A stretch of 64,000 bases of DNA, taken from the NCBI GenBank assembly GCA_018971305.1, contig JAGXBC010000003.1, positions 28,325 through 92,324 of the forward strand, in the 5' to 3' direction. Below, piece by piece: positions 1 through 64,000 of this stretch. Positions within the stretch are counted from its first letter, which is position 1, and each line of letters starts with the position of its first letter. The translations under genes were made by a program, and so were the position numbers. Source of the stretch: Patescibacteria group bacterium. GTDB lineage: Bacteria > Patescibacteriota > Minisyncoccia > UBA6257 > 2-01-FULL-56-20. The notes under the pieces are model-generated. The model had not been told where the DNA came from. It ran no database searches and saw nothing but the letters and a program-made list of their open reading frames with translations.

Positions 1-237
1 GCCCAGCTTATTGACGATGGCAAGTCGCATACTTTGGCACAGGCTTCTTCTGCGGAATTGGAGAAGTCTTCCAAGTTGCATAAAACCGGAGCAGCTGCTG
101 CTGTCGGAGAACTTTTGGCTAAGAAGGCCTCAAAATTAGGAATAAAGACCGCTGCCTTTGACCGCAGGGGTTATAAATACCATGGCCGGATCTCAGCCTT
201 AGCCGATGGAGCAAGAAAAGGAGGTCTTAAAATATAA
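1..237 (+). CDS. rplR: 50S ribosomal protein L18, C-terminal part (5' end outside the window)
   Basis: The open frame runs from base 1 to the stop at 235-237. The tail ...[32 protein letters not shown] is typical of L18, and the gene sits before rpsE-rplO-secY. Confidence 0.6.
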
Positions 238-709
238 AAAAATAAATATGTTCCACCGAGAAAGAACAATTAAAAAAGACGAATTTAAAGATAAGGTTTT
301 GGACCTGCGCCGTGTTACGCGTGTTGTTGCGGGCGGCAAGCGTTTCCGTTTTAGGGTAACGATTGTTTTAGGAGACGAAAAAGGCAGGGTAGGCATCGGC
401 GTGGCTAAGGGTTTGGATGTTCAGCAATCCATTGCCAAAGCCAAGACCGCGGCAAAGAAGAATATCATTAAAATAAACCTCAAGGATCAGCGAACCATAG
501 CTCACGAAGTGTTTGCCAAATTCAGCGCTGCAAAAGTTATGCTTAAGCCTGCCCGCCAGGGTCATGGTTTAAGGGCTGGGGGCGCAGTCCGTTCAGTTTT
601 ATCTCTTTCCGGCATTAAAGATATAACGGCTAAATGTCTTGGCAGGACGCCGAATAAATTAACTAATGCCCTCGCCACGATAGAAGCTCTAAAAAAATTG
701 AAGGCCTAA
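206..709 (+). CDS. rpsE: 30S ribosomal protein S5
   Basis: The sequence [34 protein letters not shown] shows the S5 dsRBD/S5 domain 2 signature. An alternative start lies at 248 (MFHRER). Position in the spc operon supports the call. Confidence 0.85.
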
Positions 710-713
710 AAAT

Positions 714-1151
714 ATGCAACTCCATCAACTCACAGTTAAAAACAGCAAGAGAAGCCAGCGTATCGGCCGTGGAGGTAAGCGCGGTACGACTTCAGGCCGC
801 GGACAAAAAGGGCAGAAGTCACGTTCCGGTCACAGAATGCGTCCTGCACAAAGGGACTTGATTTTGCGTTTGCCGAAAAAACGCGGCTTTAGAAATAAAG
901 AGAAGAGCGTAAAGCCGATAGTTGTAAATCTTGACCAACTGGAACTAAAATTAAAAAAACACGGAGGGGCAACGACGATTAATAAGGAATTTTTGCAAAA
1001 AGCCGGCATTCTTTCAGCCAATGAAAAAAACCTCAAGGTTAAGATCTTGGGAGACGGACAGGTGAGCACCCCGCTTAGATTTGAAGGCTTAATGGTTTCA
1101 AAAACCGCCAAGGAGAAGATAGAAAAAGCTGGCGGCACAGTAGTGTCTTAA
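714..1151 (+). CDS. rplO: 50S ribosomal protein L15
   Basis: Gly/Arg-rich N-terminus RIGRGGKRGTTSGRGQKGQKSRSG. Placed between rpsE and secY. Confidence 0.85.
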   Translation: MQLHQLTVKNSKRSQRIGRGGKRGTTSGRGQKGQKSRSGHRMRPAQRDLILRLPKKRGFRNKEKSVKPIVVNLDQLELKLKKHGGATTINKEFLQKAGILSANEKNLKVKILGDGQVSTPLRFEGLMVSKTAKEKIEKAGGTVVS

Positions 1152-1164
1152 GCTTATAGTTGAT

Positions 1165-2436
1165 ATGAATAAATTCCTCCAGATATTCAAGGTTAAAGAT
1201 TTGCGCGATAAGATCCTCATCGTCGCCGGTCTTTTAATTGTCTACAGGCTGTTCGCTGCTATTCCTATACCGGGAGTGGATGCCGCGCGTTTGCAGAATT
1301 ATTTCAACTCCAACCAATTCCTCGGGTTTCTAAATTTTTTCTCCGGTGGCGGACTTTCTAATTTATCCATCGTCATGTTGGGAGTGGGTCCGTACATTAC
1401 TGCCACGATTATCATGCAGCTCCTTACTATTATATTCCCTAAATTTAAGGAAATGTATTACGAAGAGGGTGCTCGCGGACAGGCCAAGTTTAATCAATAT
1501 TCACGGCTGATAACCGTGCCATTGGCTGTTGTTCAGGCCTACGGATTTCTTACTCTGCTTATCTCTCAGAACGTCATTGACCGGCCGGATCTTTTTAGTA
1601 TGATCCGTAACGTTCTTGTCATAACTGCCGGTTCTATGCTTGCTTTATGGCTTGGTGAACTTATCAGCGAACAAAAGGTTGGCAACGGAATTTCATTTAT
1701 AATCTTGGCTGGTATTGTGGCGCGATTGCCTTCAAGCATCGGCCTGGCTCTTGCCTCTTATACCCCGGGGCTTTTAACCACCTATCTGGGATTCATAATT
1801 ATTGCCGTGCTTTTGGTAGCCGGCGTGGTCTATTTGAACGAAGGTGAGAGGAAAATACCTGTGGCCTACGCAAGGCGGGTAAGAGGGATGAAAATGTACG
1901 GCGGTGCCCAGAGCTATTTGCCGCTTAAAGTTAACCAGGCGGGAATGATACCGCTTATTTTCGCCATCTCCGTTCTGTTATTCCCGCAATTTATCGCACA
2001 GGCGACATCTCTTATATCTCCAAGTTTAGCTCTGAAGGTAAATGGCTTGGTAGCTGGATTTTTGAACAATCAGTTGTATTACGGAATTTTCTATTTCGCC
2101 TTGGTTTTTATTTTCACCTACTTCTATACGGCAATTACCTTTAACCCCGAAGAGGTTTCCAGAAATCTTCAGAAAGGCGGCGGTTTCGTTCCCGGTATCC
2201 GGCCTGGTGAAGCGACCACCGAGTTTTTTTCCGGAATTGTGAATAGAATTACTTTCTGGGGCGCAATGTTTCTTGGATTGATTGCTGTTCTCCCGCTTCT
2301 TGTCCAACGTTTGACCGGCGTTCAAGTTCTGAACATTTCCGGCACAGCCCTTTTAATTGTCGTTGCCGTTGCCCTGGAAATTATGCGCGCCGTTGATTCG
2401 CAGCTGACGGTTAGGGAATACGAGGGCATTGAATAG
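1165..2436 (+). CDS. secY: preprotein translocase subunit SecY
   Basis: 423 aa, ten TM segments. Conserved SecY motifs and the standard position after rplO. Confidence 0.95.
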   Translation: MNKFLQIFKVKDLRDKILIVAGLLIVYRLFAAIPIPGVDAARLQNYFNSNQFLGFLNFFSGGGLSNLSIVMLGVGPYITATIIMQLLTIIFPKFKEMYYEEGARGQAKFNQYSRLITVPLAVVQAYGFLTLLISQNVIDRPDLFSMIRNVLVITAGSMLALWLGELISEQKVGNGISFIILAGIVARLPSSIGLALASYTPGLLTTYLGFIIIAVLLVAGVVYLNEGERKIPVAYARRVRGMKMYGGAQSYLPLKVNQAGMIPLIFAISVLLFPQFIAQATSLISPSLALKVNGLVAGFLNNQLYYGIFYFALVFIFTYFYTAITFNPEEVSRNLQKGGGFVPGIRPGEATTEFFSGIVNRITFWGAMFLGLIAVLPLLVQRLTGVQVLNISGTALLIVVAVALEIMRAVDSQLTVREYEGIE

Positions 2437-2482
2437 TATTTACTTTTTGGAATTTTACCCCACACGGTTTCTCGGAAAATAA

Positions 2483-2507
2483 GACCCGCCATAAAAATAA
2501 GGCGGGC
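2483..2507. terminator. GC hairpin (GACCCGCC..GGCGGGC) between convergent secY and the minus-strand ORF
   Basis: Stem CCCGCC/GGCGGG with an A-rich loop and A/T flanks on both sides. Confidence 0.5.
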
Positions 2508-2520
2508 TAAGAATTAGGCT

Positions 2521-2847
2521 TCAAAAACAAAAACGAAAAATATCTTTTTCTGCCGTATCAAGATGTTGTTTTGTTGCATCAACCAATTCTTTAAGGGTTG
2601 CGCCCTCGGCAAATGCTGTGTTATAAATCTTCCGTTGGTCAAAGCTGTAATGCGAGTGTACCGATGTAAAGTAACCGTCAGTCAGTTCAAATATTGCCAG
2701 AAACGTTATGTGGTCACTATATTCAAGTCCACCGGACTGGACCGTTCGTTTGATTAAATTCCTTTCAAATGGTGCCGATTGTAAAATCGCAGCCAAAAAT
2801 CTATCTCCATCCTTGCCAGGTAGGCCGTCGTAAGTAGTTAGAAACAT
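2521..2847 (-). CDS. hypothetical protein (108 aa) inserted on the opposite strand inside the spc ribosomal operon
   Basis: Clean ORF with protein-like composition. The overlapping plus-frame ORF is Cys-rich junk. No family recognised. Confidence 0.45.
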   Translation of the reverse strand: MFLTTYDGLPGKDGDRFLAAILQSAPFERNLIKRTVQSGGLEYSDHITFLAIFELTDGYFTSVHSHYSFDQRKIYNTAFAEGATLKELVDATKQHLDTAEKDIFRFCF

Positions 2848-2932
2848 AGTTTACCTCTCCTTGCAACGAATTGGTTTTCTACACCTCAATATATATGGAC
2901 TTTTATGATGTGTCAATGTTATTATTAACGGT

Positions 2933-3667
2933 ATGAAAAAATCTGCCATCATACTTTACGGTCCGCCGGGGTCGGGGAAAGGTACGCAGGCAAATCTTTT
3001 GGCCGGGAAATTGAACCTGATACATTTTGATTCCGGAAAGTTTCTTGAGGCCGTGGTACACGACCCTTTGCGCCAGAAGGAGAAATTTATTCAGAAAGAG
3101 AGGGAATTATTTGACACGGGGAAATTGCTGACCCCCAGTTTTGTTTTTAAAGAAGCTGCCAGAGCAGTAACAAAAATAGCCAAAGGCGGATTGGGTGTGG
3201 TTTTTAGCGGTGCGCCTCGCACCGTTTACGAGGCCAAAGGATTGATGCCCATACTTGAGCGCCTATATGGCAAGAAGAATATTTTTGTTTTTGAATTCAA
3301 GCTTCCACCAAATCATTCCGTGAAAAGAAACAGCACCCGTATGATATGCAGGTCGTGCGGTTATATGTTGCTCAATGCATATTATCCGAAAGTGAGAGCT
3401 AAGCATTGTCCGGTTTGCGGCGGGAATTTTTATAAGAGAACCCTCGATAATCCGAAGGTGATCAAGGTCAGGCTTAAAGAATATAAAGAAAGGACAATGC
3501 CGGCATTTACCTTGTTGCGTAAAATGGGATATAAAATCCATGCCATTGACGCCAAGATGGCTCCTTATAAGGTCTTGCACAAAGTTGTGAGCAATATTTT
3601 CCTGAGCGAGAAGAAGAAAGGGTTCATTGCTCCGGATAGCATTAATTTCTATCAGTTTTTGTTCTGA
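2933..3667 (+). CDS. adk: adenylate kinase (long form with zinc-ribbon LID)
   Basis: P-loop GPPGSGKGTQA. LID has CRSCG...CPVCGG. Standard position after secY. Confidence 0.9.
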   Translation: MKKSAIILYGPPGSGKGTQANLLAGKLNLIHFDSGKFLEAVVHDPLRQKEKFIQKERELFDTGKLLTPSFVFKEAARAVTKIAKGGLGVVFSGAPRTVYEAKGLMPILERLYGKKNIFVFEFKLPPNHSVKRNSTRMICRSCGYMLLNAYYPKVRAKHCPVCGGNFYKRTLDNPKVIKVRLKEYKERTMPAFTLLRKMGYKIHAIDAKMAPYKVLHKVVSNIFLSEKKKGFIAPDSINFYQFLF

Positions 3668-4431
3668 TGGGTTCTAATCTAAAAACCGAGGAGGAGATCA
3701 AAATAATGGCGGAGGCCGGCAGGAGATTGGCCCATGTTTTGCAGGTATTAAAGGAAGAAACCTCGCCGGGAATCACAACTGCTTACCTGGACCAGCTGGC
3801 GTTTAGATTAATCGGACAAGCGGATGCTAAACCGGCATTTTTGGGATATAAACCGGAGGGTGCCTCTAGGGCATATCCATATACCCTTTGTGCTTCTATA
3901 AACGAAGTTGTAGTTCATGGCCAGCCATCGGATTATATTATTCAAGATGGCGATTTAGTGAAGCTTGATCTCGGCCTGAAATTTAAAGGATTTTATGTTG
4001 ATTCGGCAGTGACCGTCGGCGTTGGTCGCATCGGACGGGAGGCAAAGAAACTGATTGAAGCAACAGAGGAATCGCTCGGTCTTGCTATTGAAGAAGCCCA
4101 TATCGGGAACACAATCGGGGACATCGGCCACACGGTTGAAAAATATATCACGGGCAAAAAATTCTCTGTTGTTAGATCGCTTACCGGCCACGGTATCGGC
4201 AGGCATTTGCACGAAGATCCGCAGGTTTTGAATTTCGGTAAGCCGGGCGGTGGAGAAGATATTGAAGTTGGCATGGTTTTGGCCATTGAGCCGATGGTGA
4301 CAATGGGTTCCGGTAGAACGGATACTTTGCCGGATGACAGCTTTATAACTGCCGACGGGTCGCTCGCGGCGCATTTTGAACATACGGTAGCGATAACAGA
4401 GGACGGGCCGATAGTGTTGACAAGGTTATAA
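3667..4431 (+). CDS. map: methionine aminopeptidase type I
   Basis: Typical MetAP-I blocks: VVHG, DLVKLDLG, HGIGRHLHEDP, LAIEPMV. Start overlaps the adk stop. Confidence 0.9.
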   Translation: MGSNLKTEEEIKIMAEAGRRLAHVLQVLKEETSPGITTAYLDQLAFRLIGQADAKPAFLGYKPEGASRAYPYTLCASINEVVVHGQPSDYIIQDGDLVKLDLGLKFKGFYVDSAVTVGVGRIGREAKKLIEATEESLGLAIEEAHIGNTIGDIGHTVEKYITGKKFSVVRSLTGHGIGRHLHEDPQVLNFGKPGGGEDIEVGMVLAIEPMVTMGSGRTDTLPDDSFITADGSLAAHFEHTVAITEDGPIVLTRL

Positions 4432-4491
4432 TTATATTCTATTTTATAGCTAGATAATATTTTTTCAGATTCTTAAAATAGGGAGGACGTG

Positions 4492-4923
4492 ATGAAAACA
4501 GGAATTTTTTCTGCTCTAGTTAGGGTGTTTCTGACCCCATTCTTGTATATTTGGTTGCGTCTTAAAATGTGTTACTACGGAGTTTTTTTCGATGAAATTT
4601 CATGTGCCACGAAATCCAAGAAATCGAATCGAATCACGATTATCAATTTATTGCGATTTCGCCGTTGCGATAAGGAAATAACCTACGAAAGAGTATGGAA
4701 AATCGTGTCTATACTGGGAAGATTTGCTTCCTGGGATGAAGTTGAAATTCTGGAAAAATCCGGCCGCTTGCCAAAAGATACTTATTCTGGAGTAGAAACT
4801 ATTAGGTTTCCGGTCGTAACGCACTATGACGTTGAGACCTGGGGTAAGATTGGACCCATTAGCCCGCTTTGGTATGGAATAGCGTGGCCGTGCGAAACAC
4901 GATTTGCTGTTGTTGTGAGATGA
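4492..4923 (+). CDS. hypothetical protein with hydrophobic N-terminus
   Basis: ATG at 4492 preceded by GGGAGGA 6 nt upstream. No family recognised. Confidence 0.45.
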   Translation: MKTGIFSALVRVFLTPFLYIWLRLKMCYYGVFFDEISCATKSKKSNRITIINLLRFRRCDKEITYERVWKIVSILGRFASWDEVEILEKSGRLPKDTYSGVETIRFPVVTHYDVETWGKIGPISPLWYGIAWPCETRFAVVVR

Positions 4924-4947
4924 GTATATGTTGGGTAAAACAGTTAA

Positions 4948-4979
4948 GACCGCTAGAATTTTAGCGGCCTTTTTGTTTT
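4948..4979 (+). terminator. rho-independent terminator
   Basis: CCGCTA-GAATTT-TAGCGG followed by CCTTTTTGTTTT. Confidence 0.6.
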
Positions 4980-4989
4980 GTGTTATAAT
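4979..4989 (+). promoter_or_regulatory. extended -10 element TGTTATAAT upstream of the GT2 gene
   Basis: TG-N-TATAAT sits 37 nt upstream of the ATG at 5026. Confidence 0.4.
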
Positions 4990-5025
4990 TTTTTTACTAC
5001 ATCCTACCATCTAACTTCTATTTTT

Positions 5026-5781
5026 ATGGCCCAACCATTTCTTTCCATAATTATCCCTGCCTATAACGAAGCCGAGCGCATACCTCATACGCTTATTGAT
5101 ATGGATAAAATTTTGAGCCGTTCCGAATATTCCTACGAGATTATGGTTATGAACGACGGTTCCACTGATAATACCGCGGAGATCGTTCGCAATATGGAAC
5201 ATGCCATCAAGAATCTGAAACTTATAGATAATTCGGAAAATAAAGGCAAGGGTGGTGTGGTGAGACAGGGAATGCTTCTTGCGCGCGGTAAATATCGTTT
5301 ATTTACAGACGCCGACAATTCCACTTCTGTTGATCACTTTAACGCCATGGTGCCTTTGTTCAAAGAAGGCTGTGATATTGTGATTTGCGATAGGGCATTG
5401 AAAGGAAGCAAGCTGGAACCGGCAGAGCCGATTTGGCGGCAAATTCCCGGTAAGCTCGGTAACTTGGTGATTCAGGCGCTTCTTCTGCCGGGAATTTGGG
5501 ATACGCAGTGCGGTTTTAAGGCCTTCACGGACGAAGCGGCCGAAAAAATATTTATGCAGAGCAAAATAAGCGGCTGGGGATTCGACGTAGAAATTTTGGC
5601 TTTGGCCAAGAAATTCGGCTATAAAATCAAAGAAATACCGGTTCATTGGGTAAATGCTGCCGGTTCCAAGCTTAAGCTATCGGCCTACTTGAAAGTTTTG
5701 CTGGAAACGTTTAAAATTCGCTGGTGGCTTTGGACTGGTGCTTATGGAATTAGCCAAGAGTCAACGAGCAATAGCCGATAA
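5026..5781 (+). CDS. family 2 glycosyltransferase (dolichol/polyprenol-phosphate sugar synthase-like)
   Basis: IIIPAYNEAERI, NDGSTDNT and the DAD motif (TDADNS) are the GT2 DxD signature. Confidence 0.8.
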   Translation: MAQPFLSIIIPAYNEAERIPHTLIDMDKILSRSEYSYEIMVMNDGSTDNTAEIVRNMEHAIKNLKLIDNSENKGKGGVVRQGMLLARGKYRLFTDADNSTSVDHFNAMVPLFKEGCDIVICDRALKGSKLEPAEPIWRQIPGKLGNLVIQALLLPGIWDTQCGFKAFTDEAAEKIFMQSKISGWGFDVEILALAKKFGYKIKEIPVHWVNAAGSKLKLSAYLKVLLETFKIRWWLWTGAYGISQESTSNSR

Positions 5782-5835
5782 ATAAGATACTAGTTCCGGC
5801 AGCTTGCTGTTTTGCAAGCGGCCATTTATAAAATA

Positions 5836-6294
5836 ATGGACAAATATTATCTAACAAAAGAACGCCTTGAAGAACTCAAGGTTGAGCTTGAAGGGCTCAA
5901 AAATGGGAAACGCCAGGAGGTTGCCGAGAAACTGAAGCATTCTAAGGAATACGGCGACCTTTCGGAAAATTCCGAATACGCCGAGGCGCGTGAAGAACAA
6001 GCGGTAGTGGAAAGCCGCATTTTTGAATTGGACGACCTTCTCAAAAAAGCTGTTATCATCAAAAAATCCGAGAGCGGAGATAAGATTGCCGTCGGTTCTT
6101 TGGTGACCGTCAAAAAGGGAGAAAAAATATTTGAGTATTCTCTCGTTGGTTCATACGAGGCGAAACCGGAGGAGGGAAAGATTTCCGACGAATCGCCATT
6201 GGGGCGCGCGTTCTTGGGGAAAAAAGTAGGGGACGATGTTACAGTAAAAACCCCTGCCGGGGAGGCAACATATCAGATTACGAAAATCGAATAG
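5836..6294 (+). CDS. greA: transcription elongation factor GreA
   Basis: N-terminal coiled coil LTKERLEELKVELEGLK...AEKLKHSKEYGDLSENSEYAEAREEQ and a C-terminal FKBP-like domain. Confidence 0.85.
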   Translation: MDKYYLTKERLEELKVELEGLKNGKRQEVAEKLKHSKEYGDLSENSEYAEAREEQAVVESRIFELDDLLKKAVIIKKSESGDKIAVGSLVTVKKGEKIFEYSLVGSYEAKPEEGKISDESPLGRAFLGKKVGDDVTVKTPAGEATYQITKIE

Positions 6295-6364
6295 CTATCT
6301 GCTAGAATCCGCGCTTGGACGCGGATTTTGAATTTTACAGTTAATTAGGCATAATTTATATGTT

Positions 6365-7813
6365 ATGCTTGACGACCTTATCGCCGAAAGGCGGAAAAAA
6401 TTGGAGAAGATAAAAGAAGCCGGACTTAATGCTTATCCGTCTTCTTCGGAGCGGACTATGGCGATCGCCGAGGCGCGAGAGAAATTCGCCGCACTTGAAA
6501 AAAGCGGCAAGAAGATTTCGCTTGCCGGGCGGCTTACTGCTATGCGCGACCAGGGCAATATTGTTTTTCTTGACCTTGCGGACGAAAGCGGAAAACTTCA
6601 GCTTGTTTTTAAAAAAGACTCTCTGCCGAATCTGGATTTTTATAGATCTGTTTTGGATATAGGTGATTTTGTCTCGGCAAGCGGCGTGCTTTTTAAAACC
6701 AAGAAAGGCGAGGAAAGTTTGGAAGCCAAAGACGTTAGGATCCTAGCCAAAGCAATCAGGCCTTTACCCAGCGAATGGTACGGCTTGGCCGACACCGAAG
6801 ACCGTCTGCGTGAGCGTTATCTGGACTTGCTTATAAACGAAGGAACGAAAGACATTTTCCGGAAGAAGGCGATTTTTTGGAAGACCTTCAGAGATTTTTT
6901 GGAAAAGGAAGGATTTTTGGAGGTGCAGTTGCCGGTTTTGGAATCGGTTCCGGGGGGTGCGGAAGCGGAACCGTTTAAAACTCACCACAACGCCTTGGAC
7001 ACGGATTTTTATTTGCGCATATCGCTGGAGTTGCCGCTTAAAAAGCTTTTGGTCGGTGGATTCGAAAAGGTTTTTGAAATAGGCCGGGTTTTCAGGAACG
7101 AAGGCATAGACAAGGAACACTTACAGGACTACACGCAGCTGGAATTTTATTGGGCTTATAGTGACTACAACGAACTGATGGTTTTCGTGGAGAAAATGTA
7201 TAAAGAAGTTATTAAGGCAACTTGCGGAACATTAAAAACCAAGTTTGGAGACAAAGAAATTGACTGGAGTAAAAAGTGGCCGAAGATTGATTATGTAGAA
7301 GCTTTCAAGAAGGCCAATGGATTGGATGCGACAGAAGCTTCGCGCGATGCGCTGTTAAAAAAAGCCAAGGAATTGAAGCTAGAGGTAGAGAAGAATGCCG
7401 GCAAGGGACGGCTAATAGATCTCATCTATAAAAAAACCGTGCGGCCGAATCTGGTTCAGCCCTGTTTCCTTATCAATCCTCCGGTAGAGATAGAACCTCT
7501 TGCTAAGCGTAAGGAAGGCAACCCGAAAGTCGTGGAGAGGATGCAGGTGATGGCCGGTGGTACCGAATTGGGCAAAGGATTTTCGGAATTGAACGACCCG
7601 GCTGACCAGCGCGCGCGCTTTGAGGAACAGGAAAAAGCCCGAGCGGCAGGGGATAAAGAGGCGCAGAGATTGGACGAAGATTTCGTGGAGGCGTTGGAAT
7701 ACGGCATGCCCCCTGCAGCAGGCTTCGGCGTTTCCGAGCGTTTGTTCTCTGTGCTTATGGATAAACCGGTTCGCGAAACCGTTATTTTCCCATTGATGCG
7801 TCCGAAGAAATGA
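6365..7813 (+). CDS. lysS: lysyl-tRNA synthetase, class II
   Basis: N-terminal OB fold. Class II motifs FRNEGID..H..EFT and GGTELGKGFSEL. Confidence 0.9.
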   Translation: MLDDLIAERRKKLEKIKEAGLNAYPSSSERTMAIAEAREKFAALEKSGKKISLAGRLTAMRDQGNIVFLDLADESGKLQLVFKKDSLPNLDFYRSVLDIGDFVSASGVLFKTKKGEESLEAKDVRILAKAIRPLPSEWYGLADTEDRLRERYLDLLINEGTKDIFRKKAIFWKTFRDFLEKEGFLEVQLPVLESVPGGAEAEPFKTHHNALDTDFYLRISLELPLKKLLVGGFEKVFEIGRVFRNEGIDKEHLQDYTQLEFYWAYSDYNELMVFVEKMYKEVIKATCGTLKTKFGDKEIDWSKKWPKIDYVEAFKKANGLDATEASRDALLKKAKELKLEVEKNAGKGRLIDLIYKKTVRPNLVQPCFLINPPVEIEPLAKRKEGNPKVVERMQVMAGGTELGKGFSELNDPADQRARFEEQEKARAAGDKEAQRLDEDFVEALEYGMPPAAGFGVSERLFSVLMDKPVRETVIFPLMRPKK

Positions 7814-8217
7814 AGAAAGTTTTAGTATTCGGTGTTTTTGATGGTGTGCACGAAGGCCATCGGTCCTTTTTTAAGGAAGCGAAAACGCACGGTGACTACT
7901 TGATTGCCGCCATTGCTCAAGACCATATTGTTGAGCACTTAAAAGGCCGCTTACCGCAGACGAATTTGGCAGACCGTATTGCCGACCTGCAGGCAGAAGA
8001 CGGTGTTGACCAGGTTGTTTTGGGTGATTCCGAAATAGGCACTTACGAAGTTGTCAAAAAATACCGTCCGGAAGTTATCGCTCTCGGCTATGACCAAGAA
8101 GCCTTAAAAGATGATTTGGAAAGCCATAAAAAAGAATTTGACTGGAAGCCGAAGATTGTTGTGCTTAACTCCTACGAGCCGAATAAATATAAGAGCAGTC
8201 TAATTAATAGAAAGTAG
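7810..8217 (+). CDS. cytidylyltransferase-like nucleotidyltransferase (FAD synthetase / FMN adenylyltransferase-like)
   Basis: HxGH motif GVFDGVHEGH of the nucleotidyltransferase superfamily. 135 aa. Start overlaps the lysS stop (ATGA). Confidence 0.6.
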   Translation: MKKVLVFGVFDGVHEGHRSFFKEAKTHGDYLIAAIAQDHIVEHLKGRLPQTNLADRIADLQAEDGVDQVVLGDSEIGTYEVVKKYRPEVIALGYDQEALKDDLESHKKEFDWKPKIVVLNSYEPNKYKSSLINRK

Positions 8218-8296
8218 AAAACAGCAAGTAGAAAGTAGAATTTCTGGAGCCAACACTATTCTATTTTCTAATTTCTAGATTCTATTTTCTATTTTT
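8209..8296. repeat. palindromic cluster of TAGAAAGTAGAA / TTCTATTTTCTA units
   Basis: Forward units at 8209-8240 and reverse-complement units at 8258-8296 around a central spacer. Spans the stop codon of the upstream gene and lies between convergent genes. Confidence 0.6.
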
Positions 8297-11200
8297 ACGC
8301 CTCCAGCCTTACCGCTTCTTCGCAGATTATTTTTGGTTCGTTGTCGCGCCAGTTCATTCGGCCGTCCACGAGTACAACATTATTGTTTTCCCAAATCGCT
8401 GCGTTCTTAACGAGGATGCTATTGAAAACAACCACCTCTATTGATTGTTGTGATTTGTCTTCAATCGTTGCGAAAAGCATCGGCTGGCCGGTTTTCGTAA
8501 ATATTTTGTGTACCTTAGTAATAAGTCCAGCACAGCGCACCATGCCGTTCACGTCCTTTAGTTTTCGCAGGGTTTCTACGGAGCTTGCTTTAGCCTCTAT
8601 TATTCTTTGCGTATGGGAATTCATTGGATGGTCGGAAAGATAAAATCCCAGAAGTTCCTTCTCCCATTTAAGCTTTTCCTCTTTTATTGCCGGAATTGCC
8701 GGCTTCAGTTTCAGTGTCGGTGTTGGTGCGGCCCCAAAAAGTGAATTGGCTCGGCCATTATCTCCCAGTCCTTTCTTGAGCGAGGAGGAAAATCTCAGAA
8801 CATCATCCAGATTTTGCAGAACCTGGTTACGTTCAACGCCAAGTGATTCAAGGGCGCCGCACTTTGCCATGCTCTCCAAAGATTTTTTATTTAGGTCTTT
8901 GTGTTGGACGCGTTTTAATAGGTCTTCCAGACTCTTGAATTCTCCTCCGCGAATTCTTTCTTCGATAATGTTTCTTGTTATCTCGCTGCCGACATTTTTG
9001 ATAGCCAGAAGCCCGAATCTTATTTTAGGGCCTTCGGGAGTGAAGCTCACAAAGCTTTTATTTATATCCGGGGGCAGGATTTCCAATCCGGATTGCTTGG
9101 CTTCGCCGATAAGCAGGGCAATGCGGTCTAGATCCGACATTTCGGCGTTTAGGAGGCCAGCCATGAATTCCTCCGGATAATGGGCCTTGAGGTATGCGGT
9201 GCGATAGGCAATCGTGGCGTAGCAGGCCGAATGGGCCTTGTTAAAACCATAGCGGGCAAATGGTTCAATAAGTTCCCAGGTCCTGTCGGCGATGCTTTGC
9301 GGGATGTTGTTTTTGAGGCAGCCGTTAATAAATTTCTCTCGTTGCTCGTCAAGCAGACTTTTTATCTTTTTGCCCACTGCTTTTATGAGGAGATATCCTT
9401 CGCCGCGGGTAAGGCCCGCAAGTTTTGTAGCCATATCCATAACTTGTTCTTGATAGACGATGACTCCATAGGTGCTTTCCAGGATTTCTTTCATTATCGG
9501 GTGAAGATAGGTGATTTTTTCTTTGCCGTGTTTGCGGTTGATATATGTGGGAATAAGTTCCATCGGTCCAGGGCGGAAGAGGGCGACGAGGGCTATAAGG
9601 TCTTCAATCCTGGTTGGTTTGAGGTCTTTCATATAACGCTTCATACCGCTCGATTCAAACTGGAAGACTCCGGTGGTGTCTGCCGCCTGCAGCAGCTGGA
9701 ATGTTTTTTCGTCGTCAAGGGGAATATTGGAGATATCGATATCCACTCCGCGTGTGTCTTTTATCAGCCGCACCGCGTCTTCTATAATGGTTAGATTTTT
9801 AAGCCCGAGAAAATCTATTTTAAGAAGACCGAGGTCTTCAATCGCGTGCATTTCAAATTGCGTGATGATGGTGCTTTGGTCTTGCGGCGCGAACTGAAGC
9901 GGCACCAATTCCATGAGCGGATCTTTAGAAATCACTGTGGCACAGGCGTGAACGGAAGCGTGGCGGGCGACGCCTTCAAGATGAGACGCCACATCCAGAA
10001 CTTTTTTGGCATCCTCGTTTTTTGCATACAGCTCGGCAAGCTCGGGAACTTTTTCTATGGCGTCTTTTAGTTTGAAGCTGAACGGGATAAACTTGGCGAT
10101 CTGATCGCAAAAGCCATAACTCAATCCCATCGCCCGGCCAGCATCGCGCACGGCCGCGCGCGCGGCCATTGTTCCGAAAGTTATGATCCGGGCCACATGG
10201 TCTTCGCCGTATTTTTCTCTGGCGTAGGCGAGCACTTCGTCCCGCCTCCTGTCGGAAAAATCAATATCAATATCAGGCATCTGCACGCGCTCAGGATTAA
10301 GGAAGCGCTCAAATAGAAGTCCATAAGAAAGGGGATTAATATCCGTGATGTTGATGATATAAGAAACTATGCTTCCTGCAGCCGAGCCGCGCCCGGGGCC
10401 TACGGCGATACCGTGAGTCTTCGCCCAGTTTACGAGATCCTGGACTATCAAGAAATAGTCGGCAAATCCGGTCTTCACGATAACATCCAATTCGTAATTG
10501 ATTCGTGCCAATACTTCCTGAGTTTGTTCTTCTTGCGGGAATCTTTTGACTAGTTCTTGCATGACGAGTTCGCGAAGATAATCGTTGGCAGTTTTTCCCG
10601 GAGGTTTTGGGAAGTCGGGAAGAATAGGATTGCCGAGGGCAAGAGTTACGTTGCAGCGTTCGGCGATCTTCGCGGTTATCTCTATTGCTTCCGGAACAGC
10701 CGAGAATCTTTTCGCCATATCTTCCGGCGAGATGATTGCAAAATTATCTTCCTTCATAGAGAGACGGTCGTCGTCCGAAAGCTTGTTCCCGGTTTGCACG
10801 GCGAGGAGGACGTCGTGGTATTCGGCGTCTTCCGGGCGGGCGTAATGGCTATCTTGAGTCGCTACGAGGGGAATGCCGGTGGCTTTAGAAAGCGCTATCA
10901 GATTCGCTTCAATTTTTTCCGAATCGGGAATGTGCGGATGTTTTTGGATTTCTAAAAAATAATTTCCTTTGCCGAATATTATTTCGTACTCGCGAGCTAT
11001 CTCCTCCGCTTGTTTCGGTTTATCGGCTAAGAGCGCTCTAGCCACTTCGCCGCCAAGACAAGCAGACAGGGCAATAAGCCCTTCGTGGTGTTCGCGGAGA
11101 AGATCTTTGTCCACGCGCGGTTTGTAATAGAATCCTTCGAGGTGTGCCTTGGTTACGAGTTTGACCAGATTCTTCCAGCCGATTTCATTTTCCGCCAAAA

Positions 11201-11483
11201 GAATAAGGTGATGATAGCGTTCGCCCGGTTCCTTGCTGAATCTATCGCGGGGAGCGACGTATGTTTCTACTCCCAAAATCGGCTTAATGCCGGCCTTCGT
11301 TGCTTTTTTATAAAACTCCACTGCACCATAGAGTGCGCCGTGGTCCGTTACCGCTATGGAGTCCATTCCGAGCTCTTTTACGCGTGAGACGATATCGTCA
11401 ATTTTCGCTAGACCATCAAGCAGGGAATAGTGGGAATGGATGTGGAGGTGAGTGAATTTGGGCATGAAATATTTTTTAATCAT
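8295..11483 (-). CDS. dnaE: DNA polymerase III alpha subunit
   Basis: N-terminal PHP domain HLHIHSHYSLLDG. Polymerase core and OB domain follow. 1,062 aa. Confidence 0.9.
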   Translation of the reverse strand: MIKKYFMPKFTHLHIHSHYSLLDGLAKIDDIVSRVKELGMDSIAVTDHGALYGAVEFYKKATKAGIKPILGVETYVAPRDRFSKEPGERYHHLILLAENEIGWKNLVKLVTKAHLEGFYYKPRVDKDLLREHHEGLIALSACLGGEVARALLADKPKQAEEIAREYEIIFGKGNYFLEIQKHPHIPDSEKIEANLIALSKATGIPLVATQDSHYARPEDAEYHDVLLAVQTGNKLSDDDRLSMKEDNFAIISPEDMAKRFSAVPEAIEITAKIAERCNVTLALGNPILPDFPKPPGKTANDYLRELVMQELVKRFPQEEQTQEVLARINYELDVIVKTGFADYFLIVQDLVNWAKTHGIAVGPGRGSAAGSIVSYIINITDINPLSYGLLFERFLNPERVQMPDIDIDFSDRRRDEVLAYAREKYGEDHVARIITFGTMAARAAVRDAGRAMGLSYGFCDQIAKFIPFSFKLKDAIEKVPELAELYAKNEDAKKVLDVASHLEGVARHASVHACATVISKDPLMELVPLQFAPQDQSTIITQFEMHAIEDLGLLKIDFLGLKNLTIIEDAVRLIKDTRGVDIDISNIPLDDEKTFQLLQAADTTGVFQFESSGMKRYMKDLKPTRIEDLIALVALFRPGPMELIPTYINRKHGKEKITYLHPIMKEILESTYGVIVYQEQVMDMATKLAGLTRGEGYLLIKAVGKKIKSLLDEQREKFINGCLKNNIPQSIADRTWELIEPFARYGFNKAHSACYATIAYRTAYLKAHYPEEFMAGLLNAEMSDLDRIALLIGEAKQSGLEILPPDINKSFVSFTPEGPKIRFGLLAIKNVGSEITRNIIEERIRGGEFKSLEDLLKRVQHKDLNKKSLESMAKCGALESLGVERNQVLQNLDDVLRFSSSLKKGLGDNGRANSLFGAAPTPTLKLKPAIPAIKEEKLKWEKELLGFYLSDHPMNSHTQRIIEAKASSVETLRKLKDVNGMVRCAGLITKVHKIFTKTGQPMLFATIEDKSQQSIEVVVFNSILVKNAAIWENNNVVLVDGRMNWRDNEPKIICEEAVRLEA

Positions 11484-11572
11484 AAAGAATTTTTACCTAT
11501 TTTGGAAGGGGCAATTACATTAAATTGCGCCAAGTTTTTCTTTTTGCTACCATTTCTATGGGTTTCAGGGAC

Positions 11573-11585
11573 GCCACCTTAGCTC
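11573..11585 (+). repeat. 13-nt duplicate of the tRNA-Thr(TGT) 5' end (GCCACCTTAGCTC)
   Basis: Exact copy 46 nt upstream of the intact tRNA 5' end. Confidence 0.5.
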
Positions 11586-11618
11586 TCCGCCATCTGGTGG
11601 AAGCAGGAGTTACTGAAT

Positions 11619-11690
11619 GCCACCTTAGCTCAGCGGCAGAGCAACTGTTTTGTAAACAGTAGGTCCCCGGTTCAAATCCGGGAGGTGGCT
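11619..11690 (+). tRNA. tRNA-Thr (anticodon TGT)
   Basis: Hand-folded cloverleaf: acceptor GCCACCT/AGGTGGC, anticodon loop TTTGTAA, T-loop TTCAAAT. Confidence 0.8.
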
Positions 11691-11723
11691 CAGAGCCTAC
11701 CGGATTTGAACGGTAGGTGTGTC

Positions 11724-11795
11724 GCCGGAGTAGTTCAGTGGCAGAACACTTTCATGGTAAGAAAGGGGTCGGGAGTTCGATTCTCCCCTCCGGCT
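11724..11795 (+). tRNA. tRNA-Thr (anticodon GGT)
   Basis: Acceptor GCCGGAG/CTCCGGC, anticodon loop ATGGTAA, T-loop TTCGATT. Confidence 0.75.
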
Positions 11796-11841
11796 CACGT
11801 TAGAATTTATTAGTGAGGAACGAACTTAGAAATTCGTTACG

Positions 11842-11858
11842 CCCCGCCAGCGGCGGGG
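11842..11858. repeat. GC-rich hairpin CCCCGCC-AGC-GGCGGGG
   Basis: Perfect 7-bp stem. The same motif recurs at 36856 and, degenerate, at 12117. Confidence 0.5.
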
Positions 11859-11870
11859 AAAGCAAGGCAT

Positions 11871-12113
11871 ATGTACTACGTTTACATATTAAAATCCAGT
11901 AAAACTGGCAAATATTATATCGGTTATACCAGCGACTTGAAGAAAAGATTGAATTATCACAATAATGGGCGAACGCCTTCATTACGAAAGCATATCCCTC
12001 TTGGGGTTGCCAGGATTGAGGAATTCCGCTATTATGATGATGCTCGGAAACGAGAGCGACAAATTAAAAGTTATAAATCTGGCGAAGCTTTTAAAAGGTT
12101 ACTAAAGTCGTGA
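11871..12113 (+). CDS. GIY-YIG nuclease family protein (80 aa)
   Basis: YYVYILKS..GKYYIGYTSDLKKRLNYHN is the canonical GIY-YIG motif. Confidence 0.75.
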   Translation: MYYVYILKSSKTGKYYIGYTSDLKKRLNYHNNGRTPSLRKHIPLGVARIEEFRYYDDARKRERQIKSYKSGEAFKRLLKS

Positions 12114-12176
12114 CCACCACCGCCTTCGGCGGGGTATAAGATTTTGTAATCTCGCTTCGCTCAAACAAAATCTAAT

Positions 12177-12356
12177 ATGGCAAAATCAAAGCATTCAGAC
12201 AACTTAATAGTTCTGCGCTGCTCCGTCTGTAAGCGGAGGAATTACTACGCGAGTAAGAATAAAAAGAAAGTTGAACGCAAGCTGGAATACAAGAAGTATT
12301 GCAAGTGGTGCAGAAAACCCACCGTTCATAAGGAGGCCAAGATAGGAGGTAAATAA
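12177..12356 (+). CDS. rpmG: 50S ribosomal protein L33
   Basis: 59 aa, below the ORF-track cutoff. MAKSK...LRCSVCKRRNYY...KYCKWCRKPTVHKE carries the CxxC..CxxC zinc ribbon. Confidence 0.8.
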   Translation: MAKSKHSDNLIVLRCSVCKRRNYYASKNKKKVERKLEYKKYCKWCRKPTVHKEAKIGGK

Positions 12357-12386
12357 TATTTTGGCAATAAGTTAGAATTTAGAGGT

Positions 12387-12416
12387 CGTATCCCCCGGGG
12401 ATGTTCTCGGGATACG
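12387..12416 (+). other. hairpin CGTATCCC...GGGATACG abutting the tRNA-Trp 5' end
   Basis: 8-bp perfect stem. Possible processing or termination element after rpmG. Confidence 0.35.
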
Positions 12417-12417
12417 T

Positions 12418-12488
12418 GGGGGCATCGTTCAGTGGTAGGACAGCGGTCTCCAAAACCGCTAACGTGGGTTCGATTCCTACTGCCCCCG
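12418..12488 (+). tRNA. tRNA-Trp (anticodon CCA)
   Basis: Acceptor GGGGGCA/TGCCCCC, anticodon loop CTCCAAA. Confidence 0.8.
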
Positions 12489-12493
12489 CTAGC

Positions 12494-12527
12494 AAAAACT
12501 GATATTCACTATGAGTATCAGTTTTTG
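12494..12527. terminator. hairpin AAAACTGATA...TATCAGTTTT
   Basis: 10-bp stem with A and T flanks. Bidirectional-terminator-like. Confidence 0.5.
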
Positions 12528-12656
12528 GTATTGAGTACGAGGAATCGAACAGGAAAGGGGTCGGGAAAACTCTAGTTTTCCCGTGGCGGAAATATTAAAA
12601 CCGAGGGGTTTTAAAAGCGAGCGTAGCGAGCGCGTGAGATTCCCTTGGGCCATAGG

Positions 12657-12670
12657 CCTACTGCCCCCGC
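12657..12670 (+). repeat. 14-nt duplicate of the tRNA-Trp 3' end (CCTACTGCCCCCGC)
   Basis: Exact copy of the tRNA's 3' acceptor/T-stem region, about 170 nt downstream of the gene. Confidence 0.5.
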
Positions 12671-12742
12671 CCTCCGTATACATTGATTTTCCCCAAGTCG
12701 TGCTTCGCTTGTGTTTATAACCACTATGGTATAATTAACTTA

Positions 12743-13816
12743 ATGAATCGCCAAGGTTTTGCGCCGATAATCATCCTGCTTATTGTGGCGGGAATGTTAG
12801 TGATCGGCGGCGGTATTTGGTATTACAAAGCACATCCACCCGCAGCGTCATTAAATCAGCAGCAAAGTGAGTCTTCTACCTCTTCAGCCGCCACAACTGC
12901 GGGACCAATGGTCTGCGCCGCAAACGATATACATTGTCTCGCAGCCGCCGCCCAAAACTGCTCTCAGGCGAGCGTGGAATGGACACAAACATCAACCGTT
13001 CAAAATGTCTTCAATCAGACCACACAAATCAATCTCGCTATTAAAGGTCTTGATGCTACGGGGCGGTGTTCTTTTTCTGCCCGCATGGACAGCGTTGATC
13101 TCAGTTTAACAACGCAAGAGGAACAACAGGCGAAAGCGGCAGGGAACTCGGACGCGCGCATTCAACAGTTGTTACAGGGAGCAACGACTTTGGCGAGACA
13201 ACAATCGGTTGGTGCCGTTATTTCCTGTAGTTTCGCATCCAACAATCTCGTTCAGATACTCAATGATTTTGGCACGGCCAATCTTACATCGGACAATTGC
13301 ACCAAGACGTCCCCGGCCGGCACTAGTGTGCCGCTGCCTACGGGAACATCACCCGCACCAACCGGTGAACAATCCACCAGCTCTCCAATCTCTATTTCTC
13401 CTGCATCAACTTGGAGGACATATAGCGACAGTCAAGTAGGAATGACTATTCCATATCCGCCGAATTCTTCTCTGAGCGCCACTTTTTATATCGCAGGTTC
13501 AAGAACCATTACAATACTTAGTTCACAGTTGCGTGTGACAATTAACGTATCGCCTGCAAGTCGCTATAGCGTTTCTGGGCAAGCTGCAATTTACGAAGGT
13601 CAATTACAAAGTTATCCGACTTATTCAACCACCACGGCTAGCATAGCTGGTTATCCCACTCAAGTAATTTCGGCCGGTGATTCGTCCCTGGAACATGTTG
13701 CGTATGTGTTCGCAGCGGGTTCCCGAATATTCGACATCGACACTGCCTATGCTGGTTCTCTCGCAAAAGCCGATCTCGATAAGATGATTGGGGGGATTAC
13801 TATGATTGGGCAATAG
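12743..13816 (+). CDS. membrane-anchored Ser/Thr-rich extracellular protein (hypothetical)
   Basis: Probable start MNRQGF. A single N-terminal TM segment is followed by a low-complexity S/T/Q-rich ectodomain. Confidence 0.55.
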   Translation: MNRQGFAPIIILLIVAGMLVIGGGIWYYKAHPPAASLNQQQSESSTSSAATTAGPMVCAANDIHCLAAAAQNCSQASVEWTQTSTVQNVFNQTTQINLAIKGLDATGRCSFSARMDSVDLSLTTQEEQQAKAAGNSDARIQQLLQGATTLARQQSVGAVISCSFASNNLVQILNDFGTANLTSDNCTKTSPAGTSVPLPTGTSPAPTGEQSTSSPISISPASTWRTYSDSQVGMTIPYPPNSSLSATFYIAGSRTITILSSQLRVTINVSPASRYSVSGQAAIYEGQLQSYPTYSTTTASIAGYPTQVISAGDSSLEHVAYVFAAGSRIFDIDTAYAGSLAKADLDKMIGGITMIGQ

Positions 13817-14229
13817 CCCTAACACCTTCGGAAAGCCTGCTCGCCATCGTCAAGCCGTCCCTTCGTAGACCGCTTCCACGCAGAACATTCTTCCCCGACG
13901 ATCTCTCGATAGGAATTTCAGCCGTTCCGGGGGCGGGCAATGCTACGGGCAGTTCTGCCCGTAGCAATCTTCCAATTTCTGCTGAATTTTCAATGCTTTC
14001 GAGGTTAGACAAAAACCCTACTTGCGTGTGTTCTCGCGCTCATCCGCGCTTCGAGTGAGCTCTCGAATACATGCCATCGCAGACGTGAGAGATGGGTCCT
14101 GGGCGTTAATGAGGGCTCCTATATCCCTCACGTAGCTCCGCTCCTATTATCGTTTTTAACAGGTGATTAATTTGCCTGGAAATTTCCATTTTTGCGATAA
14201 ATTGCTAATCTGTTAATGAAGTTATTAAA
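13817..14229. other. ORF-free, comparatively GC-rich 400-nt stretch with a perfect hairpin (GCTACGGGCAG-TTC-TGCCCGTAGC); candidate structured RNA
   Basis: No convincing ORF on either strand. 11-bp perfect hairpin at about 13936-13960. Confidence 0.2.
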
Positions 14230-14301
14230 GGGCCGTTAGCTCAGTGGTAGAGCGCCTCATTTGCAATGAGGAGGCCACCGGTTCGATCCCGGTACGGTCC
14301 A
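14230..14301 (+). tRNA. tRNA-Ala (anticodon TGC)
   Basis: Acceptor with the G3:U70 Ala identity pair, anticodon loop TTTGCAA, T-loop TTCGATC. Confidence 0.8.
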
Positions 14302-14316
14302 CGTTTTTATATGGTA

Positions 14317-14344
14317 TTGCTTTTTAGATAGGATATGGTATAAT
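14317..14344 (+). promoter_or_regulatory. sigma70-like promoter (-35 TTGCTT, 16-nt spacer, -10 TATAAT)
   Basis: Consensus -10 hexamer at 14339-14344. Confidence 0.45.
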
Positions 14345-14351
14345 GAGACGC

Positions 14352-14650
14352 AGATGTTGCAAATAAATTTTGTTTAGAGGAGAAAAACTATGGTAGTGGA
14401 AGTAATGACAGTGAAAGTTGGGGTAGTCGTGAAAAGCGCGAGGTTCTCGTTGGATGTGGCGAGCGTCGACCAGAACACATTAAGTTTCTCCCATAAAGTC
14501 TGCGGTGGTTGCGGGGCCAGGTTTGGCTCCGCGGAACGATTCCATATCCACGGGAAGAGCGTTTATAAGAATACGGCCTTCCCGGATCGAAAGCATTAAT
14601 TTCTCCTGCGTGGCGCCTCATCGTGAGGCGCCACATTTCTTTTTTTTGGA
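14352..14650 (+). other. promoter-to-terminator transcript of about 300 nt: small CxxC ORF (14390-14599, 69 aa, SD AGGAGA) or an ncRNA
   Basis: Bounded by the promoter above and a strong terminator. The antisense frame gives Arg-rich junk. Confidence 0.3.
14610..14649 (+). terminator. rho-independent terminator GTGGCGCCTCA-TCG-TGAGGCGCCAC + U-tract
   Basis: 11-bp perfect stem followed by TTTCTTTTTTTT. Confidence 0.8.
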
Positions 14651-14678
14651 GTCTTGTTTTAGAATCATTCATGAAGAT

Positions 14679-14765
14679 GGTGGGGTGGCTGAGTGGCCGA
14701 AGGCGCCGCACTCGAAATGCGGTATACTCGAAAGGGTATCGTGAGTTCGAATCTCACCCCCACCG
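14679..14765 (+). tRNA. tRNA-Ser (anticodon CGA)
   Basis: Acceptor GGTGGGG/CCCCACC, anticodon loop CTCGAAA, long variable arm. Confidence 0.8.
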
Positions 14766-14848
14766 CACTCAGTACTTTTTATCGGCAGACGCGAGTGCAT
14801 AAAAATTATTGTTGAACGTTAAATATTTCAAGGTTGGCGACATAGTTA

Positions 14849-15469
14849 ATGACAAAAAATAAAAACATGACTCCCATTGAGGCGGAAAAAATCATAGAAA
14901 CATTTCACCAATCCATAATGGATTTGCGCCCCAATGCTATTGTGCAGTCAGCGAAAGAGTTGCCTTATACTTCTGCCAGGATCAAATTTGCACACTTTAT
15001 TTATGGGGAGCACTTAATTAAAAATGGTTTTTATATCGAAGGAAAAACGCCGGAGGAAACATCACAATTATTTGAAAAAAAATATCAAGAATTGATGGAG
15101 TCTTACGGACTGATTGACTCACTTTTTAGCGAGGAACCGGAGCCAATAAATATTGAATATAGAAAATACTTAGCAGGATTAAAAAATGGCGTAATTACTA
15201 ATTTTCACATACCAAATCCGTTTGGTGAATGCGGGCCGGTAAATGAATATCATAACTTCGTCGGTGAATGTTGGTTTTTAGAGCATCGTACAAATCTATT
15301 CAGCGATAATCCATTGGGAGCTTTTATTTATGAAGCTATCCGCAATAAGGCAATACAGGAAAAAGATACAAAAACACTTATCGAAATTGTTAATACCGCC
15401 AAAACTAGAGCCGTTGTTTTTCCAGGCAGAAGAACCAACAAGAAATCAATTTTTATTGAGCCAAATTAA
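14849..15469 (+). CDS. hypothetical protein (206 aa), first gene of an AT-rich two-gene cassette
   Basis: Clean ORF about 36% GC against a flank near 47%. No recognisable family. Confidence 0.5.
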   Translation: MTKNKNMTPIEAEKIIETFHQSIMDLRPNAIVQSAKELPYTSARIKFAHFIYGEHLIKNGFYIEGKTPEETSQLFEKKYQELMESYGLIDSLFSEEPEPINIEYRKYLAGLKNGVITNFHIPNPFGECGPVNEYHNFVGECWFLEHRTNLFSDNPLGAFIYEAIRNKAIQEKDTKTLIEIVNTAKTRAVVFPGRRTNKKSIFIEPN

Positions 15470-15472
15470 AAT

Positions 15473-16012
15473 ATGGGCGAAGAAGAAATCATAAAATTGA
15501 TAAAATCTAAATCTCAAGCCGTCGCCGAAAACTTACTTTTAACCCCCGAACTTACCAAAATCAAAGAACAGATCGAGAAATTTTTAGACCAGAACCTAAA
15601 AGGCGATGGTTTGTTATCGTTACGTTATCGTAAATTTAAACTTCCTAACAAGCAGAGGACCTTGTGGTCGGACACAAGCGGATTTCCAATTGGTGGCGAA
15701 AATTGGATAAAGCCATATATAGATTTTTTCGAGCAGTATATAACGGAAAAGAAAATCGTAAATCGGCTTGAAGATGAAAAACTTTGGGTTGAATCAAGAA
15801 CGCGGGGCAATGAGCAGCATCTATTGATTGGCGACAAGCAGAACGATGGGCAAAAAGTTCATTTGGTTTTTGGCGAAACCGGAGAAATAAGAATTGATAA
15901 AAAAGATCAACCCCCGGCCGAAGTTTTTAGAAAGGTAGAATCGGTATTAACTAAATCGGACGGGGACACCGTAAAATCGACATTGGAGTTCTTCAGAGAT
16001 AAGGTTGATTAA
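15473..16012 (+). CDS. hypothetical protein (179 aa), second gene of the cassette
   Basis: Starts 3 nt after the upstream stop. AT-rich, no recognisable family. Confidence 0.5.
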   Translation: MGEEEIIKLIKSKSQAVAENLLLTPELTKIKEQIEKFLDQNLKGDGLLSLRYRKFKLPNKQRTLWSDTSGFPIGGENWIKPYIDFFEQYITEKKIVNRLEDEKLWVESRTRGNEQHLLIGDKQNDGQKVHLVFGETGEIRIDKKDQPPAEVFRKVESVLTKSDGDTVKSTLEFFRDKVD

Positions 16013-16260
16013 AATTTGTCGCCAAGCCCTAAAGGTGTCGCGACTCGGAGGCCTCAGTGAACCGGCAGAAGGCATGCTAAAATACCCTTATAAACTTGCT
16101 ACTGGGGGCACTTAACTCCAGTGGCCCGCCAAGACAATTTATCATTATCGGATGAAGGGCCGGTAATTGACAAACTGATGGTATTTTGCAAAACTCCAGT
16201 CAGTTCTGGTGGGTTTATATTGGTACAGACCCCCCAATCTGATAGGGAGGTATAGAGATA

Positions 16261-16608
16261 ATGGTAAAAATATTCAGAGAGTTCTTCGGGCCTCGTCTGA
16301 ATGGGATTTTGGGATTTCTTTTGCGCTCGGTAGTCCACGGTATCGTGCTGAATATATTTTGGGGATGGTTTATCATTCCTTATTTCCCCTTGCCAAAATT
16401 GCCGCTGCCAGTCGCGATGGGAATTTATCTGATGATAGCTTTCGTTAAGCGCGACTATAGAAGCGATCTCATGAAACATTCCGAAATGATTGATTATGAC
16501 AACGAAGAAGCGGTTAAGCGGCTCTACGGGATAATGATGATGCGTGCCCTGTCCGCGTTAACGGCCGGGTGGCTGATCCATTTATTATGCCTGAAATTTA
16601 TCCGCTAA
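16261..16608 (+). CDS. small integral membrane protein (hypothetical)
   Basis: SD AGGGAGG 8 nt upstream. Three predicted TM helices. Preferred over the overlapping minus ORF 16099-16479. Confidence 0.45.
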   Translation: MVKIFREFFGPRLNGILGFLLRSVVHGIVLNIFWGWFIIPYFPLPKLPLPVAMGIYLMIAFVKRDYRSDLMKHSEMIDYDNEEAVKRLYGIMMMRALSALTAGWLIHLLCLKFIR

Positions 16609-16676
16609 CAAAAAATATGACAGCCTATACAAGATTTGCATCGGAAAACATTATTAATTCGCTAATATTTTTTACC

Positions 16677-16708
16677 GGCGGCCCGCGATAACGGCCGCTT
16701 TTTATTTT
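16677..16708 (+). terminator. rho-independent terminator GGCGGCC-loop-GGCCGC + TTTTTATTTT
   Basis: Seen in sequence downstream of the membrane-protein gene. Confidence 0.6.
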
Positions 16709-16744
16709 CTGGTAATCGCCGGTGGGATTTTATAAACTTTAGTA

Positions 16745-17251
16745 ATGCAGGAATATCTAAGCGATGCGGTTGTTTTGGATAAGGTTCAGAATGGCGATAT
16801 GGACAGCAGGTTTTTTATGTTTACCAAGAAATTCGGTAAGCTGGCGGCCAAGGCGAAAAGCGCAAGGAAAATAACTTCCAAGCTTGCCGGACATTTGCAG
16901 CCGGGGAATTTGGTGAGCGCGCGTTTTATAGAAAGGAACGGTTTGCAGGTGGTTGATGCCTTGAAGCGGAACAAATTAAACATAGGGCTTACCGAGTTAT
17001 ATTTTTTAAACAAATTACTTCACGAAGCCGAGCCGGAACAGCGTCTTTGGCACCTACTCGTTTCGGAACGCTTTGATTGGATTGAAATTCTTAGGATATT
17101 GGGTTGGGACGCCGATGAAACATCGTGTCAAAACTGCAACACCGGAAAACCGGTGGCATTTGACATTGGGGTACAGGAATTTTTGTGTGAAAATTGTGCT
17201 ATAAAAACACCGGCGGATAAGTTATTATATATAGTAAATGGCAAAGGATAG
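16745..17251 (+). CDS. recO: DNA repair protein RecO (short form)
   Basis: N-terminal OB-fold pattern AVVLDKV..GDMDSRFFMFTKKFGKL..KAKSARK. C-terminal CxxC...CxxC zinc motif (CQNCN...CENCA). Confidence 0.55.
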   Translation: MQEYLSDAVVLDKVQNGDMDSRFFMFTKKFGKLAAKAKSARKITSKLAGHLQPGNLVSARFIERNGLQVVDALKRNKLNIGLTELYFLNKLLHEAEPEQRLWHLLVSERFDWIEILRILGWDADETSCQNCNTGKPVAFDIGVQEFLCENCAIKTPADKLLYIVNGKG

Positions 17252-19067
17252 CGGTAATATCGGTTATAAATCTCCCTGGGAGGAATCTTCGGAAACGTCT
17301 TCGGAGAAATCAAAGATTAGATTGGAGCCGCCCAAGAAACATGGGGAGTGGCACATATTTATTATCGGTGGCATAGTTTTTGTCTTACTAGCCGCCGGCG
17401 CCTATTATTTATATTCTTTAAGCCCCCGGGGCGCGGACGTAGGCATGCGCTTCATTAATCCGAGCCAGGTTTTGCTCGGAGAGCCGTTTACGCTTACGGC
17501 ATCATATTCCAATTATTCTAATTATGTTTTGAAAGATGTTTCTCTGTCTCTCGTTTTGCCGGACGGTGTTTATTTAACGGGACAGTCACAGGATCAAAGG
17601 GTTATTGAACAAACCTTGGGTGATTTGGGTCCGGGTAGCGTAAGCCAGCAAGATTTTAATTTAATAATTACGGATGGAAGCGATAGTGTTAAGAATATTA
17701 CCGCCAAACTTAAATACTCAGCTCCCAATTCCAGTGCCCAATTTGAATACGACGCTCAGGCGGATGTGCTTGTCGGTCAGCCCGCTGTCAGCCTGAACAT
17801 GACGGTGCCCCAAGGAGTTTTTAACGGCCAGGATTTTGATATCAAGATCGGATATAGCAATAACACCAATAAAGATTTTAATAATCTCCGCCTTAAACTT
17901 GATTACCCTCCCATTTTCCAGTTTACGCGAAGCACGACCCAGTCTGACGGCAACGGCAATAATTCCTGGGATTTGGGGACGCTCGCTCCAGGTTCTGCCG
18001 GAACTATCTCGGTTACGGGTAATATTCTTGGTCCGGAAAAAGCATTCGTAAGTTTTAACGCGGGACTTTCTGCCGACTATCTTGGGCAGACATATCAAAT
18101 AAATTCCCAGAGCGCGAACACCTCCATTTCTTCCACTCCGCTTTCATTGTCGGTAAATATGTCCGGAGGCGGGGCGGGGGAAGCAGCAAAACCCGGTGAT
18201 TTCCTTCTTTACACTCTTAATTATCAGAACAATTCCGACGTTGTTATGCAAAATGCGGTAATAACTGCGAATCCAAGCGGTGATATGCTCGATCTTTCAA
18301 CTATCCAGACCCAAGGAAGTTTTAGCTCCTCAAATAATACTGTAACTTGGGCTGGAGCCAATACCCCGCAGCTTTTAAATATTGCCCCGGGCCAATCGGG
18401 TTCAGTGAGCTTCAAAGTAAAAGTTAAGAATGCCTATCCGATACGACTTATAAGTGATAAAAATTATACGCTCAAAGTCGCGGCGCAGATAGGATCTCCG
18501 ACCGTGCCCACGGGCACGAATGCTTCAAAGACAATTGCCCTTGCCAATCTTGAAAGCAAGGTTGTCGGGAACGTAGTATTATCGTCCACGTCTTATTGGC
18601 GCGATGCCGCTTCCGGAATTTTAAATAGCGGTCCGTATCCGCCGCGGGACAATCAGCCTACCGACTATACGGTTCATTGGGATATCATAAATTACGCAAC
18701 AGACGTGACGAACGTAACTGTTTCGGCGTCCTTGCCATATGGTACGCGTCTTACCGGGGCAATAAAGAGCAATATGGATACCGAGCCATCGTACGATGCG
18801 AATTCCGGTGTCGTAACATGGCAGATTCCTTTCCTGCCTGCGACAAAAGGCATTGTTGGCGCTCCGGCAGAAGCCATCTTCCAAATAGAAAATACTCCTT
18901 CTACTAATCAGGTTGGACAGACGATTCAGATTTTGGGGACGACGAATATTCAATGGACGGATTCTTTTACGGGCCAGCAGTTCCAGTCTTCGGCGGTGGC
19001 ATTAGATACCAATTTGCCGTATGATACAACCGTAGCAGGAGTTCAGAATAAAAAAGTCCAGCCATAA
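17238..19067 (+). CDS. membrane-anchored extracellular protein with repeated beta-sandwich (DUF11-like) modules
   Basis: One TM near the N-terminus. Repeated 'LGPG..QDF / LAPG..GTISVTG / IAPGQSGSVSFKV' modules typical of DUF11 repeats. Confidence 0.55.
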   Translation: MAKDSGNIGYKSPWEESSETSSEKSKIRLEPPKKHGEWHIFIIGGIVFVLLAAGAYYLYSLSPRGADVGMRFINPSQVLLGEPFTLTASYSNYSNYVLKDVSLSLVLPDGVYLTGQSQDQRVIEQTLGDLGPGSVSQQDFNLIITDGSDSVKNITAKLKYSAPNSSAQFEYDAQADVLVGQPAVSLNMTVPQGVFNGQDFDIKIGYSNNTNKDFNNLRLKLDYPPIFQFTRSTTQSDGNGNNSWDLGTLAPGSAGTISVTGNILGPEKAFVSFNAGLSADYLGQTYQINSQSANTSISSTPLSLSVNMSGGGAGEAAKPGDFLLYTLNYQNNSDVVMQNAVITANPSGDMLDLSTIQTQGSFSSSNNTVTWAGANTPQLLNIAPGQSGSVSFKVKVKNAYPIRLISDKNYTLKVAAQIGSPTVPTGTNASKTIALANLESKVVGNVVLSSTSYWRDAASGILNSGPYPPRDNQPTDYTVHWDIINYATDVTNVTVSASLPYGTRLTGAIKSNMDTEPSYDANSGVVTWQIPFLPATKGIVGAPAEAIFQIENTPSTNQVGQTIQILGTTNIQWTDSFTGQQFQSSAVALDTNLPYDTTVAGVQNKKVQP

Positions 19068-19086
19068 AAAGTAAAATATCAGCAAA

Positions 19087-20460
19087 ATGGATAACTTTAT
19101 GGAGAAAATAGTTTCTTTGGCCAAGCGGCGCGGTTTTGTTTTCCCCGACTCGGAAATTTACGGGGGATTGGCGAATACTTGGGATTTTGGTCCATTAGGC
19201 GTAGAGCTAAAAAACAATATAAAAAATTCCTGGTGGAGCAGATTCGTACATCAGCGCGACGACATTGTCGGGCTTGATGCCGCGCTTATAATGAATCCGA
19301 AAGTTTGGGATGCGAGCGGCCACCTCCGCGGTTTCAAAGACTTTTTAATAGAGTGCAAACATTGCCATGAACGTTTCAAGGTTGAGGACCTTTTGGGGGG
19401 AGGCGGCTGGGAAAAAGAATACGAATTTTTGGAAACGCTTTCGCCGGGCGATCAGGAAAAAAGAGTACGCGACCTTTTTAAGAAATGCCCCAACTGCAGC
19501 ACGGTTGGACAGTTCGCCGTACCGCGAAAATTTAATCTGATGTTCAAAACTTTTTTCGGTCCCGTTTATGACGAAAAATCAACTGTCTATTTCCGACCGG
19601 AAACCGCGCAGGCGATGTTCGTTGATTTTAAAAACATCCTCAATAGTTCAAGAATAAAATTGCCATTCGGCATTGCGCAGATAGGCAAGGCCTTCAGGAA
19701 CGAAATTACTCCGGGCAATTTCATTTTCCGGACGAGAGAATTTGAGCAGATGGAAATAGAATATTTCGTGGAAGAAAAAGATTGGGAAAAACATTTTGAA
19801 TATTGGCGTACGGAGGTGCCGTCCTGGCTTAAAGAGATCGGCATTGATTCCAACAAACTCCACGAATTGGAAGTTCCGGACGGCGAGCGGGCGCATTATT
19901 CCAAGAGGACGATAGATTTTGAATACGACTTTCCCTTCGGTAAAAAAGAGCTTTTCGGCCTGGCCTACAGGACAGATTTTGATTTGAAGAACCACGAGAC
20001 TGCTTCCGGCGAGAATATGAAATATAAAGATGCGGAAACCGGCAAAGAATTCTGGCCCCATGTTATTGAACCGAGTTTGGGCGTGGAGCGTACGTTTTTG
20101 GCGGTTCTCGCGTCGGCCTACAGTGAAGACGGCGACAGGGTCGTGCTGAAATTGCCGCCGGCCATCGCTCCATACAAAGCTGCAGTCTTTCCGCTTCTTG
20201 CCAACAAACCTGAGCTTGTGAAGCTGGCACGGAAAATTTATGAGGATTTAAGAAAGAAATTTTACGTTGCCTGGGACGAGAGGGGAAATATCGGCAAGCG
20301 TTATTACGCGCAGGACGAAATCGGCACGCCGCATTGTATCACCGTGGACTTCGATTCTCTTGAGAAGGGCGACGCGACTGTCCGTGATAGAGATACTGCA
20401 AAACAGGAGAGAATTAAAATAGACAGATTGGAAGAATATATAGGTAGGGGTCTGATATAG
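19087..20460 (+). CDS. glyQS: glycyl-tRNA synthetase (dimeric, archaeal/eukaryote-like class II)
   Basis: Class II motifs FRNEITPGNFIFRTREFEQME and SLGVERT. 457 aa, single chain. Confidence 0.9.
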   Translation: MDNFMEKIVSLAKRRGFVFPDSEIYGGLANTWDFGPLGVELKNNIKNSWWSRFVHQRDDIVGLDAALIMNPKVWDASGHLRGFKDFLIECKHCHERFKVEDLLGGGGWEKEYEFLETLSPGDQEKRVRDLFKKCPNCSTVGQFAVPRKFNLMFKTFFGPVYDEKSTVYFRPETAQAMFVDFKNILNSSRIKLPFGIAQIGKAFRNEITPGNFIFRTREFEQMEIEYFVEEKDWEKHFEYWRTEVPSWLKEIGIDSNKLHELEVPDGERAHYSKRTIDFEYDFPFGKKELFGLAYRTDFDLKNHETASGENMKYKDAETGKEFWPHVIEPSLGVERTFLAVLASAYSEDGDRVVLKLPPAIAPYKAAVFPLLANKPELVKLARKIYEDLRKKFYVAWDERGNIGKRYYAQDEIGTPHCITVDFDSLEKGDATVRDRDTAKQERIKIDRLEEYIGRGLI

Positions 20461-20478
20461 TTTGTAATAAAAATATTT

Positions 20479-21738
20479 ATGAAATTCATAATCCGCGGCG
20501 GTAAGCGTCTTGCCGGGACAATTGAGGTTAACGGCGCTAAAAACTCCGTCTTGAAAGCGATGGCCGCTTCGCTTTTGTTTTCCAACCCGATTACCATAAA
20601 AAATACTCCGTTCATTGAAGATGTTTTGCGTATGCGTGAACTTTTGGAAGATTTGGGGGCGAAAGTTGAAGAAGGGGACAGGATGCTTGTAATAGATCCA
20701 ACCAGTGTGCGGGATGGAAAGCTTAATAAGGAGATTGCCGAGCGTTTGCGGGCTTCAATCGTTCTCGCCGGACCGCTTCTCGCGCGCAACGGCTGGGCCG
20801 ATTTTCCCTATCCCGGGGGCTGCGTTATAGGCAAGAGGCCGATAGACATTTTCCTTTCCGGCTGGCAGGCGATGGGGGCGAAAATCATGGACGGCAAGGA
20901 TCATTTTCGTGTAACGGCAAAAAAACTACGCGGTGCTGACTTTGCTTTTCGTGTGGTCTCGGTTACCGGAACCGAAACGATGATGATGACGGCCGCGCTC
21001 GCCTCGGGGAAGACTGTTTTACGGAATGCGGCAATGGAACCGGAAATTCTGTCGCTTGCCGATTTTTTGAACGATTCTGGAGCGAAAATATCAGGTGCCG
21101 GAACGCCGAAGATAGAAATAATTGGGACAGGTGGCAGATTGTTACGCGCCAAGCGTCCTTTTACTGTGATTCCCGATAGAATTGAAGCCGGAAGTTTTCT
21201 GATTCTGGGCGCTGCTATCGGAAAAAAAATAAAAGTTGCCGGATGCGAGCCGGAGCACATGACCGCGATCATTACTGCTCTTCGGGAAGCGAACGTACCG
21301 CTCGAGATCGGTAAGGATTTTATTTCCGTAAGCAAGCCGCGCAATTTAAAGGCAGTGAATGTCCAGACGCGGGAATATCCGGGATTTCCAACTGACCTGC
21401 AGGCGCCATTCGCGGTTTTAATGACGCAGGCGGAAGGCGAGAGCGTTATTTTTGAAACTATTTGGGAGAGCAGGTTCGGTTATGCGGAAAATTTGAAAAG
21501 GATGGGGGCGAATATCTTTTTGGCCGACCAGCACAGGATTTTAATAAAGGGGCCTCATCACCTGCGAGGACGAGAGATAGAAAGTCCCGACTTGCGCGCA
21601 GGTTTGGCTCTTATTGTTGCAGCTCTCCTCGCCAAAGGCGAATCGGTTATAAGCAACATTTACCAAATAGACCGCGGTTACGAGAAGATAGATGAACGGT
21701 TAAGGGAGCTCAGTGCCGAGATTCAAAGGATAAACTAG
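20479..21738 (+). CDS. murA: UDP-N-acetylglucosamine 1-carboxyvinyltransferase
   Basis: Two-domain EPT fold. Active-site Cys in GGCVIGKRPID. 419 aa. Confidence 0.9.
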   Translation: MKFIIRGGKRLAGTIEVNGAKNSVLKAMAASLLFSNPITIKNTPFIEDVLRMRELLEDLGAKVEEGDRMLVIDPTSVRDGKLNKEIAERLRASIVLAGPLLARNGWADFPYPGGCVIGKRPIDIFLSGWQAMGAKIMDGKDHFRVTAKKLRGADFAFRVVSVTGTETMMMTAALASGKTVLRNAAMEPEILSLADFLNDSGAKISGAGTPKIEIIGTGGRLLRAKRPFTVIPDRIEAGSFLILGAAIGKKIKVAGCEPEHMTAIITALREANVPLEIGKDFISVSKPRNLKAVNVQTREYPGFPTDLQAPFAVLMTQAEGESVIFETIWESRFGYAENLKRMGANIFLADQHRILIKGPHHLRGREIESPDLRAGLALIVAALLAKGESVISNIYQIDRGYEKIDERLRELSAEIQRIN

Positions 21739-21797
21739 TGCGTTATAAGGCCTATTTTGATTGACTTTACGGCGCGCTTGGCGTTAAATTAAAGCTA

Positions 21798-22805
21798 ATG
21801 TTCACTCGCAAAATAGGCATAGATTTAGGCACGGCCAACACCGTGGTTTTTGTGCCCGGCAAGGGCTTTATCATCAACGAGCCGACTATCGTAGCTCTTA
21901 CAAAACCCGATAACACGGTTTTGGCGGTTGGTTTGGAGGCGAAAGAAATGATAGGCCGGACGCCGGAAGAAATAGTTGCTTACCGTCCGCTTAAAGACGG
22001 GGTCATCGCCGACTACTATATCACGAAAGCGATGCTCACATATTTTATTTCTAAGGCAGTCGGCTGGTTCAATATTATAAAACCAGACGTTGTTATCTCC
22101 GTGCCGGCGGGAATTACTCAGACCGAACGGCGGGCGGTGATGAACGCCGCCAGAGAAGCCGGTGCCGGGAACGCTTTTATTGTGCGCGAACCGGTTTTAG
22201 CCGCGCTTGGAGCAGGCATTCCCATTAACGCCCGTTCGGGAAACATGATAATCAACATCGGCGGCGGTACATCGGAGGTTGCGGTTATAGCTTTAGGAAA
22301 TATAGTTTCCTGGACAAGCCTGCGTATTGCCGGAAATAAATTTGATCAGGCCGTGAGCGATTACGTTAAAAAGAAATACTCCTTGGCTATTGGTGAGCAG
22401 ACGGCCGAAAACGTAAAGATTCAGATTGGTTCGGCCTTGTCCACCAAGGAGAAATTGGAATACCAGCTGCGGGGTCGGGATTTAATAACCGGTCTGCCTA
22501 AAGATATAACAATAAACTCCAACGAGATTGCCGAAGCCCTGAATCCGCATCTTTTGGAAATAGCGAGTTCTATTCAGAATGTTTTTAATGTTACGCCGCC
22601 TGAACTTGTTGCCGACATTATGGAGAAAGGGATAATTCTTTCGGGTGGTAGCGTTCAGCTTCATCACATGCCGGAATTTTTTGAAAGATTTTTGGGCGTG
22701 CAGGCCTACGTTGCCGAGGATCCGCTTTTCTGCGTCGCTCGCGGCACCGGATTAATTCTGAGTCATTTGGATATGTATAAGAGGACGTTATTAAATAAGC
22801 GATAG
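21798..22805 (+). CDS. mreB: rod shape-determining protein MreB
   Basis: Actin-fold motifs IGIDLGTANTVV, VISVPAG.T..ERRAV, NIGGGTSEVAVI. Confidence 0.9.
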   Translation: MFTRKIGIDLGTANTVVFVPGKGFIINEPTIVALTKPDNTVLAVGLEAKEMIGRTPEEIVAYRPLKDGVIADYYITKAMLTYFISKAVGWFNIIKPDVVISVPAGITQTERRAVMNAAREAGAGNAFIVREPVLAALGAGIPINARSGNMIINIGGGTSEVAVIALGNIVSWTSLRIAGNKFDQAVSDYVKKKYSLAIGEQTAENVKIQIGSALSTKEKLEYQLRGRDLITGLPKDITINSNEIAEALNPHLLEIASSIQNVFNVTPPELVADIMEKGIILSGGSVQLHHMPEFFERFLGVQAYVAEDPLFCVARGTGLILSHLDMYKRTLLNKR

Positions 22806-22815
22806 ATTTGTTAAA

Positions 22816-23730
22816 ATGGAAAAGATTCGTTGCGTACTTCACGGAAGTTTCCAAAAACATTTTGCGGAGATTCAGCGCGTCCGGCGGATTTTTGAAGCGG
22901 CAGGTATTGAGGTGCTCGCCCCGGCGGCGTCAGAGATTGCGCGTTTTGAAAACGGTTTTGCCGTTTTGGAATCAGACATGGCAGTCGACCAGCGACTCAT
23001 AGAATTGCGCTATCTCCATAATCTAAATAAACTTGGTGCGGACGGCTTCAGTTATTTTGTGAACCCCGAAGGATATATCGGGAAAAGCGTTTCGTATGAA
23101 CTAGGCATTGCCCAAATCTCGAACACGCGCTGTTTTTTTATGGAAAAGCCAAAAGACCATCCGGTTTACATTCATAAAAATTCCGTTTGGCATCCGAAGC
23201 TTTTGGCGGAATATATCGCCGAATACCGAAAATTACCCGACCCGGAGATTCATCCAGACGAAGCCGTGATTCACGCGCTTTGGGAAGAGCTTATCGTGCC
23301 TGGTTCCGTGGTGACAGTAGGCGGCATCATAGAATATGCAGGAACTGCAAAAAAAGAAAAAGAAATCTTGCTCGTGAAGACCCACAAATGGGGCGGAAGA
23401 TATTCAATTATCGGCGGCAAAGTGCGCCGCAGTGAACGATTAGCAGAAGCACTAGTACGCGAAGTAAGGGAAGAAGCCGGGCTTCGCGGCAGCGTGGGCG
23501 ATCATATCGTTACATTCGATCAGATCAAGCACTCCGGCTACTATCTTAAAGAAGTGAGCCACATTTTCGTGGACAATATTGTGCAAGTTTCCAATAAAAA
23601 AGTTGTTTTGAACGAAGAGGCAGAGGAATTTATCTGGATGCCGGCTTGCACCGCGCTCCGTGATTTAGATATAGAGCCGAACGCACGCCATACAATACAG
23701 TTGTACGCTGATATGGGTGCGGTAGGATAA
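22816..23730 (+). CDS. Nudix hydrolase fused to an N-terminal ~150-aa uncharacterised alpha/beta domain
   Basis: Nudix box GGKVRRSERLAEALVREVREEAGL in the C-terminal half. The N-terminal half has no recognised family. Confidence 0.7.
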   Translation: MEKIRCVLHGSFQKHFAEIQRVRRIFEAAGIEVLAPAASEIARFENGFAVLESDMAVDQRLIELRYLHNLNKLGADGFSYFVNPEGYIGKSVSYELGIAQISNTRCFFMEKPKDHPVYIHKNSVWHPKLLAEYIAEYRKLPDPEIHPDEAVIHALWEELIVPGSVVTVGGIIEYAGTAKKEKEILLVKTHKWGGRYSIIGGKVRRSERLAEALVREVREEAGLRGSVGDHIVTFDQIKHSGYYLKEVSHIFVDNIVQVSNKKVVLNEEAEEFIWMPACTALRDLDIEPNARHTIQLYADMGAVG

Positions 23731-23734
23731 GGTT

Positions 23735-24574
23735 ATGCTCATTGGCCACGAAAAGATTGTTGAAGACTTAAAAAAACTTGCGAGCGGCGGGAAATTGGCG
23801 CACGGCTATATTTTTTTTGGGTTGGCGATGACGGGCAAGCGGACAACCGCTATTCAATTTGCTAATTTTTTGGAGGCGAAAAATGGTCCGGACATTGTCC
23901 TGCAGGATTGCCTGCTTATCGGACCGGACGAAAAGGGGACGCTGGGAATTGATGCCGTGCGCTCGTTGAAGAATTTTCTCTGGCAGAAACCAAACGTAAG
24001 TTCCAAAAGGACAGCCATCCTGGACGGAGCGGAGAATATGACAGGCGAAGCGAGGAATGCTTTATTGAAAATTGCCGAAGAGCCGCCGCCGTCAACGCTC
24101 TTGATTCTGATAACCTCAGATATTGAAAGTATCGGCGAAACTGTTTCTTCCCGTTTGCAAAAAATATATTTTTCTCCCGTGAAGAATAATCTGATATCAG
24201 AATGGCTCTGTGCCGAAATTGGACTGCCGAAAAAAACCGCAGAGGAGTTGGCGGCTCGGTCCGGCGGGCGTCCTGGTTTCGCTTACGACTTGGCCAAGGA
24301 CAAGAAATTTAAGGAGAGCATTGATAATGCCGAAAAATTTCTCAAGTTATCTGCAGATAAGGGTCGGGATTTTATTAAGAAGCTGGTAGAGCCGGATGAT
24401 TTTTCTCTTGTGGACTTCATGGATTTTTTGATATTACTTGCGGCGGAATCAGGAATAAAAAATAAAAAAAGCACCGAGCGTTGGCATAAGCTTTTAAAAT
24501 TGCGGTACGATGCCGCCTATCTCAATTTGAATCCGCGTTTGCAGCTGGAGAATTTACTATATAGCGCAAATTAG
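23735..24574 (+). CDS. holB: DNA polymerase III delta' subunit (clamp-loader AAA+)
   Basis: Degenerate P-loop GLAMTGKRT. Sensor block DGAENMT..A.NALLK..EEPP and SRLQ arginine finger. Confidence 0.7.
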   Translation: MLIGHEKIVEDLKKLASGGKLAHGYIFFGLAMTGKRTTAIQFANFLEAKNGPDIVLQDCLLIGPDEKGTLGIDAVRSLKNFLWQKPNVSSKRTAILDGAENMTGEARNALLKIAEEPPPSTLLILITSDIESIGETVSSRLQKIYFSPVKNNLISEWLCAEIGLPKKTAEELAARSGGRPGFAYDLAKDKKFKESIDNAEKFLKLSADKGRDFIKKLVEPDDFSLVDFMDFLILLAAESGIKNKKSTERWHKLLKLRYDAAYLNLNPRLQLENLLYSAN

Positions 24575-24612
24575 ATTAAGTCACAATTGTGGTATAATCT
24601 CACTGAATCAAT

Positions 24613-25176
24613 ATGCCAACTATTGCCGAACAATATTTAAAAACACTGGAGACTGATCTAAAATCAGTAACGGAAAAATTGCGTGCAGACATGCAGGCCA
24701 TTCGCGGCAATCGGCCGTCGGCGGATCTGATATCCGAAATAAAAGTTAACCTTTATGACCAATGGATGACCGTAAAGCAGTTAGGTTCGCTCTCTGTTAT
24801 ACCGCCGAGGAGTATTCAGGTGAGCGTTTGGGATAAAGACGCCGTAGGCGCCGTGGTTAAGGCGATAGATAACGCGAAAATCGGATTATCTGTCACCAAC
24901 GACGGTAACAATATCATTGCCACGCTTTCACAATTGGGCAACGAGCGGCGCGAGGAATTGATGAAGCTCGTTAAAAAAACTAGCGAGGGACATAGAATCC
25001 AGATCCGCGCCAAGCGCGACGAGGCGATCAAAAAACTGAAAGCTGCCGAAGATGAAAATCAGGCAAACGAAGACGAAGTGTTCAAGACGAAAGAAAGGAT
25101 GCAGAAATTTGTAGACGAGACGAATAAAAAAATTGAGGAAATAGTGGATGCCAAATTAAAAGAACTGGGAGAATAA
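24613..25176 (+). CDS. frr: ribosome recycling factor
   Basis: 187 aa. Typical RRF three-helix bundle and beta domain pattern (GNRPS..L...V..YG...L). Confidence 0.9.
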   Translation: MPTIAEQYLKTLETDLKSVTEKLRADMQAIRGNRPSADLISEIKVNLYDQWMTVKQLGSLSVIPPRSIQVSVWDKDAVGAVVKAIDNAKIGLSVTNDGNNIIATLSQLGNERREELMKLVKKTSEGHRIQIRAKRDEAIKKLKAAEDENQANEDEVFKTKERMQKFVDETNKKIEEIVDAKLKELGE

Positions 25177-25182
25177 ATCAAA

Positions 25183-26235
25183 ATGCTCATAGCTATAATA
25201 GTAATCATTGGATTATCAGTTTTAATACTCGGCCACGAAGCCGGTCATTTTATCGTTGCCAAACTATTCGGATTAAAGATAGATGAATTCGGTTTTGGTT
25301 TCCCGCCGAGGATTTTTGCCAAGAAGAAAGGTGAAACAGAATACAGTTTTAATTGGCTGCCGTTCGGGGGGTTCGTAAAAATAGCAGGCGAGAGCGACCC
25401 AGCCCCTTTCACAGAAGGCGAGCCGATAAACACCATTTCCGACGAAGAAAAAAAACGCCTTTTTAATTTTCAGCCGACGTGGAAAAAGTTTCTGATTATT
25501 TTTGCCGGAGTGGCGATTAATTTTGTCTTTGGGTGGGTTCTGATATCAATGGTTTTTGCAATTGGGACGCCGCGCGCTGTTGTCGTAAGCGAAGTGCAAG
25601 CCGGTTCGCCGGCTGCCGAAGCCGGTATTGCGGCAGGAGATATATTGAAGGACTATATCACCACGGATGGCTTTATAAACTTCGTAAACCAGCACCGCGG
25701 TGAAGAAATTCCCATTGTGGTATCAAGGGGCGGCAAAGATATAACTTTTAACGTTATCCCAAGAATTAACGTAGCGCCGAATGAAGGTGCGGTAGGAGTT
25801 GCGATTGTTCAGGCGGGAGCAGGTCGGGAAAATATTTTTAGCGCTTTCTGGGACGGCCTGAAATATTCTTTCGTAATGAGCGGCTTGGTGCTTCAGGCAT
25901 TTTATCAATTGCTCAAGAGCTTGGTTTTGCATGCTTCGCTTCTCCCGGGAGTTGTCGGGCCTGTGGGCATATTTTCCGTCGCCGAGGAGACGGGCAGCAT
26001 CGGGCTTATTTATCTTATCCAGCTCATAAGCGTTATCTCGCTTAATTTGGCCGTTATAAATCTTCTGCCTCTGCCGGCGCTGGATGGCGGCCGCATCTTT
26101 ATGATTCTGCTAGAAAAGATAAAAGGATCGCCGATTTCCAGGAAAACCGAAGCGATTGTCAACAGCTTTGGTTTTGCATTCCTTATAACGTTAATGGTTC
26201 TGCTTACAATAAGGGACGTTAGCCATCTGTTTTAA
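25183..26235 (+). CDS. rseP: RIP metalloprotease RseP (site-2 protease)
   Basis: HEAGHFIVAK (HExxH) in TM1, PDZ domain, and LNLLPLPALDGG motif. Confidence 0.85.
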   Translation: MLIAIIVIIGLSVLILGHEAGHFIVAKLFGLKIDEFGFGFPPRIFAKKKGETEYSFNWLPFGGFVKIAGESDPAPFTEGEPINTISDEEKKRLFNFQPTWKKFLIIFAGVAINFVFGWVLISMVFAIGTPRAVVVSEVQAGSPAAEAGIAAGDILKDYITTDGFINFVNQHRGEEIPIVVSRGGKDITFNVIPRINVAPNEGAVGVAIVQAGAGRENIFSAFWDGLKYSFVMSGLVLQAFYQLLKSLVLHASLLPGVVGPVGIFSVAEETGSIGLIYLIQLISVISLNLAVINLLPLPALDGGRIFMILLEKIKGSPISRKTEAIVNSFGFAFLITLMVLLTIRDVSHLF

Positions 26236-26265
26236 CTGTCTAATGCGGGAAATTCCAAATAAAAT

Positions 26266-26290
26266 AGCCGCCTCTTGTTGGCGGCTTTTG
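26266..26290 (+). terminator. rho-independent terminator AGCCGCC-TCTTGTT-GGCGGCT + TTTTG
   Basis: Seen directly after the rseP stop. Confidence 0.65.
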
Positions 26291-26306
26291 AATAGGTGGT
26301 TCTGAT

Positions 26307-26906
26307 TTAGATGCGGCCGTTTGTTGCGGCTGCAGCTGCGGCTTCTATCGCCGGAAAAAGAAAGATGCCTGTTCCCTCGTCACACTCAACGCCGACGAAT
26401 TCACCGGTTGAAGTTGTGTCAGAGGTGCAATCTACGAATTCGGTATTGAAATATCTTCCATATTTTACTCTGAATAAGATTTCCGCGGTAACAAGTTCAA
26501 GGGCGGAAATTATTTGTGTTTCAGGATAATTTTCGGCTACCTCTTTCCCCGTCATCTTTTCTGAATTAGGAAATGGCTGGATATAAATTTGGCTCCAGTC
26601 CGTTCTGTAGGCTTTTTTGGTTGCAAAATCCTGGCTTGCAAACCAAGGATTATTATCCTCGCAATTAATTCTGGGATGCTCGTTGGGCGGAAGCAGTTTG
26701 TGCCATTGGAGTATCGTGAGGTAATCCTTTCCGAACCGTTCAAGTGCCAGAAAAAAGAATTTGACATCCTCAACGGTTTTACCAGGGAAGATAGGGTCAG
26801 CTTCTCTCATGTTGTTCCAGGGAAATATGCCGGCGGCCTTAATATCTTGTTCGTCAAGAACGATTCCGAAATGCTTCTTCCAGTCTAGCTTGTCGAAAAT
26901 ATACAT
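26307..26906 (-). CDS. hypothetical protein (199 aa), minus strand
   Basis: Protein-like ORF, lone minus-strand gene between rseP and the phosphoesterase. No family recognised. Confidence 0.45.
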   Translation of the reverse strand: MYIFDKLDWKKHFGIVLDEQDIKAAGIFPWNNMREADPIFPGKTVEDVKFFFLALERFGKDYLTILQWHKLLPPNEHPRINCEDNNPWFASQDFATKKAYRTDWSQIYIQPFPNSEKMTGKEVAENYPETQIISALELVTAEILFRVKYGRYFNTEFVDCTSDTTSTGEFVGVECDEGTGIFLFPAIEAAAAAATNGRI

Positions 26907-27069
26907 TATTAATCCACCATCCTTTTGTAAAATTCCACCTAAGATAATTATAAAGCACCTGAATCCTTTTCTGTCAAACGGCTTGCGTGTGACAACCAGT
27001 CGCTTGATTTACTGTGTTTTCTTCTGGCCCTTTGCGGATTTTTGGGGAAATTGCTTATAATTACTACTT

Positions 27070-28182
27070 ATGCATCGGCGAATTCCGAAATTTACGGTAT
27101 TTATCCTGGTAATTCAGGTTCTTTTGCTATATCTGCACTGGTTTATCTATTACACGATAATCATTTTTTTGCACATAGAAATACCGTCGACCGTCTTTAT
27201 TCTGCGGGCGATTTTTTCTTTTCTATCGGTCAGTTTCATCTTGTCTTCCGTGCTTGCCTTCAGATACGTAGATTCCTTTATAAGCAGATTCTATTCCTTG
27301 GCGGCCGCCTGGATGGGTTTCTTCTTTTATCTATTTATCGCCAGCTTTCTTTCCTGGATAGGTTTCGTCGTCTCGCCGAACTTGGCGCCTCAATTCGTTA
27401 TCGTATTTTTTACGGCTGCTTGCGCCGTTTCGGTTTATGGCCTTATCAACGCGAACAGGATAAGGGTCACGGAAATTACCGTTCCGCTCAAAAACCTGCC
27501 GCCTTCCTGGAAATCAAGAACGGCGGTTTTCCTGAGCGATTTGCATCTGGGGCAAATAAGGCGGGAAAAGTTTACGGCCCGCGTGGCGAATGCGATCAAT
27601 TCTTTAAATCCGGACATCGTTTTTATCGGAGGAGATTTTTACGACGGCGTCCAGGCAGAAGTGAAAAAAATAACAAGACCGTTCTATGAAGTGAAACCGC
27701 CGATGGGTGTGTGGTTTGTTGCCGGCAATCACGACGAGTTCCGCGATACCGGAGAATATTTTACCGAATTGAGGAATGCCGGAGTCCGTATTTTGGACAA
27801 CGAAATGGTTTTGGTGGACGGCATACAGCTTATAGGCGTCGATTACGGTTCCACGGAACTGAAGCGTGATTATCGCGAGGTGATGAACGGATTGAAAATT
27901 GACCGAGAGAAGCCGAGTATTCTTCTGCGCCACGTGCCCAACCTGACAATAGTTCCGCGCCAAGCCGGTGTTTCTTTCCAGCTTTCCGGACACACGCATA
28001 ACGCTCAGGTTTTTCCGGTCATGCTTCTTACTGAGCTCATTTTTAGGGGGCGCAATTACGGGCTGAAGAAAAGGCACAATTTTCTTTCCTATACTTCAAG
28101 CGGCGTAGGCACTTGGGGTCCGCCGCTTCGTGTAGGAACAAAATCGGAAATAGTCAAAATTTCTTTTATCGAAGCAGACTGA
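27070..28182 (+). CDS. membrane-bound metallophosphoesterase (calcineurin-like)
   Basis: N-terminal TM helices, then LSDLHLG, GGDFYDG, GNHDEF and GHTH motifs. Confidence 0.8.
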   Translation: MHRRIPKFTVFILVIQVLLLYLHWFIYYTIIIFLHIEIPSTVFILRAIFSFLSVSFILSSVLAFRYVDSFISRFYSLAAAWMGFFFYLFIASFLSWIGFVVSPNLAPQFVIVFFTAACAVSVYGLINANRIRVTEITVPLKNLPPSWKSRTAVFLSDLHLGQIRREKFTARVANAINSLNPDIVFIGGDFYDGVQAEVKKITRPFYEVKPPMGVWFVAGNHDEFRDTGEYFTELRNAGVRILDNEMVLVDGIQLIGVDYGSTELKRDYREVMNGLKIDREKPSILLRHVPNLTIVPRQAGVSFQLSGHTHNAQVFPVMLLTELIFRGRNYGLKKRHNFLSYTSSGVGTWGPPLRVGTKSEIVKISFIEAD

Positions 28183-28701
28183 ATAATTTTAGTCGGCAAG
28201 AGCTGCTAAGATATCCGGTTTTAGGGAGACAAAATTTTAAATTTCGGGGAATTGTATAATAAACAAGGTCAGCTTGGAGGGGAGGCTGGCGGCAACTATC
28301 GATTGGTGTGACGAGGGAGGATTGGTCATACAGACCCCGCATCGCTTTTTAATAAAGGGGCGCTAGCGGGAGCTATCGTCGTTGGTGTGCACCTAGACGA
28401 AGCATTTATTCATAACTTTAAGGAAATAATCGGGGATTTCATCCCGCTAAAAAATATTGATGATCAATCTGTGGCAACGCTGGCTATTACCACTTCTCCG
28501 GACAGGTCTTGGGCGAAAGCGAGGCCACCAATCGTTCCGCCCTCCTTATTGTTTTAATCTTCGCCCTGATTCTTGTTCTGCCTCTGTATCGTTTTACTGT
28601 TTTACTTACGGAATAAACATCTCATCACTTATTTTCCGTTTTATAGGAGGCCTGGGTATCTATAGTCTTATCTTCTAGTGGGAGCCTGATAAAATAATCT
28701 T
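28183..28701 (+). other. 519-nt ORF-poor intergenic region with extended -10 promoter (TGTATAAT at 28253-28260) and internal direct repeats; candidate structured ncRNA
   Basis: Two copies of a 'CTATCG-N3-TTGGTGTG' motif at about 28296 and 28366. Only junk-like ORFs. Confidence 0.25.
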
Positions 28702-28953
28702 ATGAGTAAAAAAGAAATTGTCGATGGGGTAGCGCATAAAATACCAGCGGATTTAGGACAAGCCCTTATCTCCGACCCGGCCGCACGGGCAAAATGGGAG
28801 GACATTACACCGCTGGCACGCAATGAATGGATCTGCTGGGTTATCTCTGTCAAGAAACCGGAAACCAGAAGGCAACACGTCCTCAGAGTGCGCACGGAGC
28901 TCAAAGAAGGAATGCGGCGGCCCTGTTGTTGGGCCGGCTGTATTCATCGTTGA
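28702..28953 (+). CDS. YdeI/OmpD-associated family protein (DUF1801-like)
   Basis: ...ARNEWICWVISVKKPETRRQHVLRV..L..G.RRPCC is the C-terminal signature of the family. Confidence 0.55.
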   Translation: MSKKEIVDGVAHKIPADLGQALISDPAARAKWEDITPLARNEWICWVISVKKPETRRQHVLRVRTELKEGMRRPCCWAGCIHR

Positions 28954-29054
28954 AACAGAAGAAGATTTTAATCCGAACCTATCTCAAGGTGGCCCCGCTG
29001 TCGCTTCGCTCAGACGGGGCACTGTAAATTTCTAAGCTCATTCTTCGCTAATAA

Positions 29055-29125
29055 ATTTATAGTGCTGGGGGGCTTGGAATCGGACCAAGATTCACGGCTT
29101 CAAAGGCCGCTGTCCTACCGTTAGA
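29055..29125 (-). tRNA. tRNA-Gln (anticodon TTG)
   Basis: Reverse complement folds as a cloverleaf: U1:A72 acceptor TGGGGGG/CCCCCCA, anticodon loop CTTTGAA. Confidence 0.7.
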
Positions 29126-29163
29126 CGACCCCCCAATCGTTGCGCTATACTAATTTAGTATAA

Positions 29164-29706
29164 ATGAGAAACAAGCGCAATAAAAATAGTGGGTGGGTCA
29201 TTTTTATTTTAGTGATGGTAACTTTCGGAATGCTCGGTTTGGGCGGGGTTTTTTCGGCCATCATACCCACTCAACCCGCACAGAATCAAACCCCCGATAA
29301 TCAACAGAATTCCAATGCTTCGTCCTCACGTGAACTGGCTCTGAGCTGCACATCCGATACGCTTACGCAGTTTCATATACACCCAACTCTTACGATAATC
29401 GCAAACGGCGTTAAGCAAACGATTCCTGCGAATATCGGCATTACCGCCGATTGTCTTCGCGTGATTCACACTCACGACGACACCGGTGTCATTCACGTTG
29501 AATCGCCGCAGGCCGAAAATTTCACGCTGGGAGATTTTTTCGCAGTTTGGGGTAAGGTGTTCAACCAAGGCCAAGTTTTGGACTATAAGGCAGACGCAGG
29601 CCATGAGATAGTTATGACCGTGGACGGCAAGCCGAGCACGGAGTACGAGAATTTAATCTTAAAAGACGGACAGAAGATAGTTGTTGAATATAAGAATAGA
29701 CAGTAG
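29164..29706 (+). CDS. membrane-anchored His-rich extracellular protein (hypothetical)
   Basis: N-terminal TM, Q/N-rich linker, then HIHP...VIHTHDD...IHVE. Confidence 0.5.
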   Translation: MRNKRNKNSGWVIFILVMVTFGMLGLGGVFSAIIPTQPAQNQTPDNQQNSNASSSRELALSCTSDTLTQFHIHPTLTIIANGVKQTIPANIGITADCLRVIHTHDDTGVIHVESPQAENFTLGDFFAVWGKVFNQGQVLDYKADAGHEIVMTVDGKPSTEYENLILKDGQKIVVEYKNRQ

Positions 29707-29769
29707 GAAGTAAGGGATAGAAAGCACGAAGCGAAGAGCAATCGTTGAAAAACGTGTTAAAATTTTATA

Positions 29770-30120
29770 ATGGACATCAAGATAATTAAGGACCCGATTA
29801 AAAGAAACGAGCTCGCAGAAATGGCGCGCGTCGGATTCGGTGATATCGTTAAGGCGGTAGTGGACATAAAACAAGAAATTATGGCGGTCGGAGGCGAATT
29901 GCATGCCGACGAAGAGGTTTTACTTTCAGAACAACAGAAATCGGGAAGAGAAAATACATGGGGAATAAATTTATATCCAGAAATATCCGGGGAAGAATGG
30001 ATAGAATTTGATTCCATGATAAATCTAAAGCCCGCCGCTGGAAATCGTTCCCGCGGAGTTGAAGATATTAATATTCAAAAGAAAATCAGAGAGATCGTCG
30101 GGAAATTAATTGAGGAATAA
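29770..30120 (+). CDS. hypothetical protein (116 aa)
   Basis: Clean ORF. Stop abuts the start of the next gene, suggesting an operon. Confidence 0.5.
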   Translation: MDIKIIKDPIKRNELAEMARVGFGDIVKAVVDIKQEIMAVGGELHADEEVLLSEQQKSGRENTWGINLYPEISGEEWIEFDSMINLKPAAGNRSRGVEDINIQKKIREIVGKLIEE

Positions 30121-30122
30121 TT

Positions 30123-30464
30123 ATGCCCAAGACACTGTTTCTTCATAAAGAATTGGCAGCCGGCCGATGGTCTGAATTTTCCCTCAAAGAACAGCTTGGC
30201 AATATCGGTAGCGAGGTTTCCCGCGCCAAAAATTGGCAGGGAAAAAACGAAAAGTTGTTTCGGGGCGCAGTGGAACGAGCGTTGGAGCTTTTTGACTTAA
30301 CTCTGGCAGATCCGCGCTGGAGGGGGCGGTACAGGGAAGTTGCTAGGGCCCGAGAAGTTTTCTGCGATGCTGTCTATGGCGGAAAATTATATAAAAGTTC
30401 TCTTGAGGAGTTAGTGCAATACTTTGACCATTTCGCTTTATCCGCTAGAAACGTCGGTTATTGA
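30123..30464 (+). CDS. MazG-like nucleotide pyrophosphohydrolase-like protein (tentative)
   Basis: All-helical 113 aa with an LKEQLGNIGSEVSRA acidic motif reminiscent of the MazG EExxE helices. Confidence 0.35.
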   Translation: MPKTLFLHKELAAGRWSEFSLKEQLGNIGSEVSRAKNWQGKNEKLFRGAVERALELFDLTLADPRWRGRYREVARAREVFCDAVYGGKLYKSSLEELVQYFDHFALSARNVGY

Positions 30465-30557
30465 TATTCAATTTCAGATATGGCAAGTTGTTTTCGCCTA
30501 ATCAGGTAATTCACAGGGTGGGGAGTTTTTTTCTGTTTAAGGTGTTAAAATAAGTTC

Positions 30558-32177
30558 ATGGAGGCCTCTAACGAAAAAAGAAACGCGAGGCGTTTTTCCG
30601 ATGTTCACCATTCAAGGAAGAAAGGATGGAGAGCTTGGTTTAATTTTCTGGGGAAACACGGGAAAACCGTTAATTTAAAGCCGCCATTTTATAAGAGATA
30701 CCCAGTAGTCGCCGGTTTTATTGTCGTCTTGGCCGTTGTTTCCGTTTTCGGAGCCAAGAGATTGTTTACGCGGGCGGAAGTTGCGGATTTTTACCCCTCA
30801 AACTGTCTCGGTTCTTGGCAGGGTCCGCAAAACGCCCAGGGCAAGCCGGAGATGCTCGCACCCATATCCACCTCCACGATTTTCGGAGAAGATAATTCCG
30901 CTGTTTTCAATTCCGGCACGGGGCAGATTTTCTGCGGAGGTTTCTTGCCCGGCAATTACGCTTCTTCGAGCGATATAAAAAGCGTTGGTCTTACTTTCGT
31001 CTGGCAAGTGGGGGAGCCGTCGGCAACCTCAACTTTTCCCCAGGGAGCCCTAATCACAACCTCAACAATTTCTACGTCTACTTCTGCGAGCGCGGATACG
31101 GCGACTGGTACGGATCAAGTAACTCAGGTTGTAGGGCAGGGTGCTGCATTAGAGCAGGGGAGCAGCACCGATGTACAACAGACCGCCCCGGCCGATTCCA
31201 GCGCGACGACTCCTGCGGATTCCGGCGGGGCAATTCCTCCGCAACAGATAAATCCGGAGCCAGTTCCGCCGACAAATTCCAGCGATACCACTTCCACGAC
31301 ATCGTTTTTATACAATTTACGAGGTTTATTATTTAATGTAGCTTTCGCTCAATCTGATTCAACAAGTTCACCGCAGGTAACGAGCGATACTATTCCGGTT
31401 GCGAACGATACAACAACAACCGTTAGTAAGCCGCAAAATATTTCAACGCCAGCTTCGCCGTCTCCATCCAACGAAACGACGACGGTATCAGAACAGGTAA
31501 CGCAGAAAGCGGGACAACAAACACAGAGCACAAAACAAGGAACACAGAACATAGAGCAAGCGACAACGACCGGTGCGGAACCATCAACGACCATAATTAT
31601 CGGCCCGACCATCACGGCGTCCCTCACCCCGCTTACTACTTCCACCGACGCTTCGGGAACATATGTGATTATGAATGCAACTGATACTCTTGCTACGGGA
31701 ACCGAGCCCGTTGTTCCGCCGCCCGCTCCAGACGAAAACTTCCTGAAGATAAGTTATAGCACCGATGGCCAGACCTGGACGGAGATAGCAAAAGTGAACG
31801 ATAATAACTGGCAGAATTTTACCGTTACCCTGCCTATTAATAATTGGGAAATCTTGAAGAAATTACAGATACAAGTGGAAGGAATTCCCACAACCCTTAA
31901 CCCCACCCCCAAGGTTTATCTGGATGGAATGTTTGCCGAAGTCCATTACGAGCTTTCTCCGGAATTCGCCGCCGCTCTGAGCGGCGATCAATCCCTGGAT
32001 GGCCAAAATTCTTCTTCAAGCGTTACCACAACTACTATTGGAGGGGTTACGGTAATCGTTCTCCCGCCATCGCAAAAGCCGGTATCCGACAATCCGAAGC
32101 AGCAGGATACATTCCGTGCCGACCAAACACCGCAATTCAATTTTGATCTGAATTCTATATCGGTTCCGGGGCAGTAA
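30558..32177 (+). CDS. membrane-anchored Ser/Thr-rich low-complexity surface protein
   Basis: TM at residues about 50-70, long S/T/P/Q-rich middle, globular C-terminal domain. Confidence 0.5.
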   Translation: MEASNEKRNARRFSDVHHSRKKGWRAWFNFLGKHGKTVNLKPPFYKRYPVVAGFIVVLAVVSVFGAKRLFTRAEVADFYPSNCLGSWQGPQNAQGKPEMLAPISTSTIFGEDNSAVFNSGTGQIFCGGFLPGNYASSSDIKSVGLTFVWQVGEPSATSTFPQGALITTSTISTSTSASADTATGTDQVTQVVGQGAALEQGSSTDVQQTAPADSSATTPADSGGAIPPQQINPEPVPPTNSSDTTSTTSFLYNLRGLLFNVAFAQSDSTSSPQVTSDTIPVANDTTTTVSKPQNISTPASPSPSNETTTVSEQVTQKAGQQTQSTKQGTQNIEQATTTGAEPSTTIIIGPTITASLTPLTTSTDASGTYVIMNATDTLATGTEPVVPPPAPDENFLKISYSTDGQTWTEIAKVNDNNWQNFTVTLPINNWEILKKLQIQVEGIPTTLNPTPKVYLDGMFAEVHYELSPEFAAALSGDQSLDGQNSSSSVTTTTIGGVTVIVLPPSQKPVSDNPKQQDTFRADQTPQFNFDLNSISVPGQ

Positions 32178-32247
32178 GTCGCTCAAATCCGATTTTCGGA
32201 AAATTTACAGGAGCGCGGCACCTTAAATTACCCGAAGGCGGCATTTT

Positions 32248-32844
32248 TTGACGCAGGGAAACGTTTTTAAGCACAAACTCGGCCGAAATGTTAAAATTCA
32301 AGAAATGATTTCCAGAGAAAATAATTTCGCGTTTATAGACAGTCAAAATCTTAATCTCGGCATTCGCGTTCAAGGTTGGGAGCTTGATTTCGCGCGGTTT
32401 CGTATATATCTCAAAGACAAATACAGTATTACCAAAGCGTTCCTTTGTATCGGTTATGTGAAGGGCAACGAAGGTCTATACAAATATCTTCAAGAGAGCG
32501 GGTACATTTGTGTTTTTAAGCCGACTCTTGAGTTACCCGACGGGGACGTAAAGGGCAACGTTGATGCTGAGCTTGTCTTATATACCATGATGCATATCAA
32601 TGATTTCGACCGCGCGCTCATTATTAGCGGCGATGGAGATTTTCACTGCCTTATTGAGCACCTCTTGGAACAGAAAAAACTGCTTGTGTTTATGGTGCCC
32701 AACAGAAAAAAATATTCAGGCCTATTGAAGCGGAAAGATTTTTTGCCACATACTCGATTCGTTGCCGATATCAGAAATATGGTCCAAAAAAAGAAAGACC
32801 CCGACGAGGACAAAACCTTGTCAGGGCACCCTTTCCGTTCGTGA
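32248..32844 (+). CDS. NYN-domain (LabA-like) putative ribonuclease
   Basis: AFIDSQNL...VDAELVLYTM...LIISGDGDF is the NYN/PIN-like signature. Confidence 0.7.
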   Translation: MTQGNVFKHKLGRNVKIQEMISRENNFAFIDSQNLNLGIRVQGWELDFARFRIYLKDKYSITKAFLCIGYVKGNEGLYKYLQESGYICVFKPTLELPDGDVKGNVDAELVLYTMMHINDFDRALIISGDGDFHCLIEHLLEQKKLLVFMVPNRKKYSGLLKRKDFLPHTRFVADIRNMVQKKKDPDEDKTLSGHPFRS

Positions 32845-32872
32845 TAACTATATTGTAGTAAAACCCCATAAC

Positions 32873-35800
32873 ATGTCAAGAGCTAAGCTGTGCATAGCAA
32901 AAATTCGCGGATGGGCTCGCCGGGCACCCGGCAGCAGACGTCGCGGAGAAATTTTAGCCTGCGTGACACTTGCTATTGTGGTTTCGGTGCTTGCGATATT
33001 GGTAACCGTAAAATTTTCCCCGGTTGTGAGAGCGCAAATTTCCCAAAGCGAACTGCCTACTCCGCAAAACTTAGTTGTCGCGAAAATCATAGACCCGGTA
33101 GGGAGATTAACGAACCTGCAGCCGCTTATAATTATCGCCAATAATCAGTTGCACGTGAGCGTTCCCGAGCCGAAATTCAGTTTCCGCCCGGGGAAATATA
33201 AACTGGAGCTTTGGATCTGGCAGGGCGGAAACATTTATTACACGGAAAATGATTTTAGCTGGGGAGTGCTCGCGGTAAATTTCAATAAATCAATCTATAA
33301 CCTCGGCGATAAGTCCAAAATCGGCCTCGCAGTTCTGGACGACCAAGGACATACTATTTGCAATGCTGATATGGATATGAATATCGTCTCGCCTTCCGGA
33401 AAAACATCGTATTTTTCAACGCAAGACAAAACCATTTCGCACAATCTCTCTTGCGGTCCGGGAAGCGTCACTAACGACCCGGACTATTCGGCCACAATTC
33501 TTGCCGGAGAAGTCGGAACTTATAATGTTTCTGTTACGGCGAGAACCGCTAACGGTACGAGGCAGATTTCCGATAAGTTTGAAGTGCAGAATCCGCCGAT
33601 GTTTGACGTGGAGCGCAACGCCCCGACAAGAATTTTCCCCCCGGCAACTTATAAGGTTTCCATTGCCGTAAAGGCGAACGATAATTTCCACGGAAATATC
33701 ACGGAAACTGTTCCTGGAACTTTTGATGTTACTGCTTCTAGTGCCGAGACGACGCTTGTCAAATCTTCTGGCTCTCCTACCTTGGATACAAAAATCATTT
33801 CTTGGCCTGTAAATTTAAAAAAAGGAGATTCTGTATCTTTAACCTATTCTTTCAAGGCTCCGGATGTGAGTCCGGAACTCTATAAATTGGGGCCGCTTCA
33901 GATCGGCAATTGGAGCGAAGCTCGGCAGTGGCAGGTGGCGGCGGACTCGGTGGCGAACACGGTTATTTTTATCACCTCGCTTGCTTCCACAACCTGGCAG
34001 GTTCCTAATGATTGGAACAATACTTCCAACACCATTGAGCTTATTGCCGGCGGCGGTGGTGGTGCTACGAACAGCGGGACTGGCGGCTCGTCAAACCGCG
34101 GAGGCGCCGCGGGCGGCGGTGGCGCTTATGCCATGATTACCAATTTTTCCACTTCTACTGGCAATCTCGTCAAAATTGGAGTTGGTACAGGGGGAGCCGC
34201 GCAAGCTACCGGCACTCTTACGTATTTCAACTGGAGCGGCGGTGGCACTACCTCTACTTGCAGTGGAACAACCATGCAATTATGCGCTATGGGCGGCGGC
34301 CGGGCTGTAACAGGTAACCCGGGCAGTTTCGGTACCGGAGGCGCGAGCTCAACAAGCGTTGGAACTGTCAAGTATGGCGGTGGTCCTGGTGGCGCTGATG
34401 CGTTGAGCAAGACAGCCGGAGCAGGCGGCGGCGGCGCCGGCGGTCCGAGCGGAGACGGCCAAGGCGGTACTAATACAACTATTGGAACTGGCGGAGCTGG
34501 AGATGCCGGTGTCGCTGCTGGCGGTACGGGAGGTTTAACGGGAACCAACCCGGGCGGTACCGGCGGTCCGGGTTCGGAGTGGACTTCCAATCCCGGTGGT
34601 GTGAGCGGCGGTTCCGGCGGCGGCGGCGGCGGATCCACGGGCAACTCAAGTACCGGCGGTACCGGAGGTAACTACGGCGGCGGCGGAGGAGGCGGTAGGA
34701 GCTCCGGCGGCGCCGGAGGCGTTGGCCAGCAAGGCATCATAGTCATCACCTATACGCCTTCAACTATTACTATGGCCGATGGCACGCAACCCGCTAACGT
34801 AACCGTTGGCCCTGGCGCGAATGCCACAACGAGCGCGGTTTTTACTTTAGTAACGAACAACAATACTGTTACGAGTTCCATTACAAGTATTGACGTGAAT
34901 ATCGCGACGACCACCGGCGTTTTCCAGGTGCAGATTGCCGATAACGCCGGGACGACTATTTACGGCTCAAGCACTAATCCGGGTTCCACCTCGCTTACGA
35001 TCAATACGACAAATATGGTTGTTTCCACAACAACTCTTACTTTTCGCACAATGATCAAACCGCTTGACGCGACTTCCATGCCCACGACTCCAGTGAGCGG
35101 CGCGGGCGCGGTGGGCGGTACTTACGTGGTTACCTCCACGCTCCCCGGAACTTTCACCGATAACAAAAGCTGGGATCATGCCGGCGCTAACACCACATCT
35201 TCCATTATCACCATAGACAACCTTTCGCCGGCGGACGTCACGAACGCTTCCGGCACTGTGGCCAGCAGCAGCGTGGCTTTTACCTGGAATAATCCAGGTG
35301 ATACGGATTTTGCGACGACGACCATAGTGCGGGCAACATCATCAATTTCCATAATTCCCACCGAAGGAACATATTATACTGTCGGACAAACCCTTAACGC
35401 CACAACCACTGTTGTCTGCGTTGTCGCCTCAAGCAGCGCTTCCAATTGCACCGATAGCGGCCTTACTGCCGGCACGACATATTACTATATGATTTTTACC
35501 GCGGACAATTACCTCAACTATTCTTCGGGGACCGTGCCGACGAACAATCCTTTTACGCCGAGCAATAACCAGCCGCCGACAGTTTCCGCCGTTTCTTTAA
35601 ACCACGGCAACGCCATAACTCTGACTCCGAACGCCACGACTTCTTTTGACCTGAACTGGAGCGTTTCCGACCCCGACGGATGCGCGAACATTAATACGAA
35701 CACCGCCACCTCCACGGCTTTCCGCCTCGGCGTCAAATCCACTTGCGCCGTTCCCGGCCCGACAACGAGCAGTTTGAGTTGCTATCTTTATCTGACGCGG

Positions 35801-36385
35801 ACGACATCCACCTGTTCCGGCACGACAATCAACACTACCGACACCGTGGGAATTTATTACTTCGCCGATTCCACGGGCAACAATTCTTCCACTTATCCAT
35901 CCGACCATTGGGAAGCGTTCGCTCTCGCAAGTGATGCCGCGGGCGCCACCTCCAGCGCGACCTCCACCAACGTGGACATCAATGTTCTTTCCGCGGTGAA
36001 CGTCACAACTTCCTCCATTGACTATTCAACGGTTACGGCTTCTTCCACGAGTGCCGAGCAGATTGCCACAACGACGAATGCCGGCAACTCCACAACCTCC
36101 ATTCAGCTTTACGCTTTGAGTACGCTCTCGTGTTCCAGCGGCGGCTGCAACGGCACTTCCATCACGACGAGCTCTCAGCACTACGCGAGCTCAACGGGAG
36201 CATCGTTTGATAGTACCGTCGCCCTGACCGATTCCCCGGTTACCCTAACCGGCATTAAACTGAAAACTCCCACAAGCACCGTAAATGTTTCCCAAGGCAC
36301 TTTCTGGTTCCTGAACGTTCCGGCCGGAACCGCAACAGGAACTTTCAGCGGCACGAACGTTTTCTCGCCGGCGTGGAGCCCATAA
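32873..36385 (+). CDS. giant (1,170 aa) membrane-anchored surface protein with central glycine-rich (ALK/Gly_rich-like) domain and C-terminal 4-Cys domain
   Basis: ATG at 32873 (MSRAKLC) followed by a TM segment. Residues about 400-620 are poly-G blocks alternating with beta strands (IELIAGGGGGA...GGAAGGGGAY...IIVITYTP). The last 320 aa are paralogous to gene 36920-37885. Confidence 0.7.
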   Translation: MSRAKLCIAKIRGWARRAPGSRRRGEILACVTLAIVVSVLAILVTVKFSPVVRAQISQSELPTPQNLVVAKIIDPVGRLTNLQPLIIIANNQLHVSVPEPKFSFRPGKYKLELWIWQGGNIYYTENDFSWGVLAVNFNKSIYNLGDKSKIGLAVLDDQGHTICNADMDMNIVSPSGKTSYFSTQDKTISHNLSCGPGSVTNDPDYSATILAGEVGTYNVSVTARTANGTRQISDKFEVQNPPMFDVERNAPTRIFPPATYKVSIAVKANDNFHGNITETVPGTFDVTASSAETTLVKSSGSPTLDTKIISWPVNLKKGDSVSLTYSFKAPDVSPELYKLGPLQIGNWSEARQWQVAADSVANTVIFITSLASTTWQVPNDWNNTSNTIELIAGGGGGATNSGTGGSSNRGGAAGGGGAYAMITNFSTSTGNLVKIGVGTGGAAQATGTLTYFNWSGGGTTSTCSGTTMQLCAMGGGRAVTGNPGSFGTGGASSTSVGTVKYGGGPGGADALSKTAGAGGGGAGGPSGDGQGGTNTTIGTGGAGDAGVAAGGTGGLTGTNPGGTGGPGSEWTSNPGGVSGGSGGGGGGSTGNSSTGGTGGNYGGGGGGGRSSGGAGGVGQQGIIVITYTPSTITMADGTQPANVTVGPGANATTSAVFTLVTNNNTVTSSITSIDVNIATTTGVFQVQIADNAGTTIYGSSTNPGSTSLTINTTNMVVSTTTLTFRTMIKPLDATSMPTTPVSGAGAVGGTYVVTSTLPGTFTDNKSWDHAGANTTSSIITIDNLSPADVTNASGTVASSSVAFTWNNPGDTDFATTTIVRATSSISIIPTEGTYYTVGQTLNATTTVVCVVASSSASNCTDSGLTAGTTYYYMIFTADNYLNYSSGTVPTNNPFTPSNNQPPTVSAVSLNHGNAITLTPNATTSFDLNWSVSDPDGCANINTNTATSTAFRLGVKSTCAVPGPTTSSLSCYLYLTRTTSTCSGTTINTTDTVGIYYFADSTGNNSSTYPSDHWEAFALASDAAGATSSATSTNVDINVLSAVNVTTSSIDYSTVTASSTSAEQIATTTNAGNSTTSIQLYALSTLSCSSGGCNGTSITTSSQHYASSTGASFDSTVALTDSPVTLTGIKLKTPTSTVNVSQGTFWFLNVPAGTATGTFSGTNVFSPAWSP

Positions 36386-36387
36386 AT

Positions 36388-36440
36388 GTAGAATTTTCAA
36401 TTATCAATTTTCAATTTACAATGAATTTTTAATTTTTAAC
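36388..36440. repeat. left inverted repeat of CAATTTTCAA-type units flanking the four-helix-bundle gene
   Basis: ttttcaattatcaattttcaatttacaatg. The reverse-complement units reappear at 36823-36855. Confidence 0.5.
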
Positions 36441-36445
36441 TATTA

Positions 36446-36796
36446 ATGATGAGCAGTAAATATAATTTAGAAGAACGAACCGCAAAATTCGGAGAAAACA
36501 CTATAGAGTTTTGTAAAAGTGTTAAGCAAGACACGATTAGCAGACCAATCATCAGCCAACTTATTAGATCGGCGACCAGCATCGGTGCAAATTATTGCGA
36601 AGCCAATAACGCCAGCTCAAAAAAGGACTTCAAAAATAAAATATTTATTTGTAAAAAAGAATGTCAAGAAACGAAGCATTGGTTGCGAATGATTACGCAA
36701 TGCGCGCCAGAACAAAAAGAAAAAATTGCAGCGCTATGGCAAGAATGCCAAGAATTAACAATGATTTTTCAGAAGATTATTTCCTCGTCTAGCTAA
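36446..36796 (+). CDS. four-helix-bundle protein (23S rRNA intervening-sequence protein family)
   Basis: ...SIGANYCEANNASSKKDFKNKIFICKKECQETKHWL is the family signature. Confidence 0.8.
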   Translation: MMSSKYNLEERTAKFGENTIEFCKSVKQDTISRPIISQLIRSATSIGANYCEANNASSKKDFKNKIFICKKECQETKHWLRMITQCAPEQKEKIAALWQECQELTMIFQKIISSSS

Positions 36797-36822
36797 ATGT
36801 GCGGCATTACTCCTAAATAACG

Positions 36823-36873
36823 GGTTGAAAATTGGAAATTGATCATTGAAAATTGCCCCGCCTGCGGCGGGGG
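36823..36873. repeat. right inverted repeat (TTGAAAATTG units) plus GC hairpin CCCCGCC-TGC-GGCGGGG
   Basis: Reverse complement of the left repeat units. Hairpin at 36856-36873 matches the one at 11842. Confidence 0.5.
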
Positions 36874-36919
36874 AGTTATCCACATCCTTTATAAATCATA
36901 ATCTGTTATAATAAATCTA

Positions 36920-37885
36920 ATGATGAGTCATAAGAACTCCGGTTTAGCCTATATAGGCGTAGTATTGCTCTCGGCCGTTTTGATTTTGGCCGTTTTTGCC
37001 GGTTTCAGTACTGCTTTCGGGGCAGCTTCAAGCACGGTTTCCACAACGGTAACCGTAGGAAACGCGACGCCGACGGTTACCTCGGTTTCTTTAAATAATG
37101 GTAGTGCGATAGTCCTGACTCCGAATGCCACCACGTCTTTTAATATCAATTATACGGTCTCCGACAATAACGGTTGCGCTGATATTAATACGAATAATAT
37201 GACCTCTACGGCTTTTAGGAATGGGGACTCTTCTAATTGTGCGAAACCCAGCCCGACGACCAGCAATACGAGCTGTTATCTCTTTATATCTTCAACGCGC
37301 ACCACAAGCACTTGCCAGGCCAGCGTAACTATCAACGTAACCGACACTGTGCAGATCTATTACTTCGCGGATTCCACCGGAAACAACTCGTCTACTTTCT
37401 CAACCGACCACTGGGAGGCCTATGCGACGGCTCACGATGCTTCTGATGCTAGCAGTAGTGCGACATCCACCTCCGTCGACATAAATGTTTTAACGGCAGT
37501 TAACGTGACGACTTCTTCAATCAACTACAGTTCCGCCGGCAACCTCTCGGCTTCTTCCACGAGCCCTCAACAGAACGCAACGACAACCAATGCCGGTAAT
37601 TCGACAACTTCTCTTCAGCTCTATGCCCTGCAGACGCTCGCAACGGGAACGATATCAATCGCCACCGGTTCTCAACATTATGCTACGACTACAGGACAAT
37701 CATTTGACGCCGGCAGCGTAGCCTTAACCGACACCCCGGTAACCGCTACGGGTTTCAAGCTCTTAACTCCAACAGCGACGAATAGCGTCGGCACATCTAC
37801 CTACTGGTTCCTGAACGTTCCGGCCGGAACGAATCAAGATACTTATACAGGCACTAACGTTTTCTCTCCGAAGTGGTCACAGTAG
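36920..37885 (+). CDS. membrane-anchored protein paralogous to the C-terminal domain of the giant protein
   Basis: Alignable end to end with residues about 890-1170 of 32873-36385: four conserved Cys and an identical 27-nt DNA stretch (ctggttcctgaacgttccggccggaac). Confidence 0.65.
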   Translation: MMSHKNSGLAYIGVVLLSAVLILAVFAGFSTAFGAASSTVSTTVTVGNATPTVTSVSLNNGSAIVLTPNATTSFNINYTVSDNNGCADINTNNMTSTAFRNGDSSNCAKPSPTTSNTSCYLFISSTRTTSTCQASVTINVTDTVQIYYFADSTGNNSSTFSTDHWEAYATAHDASDASSSATSTSVDINVLTAVNVTTSSINYSSAGNLSASSTSPQQNATTTNAGNSTTSLQLYALQTLATGTISIATGSQHYATTTGQSFDAGSVALTDTPVTATGFKLLTPTATNSVGTSTYWFLNVPAGTNQDTYTGTNVFSPKWSQ

Positions 37886-37998
37886 TTATGTCTCATAGAA
37901 TTCTTTTTGGAATATAATAAGTTTCAATTTGAAAATGGATCATGATAAAATTGAATAATCAATAGGACTTCGGTACTACCAATGACTTACTCTCTGTT

Positions 37999-40537
37999 TT
38001 GGTTAGAATGAAAAACTTGTTGCTGATAGTGTTTGTTTTGGTGATAGCAATAATAGTATTAGTTCCCCAGTCCAAAGCTGCAGCAGTCCTAATTCCTAAT
38101 CAACCCAATATCGGTAGTCTGTTGGGATCTGGAACCGTTGTCAGTCAGCCCATCGGCGCAGGTTTTTTCGGATACAATCAGCGGTCTTGATTTTAATATA
38201 GTAAATCTAAATGGTCTTATAGCCTCTTGGTTCAAGGTTGATCTTTGTACATATCCATCCAGTTCACCTAGTAATGATTGTGGGCAAGAAAATCAGATTG
38301 GCATTACCGAAGGCCTTACGCCAGTAGGTGTTGGCATACGCCATGTTAGTTTTAATCAACCAATTACTATAAATCCTAATGATTTTGTAGTTTTGCGCTA
38401 TTGCGCTGCCTTTAATAATACTACTTATGATTGTGTGGGATCTGGCAACGGCACCTTTACTTTTTCGGGGATCACCAGCACCAATCCTGGTTGGTATCCA
38501 TGGCCGCAGTATTTATATGTGGTTTGGCAGCATGCGTCTCTATCTAATTTACAGCAATTTGAATCTGATGGAGTGACTGTTATTCCATCTGGGGGCGCTA
38601 TTCCAGAAAATACTGTGGTTCTGGCTGCAAATGTTGTGGGTGCGGCAGACAATACGGTACAACTACAGGTTGAAGTGGAACCAAATAATATTCCATTTTC
38701 TGGGATTCCAACCTTAAGCAGCTCCTTTGTTCTTTCTGGGGATATTACAACGATAACCGTGCCTAATATTCTAGATGGTCAATATCATTGGCAAGCTCGC
38801 GCAGTGGATTCTGAAGGAAATACGTCGCCCTGGAGTTCGGGCAGTAATTTTGTTATTGATACCATGCCTCCGACAATATCTTATAATCGGCCATCTCCAT
38901 ATTATATAATTAACACATCCGCCATATTTTCTTTTTATGCAAATGATAATGGAGGAACCGGAATTAATGATCTTTCAGCATTGCTTGATGGGAAATTATT
39001 CGACTTTGGTCCTACCGTCGGATCTGTTTTAAACCTTGATCTTTCTGTTGGTACGCACACTATTATTATCAAAGCGAAGGATTATGCGGGCAATATTACT
39101 ACGTCCGATACGCTTACATATACTGTGCCAGCAGCAATGGTTGCCAATGGATCTCAGCTAACCGATCAATCTTATATAGGTGGTACCATAGGAACTTCAA
39201 ATGGAATTGTTGCGCAACCCATCGGTGCAGGATTCTCAGATACCGTCAGCGGACTTGATTTCTATGTACCAAGCCTGAACAACCTTATAGCCTCTTGGTT
39301 CAAGGTTGATCTTTGTACATATCCATCCAGTTCACCTAGTAATGATTGTGGGCAAGAAAATCAGATCGGCATTACCGAAGGTCGTGTGTCCGTTGGCACT
39401 GGTATTCGACACGTCAGTTTTACTCAGCCGCTTAATATTTCACCTGACAACTTTGTTATTTTGAGGTACTGCGCTGCCTTCAATGATATAAATTACAGTT
39501 GCATACCCAGTGGCAATGGTAGTTTTACTTTCGGTGGTGTTACCAGCACCAATCCTGGTTGGTATCCATGGTCGCAGTATTTATATATCAAATGGCAGCA
39601 CACTACGATAAATGGTTTGGCACAATATGAAGCAGATGGCATAACACCGCTTGGAACTAGCGCAACAAACACAATAGTGTTGTCCGGAAATGTTGTCGGT
39701 TCTATTGATCCAGTTCAACTCCAAGTTGAAATAGAGCCAAGTGGTGCCGCTTTTATTGATCAACTCACGGCAAGTAGTTCGTTTGTTTCATCTGGGAGTA
39801 CTGCCACCATTACGATATCTGATGTGGCTGATGGGGATTATCATTGGCAAGCTCGTGCGATGGATTCGGGGGGAATTGCATCTCCTTGGTTGCCATTTAG
39901 TGCCGTGCCAACAAACACAGACTTTGTTATAGATACGACTCCACCTGTAATTGCACACACCGCTATCGAACCCCAGTACATTCTTAATGGCACTCCACTA
40001 CAGTTTCAATTTTCTGCAACGGATAATGGTGGTGTTGGACTTTCAAATCTTGTAGCCACACTAGACGGTGTTGAATTTTCGTCGGGAGATTTTATAAATT
40101 TTACTCAAGTCGGTGTACACACAATTATAATTACTGCAAAAGATGCTGTCGGAAATATTTCTACATCAACTAATACTTATGATGTGGCTTATAATTTCGG
40201 AGGATTTCTCCCTCCAATACAAACTGATGGTAGTGGCGTGTATAAGTTGAAGAGGTCTTTAGCTGTTAAATTCCAACTCACAGATGCCAATGGTCAATAT
40301 GTAGACAATGCGGTTGCACGTTTATTAGTGACAAAAGTAGAAGACGGTATTTTAGGAACTGTTCCGATAGAATTATCAACATCTACTACGGACATCGGCG
40401 GATTATTCAAATACGACCCAATTAGTAATCAGTATGTTTACAGGTTAGACACCGGATCTTTAACCACTGGGACATGGCAATTGACAGCAGTACTAGACGA
40501 TGGCACGAGTTACTCTATATTAATATCATTAAGGTAA
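37999..40537 (+). CDS. secreted tandem-repeat surface protein, interrupted by a +1 frameshift at a T6 tract (38163-38168)
   Basis: The N-terminal signal-peptide ORF (37999-38190) ends ...SQPIGAGFFGYNQRS*. Removing one T gives ...QPIGAGFSDTISGLDF, which continues into ORF 38138-40537 and matches the second internal repeat (IVAQPIGAGFSDTVSGLDF). Confidence 0.6.
38216..38313 (+). repeat. 98-nt core of a 1,068-bp intragenic tandem duplication (copy 1; copy 2 at 39284-39381, one mismatch)
   Basis: Near-identical DNA in both copies. The flanking protein repeats (about 356 aa each) are otherwise about 60% identical. Confidence 0.75.
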
Positions 40538-40558
40538 TATTTTTTAAATAATTTCTAT

Positions 40559-40584
40559 AAAAAGGGGACAGCCCCCTTTTTTTG
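40559..40584. terminator. bidirectional terminator AAAAAGGGG-ACAG-CCCC-TTTTTTT
   Basis: Seen in sequence. Followed by two TTGTATAAT extended -10 boxes at 40601-40609 and 40623-40631. Confidence 0.7.
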
Positions 40585-40645
40585 ATTTCCCCAGGAGATT
40601 TTGTATAATAATTACATCAATATTGTATAATATTAAGGATACTAA

Positions 40646-41563
40646 ATGGCCAAACATTCAATTATCTGGCCGGTTATTGCCGCTGTTTTTATTCTCGCCG
40701 CGGCGATTTTTTCGTTGCCGCAAGGAGCCATCGCGGCTTTCGGAGTTTCGCCTCCGTTTGTGAATTCCGACCACCTTGTTGCCGGAGCGCAATATATCCA
40801 AACGGTTTATTTGGTACAGGATCAGCCGGATCAGGATTTAAGAATTAAAGCAACGCTCAACGTACCTGATAAGATCAAACCCTGGATAAAAATAGACAAG
40901 GGCTTGGACTTTATTATTCCTAAAGGCGTTCGCCAATTTCCGATTCAGATAGAGGTTGATGTTCCAAAAAGCGAGATTCGCGGTCAGTATAGCGGCAACC
41001 TGGTCATAGTGAGCGAGCCTGCGCAATCGGGACAGGTAACCATCGCTTTGGGAGCCAATATCGCCATCAACCTTACGATCGGCACCGATATTTTTGAACA
41101 ATATTCCGTGCAGGCTATCAAGCCTTTGGACGTGGAGGAAGGTTGGAATCCCCGAGTTGATGTTAAATTCAAAAATGACGGTAATATTCCGGAAAGTTTT
41201 GATGGCGCAACCTTTGAATTGATAGATAAATTCGGCGGTACGCGCTTGGCTTATACTCAAAAAACCACGGGTTTTCCCGAGACGCCGCCGTTCAGCATTA
41301 AGGAATATGTTGTTGAGTTTCCCATGGAATTTCATCTTGGTCTTGGTCAATATTGGGCTGACGTAAATTTTTATAAGGGAGGTAAAATTATCGGCCACGA
41401 GAAAACGGTGTTCAATGTTCTACCTGCTGGCTCAATTTCCGGTCCAACGGCGCAAGTATTGAATTTCTTGAAAAACGCTTGGGTTTATTATTCCGCTATC
41501 GGTATTGTCCTTGCTCTAATGATATTTTTCTTCTTTTTCAAACGGAAGCGTCATCATAGATAA
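40646..41563 (+). CDS. secreted protein with C-terminal TM anchor and basic tail (hypothetical)
   Basis: N-terminal signal peptide. C-terminal ...IGIVLALMIFFFFFKRKRHHR. Confidence 0.55.
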   Translation: MAKHSIIWPVIAAVFILAAAIFSLPQGAIAAFGVSPPFVNSDHLVAGAQYIQTVYLVQDQPDQDLRIKATLNVPDKIKPWIKIDKGLDFIIPKGVRQFPIQIEVDVPKSEIRGQYSGNLVIVSEPAQSGQVTIALGANIAINLTIGTDIFEQYSVQAIKPLDVEEGWNPRVDVKFKNDGNIPESFDGATFELIDKFGGTRLAYTQKTTGFPETPPFSIKEYVVEFPMEFHLGLGQYWADVNFYKGGKIIGHEKTVFNVLPAGSISGPTAQVLNFLKNAWVYYSAIGIVLALMIFFFFFKRKRHHR

Positions 41564-41580
41564 AAAAGTTATCCAACGGG

Positions 41581-42537
41581 ATGAAATGGAAAAAAATATT
41601 TTCGGTCTCCATCTTGGGGTTAATCGCCGTCATTGTTTGGTATGGTAAATTTTCAATTGCTAGGTCTGCGAGCGTAAGCGTCCCCACGGAAGTCGTAACA
41701 ACTCCCGCGGTAGTCAGGTTAACCCAGGATTATTTCAGGTGGTATGAAAATATTGATGCTCTGACCCCCTCAAGCACATTGGCTGCGGAGAATACGTCTA
41801 CCAGCGTCCCCGATTCAGGAACCGTCTTGCGGTTAAGGATGAATATTATTGACGGCAACGTGGATTTGCCGACGGGTACGGAATTCAAACTCCAATACGC
41901 CAATTCCACCTCTGGCCCCTGGACAGACTTGTCTACCTCAACTTCCTGGATATTTTTTAACAATCCCTCAGTTGCCGACGGGCAGATTATCCTAACGACA
42001 GTTTTGAGCAATTCCAACACGGGTGAAAGTTATAACGAATCAAATCCGTCGGCTTCCACTCCGAATACTGTCGTGCAGGGCCAAAGAGGCGAGTGGGACT
42101 GGGTGATTGAAAATAATTCCGCGGATACGGCAAGCAACTGGTTTTTCCGGATGATATATTCTTCAAGCACGGTGCTTGACTCTTACAACAGGTATCCCAA
42201 ATTAACTGCCGTGCCCGTGGTCACTCCACCGCCGTCTTCGGGCGGAGGGGGCGGTTCAACCGGTGTTGGTGGGGGACAGACGACTCCTCCACCGCCTTAT
42301 GTTCCGCCGGGCAATCAAACGACAACGCCACCGCTGCCGATACCGCCGCCGCTTTTGCCTCCGCCCATACAGGCCGTGGATTTTAATGGTGATAACCGAG
42401 TGAATATCATTGATCTTTCTATTCTTCTTTATTATTACAACAAAACCGGGCCGCAAATAACGCGCTACGATTTAAACAGGGATTTGGCGGTAGATTTCCC
42501 GGACGTATCAATAATGATGTTTTATTGGACTAGCTAG
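41581..42537 (+). CDS. secreted protein with Gly/Pro-rich linker and C-terminal dockerin-like domain
   Basis: Two Ca-binding-loop repeats, DFNGDNRVNIIDLSILL and DLNRDLAVDFPDVSIMM, in the D-x-N-x-D-x-x-V-N/D-x-x-D pattern. Confidence 0.55.
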   Translation: MKWKKIFSVSILGLIAVIVWYGKFSIARSASVSVPTEVVTTPAVVRLTQDYFRWYENIDALTPSSTLAAENTSTSVPDSGTVLRLRMNIIDGNVDLPTGTEFKLQYANSTSGPWTDLSTSTSWIFFNNPSVADGQIILTTVLSNSNTGESYNESNPSASTPNTVVQGQRGEWDWVIENNSADTASNWFFRMIYSSSTVLDSYNRYPKLTAVPVVTPPPSSGGGGGSTGVGGGQTTPPPPYVPPGNQTTTPPLPIPPPLLPPPIQAVDFNGDNRVNIIDLSILLYYYNKTGPQITRYDLNRDLAVDFPDVSIMMFYWTS

Positions 42538-42573
42538 TAATAGAAAATAGAATCTAGAAAATAGAAAGTAGAA
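42538..42573. repeat. TAGAAAATAGAA repeat cluster (forward orientation)
   Basis: taatagaaaatagaatctagaaaatagaaagtagaagg immediately upstream of the four-helix-bundle gene. Confidence 0.6.
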
Positions 42574-42576
42574 GGA

Positions 42577-42924
42577 ATGAGCAAAACGAAATCATTTAAA
42601 GATCTAATTGTTTGGCAAAAAGCTCGCGATTTGGCGGTGATTGTCTACGAACTCACCGAAAAATTTCCCAGATCAGAACTGTACGGACTAACAAGCCAAA
42701 TGAGGAGAGCAGCTATTTCCATATCTTCCAACATCGCAGAAAGTTATCACCGTTTTCATAGTAAGGAGAAAAATCAGTTTTTAGCCATAGCTTTTGGTTC
42801 CGGCTCGGAACTAGAAAGCCAAATGGAAATCTCCAAGGTTTTATTCCCACACTTAAATTATAAAGGAGCAGGGGAGCTTCTTGGCGATGTGATGAAAATT
42901 CTAAACAATTTTTTATCCAAATAA
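42577..42924 (+). CDS. four-helix-bundle protein (23S rRNA intervening-sequence protein family)
   Basis: DLIVWQKARDLAVIVYELTEKFP..E.YGLTSQMRRAAISISSNIAE...FL.IAFGS..ELESQ is the family signature. Confidence 0.8.
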   Translation: MSKTKSFKDLIVWQKARDLAVIVYELTEKFPRSELYGLTSQMRRAAISISSNIAESYHRFHSKEKNQFLAIAFGSGSELESQMEISKVLFPHLNYKGAGELLGDVMKILNNFLSK

Positions 42925-42934
42925 ATATAAAACA

Positions 42935-43845
<911 letters not shown>

Positions 43846-43870
<25 letters not shown>

Positions 43871-43927
43871 AAAATAGAATCAAAAATTAATTCTACTTTC
43901 TATTTTCTAAATTCTACTTTCTAAATT
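43846..43927. repeat. palindromic TAGAAAATAGAA / TTCTACTTTCTA cluster spanning the stop codon of gene 42935
   Basis: Forward units 43846-43880, reverse units 43890-43927. Same organisation as the cluster at 8209-8296. Confidence 0.6.
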
Positions 43928-43930
43928 ATT

Positions 43931-44557
43931 ATGTTCGAATTACCAACGCTTCCATATGCTTATGACTCCCTGGAGCCTTATATTGATGCGCGTACGATGG
44001 AAATACACCACACGAAGCATCACCAGGCCTACATAAATAAATTGAACGAAGCCTTAGAAAAACATCCAGAGCTGGATAAGAAATCTTTGGAAGAATTATT
44101 GGGAAATCTTAATTCTGTGCCCGATGACATAAGGACGGCCGTGAGAAATCATGGCGGTGGGCACATCAACCACTCGTTATTCTGGAAGATTATGGGGCCC
44201 GGTGCCGGCGGTGAACCAAATGGTGCAATGGCCAAGGCCGTAGCGGATTCGTTCGGGGACTTTGTTAAATTTAAAGAAGAATTCGGAAAAGCCGCGGCCG
44301 GTATTTTCGGCAGCGGCTGGGCGTGGCTGGTTTTAAACGCAGAACACGGAACAGATAACAAGGAACAATTAAAGATAATTACGACCCCCAATCAGGACAA
44401 TCCCATATCGCAAGGACTCAGACCCCTTCTTGGCTTAGACGTTTGGGAACACGCTTATTATCTGAAATATCAGAATAAACGGCCGGATTATATTTCTGCC
44501 TGGTGGAACGTGGTCAACTGGAGTGAAGTTGAAAAGAATCTTACAGCATCTTCGTAG
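43931..44557 (+). CDS. sodA: Fe/Mn superoxide dismutase
   Basis: [22 protein letters not shown] metal-ligand motifs. Confidence 0.9.
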
Positions 44558-44646
44558 GCGAGCGATTATGGTTATGGGTGGAATACTGGATAATTATCTG
44601 ACTTTAGGCAACATAAATAGGTGAGTAATGCTATAATAATTTAGAT

Positions 44647-46809
44647 ATGGAAAGACCTCATAAAATAGGTGGATTTTGCCTATCATCTATGATAGCGGGC
44701 GGGTTTTTTCTGTTTGCCGTATTTTTCGCGGTAATTTCCCCGATTAAAGCTGAGGCCGCCGCCTCTCTTTATGTTTCTCCTCCGTCCGGCACATTTACGG
44801 TCGGCAGCACGTTTACGGTTTCTATTTACGTAAACAGCGGTGGCCAGTCTATTAATGCCGTAGAGGCGGATTTGAAATTTCCTGCGGATAGGTTGCAGGT
44901 TGTTTCGCCCACAACCGGGAAATCTCTTATTCAGGTTTGGGTAAGCCAGCCGACTTATTCAAATTTGGACGGTACGATGAAATTCCAGGGGACAATACCT
45001 AGTCCCGGAATAAATACGGATTCCGGTCTTATTTCCACTGTAACTTTCCGCGTGAAAAGCGTGGGTACAGCGTCGCTGCAAATTTTGGACAGCTCTCAAG
45101 TGCTTTTAAACGATGGCCTGGGCACTAATATATTGGGTCAGACTACGAGCGGTATTTATTATCTTGTTTTGCCGGCTCCTGCCGGACCGATAGTTACGTC
45201 GCGTACCAATCCGGATCAGTCCAAATGGTATAGCACTCATCAGGTGGTTTTTGAATGGAGTGCCCCGTCGGATATACAAGGTTATAGCTATATATTGGAT
45301 CAAGACCCGTCTGGAGAGCCGGATGATATTTCCGAAGGGACCAATACCAGGGTGGTTTATGACAAGCTTGCCGATGGCACTTATTATTTCCATATTAAGT
45401 CTTTACGGCAGGGCGCCTGGGGCGGAATTACCGATTATGTGGTGAATATAGATAACGATCCGCCGGCAAAATTTACAATAGATTTTTCTCCCGGAGACAC
45501 GACGTCTAATCACCGCCCGATAATTGACTTTACTACAACCGATAAAACTTCCGGACTGGATCATTATGAATTAAAAATTATTCCGCTGGATATGCCGCTC
45601 GCAGTGACAACCCAGAACGATACTCCATTTTTCATAGAAACCCAGCCGCCGTATTCCCAGCAATTGGCAGACGGAAGGTACGATGTTTATGTCCGGGCTT
45701 ACGATAAAGCAGGAAACTATTATCAAGCAGAGAGCAGGCTTACTATAACCAAGCCGATTTTTGAATTTTTGAGCCCGAGTGGTTTGAGTGTCAACGGTTT
45801 TACCTTGGGCTGGGCCTACACGGTTGTCTTGGGATTGCTATTTCTCGCGCTATTCGGATATTTCGGCTATAAGGCATGGACTTGGCATCGGTTAATTGAA
45901 GAATCTTTGGAGCACGGACCGCATAAGCATCCTGTGGTAGCCGAAAAACTTGAAGAGTTAAAGAAAAAACAAAAAGAATACGGATCGTCCGGAGGCACTA
46001 CAACAGCCCTTCTTACTCAGAATGATATCGACGGAAAAGAGCCGCCAGGCTCTATTGGCGGCACGGGTTTGATGATCTTGTTTGCCCTGGTAATATCTTT
46101 AGCGCTATTCGGACACGCGGTTAAGGCCCAGCAGAATGCGACTGGCAATGTTTCGGTTGAACCGCCCATAGTCACACTATTCCCCAAATCCATTTCCAAT
46201 GACGAGATCTTTTATATCGGCGGCAGAGCCGGGGCTCCTAACGCCAAGGTTTATATCTATCTGCAGAATGTGGACACAGGCAGCGCTTTGAATGAGATAG
46301 CGGTAACAGATGTTAGTGGCGCTTGGTTCTACTCTTTCCCGCAATTTCTGACTGCCGGGCGTTACATTGTCTGGACCCAGCTTAAGGTGAGCGATGCCTT
46401 GAGTTCACCGAGCCCGCAAATGAACTTGGAAGTCGCGCCGACCGCGATCCAATTCGGCGGCAACCGTTTCAGCTATCAGGATCTGTATTTTGTGTTGCTT
46501 CTTATATTCCTCGCGGCTTTCTGCGCATTGCTCGCATTCATTATTTACCACAGCTACCACTTCAGAATTAAAAATAGGCGATTGTCTTTGGCTATAGCGG
46601 CAGCGGAGGAATCTATCCGCCGCGGCTTCTCTGTTTTGCGCCGGGATATTGAAGAAGAGCTTAGCGTTATCCGCAAGGTCAAGCTTAATAAGGAGCTCTC
46701 CACCGAAGAAAAAATACGCGAAGAAAAATTAACTAAGGATTTTGAAGACGTAAATCGCTATGTTGGTAAGGAAATCTGGGAAGTGGATAAGGAGGAAAAG
46801 GATTTGTGA
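44647..46809 (+). CDS. large membrane protein with N-terminal cohesin-like domain
   Basis: SLYVSPPSGTFTVGSTFTVSIYVNSGGQSINAVEADLKFPADRLQV is cohesin-like. Several TM helices and a charged cytoplasmic tail follow. Confidence 0.5.
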   Translation: MERPHKIGGFCLSSMIAGGFFLFAVFFAVISPIKAEAAASLYVSPPSGTFTVGSTFTVSIYVNSGGQSINAVEADLKFPADRLQVVSPTTGKSLIQVWVSQPTYSNLDGTMKFQGTIPSPGINTDSGLISTVTFRVKSVGTASLQILDSSQVLLNDGLGTNILGQTTSGIYYLVLPAPAGPIVTSRTNPDQSKWYSTHQVVFEWSAPSDIQGYSYILDQDPSGEPDDISEGTNTRVVYDKLADGTYYFHIKSLRQGAWGGITDYVVNIDNDPPAKFTIDFSPGDTTSNHRPIIDFTTTDKTSGLDHYELKIIPLDMPLAVTTQNDTPFFIETQPPYSQQLADGRYDVYVRAYDKAGNYYQAESRLTITKPIFEFLSPSGLSVNGFTLGWAYTVVLGLLFLALFGYFGYKAWTWHRLIEESLEHGPHKHPVVAEKLEELKKKQKEYGSSGGTTTALLTQNDIDGKEPPGSIGGTGLMILFALVISLALFGHAVKAQQNATGNVSVEPPIVTLFPKSISNDEIFYIGGRAGAPNAKVYIYLQNVDTGSALNEIAVTDVSGAWFYSFPQFLTAGRYIVWTQLKVSDALSSPSPQMNLEVAPTAIQFGGNRFSYQDLYFVLLLIFLAAFCALLAFIIYHSYHFRIKNRRLSLAIAAAEESIRRGFSVLRRDIEEELSVIRKVKLNKELSTEEKIREEKLTKDFEDVNRYVGKEIWEVDKEEKDL

Positions 46810-46880
46810 TGTGGTTCGCATCGAGGCGCCGGAATCCGGATATTGTGCCGCCTTATCACATAATATAAAGGCGATAAGTT

Positions 46881-47213
46881 ATGTTGATTAACTCCGGTCA
46901 GAGAACTTTACACTGGACGAATCATGCTCATGCCAAAATGAGATTTTATGGTTTGTCGGAGGCGCGCGTGCGCAGAATTCTTCATTCTCCGAAGAGGGTG
47001 GAAGAGGGAATTGCTCCGAAAACAATCGCAGTGATGCAGTCTGCTGGCAGCACAAAACATCCTTACGAACTTTGGACCATGGTCCAGGATATCGGTAAAA
47101 AGCGCAAAGTAATAAGTGCCTGGCGCTATCCCGGAGTTACAAAGCCGAGAAGCGAGGCCGTAATCGAAGGGATAAAGAATGCCTATAGCGAATATATGCG
47201 GTCGCATGATTAG
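46881..47213 (+). CDS. DUF4258-like small protein (putative toxin-like; tentative)
   Basis: TLHWTNHAHAKMRFYGLSEARVRRIL resembles the DUF4258 N-terminus. Confidence 0.35.
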   Translation: MLINSGQRTLHWTNHAHAKMRFYGLSEARVRRILHSPKRVEEGIAPKTIAVMQSAGSTKHPYELWTMVQDIGKKRKVISAWRYPGVTKPRSEAVIEGIKNAYSEYMRSHD

Positions 47214-47216
47214 GCC

Positions 47217-47801
47217 ATGCCTAAATTTGCTATAATAATCTTAATATTTATCGCAGTCGGCGCGATTATCGCCGCTATTTTCACTGTCGCAATATCAAGA
47301 AAAAATTATTTTTTTTCAAATATTCCCATAGCAAATAATCAAATATCAGAAAACATGATTTTAACGAGCCCGTCTTTCAATAACGATGCCGATATCCCGA
47401 CAAAATTTACTTGTGACGGCGGAGATATAAATCCGGAGTTGCACGTTCAAAACGTACCGGAGGAAGCCAAAAGTTTAGCTCTTATAATGGATGACCCTGA
47501 TGCAACGCGTGGCCGATCGTTTACGCATTGGCTTGTTTGGAACATAAACCCGGAGACCACTTTAATTAAGCAGGAAAGCGTGCCGCCTGGAAGCGTGGAG
47601 GGGAAGAACGATTTTCCGGCTGTGGGATATGGCGGCCCTTGTCCTCCGCAAGGCTCTGCCCCTCATCATTATCATTTCAAACTCTATGCTTTGGACGAGA
47701 TGCTTGATTTGCCGTCTGGTTCAAGCAAGAGTCTTTTGGAGGCGGAAATAGACAAACACCTTATAACCCAAGCGGAACTTGTGGGATTATACGGAAGATA
47801 A
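47217..47801 (+). CDS. YbhB/YbcL (PEBP / Raf-kinase-inhibitor-like) family protein
   Basis: DPDA...HW..WNI and GYGGPCPPQGSAPHHYHFKLYALD are the PEBP signatures. N-terminal TM. Confidence 0.8.
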   Translation: MPKFAIIILIFIAVGAIIAAIFTVAISRKNYFFSNIPIANNQISENMILTSPSFNNDADIPTKFTCDGGDINPELHVQNVPEEAKSLALIMDDPDATRGRSFTHWLVWNINPETTLIKQESVPPGSVEGKNDFPAVGYGGPCPPQGSAPHHYHFKLYALDEMLDLPSGSSKSLLEAEIDKHLITQAELVGLYGR

Positions 47802-47847
47802 ATTGATAGCGGTAAAAATGTTAGAATAAATGAAATCATAAAATATC

Positions 47848-48219
47848 ATGAATAGAACGGCGGAGATAATCTTAAGGTGGGGTTTGGCATTCACATTTTT
47901 TTATGCCGCCATAGCCGGCCTTTTGAACCCCAATGATTGGATAGGTTATCTCCCGGGATTTTTGACCGCAACGTTTCCTGCCGGGCTGGTTCTTGCGGTT
48001 TTTTCTGTTTACGAAATCATCTTGGCGGTGCTGCTTTTCGCGGGGAGAAAACTCCGCTGGGCCTCGCTTTTGTCGGCGCTTACTTTCGCAGGCATTGTTA
48101 TCTCCAATATCGGCATTTTAGAGATAACCTTTCGTGACGTAGGGCTTATGATGGCAGCCCTCGCGTTATACGAGTTGGTTAAAAATAATAAAAATACCAA
48201 AGCGGAGGAAGAATTATGA
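47848..48219 (+). CDS. DoxX-family small membrane protein
   Basis: 123 aa, four TM helices, DoxX-like topology. Confidence 0.55.
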   Translation: MNRTAEIILRWGLAFTFFYAAIAGLLNPNDWIGYLPGFLTATFPAGLVLAVFSVYEIILAVLLFAGRKLRWASLLSALTFAGIVISNIGILEITFRDVGLMMAALALYELVKNNKNTKAEEEL

Positions 48220-49247
48220 AGCGCTGGCTTAAGGTAATATTTTTGACGGCAGGTCCGCTTTTTTGTTTTTGGTCTGCGTATCCGGTTTATGCTCATGAGA
48301 ATTATGTTTTGACAAAGGAACAAATTAGCGCCGGAATGTCCGATTGGAGTATTAATGTCTGGGATGCCTTAAGGGACTCTCATAATTTGGCTATATCTTT
48401 GGAAGTTGGAGCAGGAATACTCGCCGTATTCGTATTATATTTTTTATTTGATAGGTCACGCTGGGGGGTCGCTCTCGACGGGAAAATCAGAGTTCTTGAG
48501 CCGTTAGGTGAGTGGCTCGTACGTTTCGCGGTCGGCGCCTCTCTAATCTACTCGGCAGCCACGCATGTTTTTTTAGGTCCGGAAATTCCTCTTGCTTCAA
48601 TACCGGGCGGGCAAATCTGGGAATGGGTTCTGTATGTCGTAGGCGCGCTTCTTATTCTTGGACTTTTTTCCCGTGTGGCAGGAGCCGTTTCTCTGCTGAT
48701 AATTTCCCTCGCTACGATAATTTACCGCGATTATATGCTTACCTATTTCAATTATTTTGGTGAGTTTGCCGCCCTTGTTTTATTCGGCTCGTATGTTTTT
48801 TCTCTTGACCGCTTGAGAGCTGCCGGGAAAAATATTTCCCGCAGAATTAAGGACTACGAAACAGCCATCTTGCGGATAACTTACGGAGTTTCCGTCTTAT
48901 ACCCGGCTATTTCAATTAAGCTTCTCCACCCGATAATAATCGTCCAGATAGTTAACCAATATCACTTAAACCAGATCCACTGGCTTTTCCCGCAGGATCC
49001 GCTTTTGATTTCTCTGGGTACGGGACTTGCTCAAATTCTCGTGGGATTGTTGATTATAATCGGTTTTGAAACGCGTCTCGCATCTTTCGCCACGCTTATT
49101 CTTTATATGATGTCAATTTTATATTTTAAGGAAACAGTTTGGCCGCATTATATATTGCTGGCGCTCGCATTATATTTTGTTATCAACGACGGCGGTGGTT
49201 TGACTCTGGATGCGAAGCTGAAACGTAAATCTTTTCCGGCTAATTAG
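48216..49247 (+). CDS. polytopic membrane protein (hypothetical)
   Basis: Signal peptide plus about 8 TM helices. Start overlaps the previous stop. Confidence 0.5.
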   Translation: MKRWLKVIFLTAGPLFCFWSAYPVYAHENYVLTKEQISAGMSDWSINVWDALRDSHNLAISLEVGAGILAVFVLYFLFDRSRWGVALDGKIRVLEPLGEWLVRFAVGASLIYSAATHVFLGPEIPLASIPGGQIWEWVLYVVGALLILGLFSRVAGAVSLLIISLATIIYRDYMLTYFNYFGEFAALVLFGSYVFSLDRLRAAGKNISRRIKDYETAILRITYGVSVLYPAISIKLLHPIIIVQIVNQYHLNQIHWLFPQDPLLISLGTGLAQILVGLLIIIGFETRLASFATLILYMMSILYFKETVWPHYILLALALYFVINDGGGLTLDAKLKRKSFPAN

Positions 49248-49284
49248 GCTTGCCAAGCATCTCCATATAGGCGAAACTGAAGCT

Positions 49285-50052
49285 ATGCATATTCTTCGCA
49301 CGAGATTCAAGAAGGAGATCGTTTCCGAATTTTTACCGCCTTTTCGGAGAGCGGATTGGAAACATGGCAGGATTATTATTTTCTGTTCAGGAATGCCATC
49401 CGTTCCGGCAAAAGGCGGGTTACTGGAATTTTGGTCCAAGAAAGGATACTGGGTGTTTTTGCCGCGTTATCGCGGTACCTGGGAAAGTGGGGGGAAATTT
49501 TTGCGTGTTTCGCCGGAGAAGGATATTATGGACGTCATAGACGGTCTTAGTAGTGGCATAAAAGATCTATGGGGTGGTCCTGGTGGTGGCAAGATTTATC
49601 GTCTGCATCCGAGGAAAATATTTATAATCGGCGGCAGTTTTGGCGGTCCGGCGGCGATACTCTGCTCGCGGGATAAGAGAGTGGTAAAGAGCGTTGCTAT
49701 CTCGCCGGTCATAGATTGGCGGGTAGATAGTAAAATTGAGCCGATGGGCATGCTTTCCAGGTTCACGCGCTCCGCATTCGGCGAGGCTTATCGTTTTTCG
49801 CAGAGCGATTGGAAGAGGTTGAGCGGTGGCAAGTTTTATAGTCCGGCAGAACATACCCGGGAAATAGACGGCAAAAAGATATTTATTATTCAAGCTAAAG
49901 ACGACAAATATGTTTTTTGGCAACCGGCAAGAAAATTTGCTAAATATACGGGTGCTAAACTTTTGCTCCTTAAAAAAGGCGGCCATCTATCGTTGGACAT
50001 CACGATGCAGCCAAGATTTTATAAACTAATCAGGAAGTTTATGAGGTCATGA
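49285..50052 (+). CDS. alpha/beta hydrolase (dienelactone hydrolase / S9-like)
   Basis: Nucleophile elbow IIGGSFGG. Confidence 0.6.
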   Translation: MHILRTRFKKEIVSEFLPPFRRADWKHGRIIIFCSGMPSVPAKGGLLEFWSKKGYWVFLPRYRGTWESGGKFLRVSPEKDIMDVIDGLSSGIKDLWGGPGGGKIYRLHPRKIFIIGGSFGGPAAILCSRDKRVVKSVAISPVIDWRVDSKIEPMGMLSRFTRSAFGEAYRFSQSDWKRLSGGKFYSPAEHTREIDGKKIFIIQAKDDKYVFWQPARKFAKYTGAKLLLLKKGGHLSLDITMQPRFYKLIRKFMRS

Positions 50053-50807
50053 AAGTAGTTTCTTGGAATGTTAACGGATTGAGGTCCGTGCGGCGTAAGG
50101 GGCACGAGGATTTTCTTAAAGAATTCGGTGCAGATTTCGTTTGTCTGCAGGAAATAAAGGCGCAAAAAGAATATATGAACGAGGGTCTATTCGCCGAGGC
50201 GTCGACGCACTGTTATTTTAACGATGCCGACAAAAAAGGTTATAGCGGCGTTGCTATCTATACGAAACGCAAGCCGATAAAGATGTGGCAAGATATTGGG
50301 CACAAACGATTTGATAGCGAAGGGAGATTTTTGCGCCTGGATTATGATGATTTTACCCTTATAAATATCTATATCCCACACGGAGGGAGAGATAAAGAGA
50401 ACTTAGCTTATAAATTGGAGGTCTACGATTGTTTACTTCGTTATCTTAAAGATATCCAGGAAAACAACATTATAATGGTCGGAGATTTTAATATCGCGCA
50501 CGATGAAATCGATTTGGCTCGTCCCAAAGACAATCATGACAATATTATGTTTACGCGGGAAGAGAGGGCGCAGATAGACAAATTATTAGGATTTGGTTTC
50601 CTGGACACATTCAGGGAGATTTATAAAGATGGAGGCCACTTTACTTGGTGGCCCTACCGCCTTGATCTACGCGAGAGAAATATAGGTTGGAGGATAGATT
50701 ATATTTTTGTTTCACGATCAATCGCGGACAATTTGCGGGAAGTAGCTATTTTGAAAAATACGGCCGGTTCCGATCATTGCCCGATTACTGCGAAGTTAGT
50801 AATATAA
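50049..50807 (+). CDS. xth: exodeoxyribonuclease III (AP endonuclease, EEP family)
   Basis: VVSWNVNGLRS, FVCLQEIK and C-terminal SDHCPI motifs. Confidence 0.85.
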   Translation: MKVVSWNVNGLRSVRRKGHEDFLKEFGADFVCLQEIKAQKEYMNEGLFAEASTHCYFNDADKKGYSGVAIYTKRKPIKMWQDIGHKRFDSEGRFLRLDYDDFTLINIYIPHGGRDKENLAYKLEVYDCLLRYLKDIQENNIIMVGDFNIAHDEIDLARPKDNHDNIMFTREERAQIDKLLGFGFLDTFREIYKDGGHFTWWPYRLDLRERNIGWRIDYIFVSRSIADNLREVAILKNTAGSDHCPITAKLVI

Positions 50808-50811
50808 ATCC

Positions 50812-51807
50812 ATGAAACTCTCAATCGGCATCGTTGGTCTGCCGAATGTCGGCAAGTCCACGCTGTTCAAAATTTTGACGAAGCAGGATATAAACATCGC
50901 GAATTATCCTTTCGCGACCATAGACCCGAACGTGGGCGTAGTTCCTGTTCCTGACGAACGGCTCGCGAAACTCGCCGAGATGAGCCATTCCAAAAAAATT
51001 CTGCCGGCCGTGGTGGAATTTTACGATATTGCCGGGCTAGTAAAGGGAGCGAACAAAGGCGAGGGATTGGGAAATCAATTTCTCGCGAACATCCGTGAGA
51101 CACAGGCGATAGTTGTGGTTTTGCGGACATTTGAGAACTCTGAAATAATACACGTGGAAAATTCCGTGGATCCGATGAGAGACCTGGAAATAATAAATTC
51201 CGAACTTGCGTTGAAAGATCTGGAAACCGTAGATAAAAGATTGCAGAAACTGGAAGGGGAGGCAAGAACAGGAGACAAGAAAGCCGTAAGGAACCTTGAA
51301 ATTCTTAAAGCTGTTAAGGAGGAACTAAACAAAGGTAATTTAACAATTAAATTCGCCGACGAAGAGATAATGAAAGAATTGCAACTTTTAACGGGGAAAA
51401 AACAACTATATTTATTGAATGGGCCGGCGGAAGGAGCAACGAAGCAGTTGCTGGACAAGATAAAATCCCTCGGCGGCGATTATTTGGCCTCGGATCTCGG
51501 TAACACCAACGTGATTCCGGAATTAATTAAGGAGGCCTACAAGGTGTTGGGATTGATAAGCTTTCTTACGACAGGCGAAGACGAAACGCGCGCTTGGACT
51601 ATACAAGATGGCGCTAAAGCCCCGCAGGCCGCCGGAGTTATTCACACGGATTTCGAAAAGAATTTTATCCGCGCCGAGGTGGTCAATTGGCAAAAATTAT
51701 TGGAAGCCGGCAGCTGGGTTAATGCCAAACAGAAGGGATTGATAAAATTGGAAGGCAAGGATTATGTTATTCAGGACGGAGACGTGGTCGTTGTAAGGCA
51801 TGGATAA
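50812..51807 (+). CDS. ychF: ribosome-binding ATPase YchF
   Basis: GIVGLPNVGKSTLF G1 motif and C-terminal TGS domain. Confidence 0.9.
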   Translation: MKLSIGIVGLPNVGKSTLFKILTKQDINIANYPFATIDPNVGVVPVPDERLAKLAEMSHSKKILPAVVEFYDIAGLVKGANKGEGLGNQFLANIRETQAIVVVLRTFENSEIIHVENSVDPMRDLEIINSELALKDLETVDKRLQKLEGEARTGDKKAVRNLEILKAVKEELNKGNLTIKFADEEIMKELQLLTGKKQLYLLNGPAEGATKQLLDKIKSLGGDYLASDLGNTNVIPELIKEAYKVLGLISFLTTGEDETRAWTIQDGAKAPQAAGVIHTDFEKNFIRAEVVNWQKLLEAGSWVNAKQKGLIKLEGKDYVIQDGDVVVVRHG

Positions 51808-51873
51808 ATATTTTTGATAATGGCGATTGACTTACGTGCACGACCAATTCTATACTCAGTCTAGATATTACTG

Positions 51874-52476
51874 TTGGAAAAGGGGTGTTATATGTTTGAG
51901 GCCGTCCTTATCTATATCGATATAATAATCGGTATCGGGGTACTAATTATTCTTTGTAACAGATTGATTCTGTGGCCAGAAGCAGAGCTTCCTAATTGGG
52001 ATACCGAGGGTAGGAAGTTGTTGAAAACAACATTTGACGAGGTGTGGTTTCTTGCGTGTCGCAAGAAGCAGATATCCTGCAAGAAGCCAAAGGCTGTAAC
52101 CTTACAGAATTATCGCCTCCAATATAATTCTTTAGCAGAAGCCCATCAGAAATATATAATATTTATGAGGGCTTTTCTCACCGTTAAGACGGCACAGGAT
52201 AGGCAATTCGTTATTGGTCACGAAATCGGTCATATTGTTCTGGGACACGTTGATATTCCCGACAAACTAAAAGATAAAGAACTATGCGAACGCGAGGCCT
52301 ATTTATTTTCCGCCAGTTTATTTGATAATGGTTTAGAATTACTTAGGAATGAAATGCATAGAATTGATGAACGACGCAGACTTCGTCTTTATCGTTTGTC
52401 TTTTGGGAGGTATTTTGTCGGGGGAATATATAAGAAGGCACTACGTCGCGCAATCTCTATAATGGCTACGCAGTAA
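51874..52476 (+). CDS. ImmA/IrrE-family metallo-endopeptidase with N-terminal TM segment
   Basis: HEIGHIVLGH (HExxH) in the ImmA/IrrE context. Probable start at 51892. Confidence 0.55.
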   Translation: MEKGCYMFEAVLIYIDIIIGIGVLIILCNRLILWPEAELPNWDTEGRKLLKTTFDEVWFLACRKKQISCKKPKAVTLQNYRLQYNSLAEAHQKYIIFMRAFLTVKTAQDRQFVIGHEIGHIVLGHVDIPDKLKDKELCEREAYLFSASLFDNGLELLRNEMHRIDERRRLRLYRLSFGRYFVGGIYKKALRRAISIMATQ

Positions 52477-52479
52477 ACC

Positions 52480-53085
52480 TTAACCCCGTTTTTCCAGCGC
52501 CGACCCCAGTGTTTCGTCGTCGGCGAATTCAATTTCGCCGCCGGTAGGTAAGCCGCGACCCAAGCGGCTTATTTTTTTAGAGAAAGGTTCAAGTTCTTTG
52601 GTTATGAGCGAGGCGTGGAAATCGCCTAAGCTCGTGGGATTGAAGGCAAGAACTATTTCCTCCGCTTTCTTGCCGGGCAATTCTTTTTCTATGAAACTTT
52701 TCAGGTTCTGCAGGCGAAGTTTTTGCCAGTCGTTCATAAGTCCGGTTTTGGGAATTTCGCCCAGGATCAAATAACGGCCTGTAAATTTCCCCGTGTTTTC
52801 CAGCGAGATAAGGTCGGTTTCTTTTTCAACAATAACTATAATGCTTTGCTTGCGCGCTGGATTTCTGCAGATATCGCAGAGGCCATCTTTGTTTTGGTGG
52901 ACAAAAAAACAGCGCTCGCATGTTTTTATCTGCCGCAGGTCGTCAACGCTTTTCGCCAAGCCGCGTATGTTCTGTTCGCCTCGGCCTACAAGATAAAAAG
53001 CGAGCCGCATGGCTTGGCGCGGTCCGATGGATGGCAATTCGCTTAGTTCGTCCGCGAGATTTTTAATAGCCTCCGGCAGTTTCAT
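52480..53085 (-). CDS. recR: recombination protein RecR
   Basis: HhH LSELPSIGPRQAMRLAF, C4 zinc finger CERCF...CDIC, Toprim domain. Confidence 0.9.
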   Translation of the reverse strand: MKLPEAIKNLADELSELPSIGPRQAMRLAFYLVGRGEQNIRGLAKSVDDLRQIKTCERCFFVHQNKDGLCDICRNPARKQSIIVIVEKETDLISLENTGKFTGRYLILGEIPKTGLMNDWQKLRLQNLKSFIEKELPGKKAEEIVLAFNPTSLGDFHASLITKELEPFSKKISRLGRGLPTGGEIEFADDETLGSALEKRG

Positions 53086-54430
53086 TGTTATGTATTCTGT
53101 CTATATTTTTGAAAGATACGCGTTCGGCATCAAATCTTAGGTTAACGCTGCCAATCGGACCGTTTCTGTGCTTGGCGATATTGATTTGCGCCATATTCTG
53201 TTCTTCAATAGGCACGTCAATTCTGTCGCGGTCTTTGCGGTAGATGAACATAACAACGTCGGCGTCTTGTTCAATACTTCCGGATTCCCTGAGGTCCGAC
53301 AGTTTCGGGACTTTGTTATCGCGCTGATCCACGGCCCGGGAAAGCTGGGAAACGGCGAGAACGGGGACTTTGAGTTCGCGAGCAAGAGCTTTCAGGCTCC
53401 GGGAAATTTCCGTGACCTGGGCTACCATATTATCGCTTGAGGTTCTTGGACGGATAAGCTGGAGATAGTCAACGATAAGAAGTCCCAACCCGTGCTCAAC
53501 CTGAAGGCGCCTGGCCATTGAACGCATCTGCATTATATTCAAAGATGGCGTGTCGTCTATAAAGATCGCCGTATTGGAAAGCTTGTCCAGGGAATTCTGG
53601 ATCATGGAAAATTCCGTATCGTCGGCTATCCTCCCGGTTAATATTTTCCAGAGAGGTACTTGCGATTCTGCCGAAATAATTCTGTCTATTACTTGTTCCC
53701 GCGACATTTCCAAAGAAAATATGCCTACAGGCAGGCCGCTTTTTATAGCCGCGTTGCGGGCTATGTCCAATACCAGAGAGGTTTTCCCCAAAGACGGCCT
53801 CGCGCCAAGGACAACGAGTTCCGATTTCTGCAAGCCGCCCAGGATATTATCCAGTTCGTTGAATCCCGTGGGAATGCCGCGAATCTTGCCTCCGCCGCGA
53901 TGCAAGGTCTCTATTCTTTCATAGGCAGTTTTCAATTCTTCTTTGAGATTCACAAAATTTTGCGGCAGAGATTTTTGCGAGATGGACAGGATTTTTTGCT
54001 CAATGTTATCCAGTATATCTTCCATTTCGCCTGATGGGCTGAAAACATCTTCGGTAATCTCTGCTGAGGCCCGGATAAGATCGCGCAGAACTTTTTTATC
54101 TTTTACAGTTTTGGCGTAATCGGTGATGTTTGAAGCGGTGGCCACCTGGTTGGTGAGATCCGCTATATACGAGGAGCCACCGATTTCTTTCAACAGCTCT
54201 TGTTCTTTAAGGCGGCTACTGACTGTGAGAAGGTCTATCGGCTGATGTTTTTCGTAAAGCTCCATGATGATGCTGAAAATCTTTTCATGTTTCGGGTCGT
54301 AGAAATCGGACGGTGTTAAAATATCCGCTACGCGGAAGATTGCGTTTTTGTCTATTAAAATTCCGCCCAAGACGGCCTGCTCGGCTTCAAGGTTCTGCGG
54401 CGGGAGTTTTAGATTTGATTTTTTGGCCAT
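53063..54430 (-). CDS. dnaB: replicative DNA helicase DnaB
   Basis: Walker A GARPSLGKTS, DnaB N-terminal domain, RecA-like C-terminal domain. Confidence 0.9.
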   Translation of the reverse strand: MAKKSNLKLPPQNLEAEQAVLGGILIDKNAIFRVADILTPSDFYDPKHEKIFSIIMELYEKHQPIDLLTVSSRLKEQELLKEIGGSSYIADLTNQVATASNITDYAKTVKDKKVLRDLIRASAEITEDVFSPSGEMEDILDNIEQKILSISQKSLPQNFVNLKEELKTAYERIETLHRGGGKIRGIPTGFNELDNILGGLQKSELVVLGARPSLGKTSLVLDIARNAAIKSGLPVGIFSLEMSREQVIDRIISAESQVPLWKILTGRIADDTEFSMIQNSLDKLSNTAIFIDDTPSLNIMQMRSMARRLQVEHGLGLLIVDYLQLIRPRTSSDNMVAQVTEISRSLKALARELKVPVLAVSQLSRAVDQRDNKVPKLSDLRESGSIEQDADVVMFIYRKDRDRIDVPIEEQNMAQINIAKHRNGPIGSVNLRFDAERVSFKNIDRIHNNETAGGY

Positions 54431-55812
54431 AAGAACGGTCCCTTAGGAGTATCCTCAATTACGTATCCTAAACTATCTATTTCTTTTCTCAAGGCGTCGG
54501 ACTGGACAAACTGTTTATTAACTCTGAACGTTTCACGCTCGGAGGCCAATTGCCAGGCTTTTGCAGGAATTTCCGGTGACTTAAAAGAGAATCCCAGAGC
54601 CGCGAATTTTCCCTTGAGGTATTTCGCCAGTGATTTGGCGGTATCGGGCTCTATGGTCCAAATCTTGGGTTGGAGTTCCAGTATGGCATTGAATATATGG
54701 GCAATAGCTGTCGGAGTATTGATATCGTCGGCAAGGGCCGATGCGAATGCGATATCAGTTTTCTTTTCAATAGGATTATCGCCCCTAGGCGAATCTTCCG
54801 AAATATTTTTTGAGGAGAATTCCAACCCGGCCAAGAATTTTTGTGTACCGTCTATGGCAGACTTTGCCTGCCTGGCGCTTTCATCGGAGTAATCAATAGG
54901 GGAGCGGTAGTGGTGCGTGAGCGTTATCCAGCGCAAAACATCGGGTGGATATTTTTTTAAGAAATCACGGATAGTTATAAAATTTCCCAAACTTTTGGAC
55001 ATTTTCTTACCTTCAACGAGCAGGACTCCGGTGTGTATCCACAGTTTCACAAATGGCTTCAAGCCCGATGCCGATTCTTGCTGGGCCATTTCTGCTTCGT
55101 GATGGGGGAAAACCAGGTCCACGCCGCCACCGTGGATATCATATTGCGGGCCGAAATATTTTTCCGTTATCGCCGTGTCTTCAATGTGCCAGCCGGGCCT
55201 GCCGTCTCCGAGATTTTTTTCCGGCCAAACCGGTTCATTCGGTTTGGAAAACTTCCAAAGACAGAAATCCCCTTTGTTGCGCTTATTGATAGATTCGTCG
55301 ATCCGAGACAGGGCATCCTCTGCTTGTGTAGCCGTTCTGCCCGAGAGCTTTCCGTACTCTTTATCTTTAGAAATATCAAAGTACCAGCCATCGCCGTCTA
55401 TCTTATAGGCGAAGCCTTTTTCGATGAGTCGTTCAACCTGGGAAATAATCTGAGGGATAAACTTTGTGGCCGGGGCGTAATTGGTTATAGCGTCTACTCC
55501 CAGCGTTTCCATATCCTCCAGATATTTTTCGGTAAAAAATTTAGAAAGCTCTTCGGCCGTTTTATTTTCTTCCGCCGCGCGTTTGATTATTTTGTCGTCA
55601 ACGTCGGTTATGTTCTGAAGATACTCCACTTCGTATCCCTGCGAGCGCAAATATTTCGCTAAAAAATCAAAAAATATGTAAGTTCGAGCGTGGCCGATAT
55701 GAGCGTAGTCGTAGACTGTTGGGCCGCAGACAAAAACCTTCAGCGGTTTGCCAGCTTGCGGTTCCGGCAGCGGTTCTTTTTTGCGTGTGAGAGTGTTATA
55801 AATTTTAATCAT
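54409..55812 (-). CDS. cysS: cysteinyl-tRNA synthetase
   Basis: HIGH (AHIGHAR) and KMSKS motifs. Confidence 0.9.
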   Translation of the reverse strand: MIKIYNTLTRKKEPLPEPQAGKPLKVFVCGPTVYDYAHIGHARTYIFFDFLAKYLRSQGYEVEYLQNITDVDDKIIKRAAEENKTAEELSKFFTEKYLEDMETLGVDAITNYAPATKFIPQIISQVERLIEKGFAYKIDGDGWYFDISKDKEYGKLSGRTATQAEDALSRIDESINKRNKGDFCLWKFSKPNEPVWPEKNLGDGRPGWHIEDTAITEKYFGPQYDIHGGGVDLVFPHHEAEMAQQESASGLKPFVKLWIHTGVLLVEGKKMSKSLGNFITIRDFLKKYPPDVLRWITLTHHYRSPIDYSDESARQAKSAIDGTQKFLAGLEFSSKNISEDSPRGDNPIEKKTDIAFASALADDINTPTAIAHIFNAILELQPKIWTIEPDTAKSLAKYLKGKFAALGFSFKSPEIPAKAWQLASERETFRVNKQFVQSDALRKEIDSLGYVIEDTPKGPFLWPKNQI

Positions 55813-55814
55813 TT

Positions 55815-56861
55815 TTAGGGGTGTAGATAGAATGCTATACCAATAATGGCATAAGCGGCAACCAGTTGCAGTCCTTCCAGCCAGTTGCTTTCACCGTCGG
55901 CGACTACGAGATTTACCAAGATGATGGAAAGTACAATAGAAACCAGTTCAAAAAGATTAAAGATAATGCTCATTTGAGTCGTGAAGAAGAGACTGACGAT
56001 TACAAGGAACGGCGCGACGAACATTATGATTTGCGTTGCTGAACCGATGGCCACCTGCAGAGCCAGATCCATTCTGTTTTTCATAGCCATGGTGATGGCA
56101 GAGGTGTGTTCAGCGGCGTTGCCGATAATGGCCACGAAGATTACGCCGATAAACAGTTCCGTCCAGCCAAATGTTTTAACCATGGGCTCTATGGAATTTA
56201 CGAGCAATTCGCTTACCCAGGAAACAGCCAAAGTCGCGAATAGAAGAATAAGCACGCTTTTTTTATTGCTCCAGCGGGGTTCAAGTTTTACCTCTTCTTC
56301 GGTGTAAAGATGTTTGTGGGTAAAAAGAGAGAACCACAATCCCGAGGCGTAGAGAGTGATAATAAGTATAGCCACGAAGATGCTTAGCTCTTCAACCGTG
56401 TTTACGCTCAACCCCTGGGCCGTTTGTGAAAATATTGCCGGTATAGTGAGTGCTATTGCGGCTAAGAACAAAGCAGAGCCGCTCGCCATTGCTGCGGTTC
56501 TGTTAAATTCCTGTTTCTTGTGCCGCAGGCCGCCAAGGAACATCGCTGTTCCGAGTACGAGTAATAAGTTTCCGATAACAGAACCAGTGATAGAAGCCCT
56601 GACAACTTCTATAAGTCCTGCTTTGATCGCAAGAATGCCGATAATAAGTTCCACGGCGTTGCCGAAAGTAGCGTTCAAAAGTCCGCCCCAGGCCGGTCCC
56701 GTGCGCGCGGATAATTCTTCCGTGGCCTCGCCTATGTATTTAGCGAGGGGTATGATAGCTATCGCCGACAAGAAGAAAATATATATCGGCGGCATTCCGA
56801 AAAATTGTCCGATGACGGTCAGGGGGACGAATGCAAGTAAGGCAAGGAAGAACTTGTCCAT
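55815..56861 (-). CDS. Ca2+/cation antiporter (CaCA family, CAX/ChaA-like)
   Basis: Two alpha-repeat GNAVE / GNAAEH motifs and about 10 TM helices. Confidence 0.75.
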   Translation of the reverse strand: MDKFFLALLAFVPLTVIGQFFGMPPIYIFFLSAIAIIPLAKYIGEATEELSARTGPAWGGLLNATFGNAVELIIGILAIKAGLIEVVRASITGSVIGNLLLVLGTAMFLGGLRHKKQEFNRTAAMASGSALFLAAIALTIPAIFSQTAQGLSVNTVEELSIFVAILIITLYASGLWFSLFTHKHLYTEEEVKLEPRWSNKKSVLILLFATLAVSWVSELLVNSIEPMVKTFGWTELFIGVIFVAIIGNAAEHTSAITMAMKNRMDLALQVAIGSATQIIMFVAPFLVIVSLFFTTQMSIIFNLFELVSIVLSIILVNLVVADGESNWLEGLQLVAAYAIIGIAFYLHP

Positions 56862-56876
56862 CTTTAAAGTTTGCCT

Positions 56877-57761
56877 TTATAACCAGCCCCTCTTTTTGAA
56901 ATATATTACAAGAGAAATCATCGCCGCCGCCATAAATCCGAAAACTATCCAGAAAGCGTTGGGGGTATTTATTAGCGGCGTGTCTTTGGTGTTCATGCTG
57001 AAGATAGCCGCTATGAGCATAAAAGGGAATGTTAAGAATGAGAGAGTGGTAAAGGTTTGCATTACCGCATTTATTTTCAAGTCCATCAGCTGATTATTGG
57101 TGTCTTCAAAGTCGGAAATTGTCTCGCGATAGTCGTCGGTGTGGCCGATTATCTTCAGATGGTCGCCGACCAGGTCGTTCAGATAAACTTCGGAATCCGC
57201 TCCCCAGAAATATTTTCCGCGCTGGGCGAAAGAGCGGAGGAGCGAGCCCTGGTGGCGGACGATAATTCTGTATTCAGAAATGTCGCGTTTGAGCCGCGAA
57301 ACCATTTTCAAAACCTCTTTCTCTTTATCTTTAAACAATTCTTTGCTTACTATTTCAACTTTTTCTCCCACATGGCGCAACTGCCGTTCTTCGAAATCCA
57401 TGAGAGCGCTTATGATTTTATAAATCAGTTTGTAGGAATTGGCCTCAGATTTTGTTTTGAGGTCGGAAAGAGCTTCAAGTTTTTCATAATGGACGGTAAT
57501 GATTGCATTTTTGGTTATAATAAAATCTATTTCCGTTCTGTGGGAAGTTTGTTCTTCTTTGTCGTAAATAGGGAAATAATAGATCAGATAAAGATAGTGG
57601 CCATAATCCTCAACTCGCGCGCGCGCCGACGGTCCCTTCAATTCTTCCAAAATAACCGGATGGATGCGGAAATTTTTTTTGAGCCAGTTCAGGTCTGTTT
57701 TGGTGGGGCGGAAAATATCGGTCCATGTTGCGCCGGATTTTTTCTGATTATTTTTAGGCAT
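56877..57761 (-). CDS. corA: CorA-family magnesium/cobalt transporter
   Basis: Cytoplasmic domain plus two C-terminal TM helices with a GMN-like motif (FSMN). Confidence 0.7.
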   Translation of the reverse strand: MPKNNQKKSGATWTDIFRPTKTDLNWLKKNFRIHPVILEELKGPSARARVEDYGHYLYLIYYFPIYDKEEQTSHRTEIDFIITKNAIITVHYEKLEALSDLKTKSEANSYKLIYKIISALMDFEERQLRHVGEKVEIVSKELFKDKEKEVLKMVSRLKRDISEYRIIVRHQGSLLRSFAQRGKYFWGADSEVYLNDLVGDHLKIIGHTDDYRETISDFEDTNNQLMDLKINAVMQTFTTLSFLTFPFMLIAAIFSMNTKDTPLINTPNAFWIVFGFMAAAMISLVIYFKKRGWL

Positions 57762-57847
57762 AGTGTAATTATAGCAAAGCGAGGCTAATTATATAAAAAA
57801 CCTCCATAAGTGCCTTACGTTTTGTTGTTTATTGGCAATCGCTTGAC

Positions 57848-58582
57848 ATGATTGCCAATAGGTTTATAATAACGGTAATGTTAAACGAGAGGACATCGGA
57901 AATCTTGGAAGCCCTGGTACAGGATTTTATTAATACCGGCGAGCCGATAAGTTCCGGCTGGCTTTACGACCACTACGATTTCGGCATCAAGCCGGCAATG
58001 ATACGCCTGGAGCTGGAGCAGTTGTTCAACGATGGTTTTTTGGAACAGCCGCACCATGCTGCCGGGAGAATTCCGAGCAATAAGGGTTATGATTTTTTTG
58101 CCAAAAAAGTTCTTGCCGAAGAAGATGGCAGTACGGGTGCCTTTGAACAGTCATTAAGAAATTTTTTGGGTAATGGCAACTGGCCGGATTTGGTGGGGGA
58201 AATGTCCGCCGGACTTAAGCTTTTGAGCGTGGCAAATTCCGCTGCCGAACACGGATCTTTTAAAGAAGGATTGGATAATTTAATAGAGAACTTGGAGTGG
58301 GAATCGCCAGAAGAACTTAAGTCGGTGGTGAAAGATTTTGTGGAGATAGATGAACGTCTCAATCATTTGGGTAAAGAAATTTTTAATTTAAATTCCCCAT
58401 CAGTTTTTATAGGAAAGAAAAGTCCCGTTACGAAAAGCGAATGTCTTTCTGTCGTAATGGGAAGCTATGATTCCGGCAAAGGGAAGGTCGCCCTGTTTGC
58501 CATAGGTCCGAAGAGGATGAACTATAAGAAAACTTTAAAAACTTTCAAAAATTTGAAAAATGGAAGAAATAATAAAAAATAA
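57848..58582 (+). CDS. hrcA: heat-inducible transcription repressor HrcA (short form)
   Basis: wHTH N-terminus ERTSEILEALVQDFINTGEPISS...PAMIRLELEQLFNDGFLEQPHHAAGRIPSNKGY. Sits upstream of grpE-dnaK. Confidence 0.6.
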   Translation: MIANRFIITVMLNERTSEILEALVQDFINTGEPISSGWLYDHYDFGIKPAMIRLELEQLFNDGFLEQPHHAAGRIPSNKGYDFFAKKVLAEEDGSTGAFEQSLRNFLGNGNWPDLVGEMSAGLKLLSVANSAAEHGSFKEGLDNLIENLEWESPEELKSVVKDFVEIDERLNHLGKEIFNLNSPSVFIGKKSPVTKSECLSVVMGSYDSGKGKVALFAIGPKRMNYKKTLKTFKNLKNGRNNKK

Positions 58583-59093
58583 TAATAACGGTTCTGTTAA
58601 TGAACCCGCTGGCGATGCCGAGGCCGGTGAATTAAACGAAAAGCTGACCAAGGCCGAAAAAGAAAGAGGGGAATATCTTGCCGGTTGGCAGAGAGCCAAG
58701 GCCGACTTCATAAATTATAAAAAGGAGGAAATAAAGCGGCTGGAAGATGTGGCTCGGTATAGCGGAGAGGCGATGATAAAAGAGCTTATATCGGTGCTGG
58801 ACAGTTTTGACTTGGGGTTGAGGGCCTTGGAGAAGGCCGGTTCCGTAGAGAAAGGAATTTATATGATACGGGCGCAGATAGAAGATATTTTAAAAAAGCA
58901 CGGCGTAGAGAAGATTACCGTTAAGCCGGGAGAAGAATTTGATCCGGCATTCGCCGAAGCGGTAGCGGAAGCTGATCCGCCAGCTGGCGGAGACAAGCGG
59001 CCGGGTATCATTCTTGAGGAAATAGAATCGGGTTATAAGTTGTATGATAAAATAATAAGACCAGTGAGGGTGAAAATATCAAGTACTAAATAA
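58560..59093 (+). CDS. grpE: nucleotide exchange factor GrpE
   Basis: Long coiled-coil helix and C-terminal beta domain in hrcA-grpE-dnaK order. Confidence 0.85.
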   Translation: MEEIIKNNNNGSVNEPAGDAEAGELNEKLTKAEKERGEYLAGWQRAKADFINYKKEEIKRLEDVARYSGEAMIKELISVLDSFDLGLRALEKAGSVEKGIYMIRAQIEDILKKHGVEKITVKPGEEFDPAFAEAVAEADPPAGGDKRPGIILEEIESGYKLYDKIIRPVRVKISSTK

Positions 59094-59097
59094 AGCC

Positions 59098-59505
59098 ATG
59101 AGTATTATTGATGATATAAAGTCAGCAGCAGAAGTTCTTCGTAAAGCAGACAATATAGAACTCTATCAAAAATTACTAACAGCACAGAAACAAGCGTTAG
59201 AAATTATGGAGGAGAATAGAAATCTAAAAGAAGAGAATCGTAATCTACTAAAGAAAATCAAGATAAAAGGGGATATGTATCTACGTAACGATGCATATTG
59301 GGGTAGTAAAGACGGGAAAGAAGAAGGACCATTCTGTACAAGATGTCTCAACGTGGAATCTATCCCAGTCTTACTTCATCAACAAGGAAACCCAGCATAT
59401 TATCAATGCCCAAACTGTAAATCCTCGATTAAGGCAAGACCAGAATTAGATCAACCAATAGTAGCTAAAAAATTTAATCCATTTAATAACGGATATGATT
59501 TATAA
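59098..59505 (+). CDS. AT-rich hypothetical coiled-coil + zinc-ribbon protein inserted between grpE and dnaK
   Basis: About 33% GC against flanks near 48%. CTRC...CPNC zinc ribbon. Confidence 0.5.
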   Translation: MSIIDDIKSAAEVLRKADNIELYQKLLTAQKQALEIMEENRNLKEENRNLLKKIKIKGDMYLRNDAYWGSKDGKEEGPFCTRCLNVESIPVLLHQQGNPAYYQCPNCKSSIKARPELDQPIVAKKFNPFNNGYDL

Positions 59506-59530
59506 AGTAAATAAATAATTATTTAAAACC

Positions 59531-61408
59531 ATGCCAAAAATTTTAGGAATAGACTTAGGAACAACAAATTCGGCAGCCGCAGTTGTTGAGGGTGGCGAGC
59601 CGCGCATTTTAGAGAACACCGAAGGCAACCGCACGACGCCGTCCATTGTTACCGTTAATAAAGGGGGCGAGCGTTTAGTGGGTTTGCTCGCCAAGCGGCA
59701 GGCGGTTACGAATCCAAAGAACACCATCTTTTCCGTAAAGCGCCTGATGGGCCGCAAGTTTTCCGACCCGGAAGTTCAGAGAGATAAGGCTTGGTTGTCG
59801 TACGATATCCAGGCGAGCGCCTCCGGAGGCGTGGAAGTGAAAATGGGGGACAAATGGTATTCTCCCGAAGAAATTTCCGCTTTTATTCTCGGCAAGCTGA
59901 AAGCCGATGCCGAGGCGAAACTGGGTGAGAAAATAGAGGAAGCGGTTATCACGGTTCCTGCTTATTTTGACGACTCGCAAAGACAGTCAACGAAAAATGC
60001 CGGCGAGATAGCCGGGCTTAAGGTTCGCAGAATTTTGAACGAGCCGACGGCAGCGGCTTTGGCCTACGGAATGAATAAGCAGAAGAACGAAAAGATAGTT
60101 GTTTACGACTTCGGCGGCGGAACTTTTGATATTTCCGTTTTGGAGGTTGGCGACGACACGGTTGAGGTTAAATCAACCGGCGGCGACACGCACTTGGGCG
60201 GAGACGATTTTGACAAGAAAATTCAGGAATATCTTGTCGCAGAATATAAGAAACAGGAGGGAATAGATATTTCCAAAGACCCGCTTGCCCTTCAGCGACT
60301 TAAAGAAGCCGCGGAGCGAGCCAAGCACGAGCTTTCTACTACTACCGAGACCGAAGTTAATCTTCCTTATATAACTTCGGATGCTTCCGGCCCGAAACAT
60401 TTTTTGATAAAACTCACGCGAGCGAAGCTGGAGAGCTTGGTCCAAGAATATATTGACCACTCCATAGAGCTGACGCGTGAAACCGTTACCGCCACGGCGC
60501 CGAAAGGAGCAGGATTCAAACTTGCGGAAATCAACGAGGTGATTATGGTCGGCGGACAAACGAGGATGCCGGCAATCGTTGAGGCTGTAAAAAAACTTTT
60601 CGGCAAAGACCCGCACCAGGGAATTAATCCGGACGAAGTAGTTGCGGTTGGCGCGGCAATCCAGGCCGGAATTTTGCAGGGTGACGTTAAAGACATTTTG
60701 CTTTTGGACGTTACGCCGCTTACTTTGAGCATTGAAACTATGGGAGCCGTAGCTACACCGATGATTCAGAAAAATACGACGGTGCCGACGGCGAAGACAC
60801 AAGTATTTTCCACAGCCGCCGACAATCAAACCTCGGTTGAAATCCACGTGATGCAGGGTGAGAGGCCGATGGCCGCGGACAATAAAACTCTCGCCAAGTT
60901 CATGCTAGAAGGCATTCCGCCTTCTCCGCGCGGCGTACCGCAGGTTGAGGTGTCTTTTGATATAGACGCGAACGGGATTCTTAATGTTTCGGCCAAAGAT
61001 AAGGCGAGCGGAAAATCGCAATCGGTAAAGATAGAAGCGTCAACCAATTTATCTAAAGATGAAATCGAAAAATTAAAGAAAGAGGCGGCCGAGCACGCAT
61101 CGGAAGACATGAAAAAGAAAGAGCTTGTTGAGGCGCGCAACCAGGCCGAAGCGACAATATATTTGGCGGAAAAATCCATAAAAGACGCCGGCGATAAAAT
61201 AGGAGAAGACGTTAAGTCGGCTATTAATGCCAAGGTGGAAGATCTAAAGAAGGTTAAAGATGGCAGCGATGCCGATGCTATAAAATCCGCGCTCGCAAAT
61301 CTCTCTGCGGAAATTCAGAAAATAGGCCAAACAATGTATAATAAACAGGAAGAGAAGAAAGAAGGTAATGAAGGCGGTGCCACAGGTGGCGAGCCAAAGC
61401 AGGAATAA
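59531..61408 (+). CDS. dnaK: molecular chaperone DnaK (Hsp70)
   Basis: [18 protein letters not shown], and the full nucleotide-binding and substrate-binding domains. Confidence 0.95.
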
Positions 61409-61431
61409 AAATAAAAGCACAATAAATCTGG

Positions 61432-62436
61432 ATGGACGGCAAGATACCAAGTCAGAACCTAATCAGGCAAGTTAATATCGAATCTCCGGTAAGGCAGCCG
61501 AGTTTTTATAAGCCGCTTGTTTTTGATGTTATAACGGCTTTATCTGCCTTCGGGTTGGGTTACGAATACCTGCAATATCTTTTGGGGCAAACCGATATAA
61601 CTATCCTTGTTCTCACCGCCGGAATTTTCTCCGTTCTCTCTACGCTGCAGATTTTCTTTACAAAAAGCCTGAATAGGATCTTCCTTTTTGCCATTATTGA
61701 TGCGCTCGCTATCACTTCACTTTTCTATTTTTCCGGATATGATTTGAAGATTCTGGCCGCCGCCGCTTTCGCTTTTATAGTTTTTTTCTTTTGGGGAGGA
61801 GTTCTCGGGCGCATGGAATTGGAGAATACATTGGAGATAGGTTTCTTCAAAACATCCGGGCAGATTTTGAAAAAACTAACGACGGCCATCGCCATTGTTC
61901 TCGTTCTCGTATATCTGCCTCGCCTCAGCGATAATAGCGCAGCCTTCTTGTCTAAGACGTCTTTCCAGTCGATTTTCGATAAGACCGCTGTTTTTCTGAA
62001 TAATTTTTATCCGCAAGTTGATTTTACTTCATCGCTGCAGAAAGTATCGGATGGATTTGCTGAGCTTGAGCTGCAAAACAATGCCACTTTTCAGGGTTTA
62101 TCGCAGGCAGATAAAAATACTATTATTACTCAGACCTCCCAGCAGATAATCGATAATCTAAGTAAACAATTGGGAACGGCGATCTCCGCTAGCGATACCG
62201 TAAGCAACGTATTTTATGATTTTATAATAAACCTTATCGGTAAGTGGAAGGATGGCAATCGAACTTGGTTTTTGGTAGGATGGGTACTCGTCGTATTCTT
62301 TATTGTCCGCAGCATAGGCATTATTTTCTACTGGATTATCGGGTTTATTGCCTTTATCTTATATCAAATACTTTTATCCAGCGGATTTATCCATATTCTC
62401 GGAGAAACCAGGACTCATGAGATATTAGAGTTCTGA
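61432..62436 (+). CDS. polytopic membrane protein (hypothetical) between dnaK and dnaJ
   Basis: About 7 TM helices. No family recognised. Confidence 0.5.
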   Translation: MDGKIPSQNLIRQVNIESPVRQPSFYKPLVFDVITALSAFGLGYEYLQYLLGQTDITILVLTAGIFSVLSTLQIFFTKSLNRIFLFAIIDALAITSLFYFSGYDLKILAAAAFAFIVFFFWGGVLGRMELENTLEIGFFKTSGQILKKLTTAIAIVLVLVYLPRLSDNSAAFLSKTSFQSIFDKTAVFLNNFYPQVDFTSSLQKVSDGFAELELQNNATFQGLSQADKNTIITQTSQQIIDNLSKQLGTAISASDTVSNVFYDFIINLIGKWKDGNRTWFLVGWVLVVFFIVRSIGIIFYWIIGFIAFILYQILLSSGFIHILGETRTHEILEF

Positions 62437-62473
62437 GAGATTAGTTTCGTCGGTGCGTGGATCTTCATAAAAA

Positions 62474-63583
62474 ATGGCAAAAGACTATTATAAAATTTTG
62501 GGTATTTCTAAAGGCGCTTCCGCGGAGGAAGTTAAAAAGGCATATAGGAAATTAGCCCACCAGCACCATCCTGATAAAGCCGGCGGCGATGAAACAAAAT
62601 TCAAGGAAATAAACGAAGCATATCAGGTTTTGTCAGACGCGACTAAACGCGCGCAGTACGATCGTTTCGGTACTGCCGAACCTTTCGGTTCCGCTCAAGG
62701 CGGGCAGCCTTGGGGCGGGTTTTACGGTCAGCAGGATTGGGGCGATTTCGGGTTTTCAAATGGCGGGCAGGGTTTTGGCGATATGGGCGATGTGAACGAC
62801 ATCTTTGAAAGTTTCTTTGAAGGATTGGGAATGAGGCCGCATCGCCGCACTTACGACAAAGGAGCTGATTTGGAGATTACAGAGTTAATCACACTGGAAG
62901 AAGCTTTTCACGGTGTCATTAAAGAGTTGAAGATCAAAACTTTGGTCCGCTGTGAACACTGTAAAGGCCAGGGCGCGGACGCCTCTGCCGGGTTTACTAA
63001 ATGTTCAACCTGTAACGGTCAGGGCGAGATTAAAGAACAAAGGCGGACATTCTTCGGCAGTTTTTCCCAGGTAAAAGTTTGCGACAAATGCCGCGGTTCA
63101 GGGCAGATTCCCAACAAAGTTTGTAATTTCTGCAAGGGGAGCGGCCGCATCACGTCCGAACGGCAAATTAAAGTAGAGATTCTTCCCGGAGTTGAAGACG
63201 GCCAGCTTATTAAAATAAAAGGCGCGGGAGAGGCGGGTGAGAAGGGAACCGGTACCGGGGACCTCTATGTGAAGATAAGAGTAAGGCCGAGCACGGTATT
63301 CGAACGCCATGGGAGTGATCTGCTTGTGAAAAAGGAACTGAAGATTTTTGATCTGCTTCTCGGCAATAAGATTGAGATTCCAACTGTGAGCGGCGGTAAA
63401 ATTCACTTGGAAGTTCCGGCGCATTTCAACCTGAAAGATAATCTGCGTGTTCCCGGGGAAGGAATGCCGCGATTCGGGAGTTATGGTAGGGGAGACCTGC
63501 TCGTGAATTTCATCATCAAGGCGCCAAAAAAACTGGACGGGAGGGCAAAAAAGATTTTGGAGGAATTAGAGGGGAAAGAATAA
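62474..63583 (+). CDS. dnaJ: molecular chaperone DnaJ
   Basis: J domain with HPD, G/F region, four CxxCxGxG zinc repeats, C-terminal domains. Confidence 0.9.
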
Positions 63584-63648
63584 GATATGAGCCTGTTTTG
63601 TGGATTGTGATAGAATTTAGGAAGTAAAATATTTGCGGAGGTGATAGT

Positions 63649-63987
63649 ATGGCAAAAATCGTGGACTTGTCTCCTAAAGAGAAAAGGGCGGCACGTTCTT
63701 TAGCTTGTGCCGTTGCTGTGGCTATTTGCAAAGATGAAAAAGCTACGGATGCCTTATTTTGTTCCACATTTCTTGCCCGATTATTGGAAAAGAGATTTTC
63801 TAATAGAAGGAATGAATTGCCGCATGGACGAAGTCTTAGGTCTCTAGTCGCTGAAGAACTGTCACAATTTGAAAAAAGGGAGAGGATTAAACTGACAAGG
63901 AACCATAGAAGGATTGTTGTCTCTGGTTTGGTGCGATTCTGTGCCGATCGTTCACTTGTAAAAAATAAGATAAGGGCTGCTAAATAA
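63649..63987 (+). CDS. hypothetical basic protein (112 aa)
   Basis: SD GGAGGTG 8 nt upstream. No family recognised. Confidence 0.4.
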   Translation: MAKIVDLSPKEKRAARSLACAVAVAICKDEKATDALFCSTFLARLLEKRFSNRRNELPHGRSLRSLVAEELSQFEKRERIKLTRNHRRIVVSGLVRFCADRSLVKNKIRAAK

Positions 63988-64000
63988 GCAGCCCCTTTAG

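Follow-up and report, generated by a model that had tools for sequence, protein, structure and literature searches.

Why two small, AT-rich genes lie nearly end to end beside a tRNA gene is the question raised by this locus. The original prediction regarded them as a tightly coupled pair and thus as one horizontally acquired toxin-antitoxin, abortive infection or other defense module. The window, by which we mean the whole 64,000-nucleotide stretch of DNA that was analyzed, carries the two open reading frames as described, intact and adjacent on the plus strand at positions 14849 to 15469 (206 aa) and 15473 to 16012 (179 aa; ORF B), with 3 nt between them. Upstream, a tRNA-Ser gene with anticodon CGA occupies 14679 to 14766 of the plus strand (ARAGORN; Rfam tRNA, 56.1 bits). 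The proximity of the tRNA held, but the distance from its end to 14849 is 82 nt and not the 84 nt first reported. Moreover, the first gene probably begins farther in. Each of its 60 homologue clusters (55 to 78% identity) starts at the equivalent of M7, the second in-frame methionine (MTPxEA...), and DNA similarity of the region to other loci begins at 14855 to 14867. Because of these homologue starts and the point at which similarity begins, we place the real start of ORF A most likely at 14867, which would give a 200-aa protein (14867 to 15469, plus strand), a gap of 100 nt to the tRNA end at 14766, and an unused in-frame ATG upstream at 14849. With either start (200 or 206 aa, followed by 179 aa across a 3-nt gap), two small, adjacent genes on the same strand have the layout of a toxin-antitoxin pair.

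The view of A and B as a horizontally acquired, AT-rich block at a tRNA hot spot was supported. Together the two genes have a GC content of 0.369, compared with an average of 0.456 for the window (z = -2.8). A GC this low occurs in just 0.14% of stretches of the same length, and no other segment of this size in the 64 kb is lower. ORF A alone has a GC of 0.36. GC3, a check that the original prediction had proposed, stands at 0.325 in A and 0.408 in B, compared with a mean of 0.47 over 60 ORFs (standard deviation, 0.062). We presume that tRNA-Ser(CGA) was the integration target of an islet that starts directly 3' of that tRNA. Also as predicted, a GIY-YIG gene is present near the tRNA cluster at 11871 to 12113; the partial duplications of tRNA ends exist, but they derive from tRNA-Thr and tRNA-Trp. 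No downstream copy of the tRNA-Ser end, in the manner of an att-type direct repeat, was found, the best local alignment to 14767 to 17400 being within the range of shuffled sequences. Recombinase and XRE genes are likewise missing from the 64-kb window, as is any homologue of the long inverted repeats that related elements carry (see below). A perfect 9-nt inverted repeat brackets A and B exactly (pair I13; left arm TTGGCGACA at 14834 to 14842, right arm TGTCGCCAA at 16017 to 16025, just past the stop codon of B). It has no similarity to the long repeats of L015, L023, and L024. By our own rough estimate, made without a tool, the probability that a match this close to the two borders (within 30 nt) arises by chance is about 0.003; the repeat may nonetheless be due to chance.

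Where the block ends is less certain. Low GC is confined to A and B, as both the 248-nt spacer that follows (16013 to 16260, plus strand; GC, 0.472) and ORF C (GC, 0.448) are ordinary in composition. A candidate RNA gene in the spacer was rejected (fold z-score, -1.27; no Rfam match worth noting at an E value of ≤10). ORF C (16261 to 16608, plus strand) encodes a small membrane protein of 115 aa that matches phrog_2169, "membrane protein" (E = 1.4e-7), with about three hydrophobic segments as judged by eye and, as noted earlier, a strong Shine-Dalgarno sequence, a GGGAGG box 10 nt ahead of the ATG. It had no match in PADLOC-DB 2.0. ORF C was of no use as a synteny anchor, as the homologue search found a single relative elsewhere (70% identity) in an unrelated context. 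Nor does A travel with small membrane proteins, which neighbor it in 16 of 21 contexts against a chance expectation of 0.735, no enrichment. Because C and the spacer are ordinary in composition and the one homologue lies in an unrelated context, it is uncertain whether ORF C is part of the islet and closes the block. The terminator said to close the block folds as described, as an intrinsic-terminator-like hairpin with a U-run at 16677 to 16708 of the plus strand (7-bp G+C stem, 9-nt loop, and UUUUUAUUUU tail), and it is the first such plus-strand signal past tRNA-Ser. Scans of the plus strand found no terminator between 14767 and 16677 and no promoter-like site.

ORF A encodes a soluble, all-alpha protein whose family is mobile, undescribed, and patchy in its distribution. 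Its model (pLDDT, 90.4) has seven helices and found no match in the PDB or BFVD by Foldseek, and its sequence has no significant match in Pfam, NCBIfam, PADLOC, or PHROGs. The family is rare: a profile search recovered only 85 clusters in 1.84 billion representative proteins, and only 5 of 185,579 GTDB species representatives carry A. It is under strong purifying selection (dN/dS, 0.09 to 0.13, with synonymous sites near saturation). Carriers of A and of B are mostly Patescibacteria; A is also found on contigs of 0.51 to 0.64 GC clearly outside that group and in a metagenome-assembled genome labeled Verrucomicrobiia. The GC of the gene is independent of its host, staying at about 0.30 to 0.41 across loci in which host GC runs from 0.29 to 0.64.

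What ORF A might do is suggested by its relatives. Short relatives of 125 to 140 aa align only with residues 1 to 124 and do not conserve its candidate catalytic residues, and an A-like domain is found fused to REC. Judged by eye, other fusions join that domain to transmembrane tails or to an FtsK-gamma-like wHTH. We consider a non-enzymatic helical sensor or adaptor domain more likely than an enzyme. In the close subfamily, H49 is invariant and R44 near-invariant (R-I-K-Y/F-A-H), which, with the all-helical fold, recalls the HEPN RNases (Rx4-6H; HepT, Abi toxins). We rejected a HEPN RNase with an R44-x4-H49 motif, however, as the wider superfamily of 125- to 140-aa relatives has other residues in place of R and H, no HEPN Pfam model matches, and Foldseek lends no significant support: HepT structures stand low in its list, with nonsignificant probabilities of 0.04 to 0.08 and TM-scores of 0.16 to 0.26. 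Also rejected was a papain-like deamidase of the SseI/PMT-C3 type (weak PDB profile match, E = 0.018), given an all-alpha model and a Cys that varies at the aligned position. This position, C128, appears to be aligned with the catalytic Cys of SseI, and family members have C, I, T, V, or L there. Neither A nor B is a likely DNA-mimic anti-restriction protein, with median pI values of 5.7 and 6.0, respectively, that are not strongly acidic. No DNA-binding domain was detectable in either protein, and neither resembles known toxins or antitoxins. Finally, a phage origin was set aside, as neither family has a relative in IMG/VR, A has no fold match in BFVD, and neither has a PHROG.

ORF B has no relation to A and represents another mobile family, likewise undescribed. 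The protein is modeled with a helical N-terminal half and a four-stranded sheet (pLDDT, 87.7), and its family has an invariant TGEIR motif. There are 97 homologue clusters, one of them 100% identical to NCBI KGJ89_01675. ORF B found no match in the PDB by fold (Foldseek) or by sequence profile and no significant match in Pfam, NCBIfam, or PHROGs; PADLOC-DB 2.0 returned nothing significant, only capH at E = 0.027. The gene is under strong purifying selection (dN/dS, 0.05 against L011, synonymous sites again being near saturation) and has a GC of 0.32 to 0.39 in hosts of 0.38 to 0.45. Thus, the claim that neither protein belongs to a recognized family was confirmed.

Whether A and B belong together was judged by their co-occurrence. 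B was sought by tblastn in the A loci L004 to L007, L015 to L019, and L020 to L044, and A was sought in the B loci L008 to L014. None of the 34 other loci with A (about 19 distinct contexts) carried B, and none of the 9 other loci with B (5 contexts) carried A, B being found without A in L008 to L014, L052, and L053. The two are adjacent in this genome only, of which L001 to L003 are identical copies; the NCBI contig has a break inside A. Moreover, B shows no relationship to the genes that lie downstream of A elsewhere (products of 235, 239, and 114 aa). Hidden homology of B to the 235- and 239-aa partners, or of A to B, was tried and rejected (hhalign probability, ≤1%). To judge from the sequences, A and B are probably two unrelated genes that move independently and not a cognate two-gene system. 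The 3-nt spacing suggests, at least, that they are co-expressed here.

A and B are rare families that occur in many unrelated contexts with a low, donor-like GC. Often a tRNA gene lies immediately 5' of them, often they follow a gene for an XRE-type regulator, and in some cases they adjoin a large serine recombinase. Flanking genes differ in almost every locus. At other loci, A adjoins a tRNA-Ser gene whose anticodon is cga, tga, or gga, is near tRNA-Gln ctg in three more, and in L017 follows a tRNA-Ser gene by 11 nt with no other gene on that strand, while B elsewhere lies 3' of tRNA-Ala or of tRNA-Val/Glu. XRE-HTH genes precede A in about six contexts, often by 2 to 3 nt, and precede B in L053, where a longer variant of B sits behind the XRE gene and has a large serine recombinase gene about 1 kb upstream of it. 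Recombinases of this large serine type, with Resolvase, Recombinase, and Zn_ribbon domains, adjoin the A module in L023, L024, and L025, and one is found about 3.3 kb from a short relative of A in L045. In related loci, the 3' end of a recombinase gene with the same three domains abuts tRNA-Ser.

The neighbors of A include known defense genes, namely, a DpnI-type mREase_II (1.6e-113), an HKD and Snf2 helicase (4e-123), and a DRT RT_UG13b (3e-138), as well as an NYN gene and DUF4145. We also note VapBC-like pairs near A, an identity that is our own reading of the sequences. Other settings are housekeeping-like, with B between FemAB and a Mur ligase (L052) and A beside genes of dNTP metabolism (L007). 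Serine recombinases are documented markers of defense loci; the published association concerns small ones (PMC13552941), whereas those near A and B are large. The defense reading of the original prediction gains from the defense genes and recombinases beside A elsewhere but fails as a two-gene module. In this company, A and B resemble the orphan genes of defense islands and the "moron" genes of prophages, as A keeps the neighbors named above, including the genes we read as VapBC, and has recombinases and XRE regulators nearby. They differ in having no known defense domain, and neither family was found in the phage contigs of IMG/VR.

The A module is part of a larger structure in some relatives. 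In three element lineages (L015, L023, and L024/L025), an HTH-A module beside a serine recombinase gene is bracketed by inverted repeats of 110 to 170 nt, another pair of repeats encloses the greater part of the recombinase gene, and the recombinase is large (about 500 aa) and of the integrase type. The A module has opposite orientations in L023 and L024. A repeat-bracketed module beside a serine recombinase, found in opposite orientations across two elements, is reminiscent of the invertible segments of Hin, Gin, Cin, and Pin, but the related elements differ in their recombinase of about 500 aa, in repeats of 110 to 170 nt against about 26 bp, and in the second repeat pair on the recombinase gene. 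The window has none of the features of a Hin/Gin-type segment, and a search of it for the recombination site of the L015, L023, and L024 repeats gave no match above chance. We speculate, with more doubt than conviction, that A-family and possibly B-family genes may be cargo of an undescribed element class, found so far mainly in Patescibacteria. Such an element would consist of a tRNA-adjacent gene for a large, integrase-type serine recombinase and an XRE-controlled cargo module, each bracketed by its own pair of long (about 100 to 170 nt), extremely conserved inverted repeats, the two pairs being adjacent. The cargo would flip as a unit to form a phase-variable accessory or defense switch, A would be a single-protein conflict factor with a new fold, and A and B of the window would be a decayed, locked copy.

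How A and B came to lie together in the window is, we think, probably explained by a small relic islet at a tRNA-Ser hot spot, now without its recombinase and holding two unrelated, independently mobile cargo genes. One or two such elements would have inserted 3' of tRNA-Ser(CGA) and then lost the recombinase and regulator genes, while both cargo genes would have been retained because each was useful by itself. Transcription of A and B would occur by read-through from the tRNA-Ser transcription unit and end at the hairpin at 16677 to 16708, and the 3-nt gap may couple translation of B to that of A. In the weakest step, each protein would act singly in the cell in conflicts with mobile elements or phages, as a defense, exclusion, or counter-defense factor. 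We infer this conflict-related role only from the company the genes keep, and hot spots of this type gather cargo of every sort. The relic step is likewise read from other loci only, as the window lacks a recombinase, an XRE gene, an att repeat, and long inverted repeats. The block resembles tRNA-linked islets with large serine recombinases in its position directly 3' of a tRNA, atypical composition, patchy distribution, and accessory cargo. It differs from them in having neither integrase nor att direct repeats and in carrying undescribed cargo families, and the related elements differ in having paired long inverted repeats instead of simple attL and attR sites.

Other explanations account for parts of these data. 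One cognate toxin-antitoxin or abortive infection module, in which an effector is joined by its neutralizer or sensor, would fit two small genes of unassigned function and similarly low GC, 3 nt apart on one strand at a tRNA hot spot. At other loci, an XRE-HTH gene often ends 2 to 3 nt before A, an arrangement typical of antitoxin-toxin pairs. The likeness to type II systems ends there: co-occurrence of 0 of 34 and 0 of 9 largely refutes a conserved pair, A is frequently alone and, as in L017, without a plausible partner, a state in which a toxin could not survive, and neither protein is similar to a known toxin, antitoxin, or PADLOC model or has a detectable DNA-binding domain. We therefore regard a cognate module as very improbable. 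The same juxtaposition might instead mark a new operon, tRNA-Ser-A-B and perhaps C, in which genes that arrived separately now make cooperating products. Consistent with that idea, stop and start codons are precisely juxtaposed, DNA similarity of the A and B types meets at 15468 to 15470, no terminator intervenes, purifying selection acts on both genes and neither is disrupted, and the junction is identical in three independent assemblies or samples. The three samples may hold the same organism, however, there is no sign that A and B interact, and each family works in many contexts without the other, so that a functional unit seems unlikely.

The remaining explanations treat A and B as something other than conflict genes. 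They could be AT-rich, lineage-specific housekeeping genes of Patescibacteria, given strong purifying selection, a majority of patescibacterial carriers, and some copies among core genes. That seems scarcely credible for a gene, A, carried by so few of the species representatives, found on GC-rich contigs outside Patescibacteria and in a Verrucomicrobiia-labeled genome, and with flanks that change in almost every locus and a GC that does not track the host. Alternatively, A might serve in the regulation or maintenance of the mobile element itself (for example, as a recombination-directionality factor, an anti-repressor, or a partner to the XRE repressor) and not in defense. Its place directly behind XRE-HTH genes, beside serine recombinases, and inside repeat-bracketed modules points in that direction, as do the fusions of A-like domains to REC and to what looks by eye like an FtsK-gamma-type DNA-binding domain, and the non-enzymatic look of a protein with no catalytic pattern conserved outside its close subfamily. 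Yet A is intact and under purifying selection in many loci with neither recombinase nor XRE gene, the window, L007, L016 to L019, and L034 to L040 among them, and at such loci a factor of this kind would have nothing to act on; we consider the idea an unlikely one. A relic islet with two separate cargo genes thus remains the explanation we favor.

Separating the pair changes how the genes should be studied, as each is worth testing singly and not just as half of a toxin-antitoxin couple. Both families are conserved and confidently folded, and neither has an annotated relative or a structural neighbor by Foldseek (in the PDB for both and in BFVD for A). They move between genomes of very different composition, amid restriction, helicase, and reverse transcriptase defense genes, and are reasonable candidates for functional screens of defense or counter-defense. 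A more interesting lead than the islet of the window may be the related elements, in which a recombinase accompanies an invertible cargo module. Patescibacteria have tiny genomes, and to our knowledge, very little is known of their mobile elements and defenses. The locus shows that such genomes, too, retain small islets of foreign DNA beside tRNA genes.

The window comes from a patescibacterial (CPR) metagenome-assembled genome in which tRNA-Ser(CGA) (14679-14766, + strand) is followed on the same strand by ORF A (first ATG at 14849, end at 15469), ORF B (15473-16012) and, after a 248-nt spacer, ORF C (16261-16608), and then by a hairpin with a U-run (16677-16708) and RecO (from 16745). A and B had been described as AT-rich, and indeed their GC content is 0.369, whereas the window averages 0.456 (z = -2.8); no segment of equal length within the 64 kb is lower. 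Moreover, GC3 is 0.325 in A and 0.408 in B against 0.47 ± 0.062 over 60 ORFs; GC is ordinary in the spacer (0.472) and in C (0.448). The short gap between tRNA-Ser and the first ATG is also real, but it measures 82 nt and not the predicted 84. With this and the source of the tRNA-end duplications (below) as minor exceptions, the original description is correct. We take 14867 as the start of A because the equivalent of Met-7 is the start in 38 of 38 aligned homologues and because DNA similarity to other loci sets in at 14855-14867. GC3 is also low in ORFs 59098-59505 (0.237) and 38138-40537 (0.309), which may be further foreign genes of the window.

A and B are both real genes. Homologues form 60 clusters for A, at 55 to 78% identity, and 97 for B, at up to 91%, and invariant positions are numerous in both alignments. 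B is 100% identical to NCBI protein KGJ89_01675 of GCA_028870835.1. Compared with other loci, A has a dN/dS of 0.09 to 0.13 and B one of 0.05; synonymous sites are close to saturation. Searches of Pfam, NCBIfam, PADLOC and PHROGs returned no significant match for either protein, and profile searches against PDB sequences gave nothing usable. The AlphaFold models are confident, with seven helices for A (pLDDT 90.4) and a helical N-terminal half plus a four-stranded sheet for B (pLDDT 87.7). An exhaustive profile search with A through 1.84 billion representative proteins found 85 clusters in total; carriers number 5 of 185,579 GTDB species representatives, one of them a 458-kb contig labelled Verrucomicrobiia. 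The wider superfamily of A consists of helical proteins of 125 to 140 aa that match its first 124 residues alone. This 125-aa helical domain is modular (proteins P0206, P0223, P0237 and P0239): it is joined to a response-regulator receiver domain (Pfam) and, as read by eye, to a winged helix resembling FtsK-gamma and to membrane segments or anchors at the C terminus. A looks non-enzymatic. A candidate HEPN motif, R44-x4-H49, was dropped, as it is not kept across the 125- to 140-aa relatives.

The original prediction read A and B as a coupled toxin-antitoxin or defence pair, and here it fails. By tblastn and blastn, B was absent from all 34 further loci bearing A (about 19 distinct contexts among assemblies, GTDB representatives and JGI metagenomes), and A was absent from all 9 further loci bearing B (5 distinct contexts; gene tables were also used for some). 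A-B junctions occur in three copies of the window sequence only. Elsewhere, A is followed by unrelated genes of 235 aa, 239 aa or 40 plus 114 aa, or by no gene, and profile comparison of these other partners found no hidden similarity to B. Judged by this lack of co-occurrence and by the unrelated partners of A, a conserved two-gene toxin-antitoxin or abortive-infection module is not supported. B, in turn, is preceded by a 107-aa gene in L008 and L011 to L014, is extended at its N terminus in L009 and L053, and is flanked by FemAB and Mur ligase in L052.

By composition and context, A and B are both mobile cargo. The GC content of A stays at 0.30 to 0.41 across surrounding loci of 0.29 to 0.64, and that of B at 0.32 to 0.39 across loci of 0.38 to 0.45. 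A is found right at the 3' side of tRNA-Ser genes that differ in anticodon, cga in the window, tga in L004 and L005, and gga in L017 (11 nt apart), and tRNA-Gln(ctg) is near A in three further loci. B is found after tRNA-Ala (L011) and after tRNA-Val/Glu (L008). A follows an XRE-family HTH gene in about six distinct contexts, often at a distance of 2 to 3 nt, and so does a 282-aa variant of B in L053. The foreign, undescribed and hot-spot part of the original interpretation stands. The predicted partial tRNA-end duplications are present in the tRNA cluster, but they derive from tRNA-Thr and tRNA-Trp and not from tRNA-Ser: the last 14 nt of tRNA-Trp are repeated exactly 181 nt downstream (12476-12489 / 12657-12670), a 14-nt piece of tRNA-Thr(ggt) is found again at 12553 (11761-11774 / 12553-12566), and a copy of the tRNA-Thr(tgt) 5' end lies 46 nt upstream of that gene (11573-11592). 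These copies look like scars of past integration or excision. The public NCBI contig of the window organism (L001 1-318, JAGWOS010000002.1) begins at codon 96 of A, which suggests an assembly break of the kind expected where the community holds repeated or variable copies of a sequence. In L007 (1658-7862), A stands last in a tightly packed series of genes for deoxynucleotide metabolism (ThyA, DHFR, dCTP deaminase, dCMP deaminase, a weak ThyX-like match, thymidylate kinase and thymidine kinase), a block reminiscent of the nucleotide-metabolism clusters that phages or mobile elements carry.

At related loci, large serine recombinases lie near A or B. One (Resolvase, Recombinase and Zn_ribbon_recom) adjoins the A module in L023 and L024/L025, where the order is HTH-(membrane protein)-A-(236 aa)-(139 to 145 aa); in L024 (cga) and L025 (tga) the recombinase gene runs at its 3' end into tRNA-Ser, about 3 kb from A. 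L053 has another, 26% identical, some 1 kb upstream of the HTH-B282 pair, and in L045 about 3.3 kb separate one from a short relative of A, with HTH_17 and DUF5681 genes in between. Inverted repeats of 110 to 170 nt, 97 to 100% complementary, flank the HTH-A module in L015 (1-2544), L023 (1788-6177) and L024/L025 (L024 1-4627). A core of about 90 nt is invariant in 6 of 6 arms, against about 82 to 88% identity of coding DNA between the loci, and each arm holds the dyad GGGCGGGCAAAAA-N23-TTTTTGCCCGCCC, exactly two per locus. Relative to recombinases that are 90% identical, the module points in opposite directions in L023 and L024, so the segment has indeed inverted. The recombinase gene is itself largely enclosed by a second pair of long inverted repeats, with one arm located within the 3' end of its coding region and one ahead of its start, in L024 (2770-2903 / 4387-4520), L023 (1839-1935 / 3421-3517) and L053 (2609-2759 / 4034-4184). 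The arrangement is common to two recombinases just 26% identical. By eye, the 3' ends of the recombinase frames extend into tRNAs or tRNA-like sequence. The L024 and L025 contigs are 99.4% identical over 4.6 kb, differ in the ARAGORN tRNA-Ser anticodon (cga at 4515-4603, tga at 4508-4597), and both stop within about 25 nt past the tRNA, as expected if the integration junction is variable within the population.

In the window, no recombinase, XRE gene, att duplication or repeat homologous to those of L015, L023 and L024 was found. A 9-nt perfect inverted repeat flanks A and B exactly, and it could be chance. One or two recombinase-type elements most likely inserted 3' of tRNA-Ser(CGA) and later lost recombinase and regulator by deletion while the cargo genes were kept. 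C, which matches a PHROG annotated as membrane protein and has one homologue elsewhere, in an unrelated context, is perhaps a member of the islet. Transcription of A, B and perhaps C probably reads through from the tRNA-Ser unit, as no + strand promoter-like site or terminator was found between tRNA-Ser and the hairpin at 16677, and B is probably translationally coupled to A. Upstream, the interval between tRNA-Ala and tRNA-Ser (14303-14650, + strand) is a candidate structured noncoding RNA of about 300 nt: a TATAAT-like box lies at around 14338-14343, a strong terminator hairpin occupies 14610-14634 just ahead of a U-run, the fold of the interval scores better than those of shuffled sequences (z = -3.33), and no Rfam family matched it, even at E <= 10.

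Several known defense genes are among the neighbors of A in independent loci. Those matched in PADLOC encode a methyl-directed restriction enzyme of DpnI type (1.6e-113), a helicase with HKD+Snf2 (4e-123) and a UG13b defense reverse transcriptase (3e-138); an NYN gene and DUF4145 also occur near A, as do, read by eye, VapBC pairs (L017) and a Fic protein (L035). A PemK toxin gene adjoins B in L011, and serine recombinase genes are markers of defense loci (PMC13552941). Our best guess, a tentative one, is that A and B each act alone, as single-protein factors in the conflicts of cells with phages or mobile elements. The main alternative for A, that it is a regulatory or maintenance factor for the element itself, is weakened, as A is intact and under selection in many loci that have neither a recombinase nor an XRE gene. 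Ultimately, the locus adds a new case to a known category, that of small tRNA-linked accessory islets, and is made of two orphan families; the large-serine-recombinase elements that carry A in invertible, repeat-flanked cargo modules are a more unusual lead than the islet.

What the first reader, a model, noticed from the sequence alone, without database searches (positions are those of the whole stretch)
36388..36873. Both four-helix-bundle (23S rRNA IVS-protein family) genes sit outside rRNA and are bracketed by inverted repeats
Gene 36446-36796 is flanked by CAATTTTCAA-type units on the left (36388-36440) and their reverse complement TTGAAAATTG on the right (36823-36855). The second family member (42577-42924) is flanked by TAGAAAATAGAA units (42538-42573) and the inverted TTCTACTTTCTA units (42996-43028). 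This family is classically encoded inside intervening sequences of 23S rRNA. Here there is no rRNA, and each copy looks like a miniature inverted-repeat cassette. Both lie inside a surface-protein island, one of them exactly between two paralogous adhesin modules. The family may therefore ride on or define small mobile elements that promote local rearrangement.
Basis: partly seen in the sequence, partly recalled or inferred. Interest (0 to 1): 0.55.

Follow-up and report, generated by a model that had tools for sequence, protein, structure and literature searches.

The report
Heptamer-repeat stem-loop cassettes carrying four-helix-bundle genes
Two small four-helix-bundle genes in a candidate-phyla (Patescibacteria) chromosome are each enclosed by inverted arrays of 7-base repeats, the same design as the intervening sequences of 23S rRNA. 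This design turns out to be typical of the gene family across many phyla, and related genomes show the same site empty, filled with this gene, or filled with a different small gene.

Summary
Gene 36446-36796 is bracketed by a 30-nt inverted repeat (90% complementary) and gene 42577-42924 by a 32-nt one (88%). There is no rRNA in the window.

- Every arm is a tandem array of 4-5 heptamers.
- Two gene-less hairpins of the same TAGAAAR type lie elsewhere in the window.
- The right arm of the second cassette lies inside the next gene and encodes the core of its signal peptide.

Across 80 loci from Patescibacteria, Omnitrophota, Atribacterota, Planctomycetota and other phyla:
- Period-7 arrays precede 68% of these genes, against 14% of control genes.
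- The left and right units are reverse complements of each other.
- The unit sequence tracks the protein's relatedness.
- None of the 80 loci is in rRNA.

Cyanobacterial copies, and the published Coxiella IVS, show the same heptamers.

Both cassettes are syntenic in some relatives, and the proteins are under strong purifying selection. Yet the same site is found empty, holding a different four-helix-bundle gene with different arms, or holding a GxxExxY nuclease-fold gene.

My best reading is an IVS-type stem-loop cassette that is transcribed with its neighbours and turns over on evolutionary time. The way it moves is unknown. The claim that it promotes rearrangement is not supported.

The parts
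36392..36422 (+). Left arm of cassette 1: tandem heptamers AATTTTC x4.4.
   Evidence: TRF; IR I1; pairs with 36825-36854 in the MFE and centroid folds.
36424..36447 (+). Second short heptamer array, AATTTTT x3.4, running into the start codon. It places TAA at 7-nt spacing, so all three frames are closed just before the ATG.
   Evidence: TRF; sequence.
36446..36796 (+). Four-helix-bundle gene 1 (116 aa; the public annotation starts one codon later, giving 115 aa). TIGR02436/PF05635; closest solved relative is 2RLD.
   Evidence: dN/dS is 0.03 against the 91%-identical ortholog in L164.
36825..36855 (+). Right arm of cassette 1: tandem heptamers TTGAAAA x4.4, the reverse complement of the left arm.
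36856..36872 (+). G+C-rich hairpin CCCCGCC-TGC-GGCGGGG directly after the right arm. Relatives L164, L166 and L168 carry it at the same position. It has no T-run, so a terminator role is only inferred.
   Evidence: Sequence; IR I7.
42539..42573 (+). Left arm of cassette 2: heptamers TAGAAAA/TAGAATC/TAGAAAG x5. It starts right after the stop codon of gene 41581-42537 and puts TAG in all three frames.
42577..42924 (+). Four-helix-bundle gene 2 (115 aa). TIGR02436/PF05635, with a weak sub-threshold Avd-like match; closest solved relative is 2GSC.
42996..43027 (+). Right arm of cassette 2: TTCTACT x4.6 (100% matches). It lies inside ORF 42935-43870 and encodes the hydrophobic core of that protein's signal peptide.
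   Evidence: The arrangement is the same in L172, L183, L184 and L185.
8208..8295 (.). Gene-less hairpin of two convergent TAGAAAR arrays (8208-8240 and 8259-8295). It lies between the convergent cytidylyltransferase-like gene and dnaE, and both genes end inside the arrays.
   Evidence: (z=-4.7 and -3.3). It is absent at the same junction in most of 80 relatives.
43848..43923 (.). Gene-less hairpin of two convergent TAGAAAR arrays between ORF 42935-43870 and the superoxide dismutase gene.
   Evidence: (z=-4.5 and -7.2).

Best explanation
Each locus is an IVS-type stem-loop gene cassette. A roughly 350-nt four-helix-bundle (TIGR02436) ORF is enclosed by two inverted arrays of 4-5 heptamers, and arms plus gene are inherited as one unit. 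The cassette sits about 40 nt behind a co-oriented gene, so I infer that it is transcribed by read-through. In the transcript the arms pair into a roughly 30-bp duplex that closes the ORF into a loop of about 400 nt. This is the geometry that RNase III cuts in 23S rRNA intervening sequences. I therefore infer that RNase III processes it, which would uncouple the cassette from the flanking genes. The 7-nt period has two consequences that the sequence shows directly. A stop triplet inside the unit (TAG, TAA or TGA) closes all three reading frames within three units, so incoming ribosomes stop at the border. Pairing also tolerates gain or loss of whole units. The protein itself is under strong purifying selection, so it has a function, which remains unknown. 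Over long times cassettes are gained, lost and replaced at the same intergenic spots by a mechanism that must act in trans, because the cassette encodes no recombinase. Shown: the architecture, its generality, arm covariation, purifying selection and site polymorphism. Inferred: co-transcription, RNase III cleavage and translational insulation.
For: The long-range stem appears in both MFE and centroid folds for both cassettes. It matches the Coxiella IVS characterised by experiment: 428 nt, a 28-bp terminal stem cut by RNase III, the S23p ORF in the loop, and 2-3 tandem GACAGAT heptamers just before the ATG, with copy number varying between strains (PMC4990558). Generality: IR in 56% against 2% of controls. 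Period 7 is the best tandem repeat in 103 of 125 flanks that have one. Arrays lie upstream of 59/87 against 21/153 controls, and the median is 4.3-4.4 copies. Cyanobacterial plasmid copies inside cas operons show heptamer arrays too. Covariation: the left unit matches the reverse complement of the right unit at a mean distance of 1.4, against 2.83 for permuted partners (0 of 2000 permutations reach the observed value) and 3.77 for the direct orientation. Unit distance tracks protein identity (rho=-0.37; 0 of 300 permutations). Stop-codon polarity: 125 TAG against 26 CTA in left arms. All three frames are closed in 24 of 51 left arms against 5.4 expected, and the right arms mirror this on the other strand. 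The upstream neighbour is co-oriented in 76 of 77 cases, with a median gap of 40 nt. Protein constraint: dN/dS is 0.03, and the arms keep their unit type although synonymous sites are saturated. Turnover: three or four states at an orthologous site, incongruent with flanking-gene similarity. Site 1 is also polymorphic. Gene-less hairpins come and go at the dnaE junction.
Against: There is no expression or RNA-end data. Mismatches in the arms show no excess of G-U-compatible types on the coding strand (38 against 31 A-C types), so nothing favours RNA pairing over DNA pairing. In cassette 2 the right arm is inside the next gene's signal peptide, so cleavage there would sever that mRNA from its start codon. 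The main left array of cassette 1 has no stop on the coding strand (the stops sit in the second array), so the stop-codon rule is a tendency and not universal. One cyanobacterial copy has direct rather than inverted arrays (L179). About 14% of control genes in the same loci also have heptamer arrays, so the arrays are not exclusive to this family. No RNase III gene lies in the window, and the rest of the genome was not available.
Confidence: 0.5

Rival explanations
1. The arms act at the DNA level, and the RNA stem is incidental. They would be recombination or transposition sites, comparable to MITE/TIR ends, REP hairpins mobilised by a Y1 (RAYT/IS200-type) transposase, or integron attC hairpins. 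A trans-acting enzyme encoded elsewhere would recognise them.
For: An orthologous site is found empty, with 4HB, or with GxxExxY, with three different arm types. Gene-less hairpins are present or absent at the same dnaE junction. SOD is present only in the window and L184, and heptamer hairpins border it. There is no G-U bias. Contigs often break at the arrays. A Y1_Tnp gene sits at site 1 in L184, and an IS200/IS605 tnpA lies near a Nostoc copy. GxxExxY has a PD-(D/E)XK nuclease fold.
Against: The window holds no recombinase. I found no target-site duplication at filled against empty sites. Copies within the window share a unit type but are not near-identical copies of one element. Both cassettes are stable at the same site over divergences that saturate synonymous positions. 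The two transposase sightings are anecdotal.
Confidence: 0.25
2. The heptamer arrays are binding sites for the four-helix-bundle protein itself. The family forms homopentamers, and the arrays have 4-5 units, so one subunit could read one unit on RNA or DNA. The protein would then autoregulate its cassette and act on the gene-less arrays elsewhere in the genome. It would be the missing trans factor for bacterial heptamer repeats.
For: The unit sequence tracks the protein clade. Arrays have a median of 4.3-4.4 units. The closest solved relatives were each deposited with five chains, and a pentamer is reported for the Xanthomonas homolog (PMC4990558). Arrays abut the start codon, within 0-15 nt in many loci. 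Gene-less arrays in the window use the same unit as cassette 2. Published work on TAACTGA and GGGAATC heptamer arrays postulates an unidentified binding factor and finds mostly four units (PMC4679880, PMC4692102). The relative Avd binds its RT, from prior knowledge of DGRs.
Against: The evidence is purely correlative, and host phylogeny could produce the same unit-protein correlation. GxxExxY cassettes have similar repeat arms without a 4HB gene. Coxiella S23p is reported as not expressed. No nucleic-acid-binding test exists for this family.
Confidence: 0.15
3. There is no specific link. Heptamer arrays are slippage-generated simple repeats or generic intergenic hairpin terminators of these genomes, and small genes merely happen to lie between them.
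For: Heptamer SSRs are over-represented in many bacteria and have been attributed to polymerase slippage (PMC4692102). Arrays also separate ordinary cheD/cheY genes in L080. Gene-less hairpins sit at gene ends like terminators.
Against: Enrichment at family genes is 13-fold over neighbouring genes in the same loci. The arrangement is inverted and the two units covary. TAG polarity is fixed relative to the gene. The arms stay conserved where synonymous sites are saturated. The same design occurs in rRNA IVSs.
Confidence: 0.05
4. The genes are Avd accessory proteins of diversity-generating retroelements that diversify the neighbouring surface proteins.
For: There is a weak Avd-like match for gene 2 (PF22296 E=5e-4; NF033474 E=3e-4; both far below cut-off). 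The setting is a surface-protein island.
Against: No reverse transcriptase lies among the ORFs scanned in the window. There is no template/variable repeat pair; the only long direct repeats are 70-79% identical coding paralogs.
Confidence: 0.02

Closest known systems
23S rRNA intervening sequences that carry an S23p/PF05635 ORF (Leptospira, Coxiella burnetii)
   Same: [quoted passage not shown] Tandem heptamers lie directly upstream of the start codon (GACAGAT in Coxiella, PMC4990558).
   Different: These cassettes lie between protein-coding genes rather than in helix 9, 25 or 45 of 23S rRNA. Both arms are full heptamer arrays. One arm doubles as coding sequence for a neighbour's signal peptide. 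RNase III cleavage is not shown here.
Intergenic heptamer repeat arrays: cyanobacterial STRR, Xanthomonas/Nostoc GGGAATC/GGGGAYT (PMC4692102) and TAACTGA repeats (PMC4679880)
   Same: They are tandem 7-nt units, mostly about 4 copies, and intergenic. They are often paired in convergent orientation and often sit just upstream of start codons. Stops in all three frames were noted for TAACTGA. Their function is unknown.
   Different: Those studies did not connect the arrays with four-helix-bundle genes; neither 'S23' nor 'four helix' occurs in their text. Here the arrays enclose a specific gene family and their unit covaries with it.
MITEs, and REP/BIME hairpins mobilised by RAYT transposases
   Same: They are short inverted-repeat hairpins scattered in intergenic regions, with presence/absence between relatives, gene-less copies, and no recombinase of their own.
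   Different: The arms here are internally periodic and differ in sequence between lineages. No target-site duplication and no cognate transposase were identified. Many copies carry a conserved, selected ORF.
Diversity-generating retroelement accessory protein Avd
   Same: It belongs to the same four-helix-bundle superfamily, which forms pentamers.
   Different: There is no RT and no TR/VR here, and the match is far below the Avd model cut-offs.

Membership tests
TIGR02436 / PF05635 four-helix-bundle ('23S rRNA IVS protein') family | Match to the family HMMs above the curated cut-off. | tested here: met
   PF05635 scores 59.6 and 107 bits (cut-off 33.8). TIGR02436 scores 78.7 and 99 bits (cut-off 24).
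TIGR02436 / PF05635 four-helix-bundle ('23S rRNA IVS protein') family | Homology to solved four-helix-bundle structures, and a pentameric assembly. | tested here: inconclusive
   Sequence homology to 2GSC (E=7e-18) and 2RLD (E=1e-11), each deposited with 5 chains. The oligomeric state of these two proteins was not modelled or measured.
23S rRNA intervening sequence (IVS) element | Inserted in a 23S (or 16S) rRNA helix. | tested here: not met
   There are no rRNA matches in the window, and 0 of 80 family loci have rRNA within 3 kb.
23S rRNA intervening sequence (IVS) element | Terminal inverted repeats that form a long stem enclosing the ORF. | tested here: met
   Arms are 30 and 32 nt. The stem is present in the MFE and centroid folds.
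23S rRNA intervening sequence (IVS) element | Excision by RNase III. | not testable with these tools
   This needs RNA-end mapping or an in-vitro assay.
Diversity-generating retroelement | Adjacent reverse transcriptase and a template/variable repeat pair. | tested here: not met
   No RT was found in Pfam scans of 60 ORFs across the window, covering all of 250 aa or more plus selected shorter ones. No TR/VR-like repeat was found.
Transposable element (IS or MITE) | Terminal inverted repeats plus a target-site duplication. | tested here: inconclusive
   Inverted repeats are present. I recognised no duplication when comparing filled and empty orthologous sites, but the arm boundaries are fuzzy.
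Transposable element (IS or MITE) | A cognate transposase in the element or genome. | tested here: not met
   There is none in the 64-kb window. The rest of the genome was not available. A Y1_Tnp gene was seen once in a relative (L184).
Integron gene cassette | An attC site plus an integron integrase and attI. | tested here: not met
   There is no integrase in the window, and the cassettes are dispersed rather than arrayed.
Bacterial heptamer SSR / STRR-type arrays | Tandem 7-nt units in intergenic DNA, several copies per array and several arrays per genome. | tested here: met
   TRF finds period 7 and 4.4-5.3 copies at eight arrays. The pattern is enriched 200-fold over shuffles.

The most novel reading that the evidence does not exclude
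Four-helix-bundle (S23p/Avd-like) pentamers are the cognate partners of bacterial heptamer-repeat arrays. Together they would form a widespread, previously unrecognised cassette system: arms plus a small cargo gene, with GxxExxY nuclease-fold genes as an alternative cargo. The cassettes would insert at gene junctions. They would insulate themselves by phased stop codons and a dsRNA stem, and they could donate a hydrophobic arm as a neighbour's signal peptide. This would explain rRNA intervening sequences, cyanobacterial STRR repeats, and the Xanthomonas and Beggiatoa heptamer arrays as aspects of one element class.
Probability: 0.2. Interest if true: 0.85.

Novelty: new variant of a known kind. 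Interest (0 to 1): 0.62.

Why it matters
The ORF inside 23S rRNA intervening sequences has had no known function since 1993. Intergenic heptamer arrays in cyanobacteria, Xanthomonas and Beggiatoaceae are likewise unexplained. This locus, with the 80-locus census, ties the two together: the gene family is usually wrapped in inverted heptamer arrays whose unit covaries with the protein, whether or not it sits in rRNA.

That gives three concrete experiments:
- RNase III mapping of the stems.
- Binding of the pentamer to its own heptamers.
- Population-level detection of insertion and excision.

It also provides natural empty, filled and swapped alleles to work with. The arm that doubles as a signal-peptide core is a neat case of repeat exaptation.

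There are practical consequences as well. These arrays break metagenome assemblies, and they mislead gene callers into fused or extended ORFs. Examples are the 433-444-aa 'PDDEXK_3' calls and the 355-aa against 318-aa calls.

Tried and rejected
- **DGR/Avd reading.** Rejected: no RT and no TR/VR.
- **Defence-system membership.** No PADLOC hit.
- **Strand-specific G-U bias as evidence for RNA pairing.** Not found, 38 against 31.
- **Sigma-70 promoter and intrinsic terminator scan of 36000-44800.** Not above shuffles (24 against 19.5, and 15 against 9.3), so uninformative.
- **Target-site duplications at filled against empty sites.** None recognised.
- **Other family members in the window.** None besides the two (phmmer on six-frame ORFs).
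- **The dnaE 3' junction in 80 relatives as a 4HB landing site.** No 4HB was found there, only gene-less hairpins in a few relatives and unrelated small genes in others.
- **Literature.** No paper in the searchable library links PF05635/TIGR02436 with heptamer arrays in general.
- **The control ORF with the best IR (L080 1391-1753).** It is an ordinary CheY receiver gene between gene-less arrays, not a new cargo.
- **Structure prediction.** Not run, because sequence homology to solved pentameric bundles was already clear.
Full report
**1. What is in the window**

The window is a core chromosomal stretch of a Patescibacteria (candidate phyla radiation) genome with 45.6% G+C. It carries secY, adk, map, dnaE, mreB, dnaB, dnaK/dnaJ and several aminoacyl-tRNA synthetase genes. 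Public records name both small proteins 'four helix bundle protein [Patescibacteria group bacterium]', on a 224-kb contig.

From about 30.5 to 47 kb lies a run of secreted-protein genes with Ig-like, dockerin and cohesin domains. The two small genes sit in this run. Gene 1 is 36446-36796 (116 aa) and gene 2 is 42577-42924 (115 aa). Both are clear members of PF05635/TIGR02436. By sequence they are related to the solved four-helix bundles 2RLD and 2GSC, each deposited with five chains. The window has six tRNAs and no rRNA. It has no other family member.

**2.

- Gene 1 is bracketed by arms 36392-36421 and 36825-36854, which are 30 nt and 90% complementary.
- Gene 2 is bracketed by arms 42542-42573 and 42996-43027, which are 32 nt and 88% complementary.
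- IR scores are 20-22.5, against a maximum of 11.5 for shuffled flanks.

In fact every arm is a tandem array of heptamers with 4.4-5.0 copies. A TAGAAAR-array pattern hits 20 times where 0.1 is expected. The hits fall in exactly three convergent pairs:

- cassette 2;
- a gene-less hairpin at 8208-8295, between the convergent cytidylyltransferase-like gene and dnaE;
- a gene-less hairpin at 43848-43923, in front of the superoxide dismutase gene.

Both gene-less hairpins fold far better than shuffles, with z from -3.3 to -7.2. The TTGAAAA-type unit of cassette 1 occurs only at cassette 1.

The right arm of cassette 2 is not intergenic. It lies inside ORF 42935-43870 and encodes LILLSTFYFLLS, the hydrophobic core of a signal peptide that ends in AQA.

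**3. The fold**

Transcripts of 36380-36885 and 42530-43040 were folded as RNA. In both the minimum-energy and the centroid structures, the two arms pair and close the whole ORF into a loop of about 400 nt.

This is the architecture of the 23S rRNA intervening sequence studied in Coxiella burnetii. That element is 428 nt, has a 28-bp terminal stem cut within the stem by RNase III, and carries the S23p ORF in the loop. It also has two or three tandem GACAGAT heptamers plus a degenerate one directly before the ATG, and their number differs between strains (PMC4990558).

**4. Is this a property of the family?**

One scan of a species-representative genome collection with gene 2 returned 80 loci. 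They come from many Patescibacteria classes and from Omnitrophota, Atribacterota, Planctomycetota, Elusimicrobiota, Aerophobetes and others. None has an rRNA gene within 3 kb, so a non-rRNA location is the norm.

| Measure | Family genes | Control ORFs in the same loci |
|---|---|---|
| Upstream/downstream inverted repeat with score >=12 | 56% of 88 | 2% of 153 |
| Period-7 array upstream | 59 of 87 | 21 of 153 (odds ratio 13, p=2e-17) |
| Period-7 arrays on both sides | 36 of 87 | 10 of 153 |

Among the 125 flanks with any tandem repeat, the best repeat has period 7 in 103. Arrays have a median of 4.3-4.4 units.

The unit differs between lineages; examples are TAGAAAA, TAGCGTA/TAGCGGA, TAGCTTC, TAGGTTC, TAGGGTT and ACAAGGG. 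Within a locus, however, the left unit matches the reverse complement of the right unit. The mean distance is 1.4, against 2.83 for permuted partners (0 of 2000 permutations reach the observed value) and 3.77 in direct orientation.

Unit similarity also follows protein similarity (rho=-0.37; 0 of 300 permutations). Protein pairs at 70% identity or more share the unit within one mismatch in 75% of cases.

Six cyanobacterial plasmid copies were also examined, some of them wedged between cas genes. Most are flanked by heptamer arrays, for example AGGTGAC/GTCACCT in Anabaena sp. 90. One Pseudanabaena copy has long direct arrays instead of inverted ones.

**5. Polarity and position**

Left arms carry 125 TAG but only 26 CTA. 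Because 7 is not a multiple of 3, three units close all three frames. This holds for 24 of 51 left arms on the coding strand, against 5.4 expected from shuffles. It also holds for 29 of 51 right arms on the opposite strand. Ribosomes approaching from either side would therefore terminate at the border.

In the window, four flanking genes end inside or directly at an array: 7810-8217, dnaE, 41581-42537 and 42935-43870. The rule is a tendency only. The main left array of cassette 1 has no coding-strand stop, and a second short AATTTTT array supplies TAA in three frames.

Family genes sit a median of 40 nt behind an upstream gene, which is co-oriented in 76 of 77 cases. The background for adjacent gene pairs is 93 of 110. 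This fits read-through transcription. A consensus promoter scan was uninformative.

**6. Fixed or mobile?**

Close homologs are syntenic.

- Gene 1 orthologs in L164 (91% identical) and in the Liptonbacteria loci L166-168 (84%) follow the same upstream gene end. They have the same AATTTTC-type arms and the same G+C hairpin.
- Gene 2 orthologs in L172-175 (83%) and L185 (75%) have TAGAAAA-type arms, and the right arm again lies in the next gene's signal peptide.

The proteins are strongly constrained. dN/dS is 0.03 against L164. Synonymous sites are saturated in the other comparisons, while the arms keep their unit type. So these are old residents, not recent insertions.

The same site is nevertheless polymorphic across a wider set of relatives that share the gene order 'giant protein, three genes of about 310 aa, site 2, a gene of about 295-311 aa, then (after sod where present) the cohesin gene'.

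| State of site 2 | Where |
|---|---|
| q2-type 4HB with TAGAAAA arms | window, L172-175, L185 |
| A different 4HB (53% identical to gene 2) with ACAAGGG/CTTGTTG arms | L183 |
| GxxExxY / PD-(D/E)XK gene (TIGR04256) with other repeat arms | L166-168, L182, L184 |
| Empty; the two flanking genes overlap or lie 16 nt apart | L186, L187 |

These states rest. Cargo type is not congruent with flanking-gene similarity. The window's dockerin-like gene is most similar to those of L183 (65%) and L182 (61%), which carry other cargo. It is only 39-50% identical to those of L172 and L185, which carry the same cargo.

In five filled loci that I read through this region (window, L172, L183, L184, L185), the right arm lies within the downstream gene's signal-peptide core. 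In L166 and L182 the gene callers fuse cargo and downstream gene through the arm. The two empty sites have ordinary signal peptides.

Site 1, after the giant protein, is likewise variable:

- gene 1-type 4HB (window, L164, L166-168);
- another 4HB with about 14 units (L183);
- an array followed by non-coding sequence (L182);
- a Y1 transposase gene (L184);
- empty (L172, L185, L186, L187).

At the dnaE/cytidylyltransferase junction, most of 80 relatives have a tiny spacer without repeats. A few have heptamer hairpins with other units.

**7. What is not supported**

- No transposase, integrase or reverse transcriptase lies in the window.
- No target-site duplication was recognised.
- The DGR/Avd reading fails.
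- The paralogy that flanks cassette 1 is 67% identity between the giant protein's C-terminal module and the next gene. The same paralogy exists in relatives with an empty site: 51% in L186 and 36% in L172. The cassette therefore did not cause it.
- Arm mismatches show no preference for G-U-compatible changes (38 against 31), so nothing here separates RNA-level from DNA-level pairing.

**8. Interpretation**

I favour an IVS-type stem-loop cassette that is co-transcribed with its neighbours. Its heptamer arms would form an RNase III-type duplex and stop incoming translation. Its cargo protein is functional, with an unknown role. The cassette is gained, lost and replaced over evolutionary time by an unidentified trans-acting route (confidence about 0.5).

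Two alternatives are not mutually exclusive with this view:

- The arms are DNA-level recombination sites, REP/MITE-like (0.25).
- The arrays are binding sites for the pentameric protein itself (0.15). This is suggested by the 4-5 units, the unit-protein covariation, and the shared unit between cassette 2 and the gene-less hairpins.

**9. Relation to the literature**

The following are published:

- IVS elements with S23p ORFs and their inverted repeats, and the idea that they might be mobile (PMC4990558, citing Ralph and McClelland 1993).
- Heptamer arrays in Xanthomonas and Nostoc, mostly four units and often in convergent pairs (PMC4692102).
- TAACTGA arrays upstream of start codons, with stops in all frames (PMC4679880).

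Neither of the two repeat papers mentions the four-helix-bundle family. No paper in the searchable library connects the family with heptamer arrays in general. That is a statement about the library only, since subscription literature was not searched.

I therefore rate the finding as a new variant of a known kind, of moderate to high interest.

Noticed in passing
window 36876-36884 and 36904-36912: A perfect DnaA-box-like nonamer TTATCCACA lies about 20 nt upstream of an extended -10 box (TGTTATAAT), which itself lies 8 nt before the ATG of gene 36920-37885. The same TTATCCACA (or TTATGCACA/TTGTGCACA) plus TATAAT pair is conserved before the orthologous gene in L164, L166/L168, L172 (the promoter-like part only) and L182-L187, whether or not a cassette is present. 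It is probably a conserved promoter or operator of this surface-protein gene.
   Followed up: partly
L166 4806-5306, L182 3964-4450, L184 4039-4520: GxxExxY (TIGR04256, PF13366 PD-(D/E)XK fold) genes occupy the site that holds gene 2 in the window. They have their own repeat arms. In L166 the order is left arm, gene, a second copy of the left arm, then the right arm, giving a 42-nt hairpin. Gene callers fuse the cargo with the downstream gene into 433-444-aa ORFs, because the right arm has no stop on the coding strand.
   Followed up: partly
window 43931-44557; L184 5340-6345: Among the related loci examined, the superoxide dismutase gene is present in this island only in the window and L184. 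In L184 heptamer hairpins of GTTAACGA-type units bracket it on both sides. In the window a TAGAAAR hairpin lies upstream only. Heptamer hairpins may mark junctions of inserted genes in general.
   Followed up: partly
L164 4845-5003: Upstream of the gene 1 ortholog, the left arm is duplicated. A fragment resembling the first ~15 codons of the four-helix-bundle gene sits between the two copies, which suggests recombination or slippage between arrays.
   Followed up: no
L179, L180, L181 (cyanobacterial plasmids): Four-helix-bundle genes are wedged inside CRISPR-Cas operons (cas6-4HB-cas4 and cas10-4HB-cmr3), with heptamer arrays filling the spacers. In Pseudanabaena about 16 AAAAGCT units precede the gene and a long AAAAGCC array follows it, in direct rather than inverted orientation.
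   Followed up: partly
L184 1-367; L178 2976-3246: IS200/IS605-type Y1 transposase genes lie next to cassette sites in two unrelated loci. In L184 the gene lies at the position where the window has cassette 1. This is anecdotal, but such enzymes act on DNA hairpins.
   Followed up: no
L080 700-1800: In an Omnitrophota locus, ordinary cheD and cheY genes are separated by TAGCGTA/CTAAACG heptamer arrays. Gene-less arrays therefore punctuate operons outside Patescibacteria too.
   Followed up: partly
window 38165-38571 and 39233-39639: There is an internal duplication of about 400 nt (74-79% identical, 1068 nt apart) within the 799-aa Ig-like domain gene 38138-40537.
   Followed up: no
window 31520-31555: A weak heptamer array (AACACAG x5.1, 68% matches) lies inside ORF 30558-32177, which has no Pfam match. 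I did not check whether it relates to the cassette arms.
   Followed up: no
L002, L003, and the contig-length columns: Contigs that carry gene 2 end about 100 nt after it, at the right arm. A large share of homologs sit on contigs under 2 kb. The arrays probably break short-read assemblies.
   Followed up: no
window 32248-32844; L001 1860-2399; L164 306-2341: The stretch upstream of the giant surface protein is variable. The window and L001 have a NYN-domain gene there. L164 adds DUF6922, AbiEii and GIY-YIG genes.
   Followed up: no

Follow-up and report, generated by a model that had tools for sequence, protein, structure and literature searches.

The locus analysed here raises the question of why a gene that would encode a secreted surface protein is divided between two overlapping reading frames at a run of six T. 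It lies in a stretch of Patescibacteria DNA of 64,000 nucleotides, called the window below, and its features are listed in Table 1. The initial annotation had proposed a slipped-strand switch, with a sequencing or assembly error or a fresh pseudogene as alternatives; programmed recoding and an independent downstream gene are weighed here as well.

Table 1. Positions in the window of the split gene, its repeats and its associated features
Feature	Positions	Strand	Description
ORF A, 5' gene fragment	38008-38190	+	ATG 38008 to TGA 38190 (translation)
ORF B, gene body, 799 codons	38138-40537	+	+1 frame relative to ORF A; from TTG 38138
T6 run, putative site of one-base insertion	38163-38168	+	sequence; also present in Logan contigs L003 and L006
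Repeat unit 1	38098-39163	+	orphan Cys-containing N-domain, Big_13-like Ig module, Ig-like module; frameshift inside
Repeat unit 2	39164-40186	+	58% protein identity to unit 1 over 351 aa; OmpL47-type barrel/Ig module at 40007-40174
Candidate conversion core, copy 1	38216-38313	+	83-nt exact and 14-nt exact stretches, single mismatch at 38299
Candidate conversion core, copy 2	39284-39381	+	one mismatch relative to copy 1 in 98 nt
PxKF domain, C-terminal (NCBIfam NF038114)	40202-40534	+	E = 2.4e-14, 53.6 bits against a cut-off of 35, ORF B residues 689-799
Terminator-like hairpin (intrinsic type), then T run	40559-40581	+	would close the transcription unit

The break between signal peptide and gene body

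The product of the upstream frame, ORF A, is MKNLLLIVFVLVIAIIVLVPQSKAAA...GAGFFGYNQRS followed by the stop (whole translation, MKNLLLIVFVLVIAIIVLVPQSKAAAVLIPNQPNIGSLLGSGTVVSQPIGAGFFGYNQRS). It starts with a predicted Sec-type signal peptide, composed of an MK n-region, a hydrophobic core of 17 residues and the motif PQSKA followed by AA, and it also holds the opening 22 residues of repeat unit 1; beyond the shift, it is read out of frame as far as the TGA. The downstream frame, ORF B, is open over its entire length, and no second lesion is present in these 2.4 kb. Its sole canonical start codon is the TTG at 38138, inside ORF A, and the resulting product has no signal peptide; no canonical start codon was found in this frame 3' of the ORF A stop. 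Removal of one T from the run creates a continuous ORF of 842 aa with the junction GAGFSDTISGLDF. The repaired junction, ...SQPIGAGFSDTISGLDF..., can be compared with ...AQPIGAGFSDTVSGLDF... in repeat 2, which starts with GAGFSDTVSGLDF, and the GAGFSDT at the restored junction is the same in both. At the codon level the T5 state reads GGT TTT TCG GAT (G-F-S-D), and repeat 2 encodes the same residues by GGA TTC TCA GAT, without any run. A tract of T5 or T8 gives an 842/843-aa fusion, and T6 gives a stop after 60 aa; the junction peptide of a recoded or ON protein would be ...QPIGAGFSDTISGLDF..., and the OFF product ends in ...GAGFFGYNQR.

The repeats provide an internal reference for the broken frame. 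When the repaired protein was aligned to the window with tblastn, residues 31-373 matched positions 39164-40186 with 58% identity; the similarity between the repeats thus sets in while frame A is still being read (residues 31-53), 22 residues before the shift, and goes on in frame B. Because the homology crosses from frame A to frame B at the shift, a single ancestral frame appears to have been broken by one inserted base. This cross-frame homology is far beyond chance and is the strongest evidence for such an insertion; together with the match of the junction to repeat 2, it bears out the proposal of the initial annotation that signal peptide and body are one gene broken by an extra T. The frame is thus interrupted relative to a homologous template, the gene's own repeat 2, and the interruption is reproduced in further records and assemblies (see below). 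T5 was presumably the ancestral state, as judged solely from the internal paralogous repeat.

The same homology bears on a reading in which ORF B would be a functional stand-alone cytoplasmic protein initiated at TTG 38138, and ORF A an unrelated small secreted peptide. This is how PGAP annotates the gene in GenBank: the coding sequence starts at this TTG in three MAG records, without any pseudogene flag. However, repeat homology extends upstream of the TTG in the other frame, ORF A includes the TTG itself, and Ig-like, PxKF and OmpL47-type domains are those of extracytoplasmic proteins, so that we consider a stand-alone ORF B extremely improbable. The missing ribosome-binding site before this TTG is uninformative, because Shine-Dalgarno motifs are rare in this genome (absent in 24 of the 42 genes of the window).

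An old tandem duplication with a core probably homogenised recently

The 1,068-bp tandem duplication described in the initial annotation was recovered, with a start-to-start period of 1068 nt and units related as given in Table 1. Outside the core, pS reaches 0.67-0.77 (saturated) and dN/dS is about 0.16-0.19. Because synonymous differences are saturated and dN/dS is low, the duplication is old and both units have been under purifying selection for a long time. Against this divergence, the core of 98 nt with one mismatch (T versus C at 38299) has a pS of only 0.05, a similarity far in excess of chance, with 31 of 32 third positions identical, and a second near-identical stretch at 38474-38518 has one mismatch in 45 nt. 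Recent intragenic gene conversion, which may still go on and which the initial annotation had described as ongoing, is the best explanation for the homogenisation of this core of about 98 nt, since protein constraint cannot account for 31 of 32 third positions and no RNA structure is predicted there (z = 0.79). The repeat is physically real: of the Logan contigs, assembled with k = 31, L003 and L006 stop at 38245 and L004 begins at 39337, 30 nt ahead of the mismatch position, so that on both sides the break falls exactly 30 nt inside the 83-nt exact stretch. Through this 83-nt identity a unit could be lost or gained in frame, and a conversion tract extending 48 nt further upstream could repair the frameshift.

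Other origins for the core and for the frameshift site were examined and rejected. RNA-structure explanations for either of them gave z-scores of 0.09, 0.79 and -0.99, and an Rfam scan of the window detected tRNAs only. Despite nearby bAvd-like genes, a DGR target (TR/VR) was dismissed as well. Such a target would have a reverse transcriptase (RT) nearby and, at the 3' end of the gene, a VR that differs from the TR at adenines; no RT is present among the larger ORFs (over ~110 aa) at 29-49 kb, the sole difference between the two cores is T versus C, and the cores are parts of N-domains within a single ORF.

Besides the PxKF domain, the whole protein matches Big_13 (PF19077) with 47.7 bits, against a gathering threshold of 27 (E = 2.3e-12; Pfam match at 38738-38863), and no single stretch passes alone, the best one covering model positions 62-102 only. 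The OmpL47-type barrel match has E = 2.3e-10. The N-domain of about 130 aa that opens each repeat is an orphan: an HMMER profile search of 1.84 billion representatives yielded only the gene itself and three weak matches to repetitive proteins, a search of PDB sequences gave no match, and the AlphaFold model of the domain (pLDDT 50.7) was too poor for a fold search. Searches for orthologues with the whole protein, in GTDB genomes, in JGI metagenomes and with the N-domain (HMMER) returned only the gene itself and distant proteins that share modules with it. Since none was found and the N-terminal domain is an orphan, tract length cannot be compared among orthologues. The locus would therefore be described on its domains as one gene for a secreted or surface-exposed adhesin-like protein, in which the signal peptide would be followed by two copies of a unit made of the orphan N-domain, a Big_13-like Ig module and an Ig-like module, and then by the C-terminal PxKF domain.

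The neighbouring genes encode a dockerin protein, a protein with cohesin and Big_13, other hypothetical proteins, and two 23S-rRNA-IVP/bAvd-like four-helix proteins. Because a terminator-like hairpin follows the gene and dockerin and cohesin genes adjoin it, the gene looks like a stand-alone unit in an apparent surface-protein neighbourhood. The locus had also been described as more AT-rich than the core genome, which holds to a modest extent: its GC content is 41.5%, compared with 45.6% for the window, within the lowest 3.3% of windows of the same size. This is a mild deviation, compatible with a lineage-specific surface gene and diagnostic of nothing.

Nature of the T6 tract

The first alternative to a genuine insertion is an error, the true genome being T5 with an intact 842-aa gene. 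Homopolymer indels are a common class of error on some platforms, and it may be added that PGAP flagged no pseudogene. Nevertheless, the T6 is reproduced in every assembly reached. The 799-aa product is present under three NCBI accessions, MBU6500832.1, MDE2015609.1 and MDE2226666.1 ('PxKF domain-containing protein [Patescibacteria group bacterium]'), whose numbers are in each case consecutive with those of the flanking 321-aa and 305-aa genes, and the T6 of these three GenBank records is deduced from the identical 799-aa coding sequence. Independent Logan contigs were reached via neighbouring genes, and these k-mer assemblies, which come from two or more separate SRA runs, also carry T6: L003 (SRR32006850; 2 samples) is 100% identical to window positions 29099-38245 over 9147 nt, and L006 (SRR32006840) to positions 36236-38245 over 2010 nt. 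The tract is thus T6, at the consensus level, in all five assemblies and records, the independence of the MAGs and SRA runs being judged from their accession series only; all are 100% identical and represent one clonal population. The 842-aa version is absent among 5.8 billion protein clusters. A search with the N-terminal part only, for fragments in the T5 state, gave 0 matches and missed the self protein too, partial Logan products being apparently unindexed.

Other homopolymers in the window point in the same direction. It contains 44 A/T runs of 7-8 and 11 G/C runs of 6, mostly inside intact ORFs, including the lysyl-tRNA synthetase gene (six of them are intergenic); the longer homopolymers within ORFs are all read through correctly, and none of the other tracts inspected in the window interrupts a gene. 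Widespread homopolymer frameshifts, the signature of long-read errors, were looked for and discarded, as the overlapping ORF pairs 27042/27070 and 32248/32762 are separate, unrelated genes. Because T6 recurs across assemblies and longer in-ORF runs are read through, an error of the platform or assembler, which the initial annotation had kept as an alternative, is very unlikely.

If the T6 is genuine, it might be the OFF phase of a slipped-strand switch, in which T5 or T8 would be ON and T6 or T7 OFF, tract length would decide whether the surface protein is exported, and every population sampled would happen to be OFF. The placement of the tract suits such a contingency locus: it lies 52 codons into a surface-protein gene, a change in its length would turn the whole body on or off, and the frame downstream is still fully open. 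Moreover, Patescibacteria are episymbionts, a lifestyle that makes a variable surface plausible. The tract itself argues against a switch. Accepted hypermutable lengths are at least 10 for poly-A/T and at least 7 for poly-G/C (PMC6321876), and T6 is far under the former. The window has 51 T6 and 62 A6 runs (113 in all), in addition to the 44 longer A/T runs; since such runs abound and mostly sit in normal, uninterrupted genes, there is nothing special about the tract, and this genome does not keep tracts of this kind for surface genes. Its length is the same in the window, in the three GenBank records and in the SRR32006850 and SRR32006840 contigs, no ON version was found in the databases, and repeat 2 is free of any run at the paralogous site. 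The 'classic slipped-strand on/off switch' of the initial annotation is thus not upheld, and we regard phase variation as unlikely. No paper on phase variation in Patescibacteria was found in the literature searched.

The frameshift could also be overcome during expression: if tRNA-Phe slipped into the +1 frame on U-UUU-UUC (or by -2), or if RNA polymerase slipped on the T run, the full-length secreted protein would be made at a set ratio. Re-pairing from UUU to UUU in the +1 frame is possible and would produce exactly GAGFSDT, T6 does not change from sample to sample, and the body is undamaged. However, the A-site codon is UUC (Phe), neither a stop nor rare, and the zero-frame stop is 7 codons downstream, so that the prfB arrangement, in which a stop or slow codon stands in the A site next to a P-site codon prone to shifting, is lacking. 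Stimulatory elements are lacking too: no downstream RNA structure is predicted (z = 0.09), and there is no clear SD-like stimulator upstream, in a genome that mostly lacks SD motifs, where just an AGG abuts the run. A -1 shift on the canonical heptamer U-UUU-UUC would lead into the third frame, where a stop occurs after 12 codons. Known transcriptional slippage sites have runs of about 9 or more (mxiE, dnaX, endosymbiont cases), and the present run of 6 nt is short in comparison. Finally, no orthologue was found that could show conservation of the site, and repeat 2 encodes the junction without a run. Programmed recoding therefore has a very small probability in our view.

These observations leave a genuine T5-to-T6 insertion, fixed in a clonal population and giving rise to a young pseudogene or loss-of-function allele, as the probable origin of the two frames, and the 'fresh pseudogene' that had been mentioned as an alternative as the best fit. 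In the proposed sequence of events, one inserted base would convert T5 to T6, translation would end after 60 residues, and the 799-codon body would be uncoupled from its export signal. The T tract would be no specialised hypermutable switch, and ordinary mutation rates would suffice for reversion, by chance deletion of a T or by gene conversion from repeat 2. The frame break, the homology across frames, the recurrence of T6, the signature of conversion and the domains are observed; loss of function, surface location and recency are all properties that we infer. The lack of a second lesion agrees with recency, and just as well with a gene that is expressed now and then and still under selection. 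The T6 allele might also be alive, either as the OFF state of a reversible switch that flips at a low rate with the help of gene conversion from repeat 2, or through a +1 or -2 slip on GGU-UUU-UUC giving a small, fixed fraction of full-length protein. We consider this improbable; if true, surface proteins of Patescibacteria (CPR) would have their first described contingency or recoding locus. The locus would gain in importance only if reads show tract-length heterogeneity or proteomics shows the junction peptide. With the loss-of-function reading, a clonal Patescibacteria population would be losing, or have switched off, an adhesin-like surface protein specific to its lineage, and the main practical consequence would be a corrected annotation, the 799-aa 'PxKF domain-containing protein' of the three GenBank records being the signal-less remainder of an 842-aa secreted protein.

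Comparison with known systems

The locus shares with the simple sequence repeat (SSR) contingency loci of Campylobacter, Neisseria, Haemophilus and Helicobacter a tract in the 5' coding region of a surface-protein gene, with an ON/OFF effect. It differs from them in that their tracts are poly-G/C of at least 7 or poly-A/T of at least 10, whereas T6 is not enriched here over the genome background, and in that tract length is constant among the assemblies. The likeness to prfB +1 frameshifting is limited to the P-site UUU-U, on which the tRNA can re-pair in the +1 frame; in contrast with prfB, the shift site has neither an in-frame stop nor a slow codon, an SD-like stimulator at the right spacing is missing as well, and no orthologue was found to show conservation.

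As in the known PxKF and Big_13 surface proteins (NF038114, PF19077), the PxKF and Ig-like modules score above curated cut-offs, but the domain of about 130 aa at the start of each repeat here lacks any significant relative among the 1.84 billion representative proteins. The short near-identical tract within otherwise saturated repeats recalls the concerted evolution of repeats in bacterial surface proteins, although just about 98 nt are homogenised (possibly with the second stretch of 45 nt) and only two copies are involved. The locus is a clean small example of intragenic gene conversion.

Frameshift pseudogenes or loss-of-function alleles of surface-protein genes, caused by a single-base indel in a short homopolymer, provide a parallel to the preferred reading. 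The present case departs from them by its setting, a streamlined Patescibacteria genome with a coding density of about 93% (from a greedy ORF call, which may overcount), with no further broken gene among the candidates checked and no intact orthologue. It resembles them in that a one-base insertion in a short T run would have parted the signal peptide from the body, in that the remaining ORF is intact, and in that the allele is fixed in the sampled population.

Repeat units and the upstream large ORF

Besides the 98-nt conversion core, the two repeat units of the split surface-protein gene share a second near-identical pair of stretches (38474–38518 and 39542–39586, one mismatch in 45 nt), which encodes the peptide TSTNPGWYPW and may represent a second conversion tract. 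Repeat unit 2 also contains a G6 run (39868–39873), through which the frame is kept.

The very large upstream ORF (Logan call, 1170 aa vs the 1207 aa counted from TTG) has a weak match to Gly_rich_2, and its GC content locally reaches 0.60, especially at 34001–36000, compared with 0.456 window-wide. L006, a Logan contig from run SRR32006840, is broken at 36236, where it starts, whereas the SRR32006850 contig is continuous across the same point. The break is a hint that the SRR32006840 sample has a repeat or strain-level branch close to the ORF's 3' end.

Positions (window coordinates) of the features discussed
Feature	Position	Detail
tRNA genes (six)	11619–14766 and 29064–29135	Rfam
Very large ORF	32762–36385	1207 aa from TTG
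23S_rRNA_IVP/bAvd-like four-helix-bundle gene	36446–36796	
23S_rRNA_IVP/bAvd-like four-helix-bundle gene	42577–42924	
Dockerin-domain protein	41581–42537	E = 2e-06
Cohesin + Big_13 protein	44647–46809	E = 1e-08
Example starts for the Shine-Dalgarno and TATAAT observations	27070, 36920, 44647, 57761(-), 24613, 40646	

Translation starts and RNA genes

A Shine-Dalgarno-like motif is absent in 24 of the 42 well-supported genes of the window, and several of these carry TATAAT 8–14 nt 5' of the ATG, a pattern suggesting that mRNAs are leaderless or have very short leaders. The tRNA genes are Thr-TGT, Thr-GGT, Trp, Ala, Ser-CGA and Gln. Rfam families other than tRNA all stayed below their gathering scores in the window.

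bAvd-like genes and a cohesin–dockerin pair

The two 23S_rRNA_IVP/bAvd-like matches have E values of 4e-16 and 7e-31. Both genes are intermixed with apparent secreted-protein genes. A diversity-generating retroelement comprising these two genes was considered and is not recognizable here, because no reverse transcriptase was found among the larger ORFs scanned at 29–49 kb. The dockerin gene and the cohesin + Big_13 gene lie about 2 kb apart, which suggests a cohesin–dockerin surface assembly in a Patescibacteria genome.

What the first reader, a model, noticed from the sequence alone, without database searches (positions are those of the whole stretch)
40646..46809. Cohesin-dockerin-like surface assembly cluster
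Gene 41581-42537 encodes a secreted protein ending in two calcium-binding-loop repeats (DFNGDNRVNIIDLSILL and DLNRDLAVDFPDVSIMM) that fit the dockerin D-x-N-x-D-x-x-V-N/D-x-x-D pattern. These follow a (G)5 / PPPP linker. Two nearby genes (42935-43870 and 44647-46809) begin with about 130-aa modules resembling cohesin beta-sandwiches (YRIYFSGPQAVTVGSEFSVKILIDS...LTLNLKALKEGNARLDF and SLYVSPPSGTFTVGSTFTVSIYVNSGG...TVTFRVKSVGTASLQILD). Both are anchored by TM helices. An additional secreted protein with a C-terminal TM anchor (40646-41563) heads the cluster, and sodA is embedded in it. Together this looks like a small cell-surface scaffold-and-dock system, which in an episymbiotic lineage could mediate host attachment.
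Basis: inference. Interest (0 to 1): 0.62.

Follow-up and report, generated by a model that had tools for sequence, protein, structure and literature searches.

The report
Membrane-anchored cohesin–dockerin cassette in Paceibacteria
The window carries a real dockerin-tagged secreted protein followed by two membrane-anchored cohesin proteins; this three-gene set is conserved across a large group of ultra-small (CPR) bacteria and most likely pins swappable small proteins onto the cell surface, although binding itself has not been shown.

Summary
Gene 41581-42537 (g3) ends in a genuine dockerin: Pfam Dockerin_1 scores 28.3 bits against a cut-off of 22.9, and all Ca-ligand positions are present. 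Gene 44647-46809 (g7) starts with a Pfam-positive cohesin (36 bits against 24.1). Gene 42935-43870 (g5) misses Pfam, but its N-module is a paralog of g7's (hhalign 99.7%), and its AlphaFold model (pLDDT 92) matches solved cohesins best.

The window comes from a Patescibacteria (Paceibacteria-type) genome. Of 41 non-redundant related loci with this dockerin, 39 have a cohesin gene directly downstream and 37 have the full order dockerin → g5-type → g7-type. The cargo fused to the dockerin changes between lineages (at least four unrelated classes), yet the dockerin keeps its place. That is the strongest argument for a cognate pair.

No carbohydrate-active enzyme, multi-cohesin scaffoldin, SLH or sortase anchor is present, so this is not a cellulosome. 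sodA and a 23S-IVP gene are passengers. The conserved operon also extends upstream to giant surface proteins.

NCBI already names these proteins as cohesin or dockerin domain proteins. I found no paper describing the cassette. Binding and host attachment remain inferred.

Verdict: real feature, new variant of a known kind, moderate interest.

The parts
40559..40609 (+). Terminator-like hairpin (40559-40581) ending the preceding gene. A sigma-70-like promoter match follows at once (40582-40609; TTGATT-16-TATAAT). This is the putative start of the g2→g7 transcription unit.
   Evidence: No intergenic terminator-like site was found between g2 and g7. These are consensus matches only.
40646..41563 (+). 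g2: 305-aa exported protein with a signal peptide, beta-rich ectodomain, C-terminal TM helix (residues ~277-301) and a KRKRHHR tail. It is a conserved upstream neighbour of g3-type dockerin genes.
   Evidence: Orthologs lie directly upstream of g3 in about 20 loci. No Pfam or PDB family was found.
41581..42537 (+). g3: 318-aa secreted dockerin-tagged protein. It has a signal peptide, an Ig-like beta-sandwich cargo (residues ~47-209), a disordered Gly/Pro linker (~216-262) and a C-terminal dockerin.
   Evidence: Pfam Dockerin_1. AF2 model pLDDT 85. About 100 homologs in Patescibacteria.
42364..42534 (+). Dockerin module of g3 (residues 262-318). Ca loop 1 is at 42379-42414 (DFNGDNRVNIID) and Ca loop 2 at 42469-42504 (DLNRDLAVDFPD). 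Each loop is followed by a helix.
   Evidence: The family HMM scores 110.9 bits.
42577..42924 (+). g4: 23S rRNA intervening-sequence-type four-helix-bundle protein. It is a passenger gene in the g3-g5 gap and not part of the core system.
   Evidence: Pfam 23S_rRNA_IVP E 7e-31 and TIGR02436. It sits in the same slot in only 4 other loci.
42935..43870 (+). g5: 311-aa type-I membrane protein. It has a signal peptide, a cohesin beta-sandwich (residues ~38-170; DNA ~43046-43444), an FN3/Ig-like sandwich (residues 192-270), a TM helix (272-301) and a short basic tail.
   Evidence: NCBI nr names it a cohesin domain-containing protein.
43931..44557 (+). sodA (Fe/Mn superoxide dismutase): a passenger gene between g5 and g7.
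   Evidence: Pfam Sod_Fe_N and Sod_Fe_C. It is in this slot in only 5 related loci (L005, L006, L008, L036, L037).
44647..46809 (+). g7: 720-aa polytopic membrane protein. Parts in order:
- signal peptide
- cohesin (Pfam residues 51-169; DNA 44797-45153)
- Big_13 Ig-like stalk
- TM segment (residues 382-411)
- cytoplasmic loop
- TM segment (467-495)
- second ectodomain (~500-605)
- TM segment (608-639)
- charged, probably coiled-coil cytoplasmic tail
   Evidence: More than 420 full-length homologs were found, most with PF00963. P0104 is 100% identical and named a cohesin domain-containing protein.
32762..37885 (+). Conserved upstream surface-protein genes. g0a (32762-36385) is a ~1207-aa N-terminally anchored protein with a glycine-rich region. 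g0b (36920-37885) is 321 aa and paralogous to g0a's C-terminal 270 residues.
   Evidence: Orthologs lie upstream of g2-g3 in about 20 loci. The paralogy shows as DNA repeats D2, D5 and D6. Pfam gives only a weak Gly_rich_2 hit.

Best explanation
This is a non-cellulosomal cohesin–dockerin surface-display cassette that is conserved across Paceibacteria-type Patescibacteria.

**Proposed mechanism**
1. g2 through g7 are probably transcribed together.
2. g3, g5 and g7 are exported by their N-terminal signal peptides.
3. g5 stays in the membrane by a single C-terminal TM helix, and g7 by three TM segments. Each holds one N-terminal cohesin at the tip of an Ig-like stalk.
4. g3 would otherwise be a soluble secreted protein. 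Its C-terminal dockerin folds around two Ca2+ ions and plugs into a cohesin, so that its beta-sandwich cargo is held at the cell surface on a ~45-residue Gly/Pro tether.
5. The cargo slot is exchangeable between lineages, and many other small dockerin-tagged proteins of the same subtype exist. The two cohesin proteins therefore act as generic membrane sockets for a repertoire of small non-catalytic surface modules. These modules are plausibly adhesins or ligand binders.

**Shown versus inferred**
- Shown here: domain identities, membrane anchoring, conserved gene order, and cargo swapping.
- Inferred: the physical cohesin-dockerin contact, which cohesin is used, co-transcription, and any role in host attachment.
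For: - **Domain identity.**
  - Dockerin_1 and Cohesin pass the Pfam gathering scores.
  - The g5 module is homologous to g7's cohesin. Its AF2 model (pLDDT 92.4) matches solved cohesins best: 2vo8 at TM 0.82 and rmsd 2.8 Å, 2w1n (cohesin+FN3) at E 6e-10.
  - The dockerin family profile hits solved dockerins: 2y3n_B at 7e-5, R. bromii Amy12 at 1e-3, then CelS and the C. perfringens mu-toxin dockerin. EF-hand proteins come only at E > 0.15.
  - Ca-ligand positions are invariant or D/N in 44 modules.
- **Conserved gene order.** Of 41 non-redundant loci with the dockerin, 39 have a cohesin gene immediately downstream and 37 have g5-type followed by g7-type. Gaps are often under 20 bp.
- **Cargo swapping.** The cargo N-terminal to the dockerin differs between lineages while the dockerin keeps its position. 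Classes seen are the g3-type sandwich, a ~70-aa short domain, Cys-rich domains, and FN3 fusions.
- **Co-variation in number.** Two loci with an extra dockerin gene also have an extra cohesin gene (L015, L017).
- **Relative conservation.** The dockerin and the g7 cohesin are the most conserved parts, with 52% and 55% mean pairwise identity against 31% for the g5 modules.
- **Need for a tether.** g3 has no membrane anchor of its own.
- **Transcription signals.** A terminator and a promoter-like site lie just before g2, and no terminator lies inside the unit.
Against: - No binding was measured or modelled.
- The distance-matrix co-evolution test was not specific. Dockerin against g7 cohesin gave partial r 0.38, but dockerin against the g5 non-cohesin domain gave 0.37.
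- Many genomes are known to carry cohesin-like or dockerin-like modules with no demonstrated partner (Peer et al. 2009, cited in PMC3821032).
- Only one dockerin was found in the 64-kb window. A multi-client role therefore rests on database-wide counts, not on this genome.
- The g3 cargo has no significant structural match, so its function is unknown.
- The dockerin fold was judged from secondary structure and confidence only, not from a fold comparison.
Confidence: 0.66

Rival explanations
1. The modules are real cohesin-like and dockerin-like folds but do not bind each other. g3, g5 and g7 would then be independent envelope proteins that are co-transcribed only because they are all surface components. 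The dockerin would act as a Ca2+-stabilised terminal module or bind another target such as glycan, S-layer or host. The cohesins would act as generic Ig-like spacers or ligand binders.
For: - Orphan cohesin-like and dockerin-like modules are widespread (Peer et al. 2009, via PMC3821032).
- The co-evolution test was non-specific.
- No interaction data exist.
- The whole neighbourhood (g0a, g0b, g1, g2) consists of surface proteins, so linkage could reflect shared localisation.
Against: - The adjacency is far tighter than for the other surface genes. g0a, g0b and g2 are lost in about half the loci, but the dockerin/cohesin/cohesin order is kept in 37 of 41.
- The dockerin persists while its cargo is replaced. 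This is hard to explain unless the dockerin itself is what matters next to the cohesins.
- An extra dockerin comes with an extra cohesin in L015 and L017.
Confidence: 0.2
2. One asymmetric dockerin bridges both cohesins, forming an obligate g3–g5–g7 ternary complex. This would couple an extracellular binding module to the polytopic g7 and its cytoplasmic coiled-coil tail, acting as an adhesion or signalling device rather than a passive socket.
For: - The two dockerin repeats differ consistently at the usual recognition positions 10/11 across 44 modules: I/L/M-V/I in repeat 1 against F/L-P in repeat 2.
- Exactly two different cohesin proteins always accompany one dockerin.
- g7 is conserved over its full length, including its cytoplasmic parts.
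Against: - In known systems, asymmetric repeats usually mean a single binding mode rather than double occupancy (established cellulosome literature; my own knowledge).
- There is no structural or stoichiometric evidence here.
- The g5 cohesin is much less conserved than the dockerin (31% against 52%).
Confidence: 0.1
3. A cellulosome-like or amylosome-like polysaccharide-degrading complex.
For: Cohesin and dockerin are the hallmark cellulosome modules. Profile hits include cellulosomal and amylosomal dockerins.
Against: - The cluster has no glycoside hydrolase, CBM, multi-cohesin scaffoldin, or SLH or sortase anchor.
- Cargo domains on this dockerin subtype are small and non-catalytic: FN3, Big_6 and beta-sandwiches.
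Confidence: 0.02

Closest known systems
Clostridium perfringens non-cellulosomal cohesin–dockerin pairs (GH84/GH33 toxin complex; PDB 2w1n, 2vo8, 2jh2, 2ozn/2jnk)
   Same: - These are the best structural matches to the g5 model, including the cohesin+FN3 tandem of 2w1n.
- Its dockerin (2jnk/2ozn) is among the profile hits.
- There is a single cohesin per protein, and the function is unrelated to cellulose (PMC3821032).
   Different: - There, both partners are secreted glycoside hydrolases that pair up.
- Here, the cohesins sit on integral membrane proteins and the dockerin carries small non-catalytic domains.
- Sequence identity is only 12-19%.
Cellulosomal anchoring scaffoldins (e.g. R. flavefaciens ScaE/ScaB, C. 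thermocellum SdbA/OlpB types)
   Same: A cell-bound cohesin captures a dockerin-bearing partner and holds it at the surface. ScaB and ScaC cohesins are among the fold hits.
   Different: - Known anchors use SLH domains or sortase/LPXTG. Here, TM helices anchor the protein, and g7 is polytopic.
- Known clients are scaffoldins or enzymes, and several cohesins per protein are common.
- No X-module precedes this dockerin; only a Gly/Pro linker does.
Non-cellulosomal cohesin- and dockerin-like modules surveyed by Peer et al. 2009 (FEMS Microbiol Lett 291:1; cited in PMC3821032)
   Same: Cohesin and dockerin modules occur outside cellulolytic organisms, mostly on proteins of unknown function.
   Different: To my knowledge that survey predates CPR genomes and does not describe a fixed dockerin→cohesin→cohesin operon.
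TMEM132 family (cohesin + Ig domains + TM; PMC6030884)
   Same: The ectodomain architecture is a cohesin-like module followed by Ig-like domains and a TM anchor. It is interpreted there as an adhesion molecule.
   Different: It is eukaryotic with no dockerin partner known. This is an architectural analogy only, and homology was not tested here.
Essential dockerin-domain envelope protein SEML1_0315 of the Saccharibacterium Southlakia epibionticum (PMC10633639)
   Same: A dockerin-bearing envelope protein in an epibiotic CPR bacterium, flagged there as essential and speculated to target host glycans or adhesion.
   Different: It belongs to a different CPR class. That paper mentions no cohesin partner.

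Membership tests
Dockerin (type I, Pfam PF00404) | Score at or above the curated Pfam gathering threshold | tested here: met
   g3 residues 267-313 score 28.3 bits against a cut-off of 22.9, E 2e-6.
Dockerin (type I, Pfam PF00404) | Two tandem ~22-residue loop-helix (F-hand) repeats with D/N at Ca-ligand positions 1, 3, 5, 9 and 12 | tested here: met
   - Loop 1 is D-F-N-G-D-N-R-V-N-I-I-D and loop 2 is D-L-N-R-D-L-A-V-D-F-P-D.
- D1 and D12 are invariant in 44 modules, and positions 3, 5 and 9 are almost always D, N or S.
- AF2 places helices at 276-284 and 306-317 with pLDDT above 90.
Dockerin (type I, Pfam PF00404) | Closer to dockerins than to generic EF-hand proteins | tested here: met
   The family profile against PDB puts dockerins on top (7e-5 to 0.1). 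Calmodulin-like and troponin EF-hands appear only at E 0.15 or worse.
Dockerin (type I, Pfam PF00404) | Three-dimensional dockerin fold confirmed by structure comparison | tested here: inconclusive
Dockerin (type I, Pfam PF00404) | Ca2+-dependent binding to a cohesin | not testable with these tools
   Only indirect support is available: conserved adjacency to cohesin genes and cargo swapping.
Cohesin (Pfam PF00963) | Score at or above the Pfam gathering threshold | tested here: met
   - g7 scores 36 bits against 24.1, E 9.8e-9.
- g5 itself gets no hit, so the feature is not met for that single sequence.
- 13 of 39 g5-family members hit at E ≤ 0.1, the best at 7e-5.
Cohesin (Pfam PF00963) | ~140-residue flattened beta-sandwich (jelly-roll) fold like solved cohesins | tested here: met
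   - The g5 AF2 model has pLDDT 92.4.
- Its top PDB hits are cohesins only: 2vo8 at TMt 0.82 and rmsd 2.8 Å, plus 2jh2, 5m2s, 3l8q and 1qzn.
- g7 was not modelled. Its link is by homology to g5 (hhalign 99.7%) and by Pfam.
Cohesin (Pfam PF00963) | Binds a dockerin through the 8-3-6-5 sheet | not testable with these tools
   No multimer prediction or model coordinates were available.
Cellulosome / amylosome-type multi-enzyme complex | Dockerins borne by carbohydrate-active enzymes | tested here: not met
   - g3 has no catalytic domain.
- Cargo classes in related loci and in database representatives are FN3, Big_6, Cys-rich or small beta domains.
Cellulosome / amylosome-type multi-enzyme complex | Scaffoldin with multiple cohesins and a CBM | tested here: not met
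   There is one cohesin per protein and two in the whole window. No CBM was found.
Cellulosome / amylosome-type multi-enzyme complex | Cell anchoring via SLH repeats or sortase/LPXTG | tested here: not met
   - g5 and g7 end in or contain TM helices.
- The marginal LPXTG_anchor hit in g2 (16.0 against 15.9) covers only the TM and basic tail. No LPXTG motif is present.

The most novel reading that the evidence does not exclude
Paceibacteria carry a class-wide, dedicated three-component surface device. A modular, lineage-swappable dockerin-tagged binding domain is plugged, possibly through its two asymmetric repeats, into two different membrane cohesins. One of them (g7) is a polytopic protein with a conserved cytoplasmic coiled-coil tail. 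The cohesin-dockerin pair would then serve as a transmembrane adhesion or signalling coupler for episymbiont-host contact, rather than as a passive tether.
Probability: 0.12. Interest if true: 0.78.

Novelty: new variant of a known kind. Interest (0 to 1): 0.5.

Why it matters
**What is unusual**
- Cohesin-dockerin is one of the strongest known protein-protein plugs. It has been studied almost only in polysaccharide-degrading Firmicutes.
- Here it appears as a fixed three-gene operon across a very large, uncultivated group of ultra-small bacteria.
- The cohesins sit on integral membrane proteins, and the dockerin-tagged cargo is exchangeable and non-enzymatic.

**What it would provide if the pair binds**
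- A concrete, testable handle on how these reduced cells decorate their surface, which bears on how they may contact hosts.
- A clean recombinant assay: three small modules, with Ca2+/EDTA as the control.
- A set of orthogonal cohesin-dockerin pairs for protein engineering.

The finding is not a new principle, and automatic annotation already names the domains.

Tried and rejected
1. **Cellulosome reading.** Rejected: no CAZyme, CBM, SLH or sortase.
2. **Generic EF-hand instead of dockerin.** Rejected: the family profile ranks solved dockerins above EF-hand proteins.
3. **Sortase/LPXTG anchoring of g2.** Rejected: the NCBIfam hit is at the cut-off, covers only the TM and tail, and there is no LPXTG motif.
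4. **g4 as a DGR Avd pointing to a diversity-generating retroelement.** Rejected:
   - The bAvd/DivGenRetAVD scores are far below their cut-offs, whereas 23S_rRNA_IVP and TIGR02436 are strong.
   - No template/variable repeat pair was found; the repeats present are gene paralogy only.
5. **Mirror-tree / partial Mantel co-evolution of the dockerin with each cohesin.** The signal was positive but not specific, so it is not used as evidence.
6. **Fold assignment of the g3 cargo.** Only weak Ig-like matches (RhoGDI, integrin), with no hit below E 1e-3.
7. **Family assignment of g2 using 19 orthologs.** Nothing significant in PDB or Pfam.
9. **Single-sequence PDB searches with g5 and g7.** No significant hits. 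The g5 family profile had cohesins on top, but only at E 0.3-0.6.
10. **Literature searches for cohesin/dockerin in Parcubacteria, CPR or Patescibacteria.** No description of this cassette was found.

Full report
**1. The observation**

*g3 (41581-42537, 318 aa)*
- It has an N-terminal hydrophobic signal segment, a beta-rich domain and a Gly5/Pro-rich linker. Two 22-residue repeats follow at the extreme C-terminus.
- Pfam Dockerin_1 matches residues 267-313 at 28.3 bits against a gathering score of 22.9, E 2e-6.
- Both loops carry D/N at EF-hand positions 1, 3, 5, 9 and 12.

*g7 (44647-46809, 720 aa)*
- It matches Pfam Cohesin at 36 bits against a gathering score of 24.1, over residues 51-169.
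- It also matches Big_13 Ig-like repeats.

*g5 (42935-43870, 311 aa)*
- It has no Pfam cohesin hit of its own.
- Its N-terminal 135 residues are 36% identical to the g7 module (E 6e-17).
- A profile-profile comparison of the two families gives 99.7% probability, E 3.7e-26.
- 13 of 39 g5-family members hit Pfam Cohesin individually.

*Other points*
- sodA (43931-44557) is confirmed.
- A six-frame motif scan and a family HMM both find only one dockerin and two cohesin modules in the whole 64-kb window.

**2. Structure**

*g5 model*
- AlphaFold2 with a 39-sequence alignment gives pLDDT 92.4.
- The model has an N-terminal helix (signal or anchor), a beta-sandwich at 40-169, a short linker, a second sandwich at 192-270 and a TM helix at 272-310.
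- Foldseek against the PDB returns cohesins as all of the top-ranked specific hits.
  - The best are the non-cellulosomal C. perfringens cohesins: 2vo8 (TM-score 0.82 on the target, rmsd 2.8 Å), 2jh2, and the cohesin+FN3 tandem 2w1n (E 6e-10).
  - R. flavefaciens and A. cellulolyticus cohesins follow.

*g3 model*
- AlphaFold2 with 54 sequences gives pLDDT 85.
- The model has a beta-sandwich at 47-209, a low-confidence linker at 220-255 and a confident C-terminus (pLDDT above 90). The C-terminus has helices at 276-284 and 306-317, which is the loop-helix/loop-helix layout expected of a dockerin.
- The cargo sandwich has no significant PDB match; the best hits are RhoGDI and integrin Ig-like folds at E ≥ 1e-3.

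*Dockerin profile*
- A profile of the 58-residue dockerin module finds solved dockerins first: 2y3n_B at 7e-5, R. bromii Amy12 at 1.2e-3, 4fl4_A, CelS, and the C. perfringens mu-toxin dockerin 2jnk/2ozn.
- Generic EF-hand proteins appear only at E ≥ 0.15.

**3. Organism and distribution**

- g7 is 100% identical to an NCBI protein from a 'Patescibacteria group bacterium' (KGJ89_01820), and g5 to KGJ89_01810. Both are called 'cohesin domain-containing protein' in nr.
- g3 has about 100 homologs at 45-65% identity, and g7 has more than 420. These come from records titled Parcubacteria, Paceibacteria/Paceibacterota, Liptonbacteria, Jorgensenbacteria and others.
- One g3 homolog is named 'dockerin type I domain-containing protein'.

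**4. Gene-order conservation**

I fetched two distant loci by protein identity and 44 loci from species-representative genomes. I then scanned all ORFs with family HMMs.

- Of 41 non-redundant loci that contain this dockerin module, 39 have a cohesin gene immediately downstream.
- 37 have a g5-type cohesin followed by a g7-type cohesin on the same strand.
- Three of the four incomplete cases (L036, L038, L044) end at a contig edge.
- Gaps between the dockerin gene and the g5 ortholog are often under 20 bp.
- Two loci (L015, L017) have a second dockerin gene and also a third cohesin gene.
- The other genes are far less constant:
  - g0a, g0b and g2 accompany only the g3-type loci, roughly half.
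  - g1 has no ortholog in any locus.
  - sodA lies between g5 and g7 in 5 loci.
  - The IVP gene lies between g3 and g5 in 4 loci.

**5. Cargo swapping**

In about half the loci only the last ~60 residues of g3 match. Inspection of the dockerin-bearing ORFs shows a constant plan: signal peptide, cargo, Gly/Pro linker, dockerin. The cargo classes are unrelated:
- the g3-type sandwich (21, including the window);
- a ~70-residue short domain, giving proteins of about 160-190 aa (about 16);
- Cys-rich domains with a sandwich;
- short-domain+FN3 fusions.

A search of 1.84 billion cluster representatives with the dockerin profile finds 899 proteins at E ≤ 1e-10. Most carry a single dockerin at the extreme C-terminus of proteins about 170 aa or about 310 aa long. 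Sampled members carry FN3, Big_6 or no known domain. The only catalytic domains seen among the sampled proteins (Peptidase_C25 in P0409, Peptidase_S8 in P0274) are on large proteins with 5 to 9 dockerin repeats.

The dockerin stays next to the cohesins while its cargo is replaced. In my view this is the best available argument that the dockerin and the cohesins are functional partners.

**6. Anatomy and likely mechanism**

- A strong terminator-like hairpin (40559-40581) sits just upstream of g2, followed directly by a promoter-like match (40582-40609). No intergenic terminator-like site lies between g2 and g7. g2→g7 is therefore plausibly one transcript. This is inferred from consensus matches only.
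- g3 has no anchor other than its signal segment.
- g5 is a type-I membrane protein.
- g7 has a signal segment plus three hydrophobic segments (382-411, 467-495, 608-639) and a charged C-terminal tail.

The proposed sequence is as follows:
1. The proteins are exported by the Sec system.
2. The cohesins are displayed on Ig-like stalks.
3. The dockerin folds in a Ca2+-dependent manner and inserts into a cohesin.
4. The cargo is held on a flexible ~45-residue tether.

The dockerin's two repeats are consistently different at the usual recognition positions 10/11: I/L/M-V/I against F/L-P. In known systems this asymmetry points to a single binding mode. It also leaves open the more novel possibility that each face addresses a different cohesin.

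The dockerin and the g7 cohesin are the most conserved parts, at 52% and 55% mean pairwise identity. The g5 modules are at 31%. This hints that g7 is the primary socket. A partial-Mantel test was positive but not specific, and I do not rely on it.

**7. Comparison with known systems**

- This is not a cellulosome or an amylosome. There are no CAZymes, no CBM, no multi-cohesin scaffoldin, and no SLH or sortase anchor.
- It works most like a cell-anchoring cohesin capturing a dockerin-bearing client.
- Structurally it is closest to the C. perfringens non-cellulosomal cohesin-dockerin pairs (PMC3821032).
- The differences are integral-membrane cohesin carriers (one of them polytopic), one cohesin per protein, small non-catalytic swappable cargo, and a fixed three-gene operon in CPR bacteria.
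- Non-cellulosomal cohesin and dockerin modules have been known since Peer et al. 2009 (cited in PMC3821032).
- A dockerin-domain envelope protein was reported as essential in a cultivated Saccharibacterium (PMC10633639).
- Four full-text searches found no description of this cassette.

**8. Verdict**

Physical binding and any role in host attachment remain inferred. The domains are already auto-annotated. The conserved operon, the membrane-integral cohesins and the exchangeable cargo slot make this a new variant of a known kind. Interest is moderate, and the wet-lab test is simple.

Noticed in passing
window 37999-38190 and 38138-40537: g1 (799 aa; Big_13, OmpL47-type and PxKF domains) lacks a signal peptide.
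- The short ORF 37999-38190 in another frame encodes a signal peptide and the start of g1's internal repeat (…SQPIGAGF).
- Removing one T from the T6 run at about 38163-38168 joins the two ORFs.
- This is therefore a homopolymer frameshift: an assembly error, a pseudogene or phase variation.
- g1 is an internal tandem duplication with 1068-nt spacing and has no ortholog in any related locus.
   Followed up: partly
window 42577-42924; also L012, L038, L042, L046; proteins P0226, P0227, P0230, P0232, P0234, P0268: The short gap between the dockerin gene and the g5 ortholog is repeatedly occupied by a small selfish-looking gene.
- In the window and 4 loci it is a 23S-rRNA-IVP four-helix-bundle gene.
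- In others it is a PF13366 (PDDEXK_3) gene, which gene callers fused to the g5 homolog.
- This looks like a recurrent insertion hotspot.
   Followed up: partly
L001 5028-5459 (same contig as L022): In the complete 898-kb relative, the g2 ortholog is split by an IS200-type Y1_Tnp transposase gene on the opposite strand.
   Followed up: no
window 42544-42600 and 43843-43899: AT-rich TAGAAAA-type heptamer or 14-nt periodic repeats occur just upstream of g4 and again at the end of g5, upstream of sodA. They bracket the g4-g5 pair. They may be insertion scars or shared translation-initiation regions.
   Followed up: no
window 35825-36376 vs 37328-37876: The C-terminal ~270 residues of the 1207-aa g0a are paralogous to the whole ectodomain of g0b, at 70-77% DNA identity in blocks. 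g0a also has a Gly-rich stretch that causes the GC peak (0.567) at 34-36 kb.
   Followed up: partly
L001 1913-2479; L023, L025, L027, L043, L044: The g3 cargo sandwich also occurs without a dockerin.
- It appears as a module inside giant surface proteins and in other lineages.
- One record is titled Dehalococcoidia (L023, 51% identity), which may be a mis-binned contig.
   Followed up: no
L015 3011-3544 and 10897-12189; L017 likewise: Two loci carry a second, short-type dockerin protein upstream of the giant gene. They also carry an extra 430-aa g7-type cohesin protein between g3 and g5, so dockerin and cohesin numbers rise together.
   Followed up: partly
L030, L034, L035, L039, L044 (dockerin ORFs); L038, L041, P0414: Some dockerin cargos start with Cys-rich motifs. 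Examples are 'CGN…GEQCDG.DL….C' and 'CSDG.DNDGDGLIDYP.DP.C'. They resemble small disulfide-rich or Ca-binding repeats of unknown function.
   Followed up: no
window 44647-46809, residues ~467-720: The C-terminal third of g7 looks like a second, self-contained unit. It has an internal signal-peptide-like segment ending AVKA-QQ, a ~100-residue ectodomain, a TM segment and a charged coiled-coil-like tail. It is conserved over its full length in relatives, and its function is unknown.
   Followed up: no
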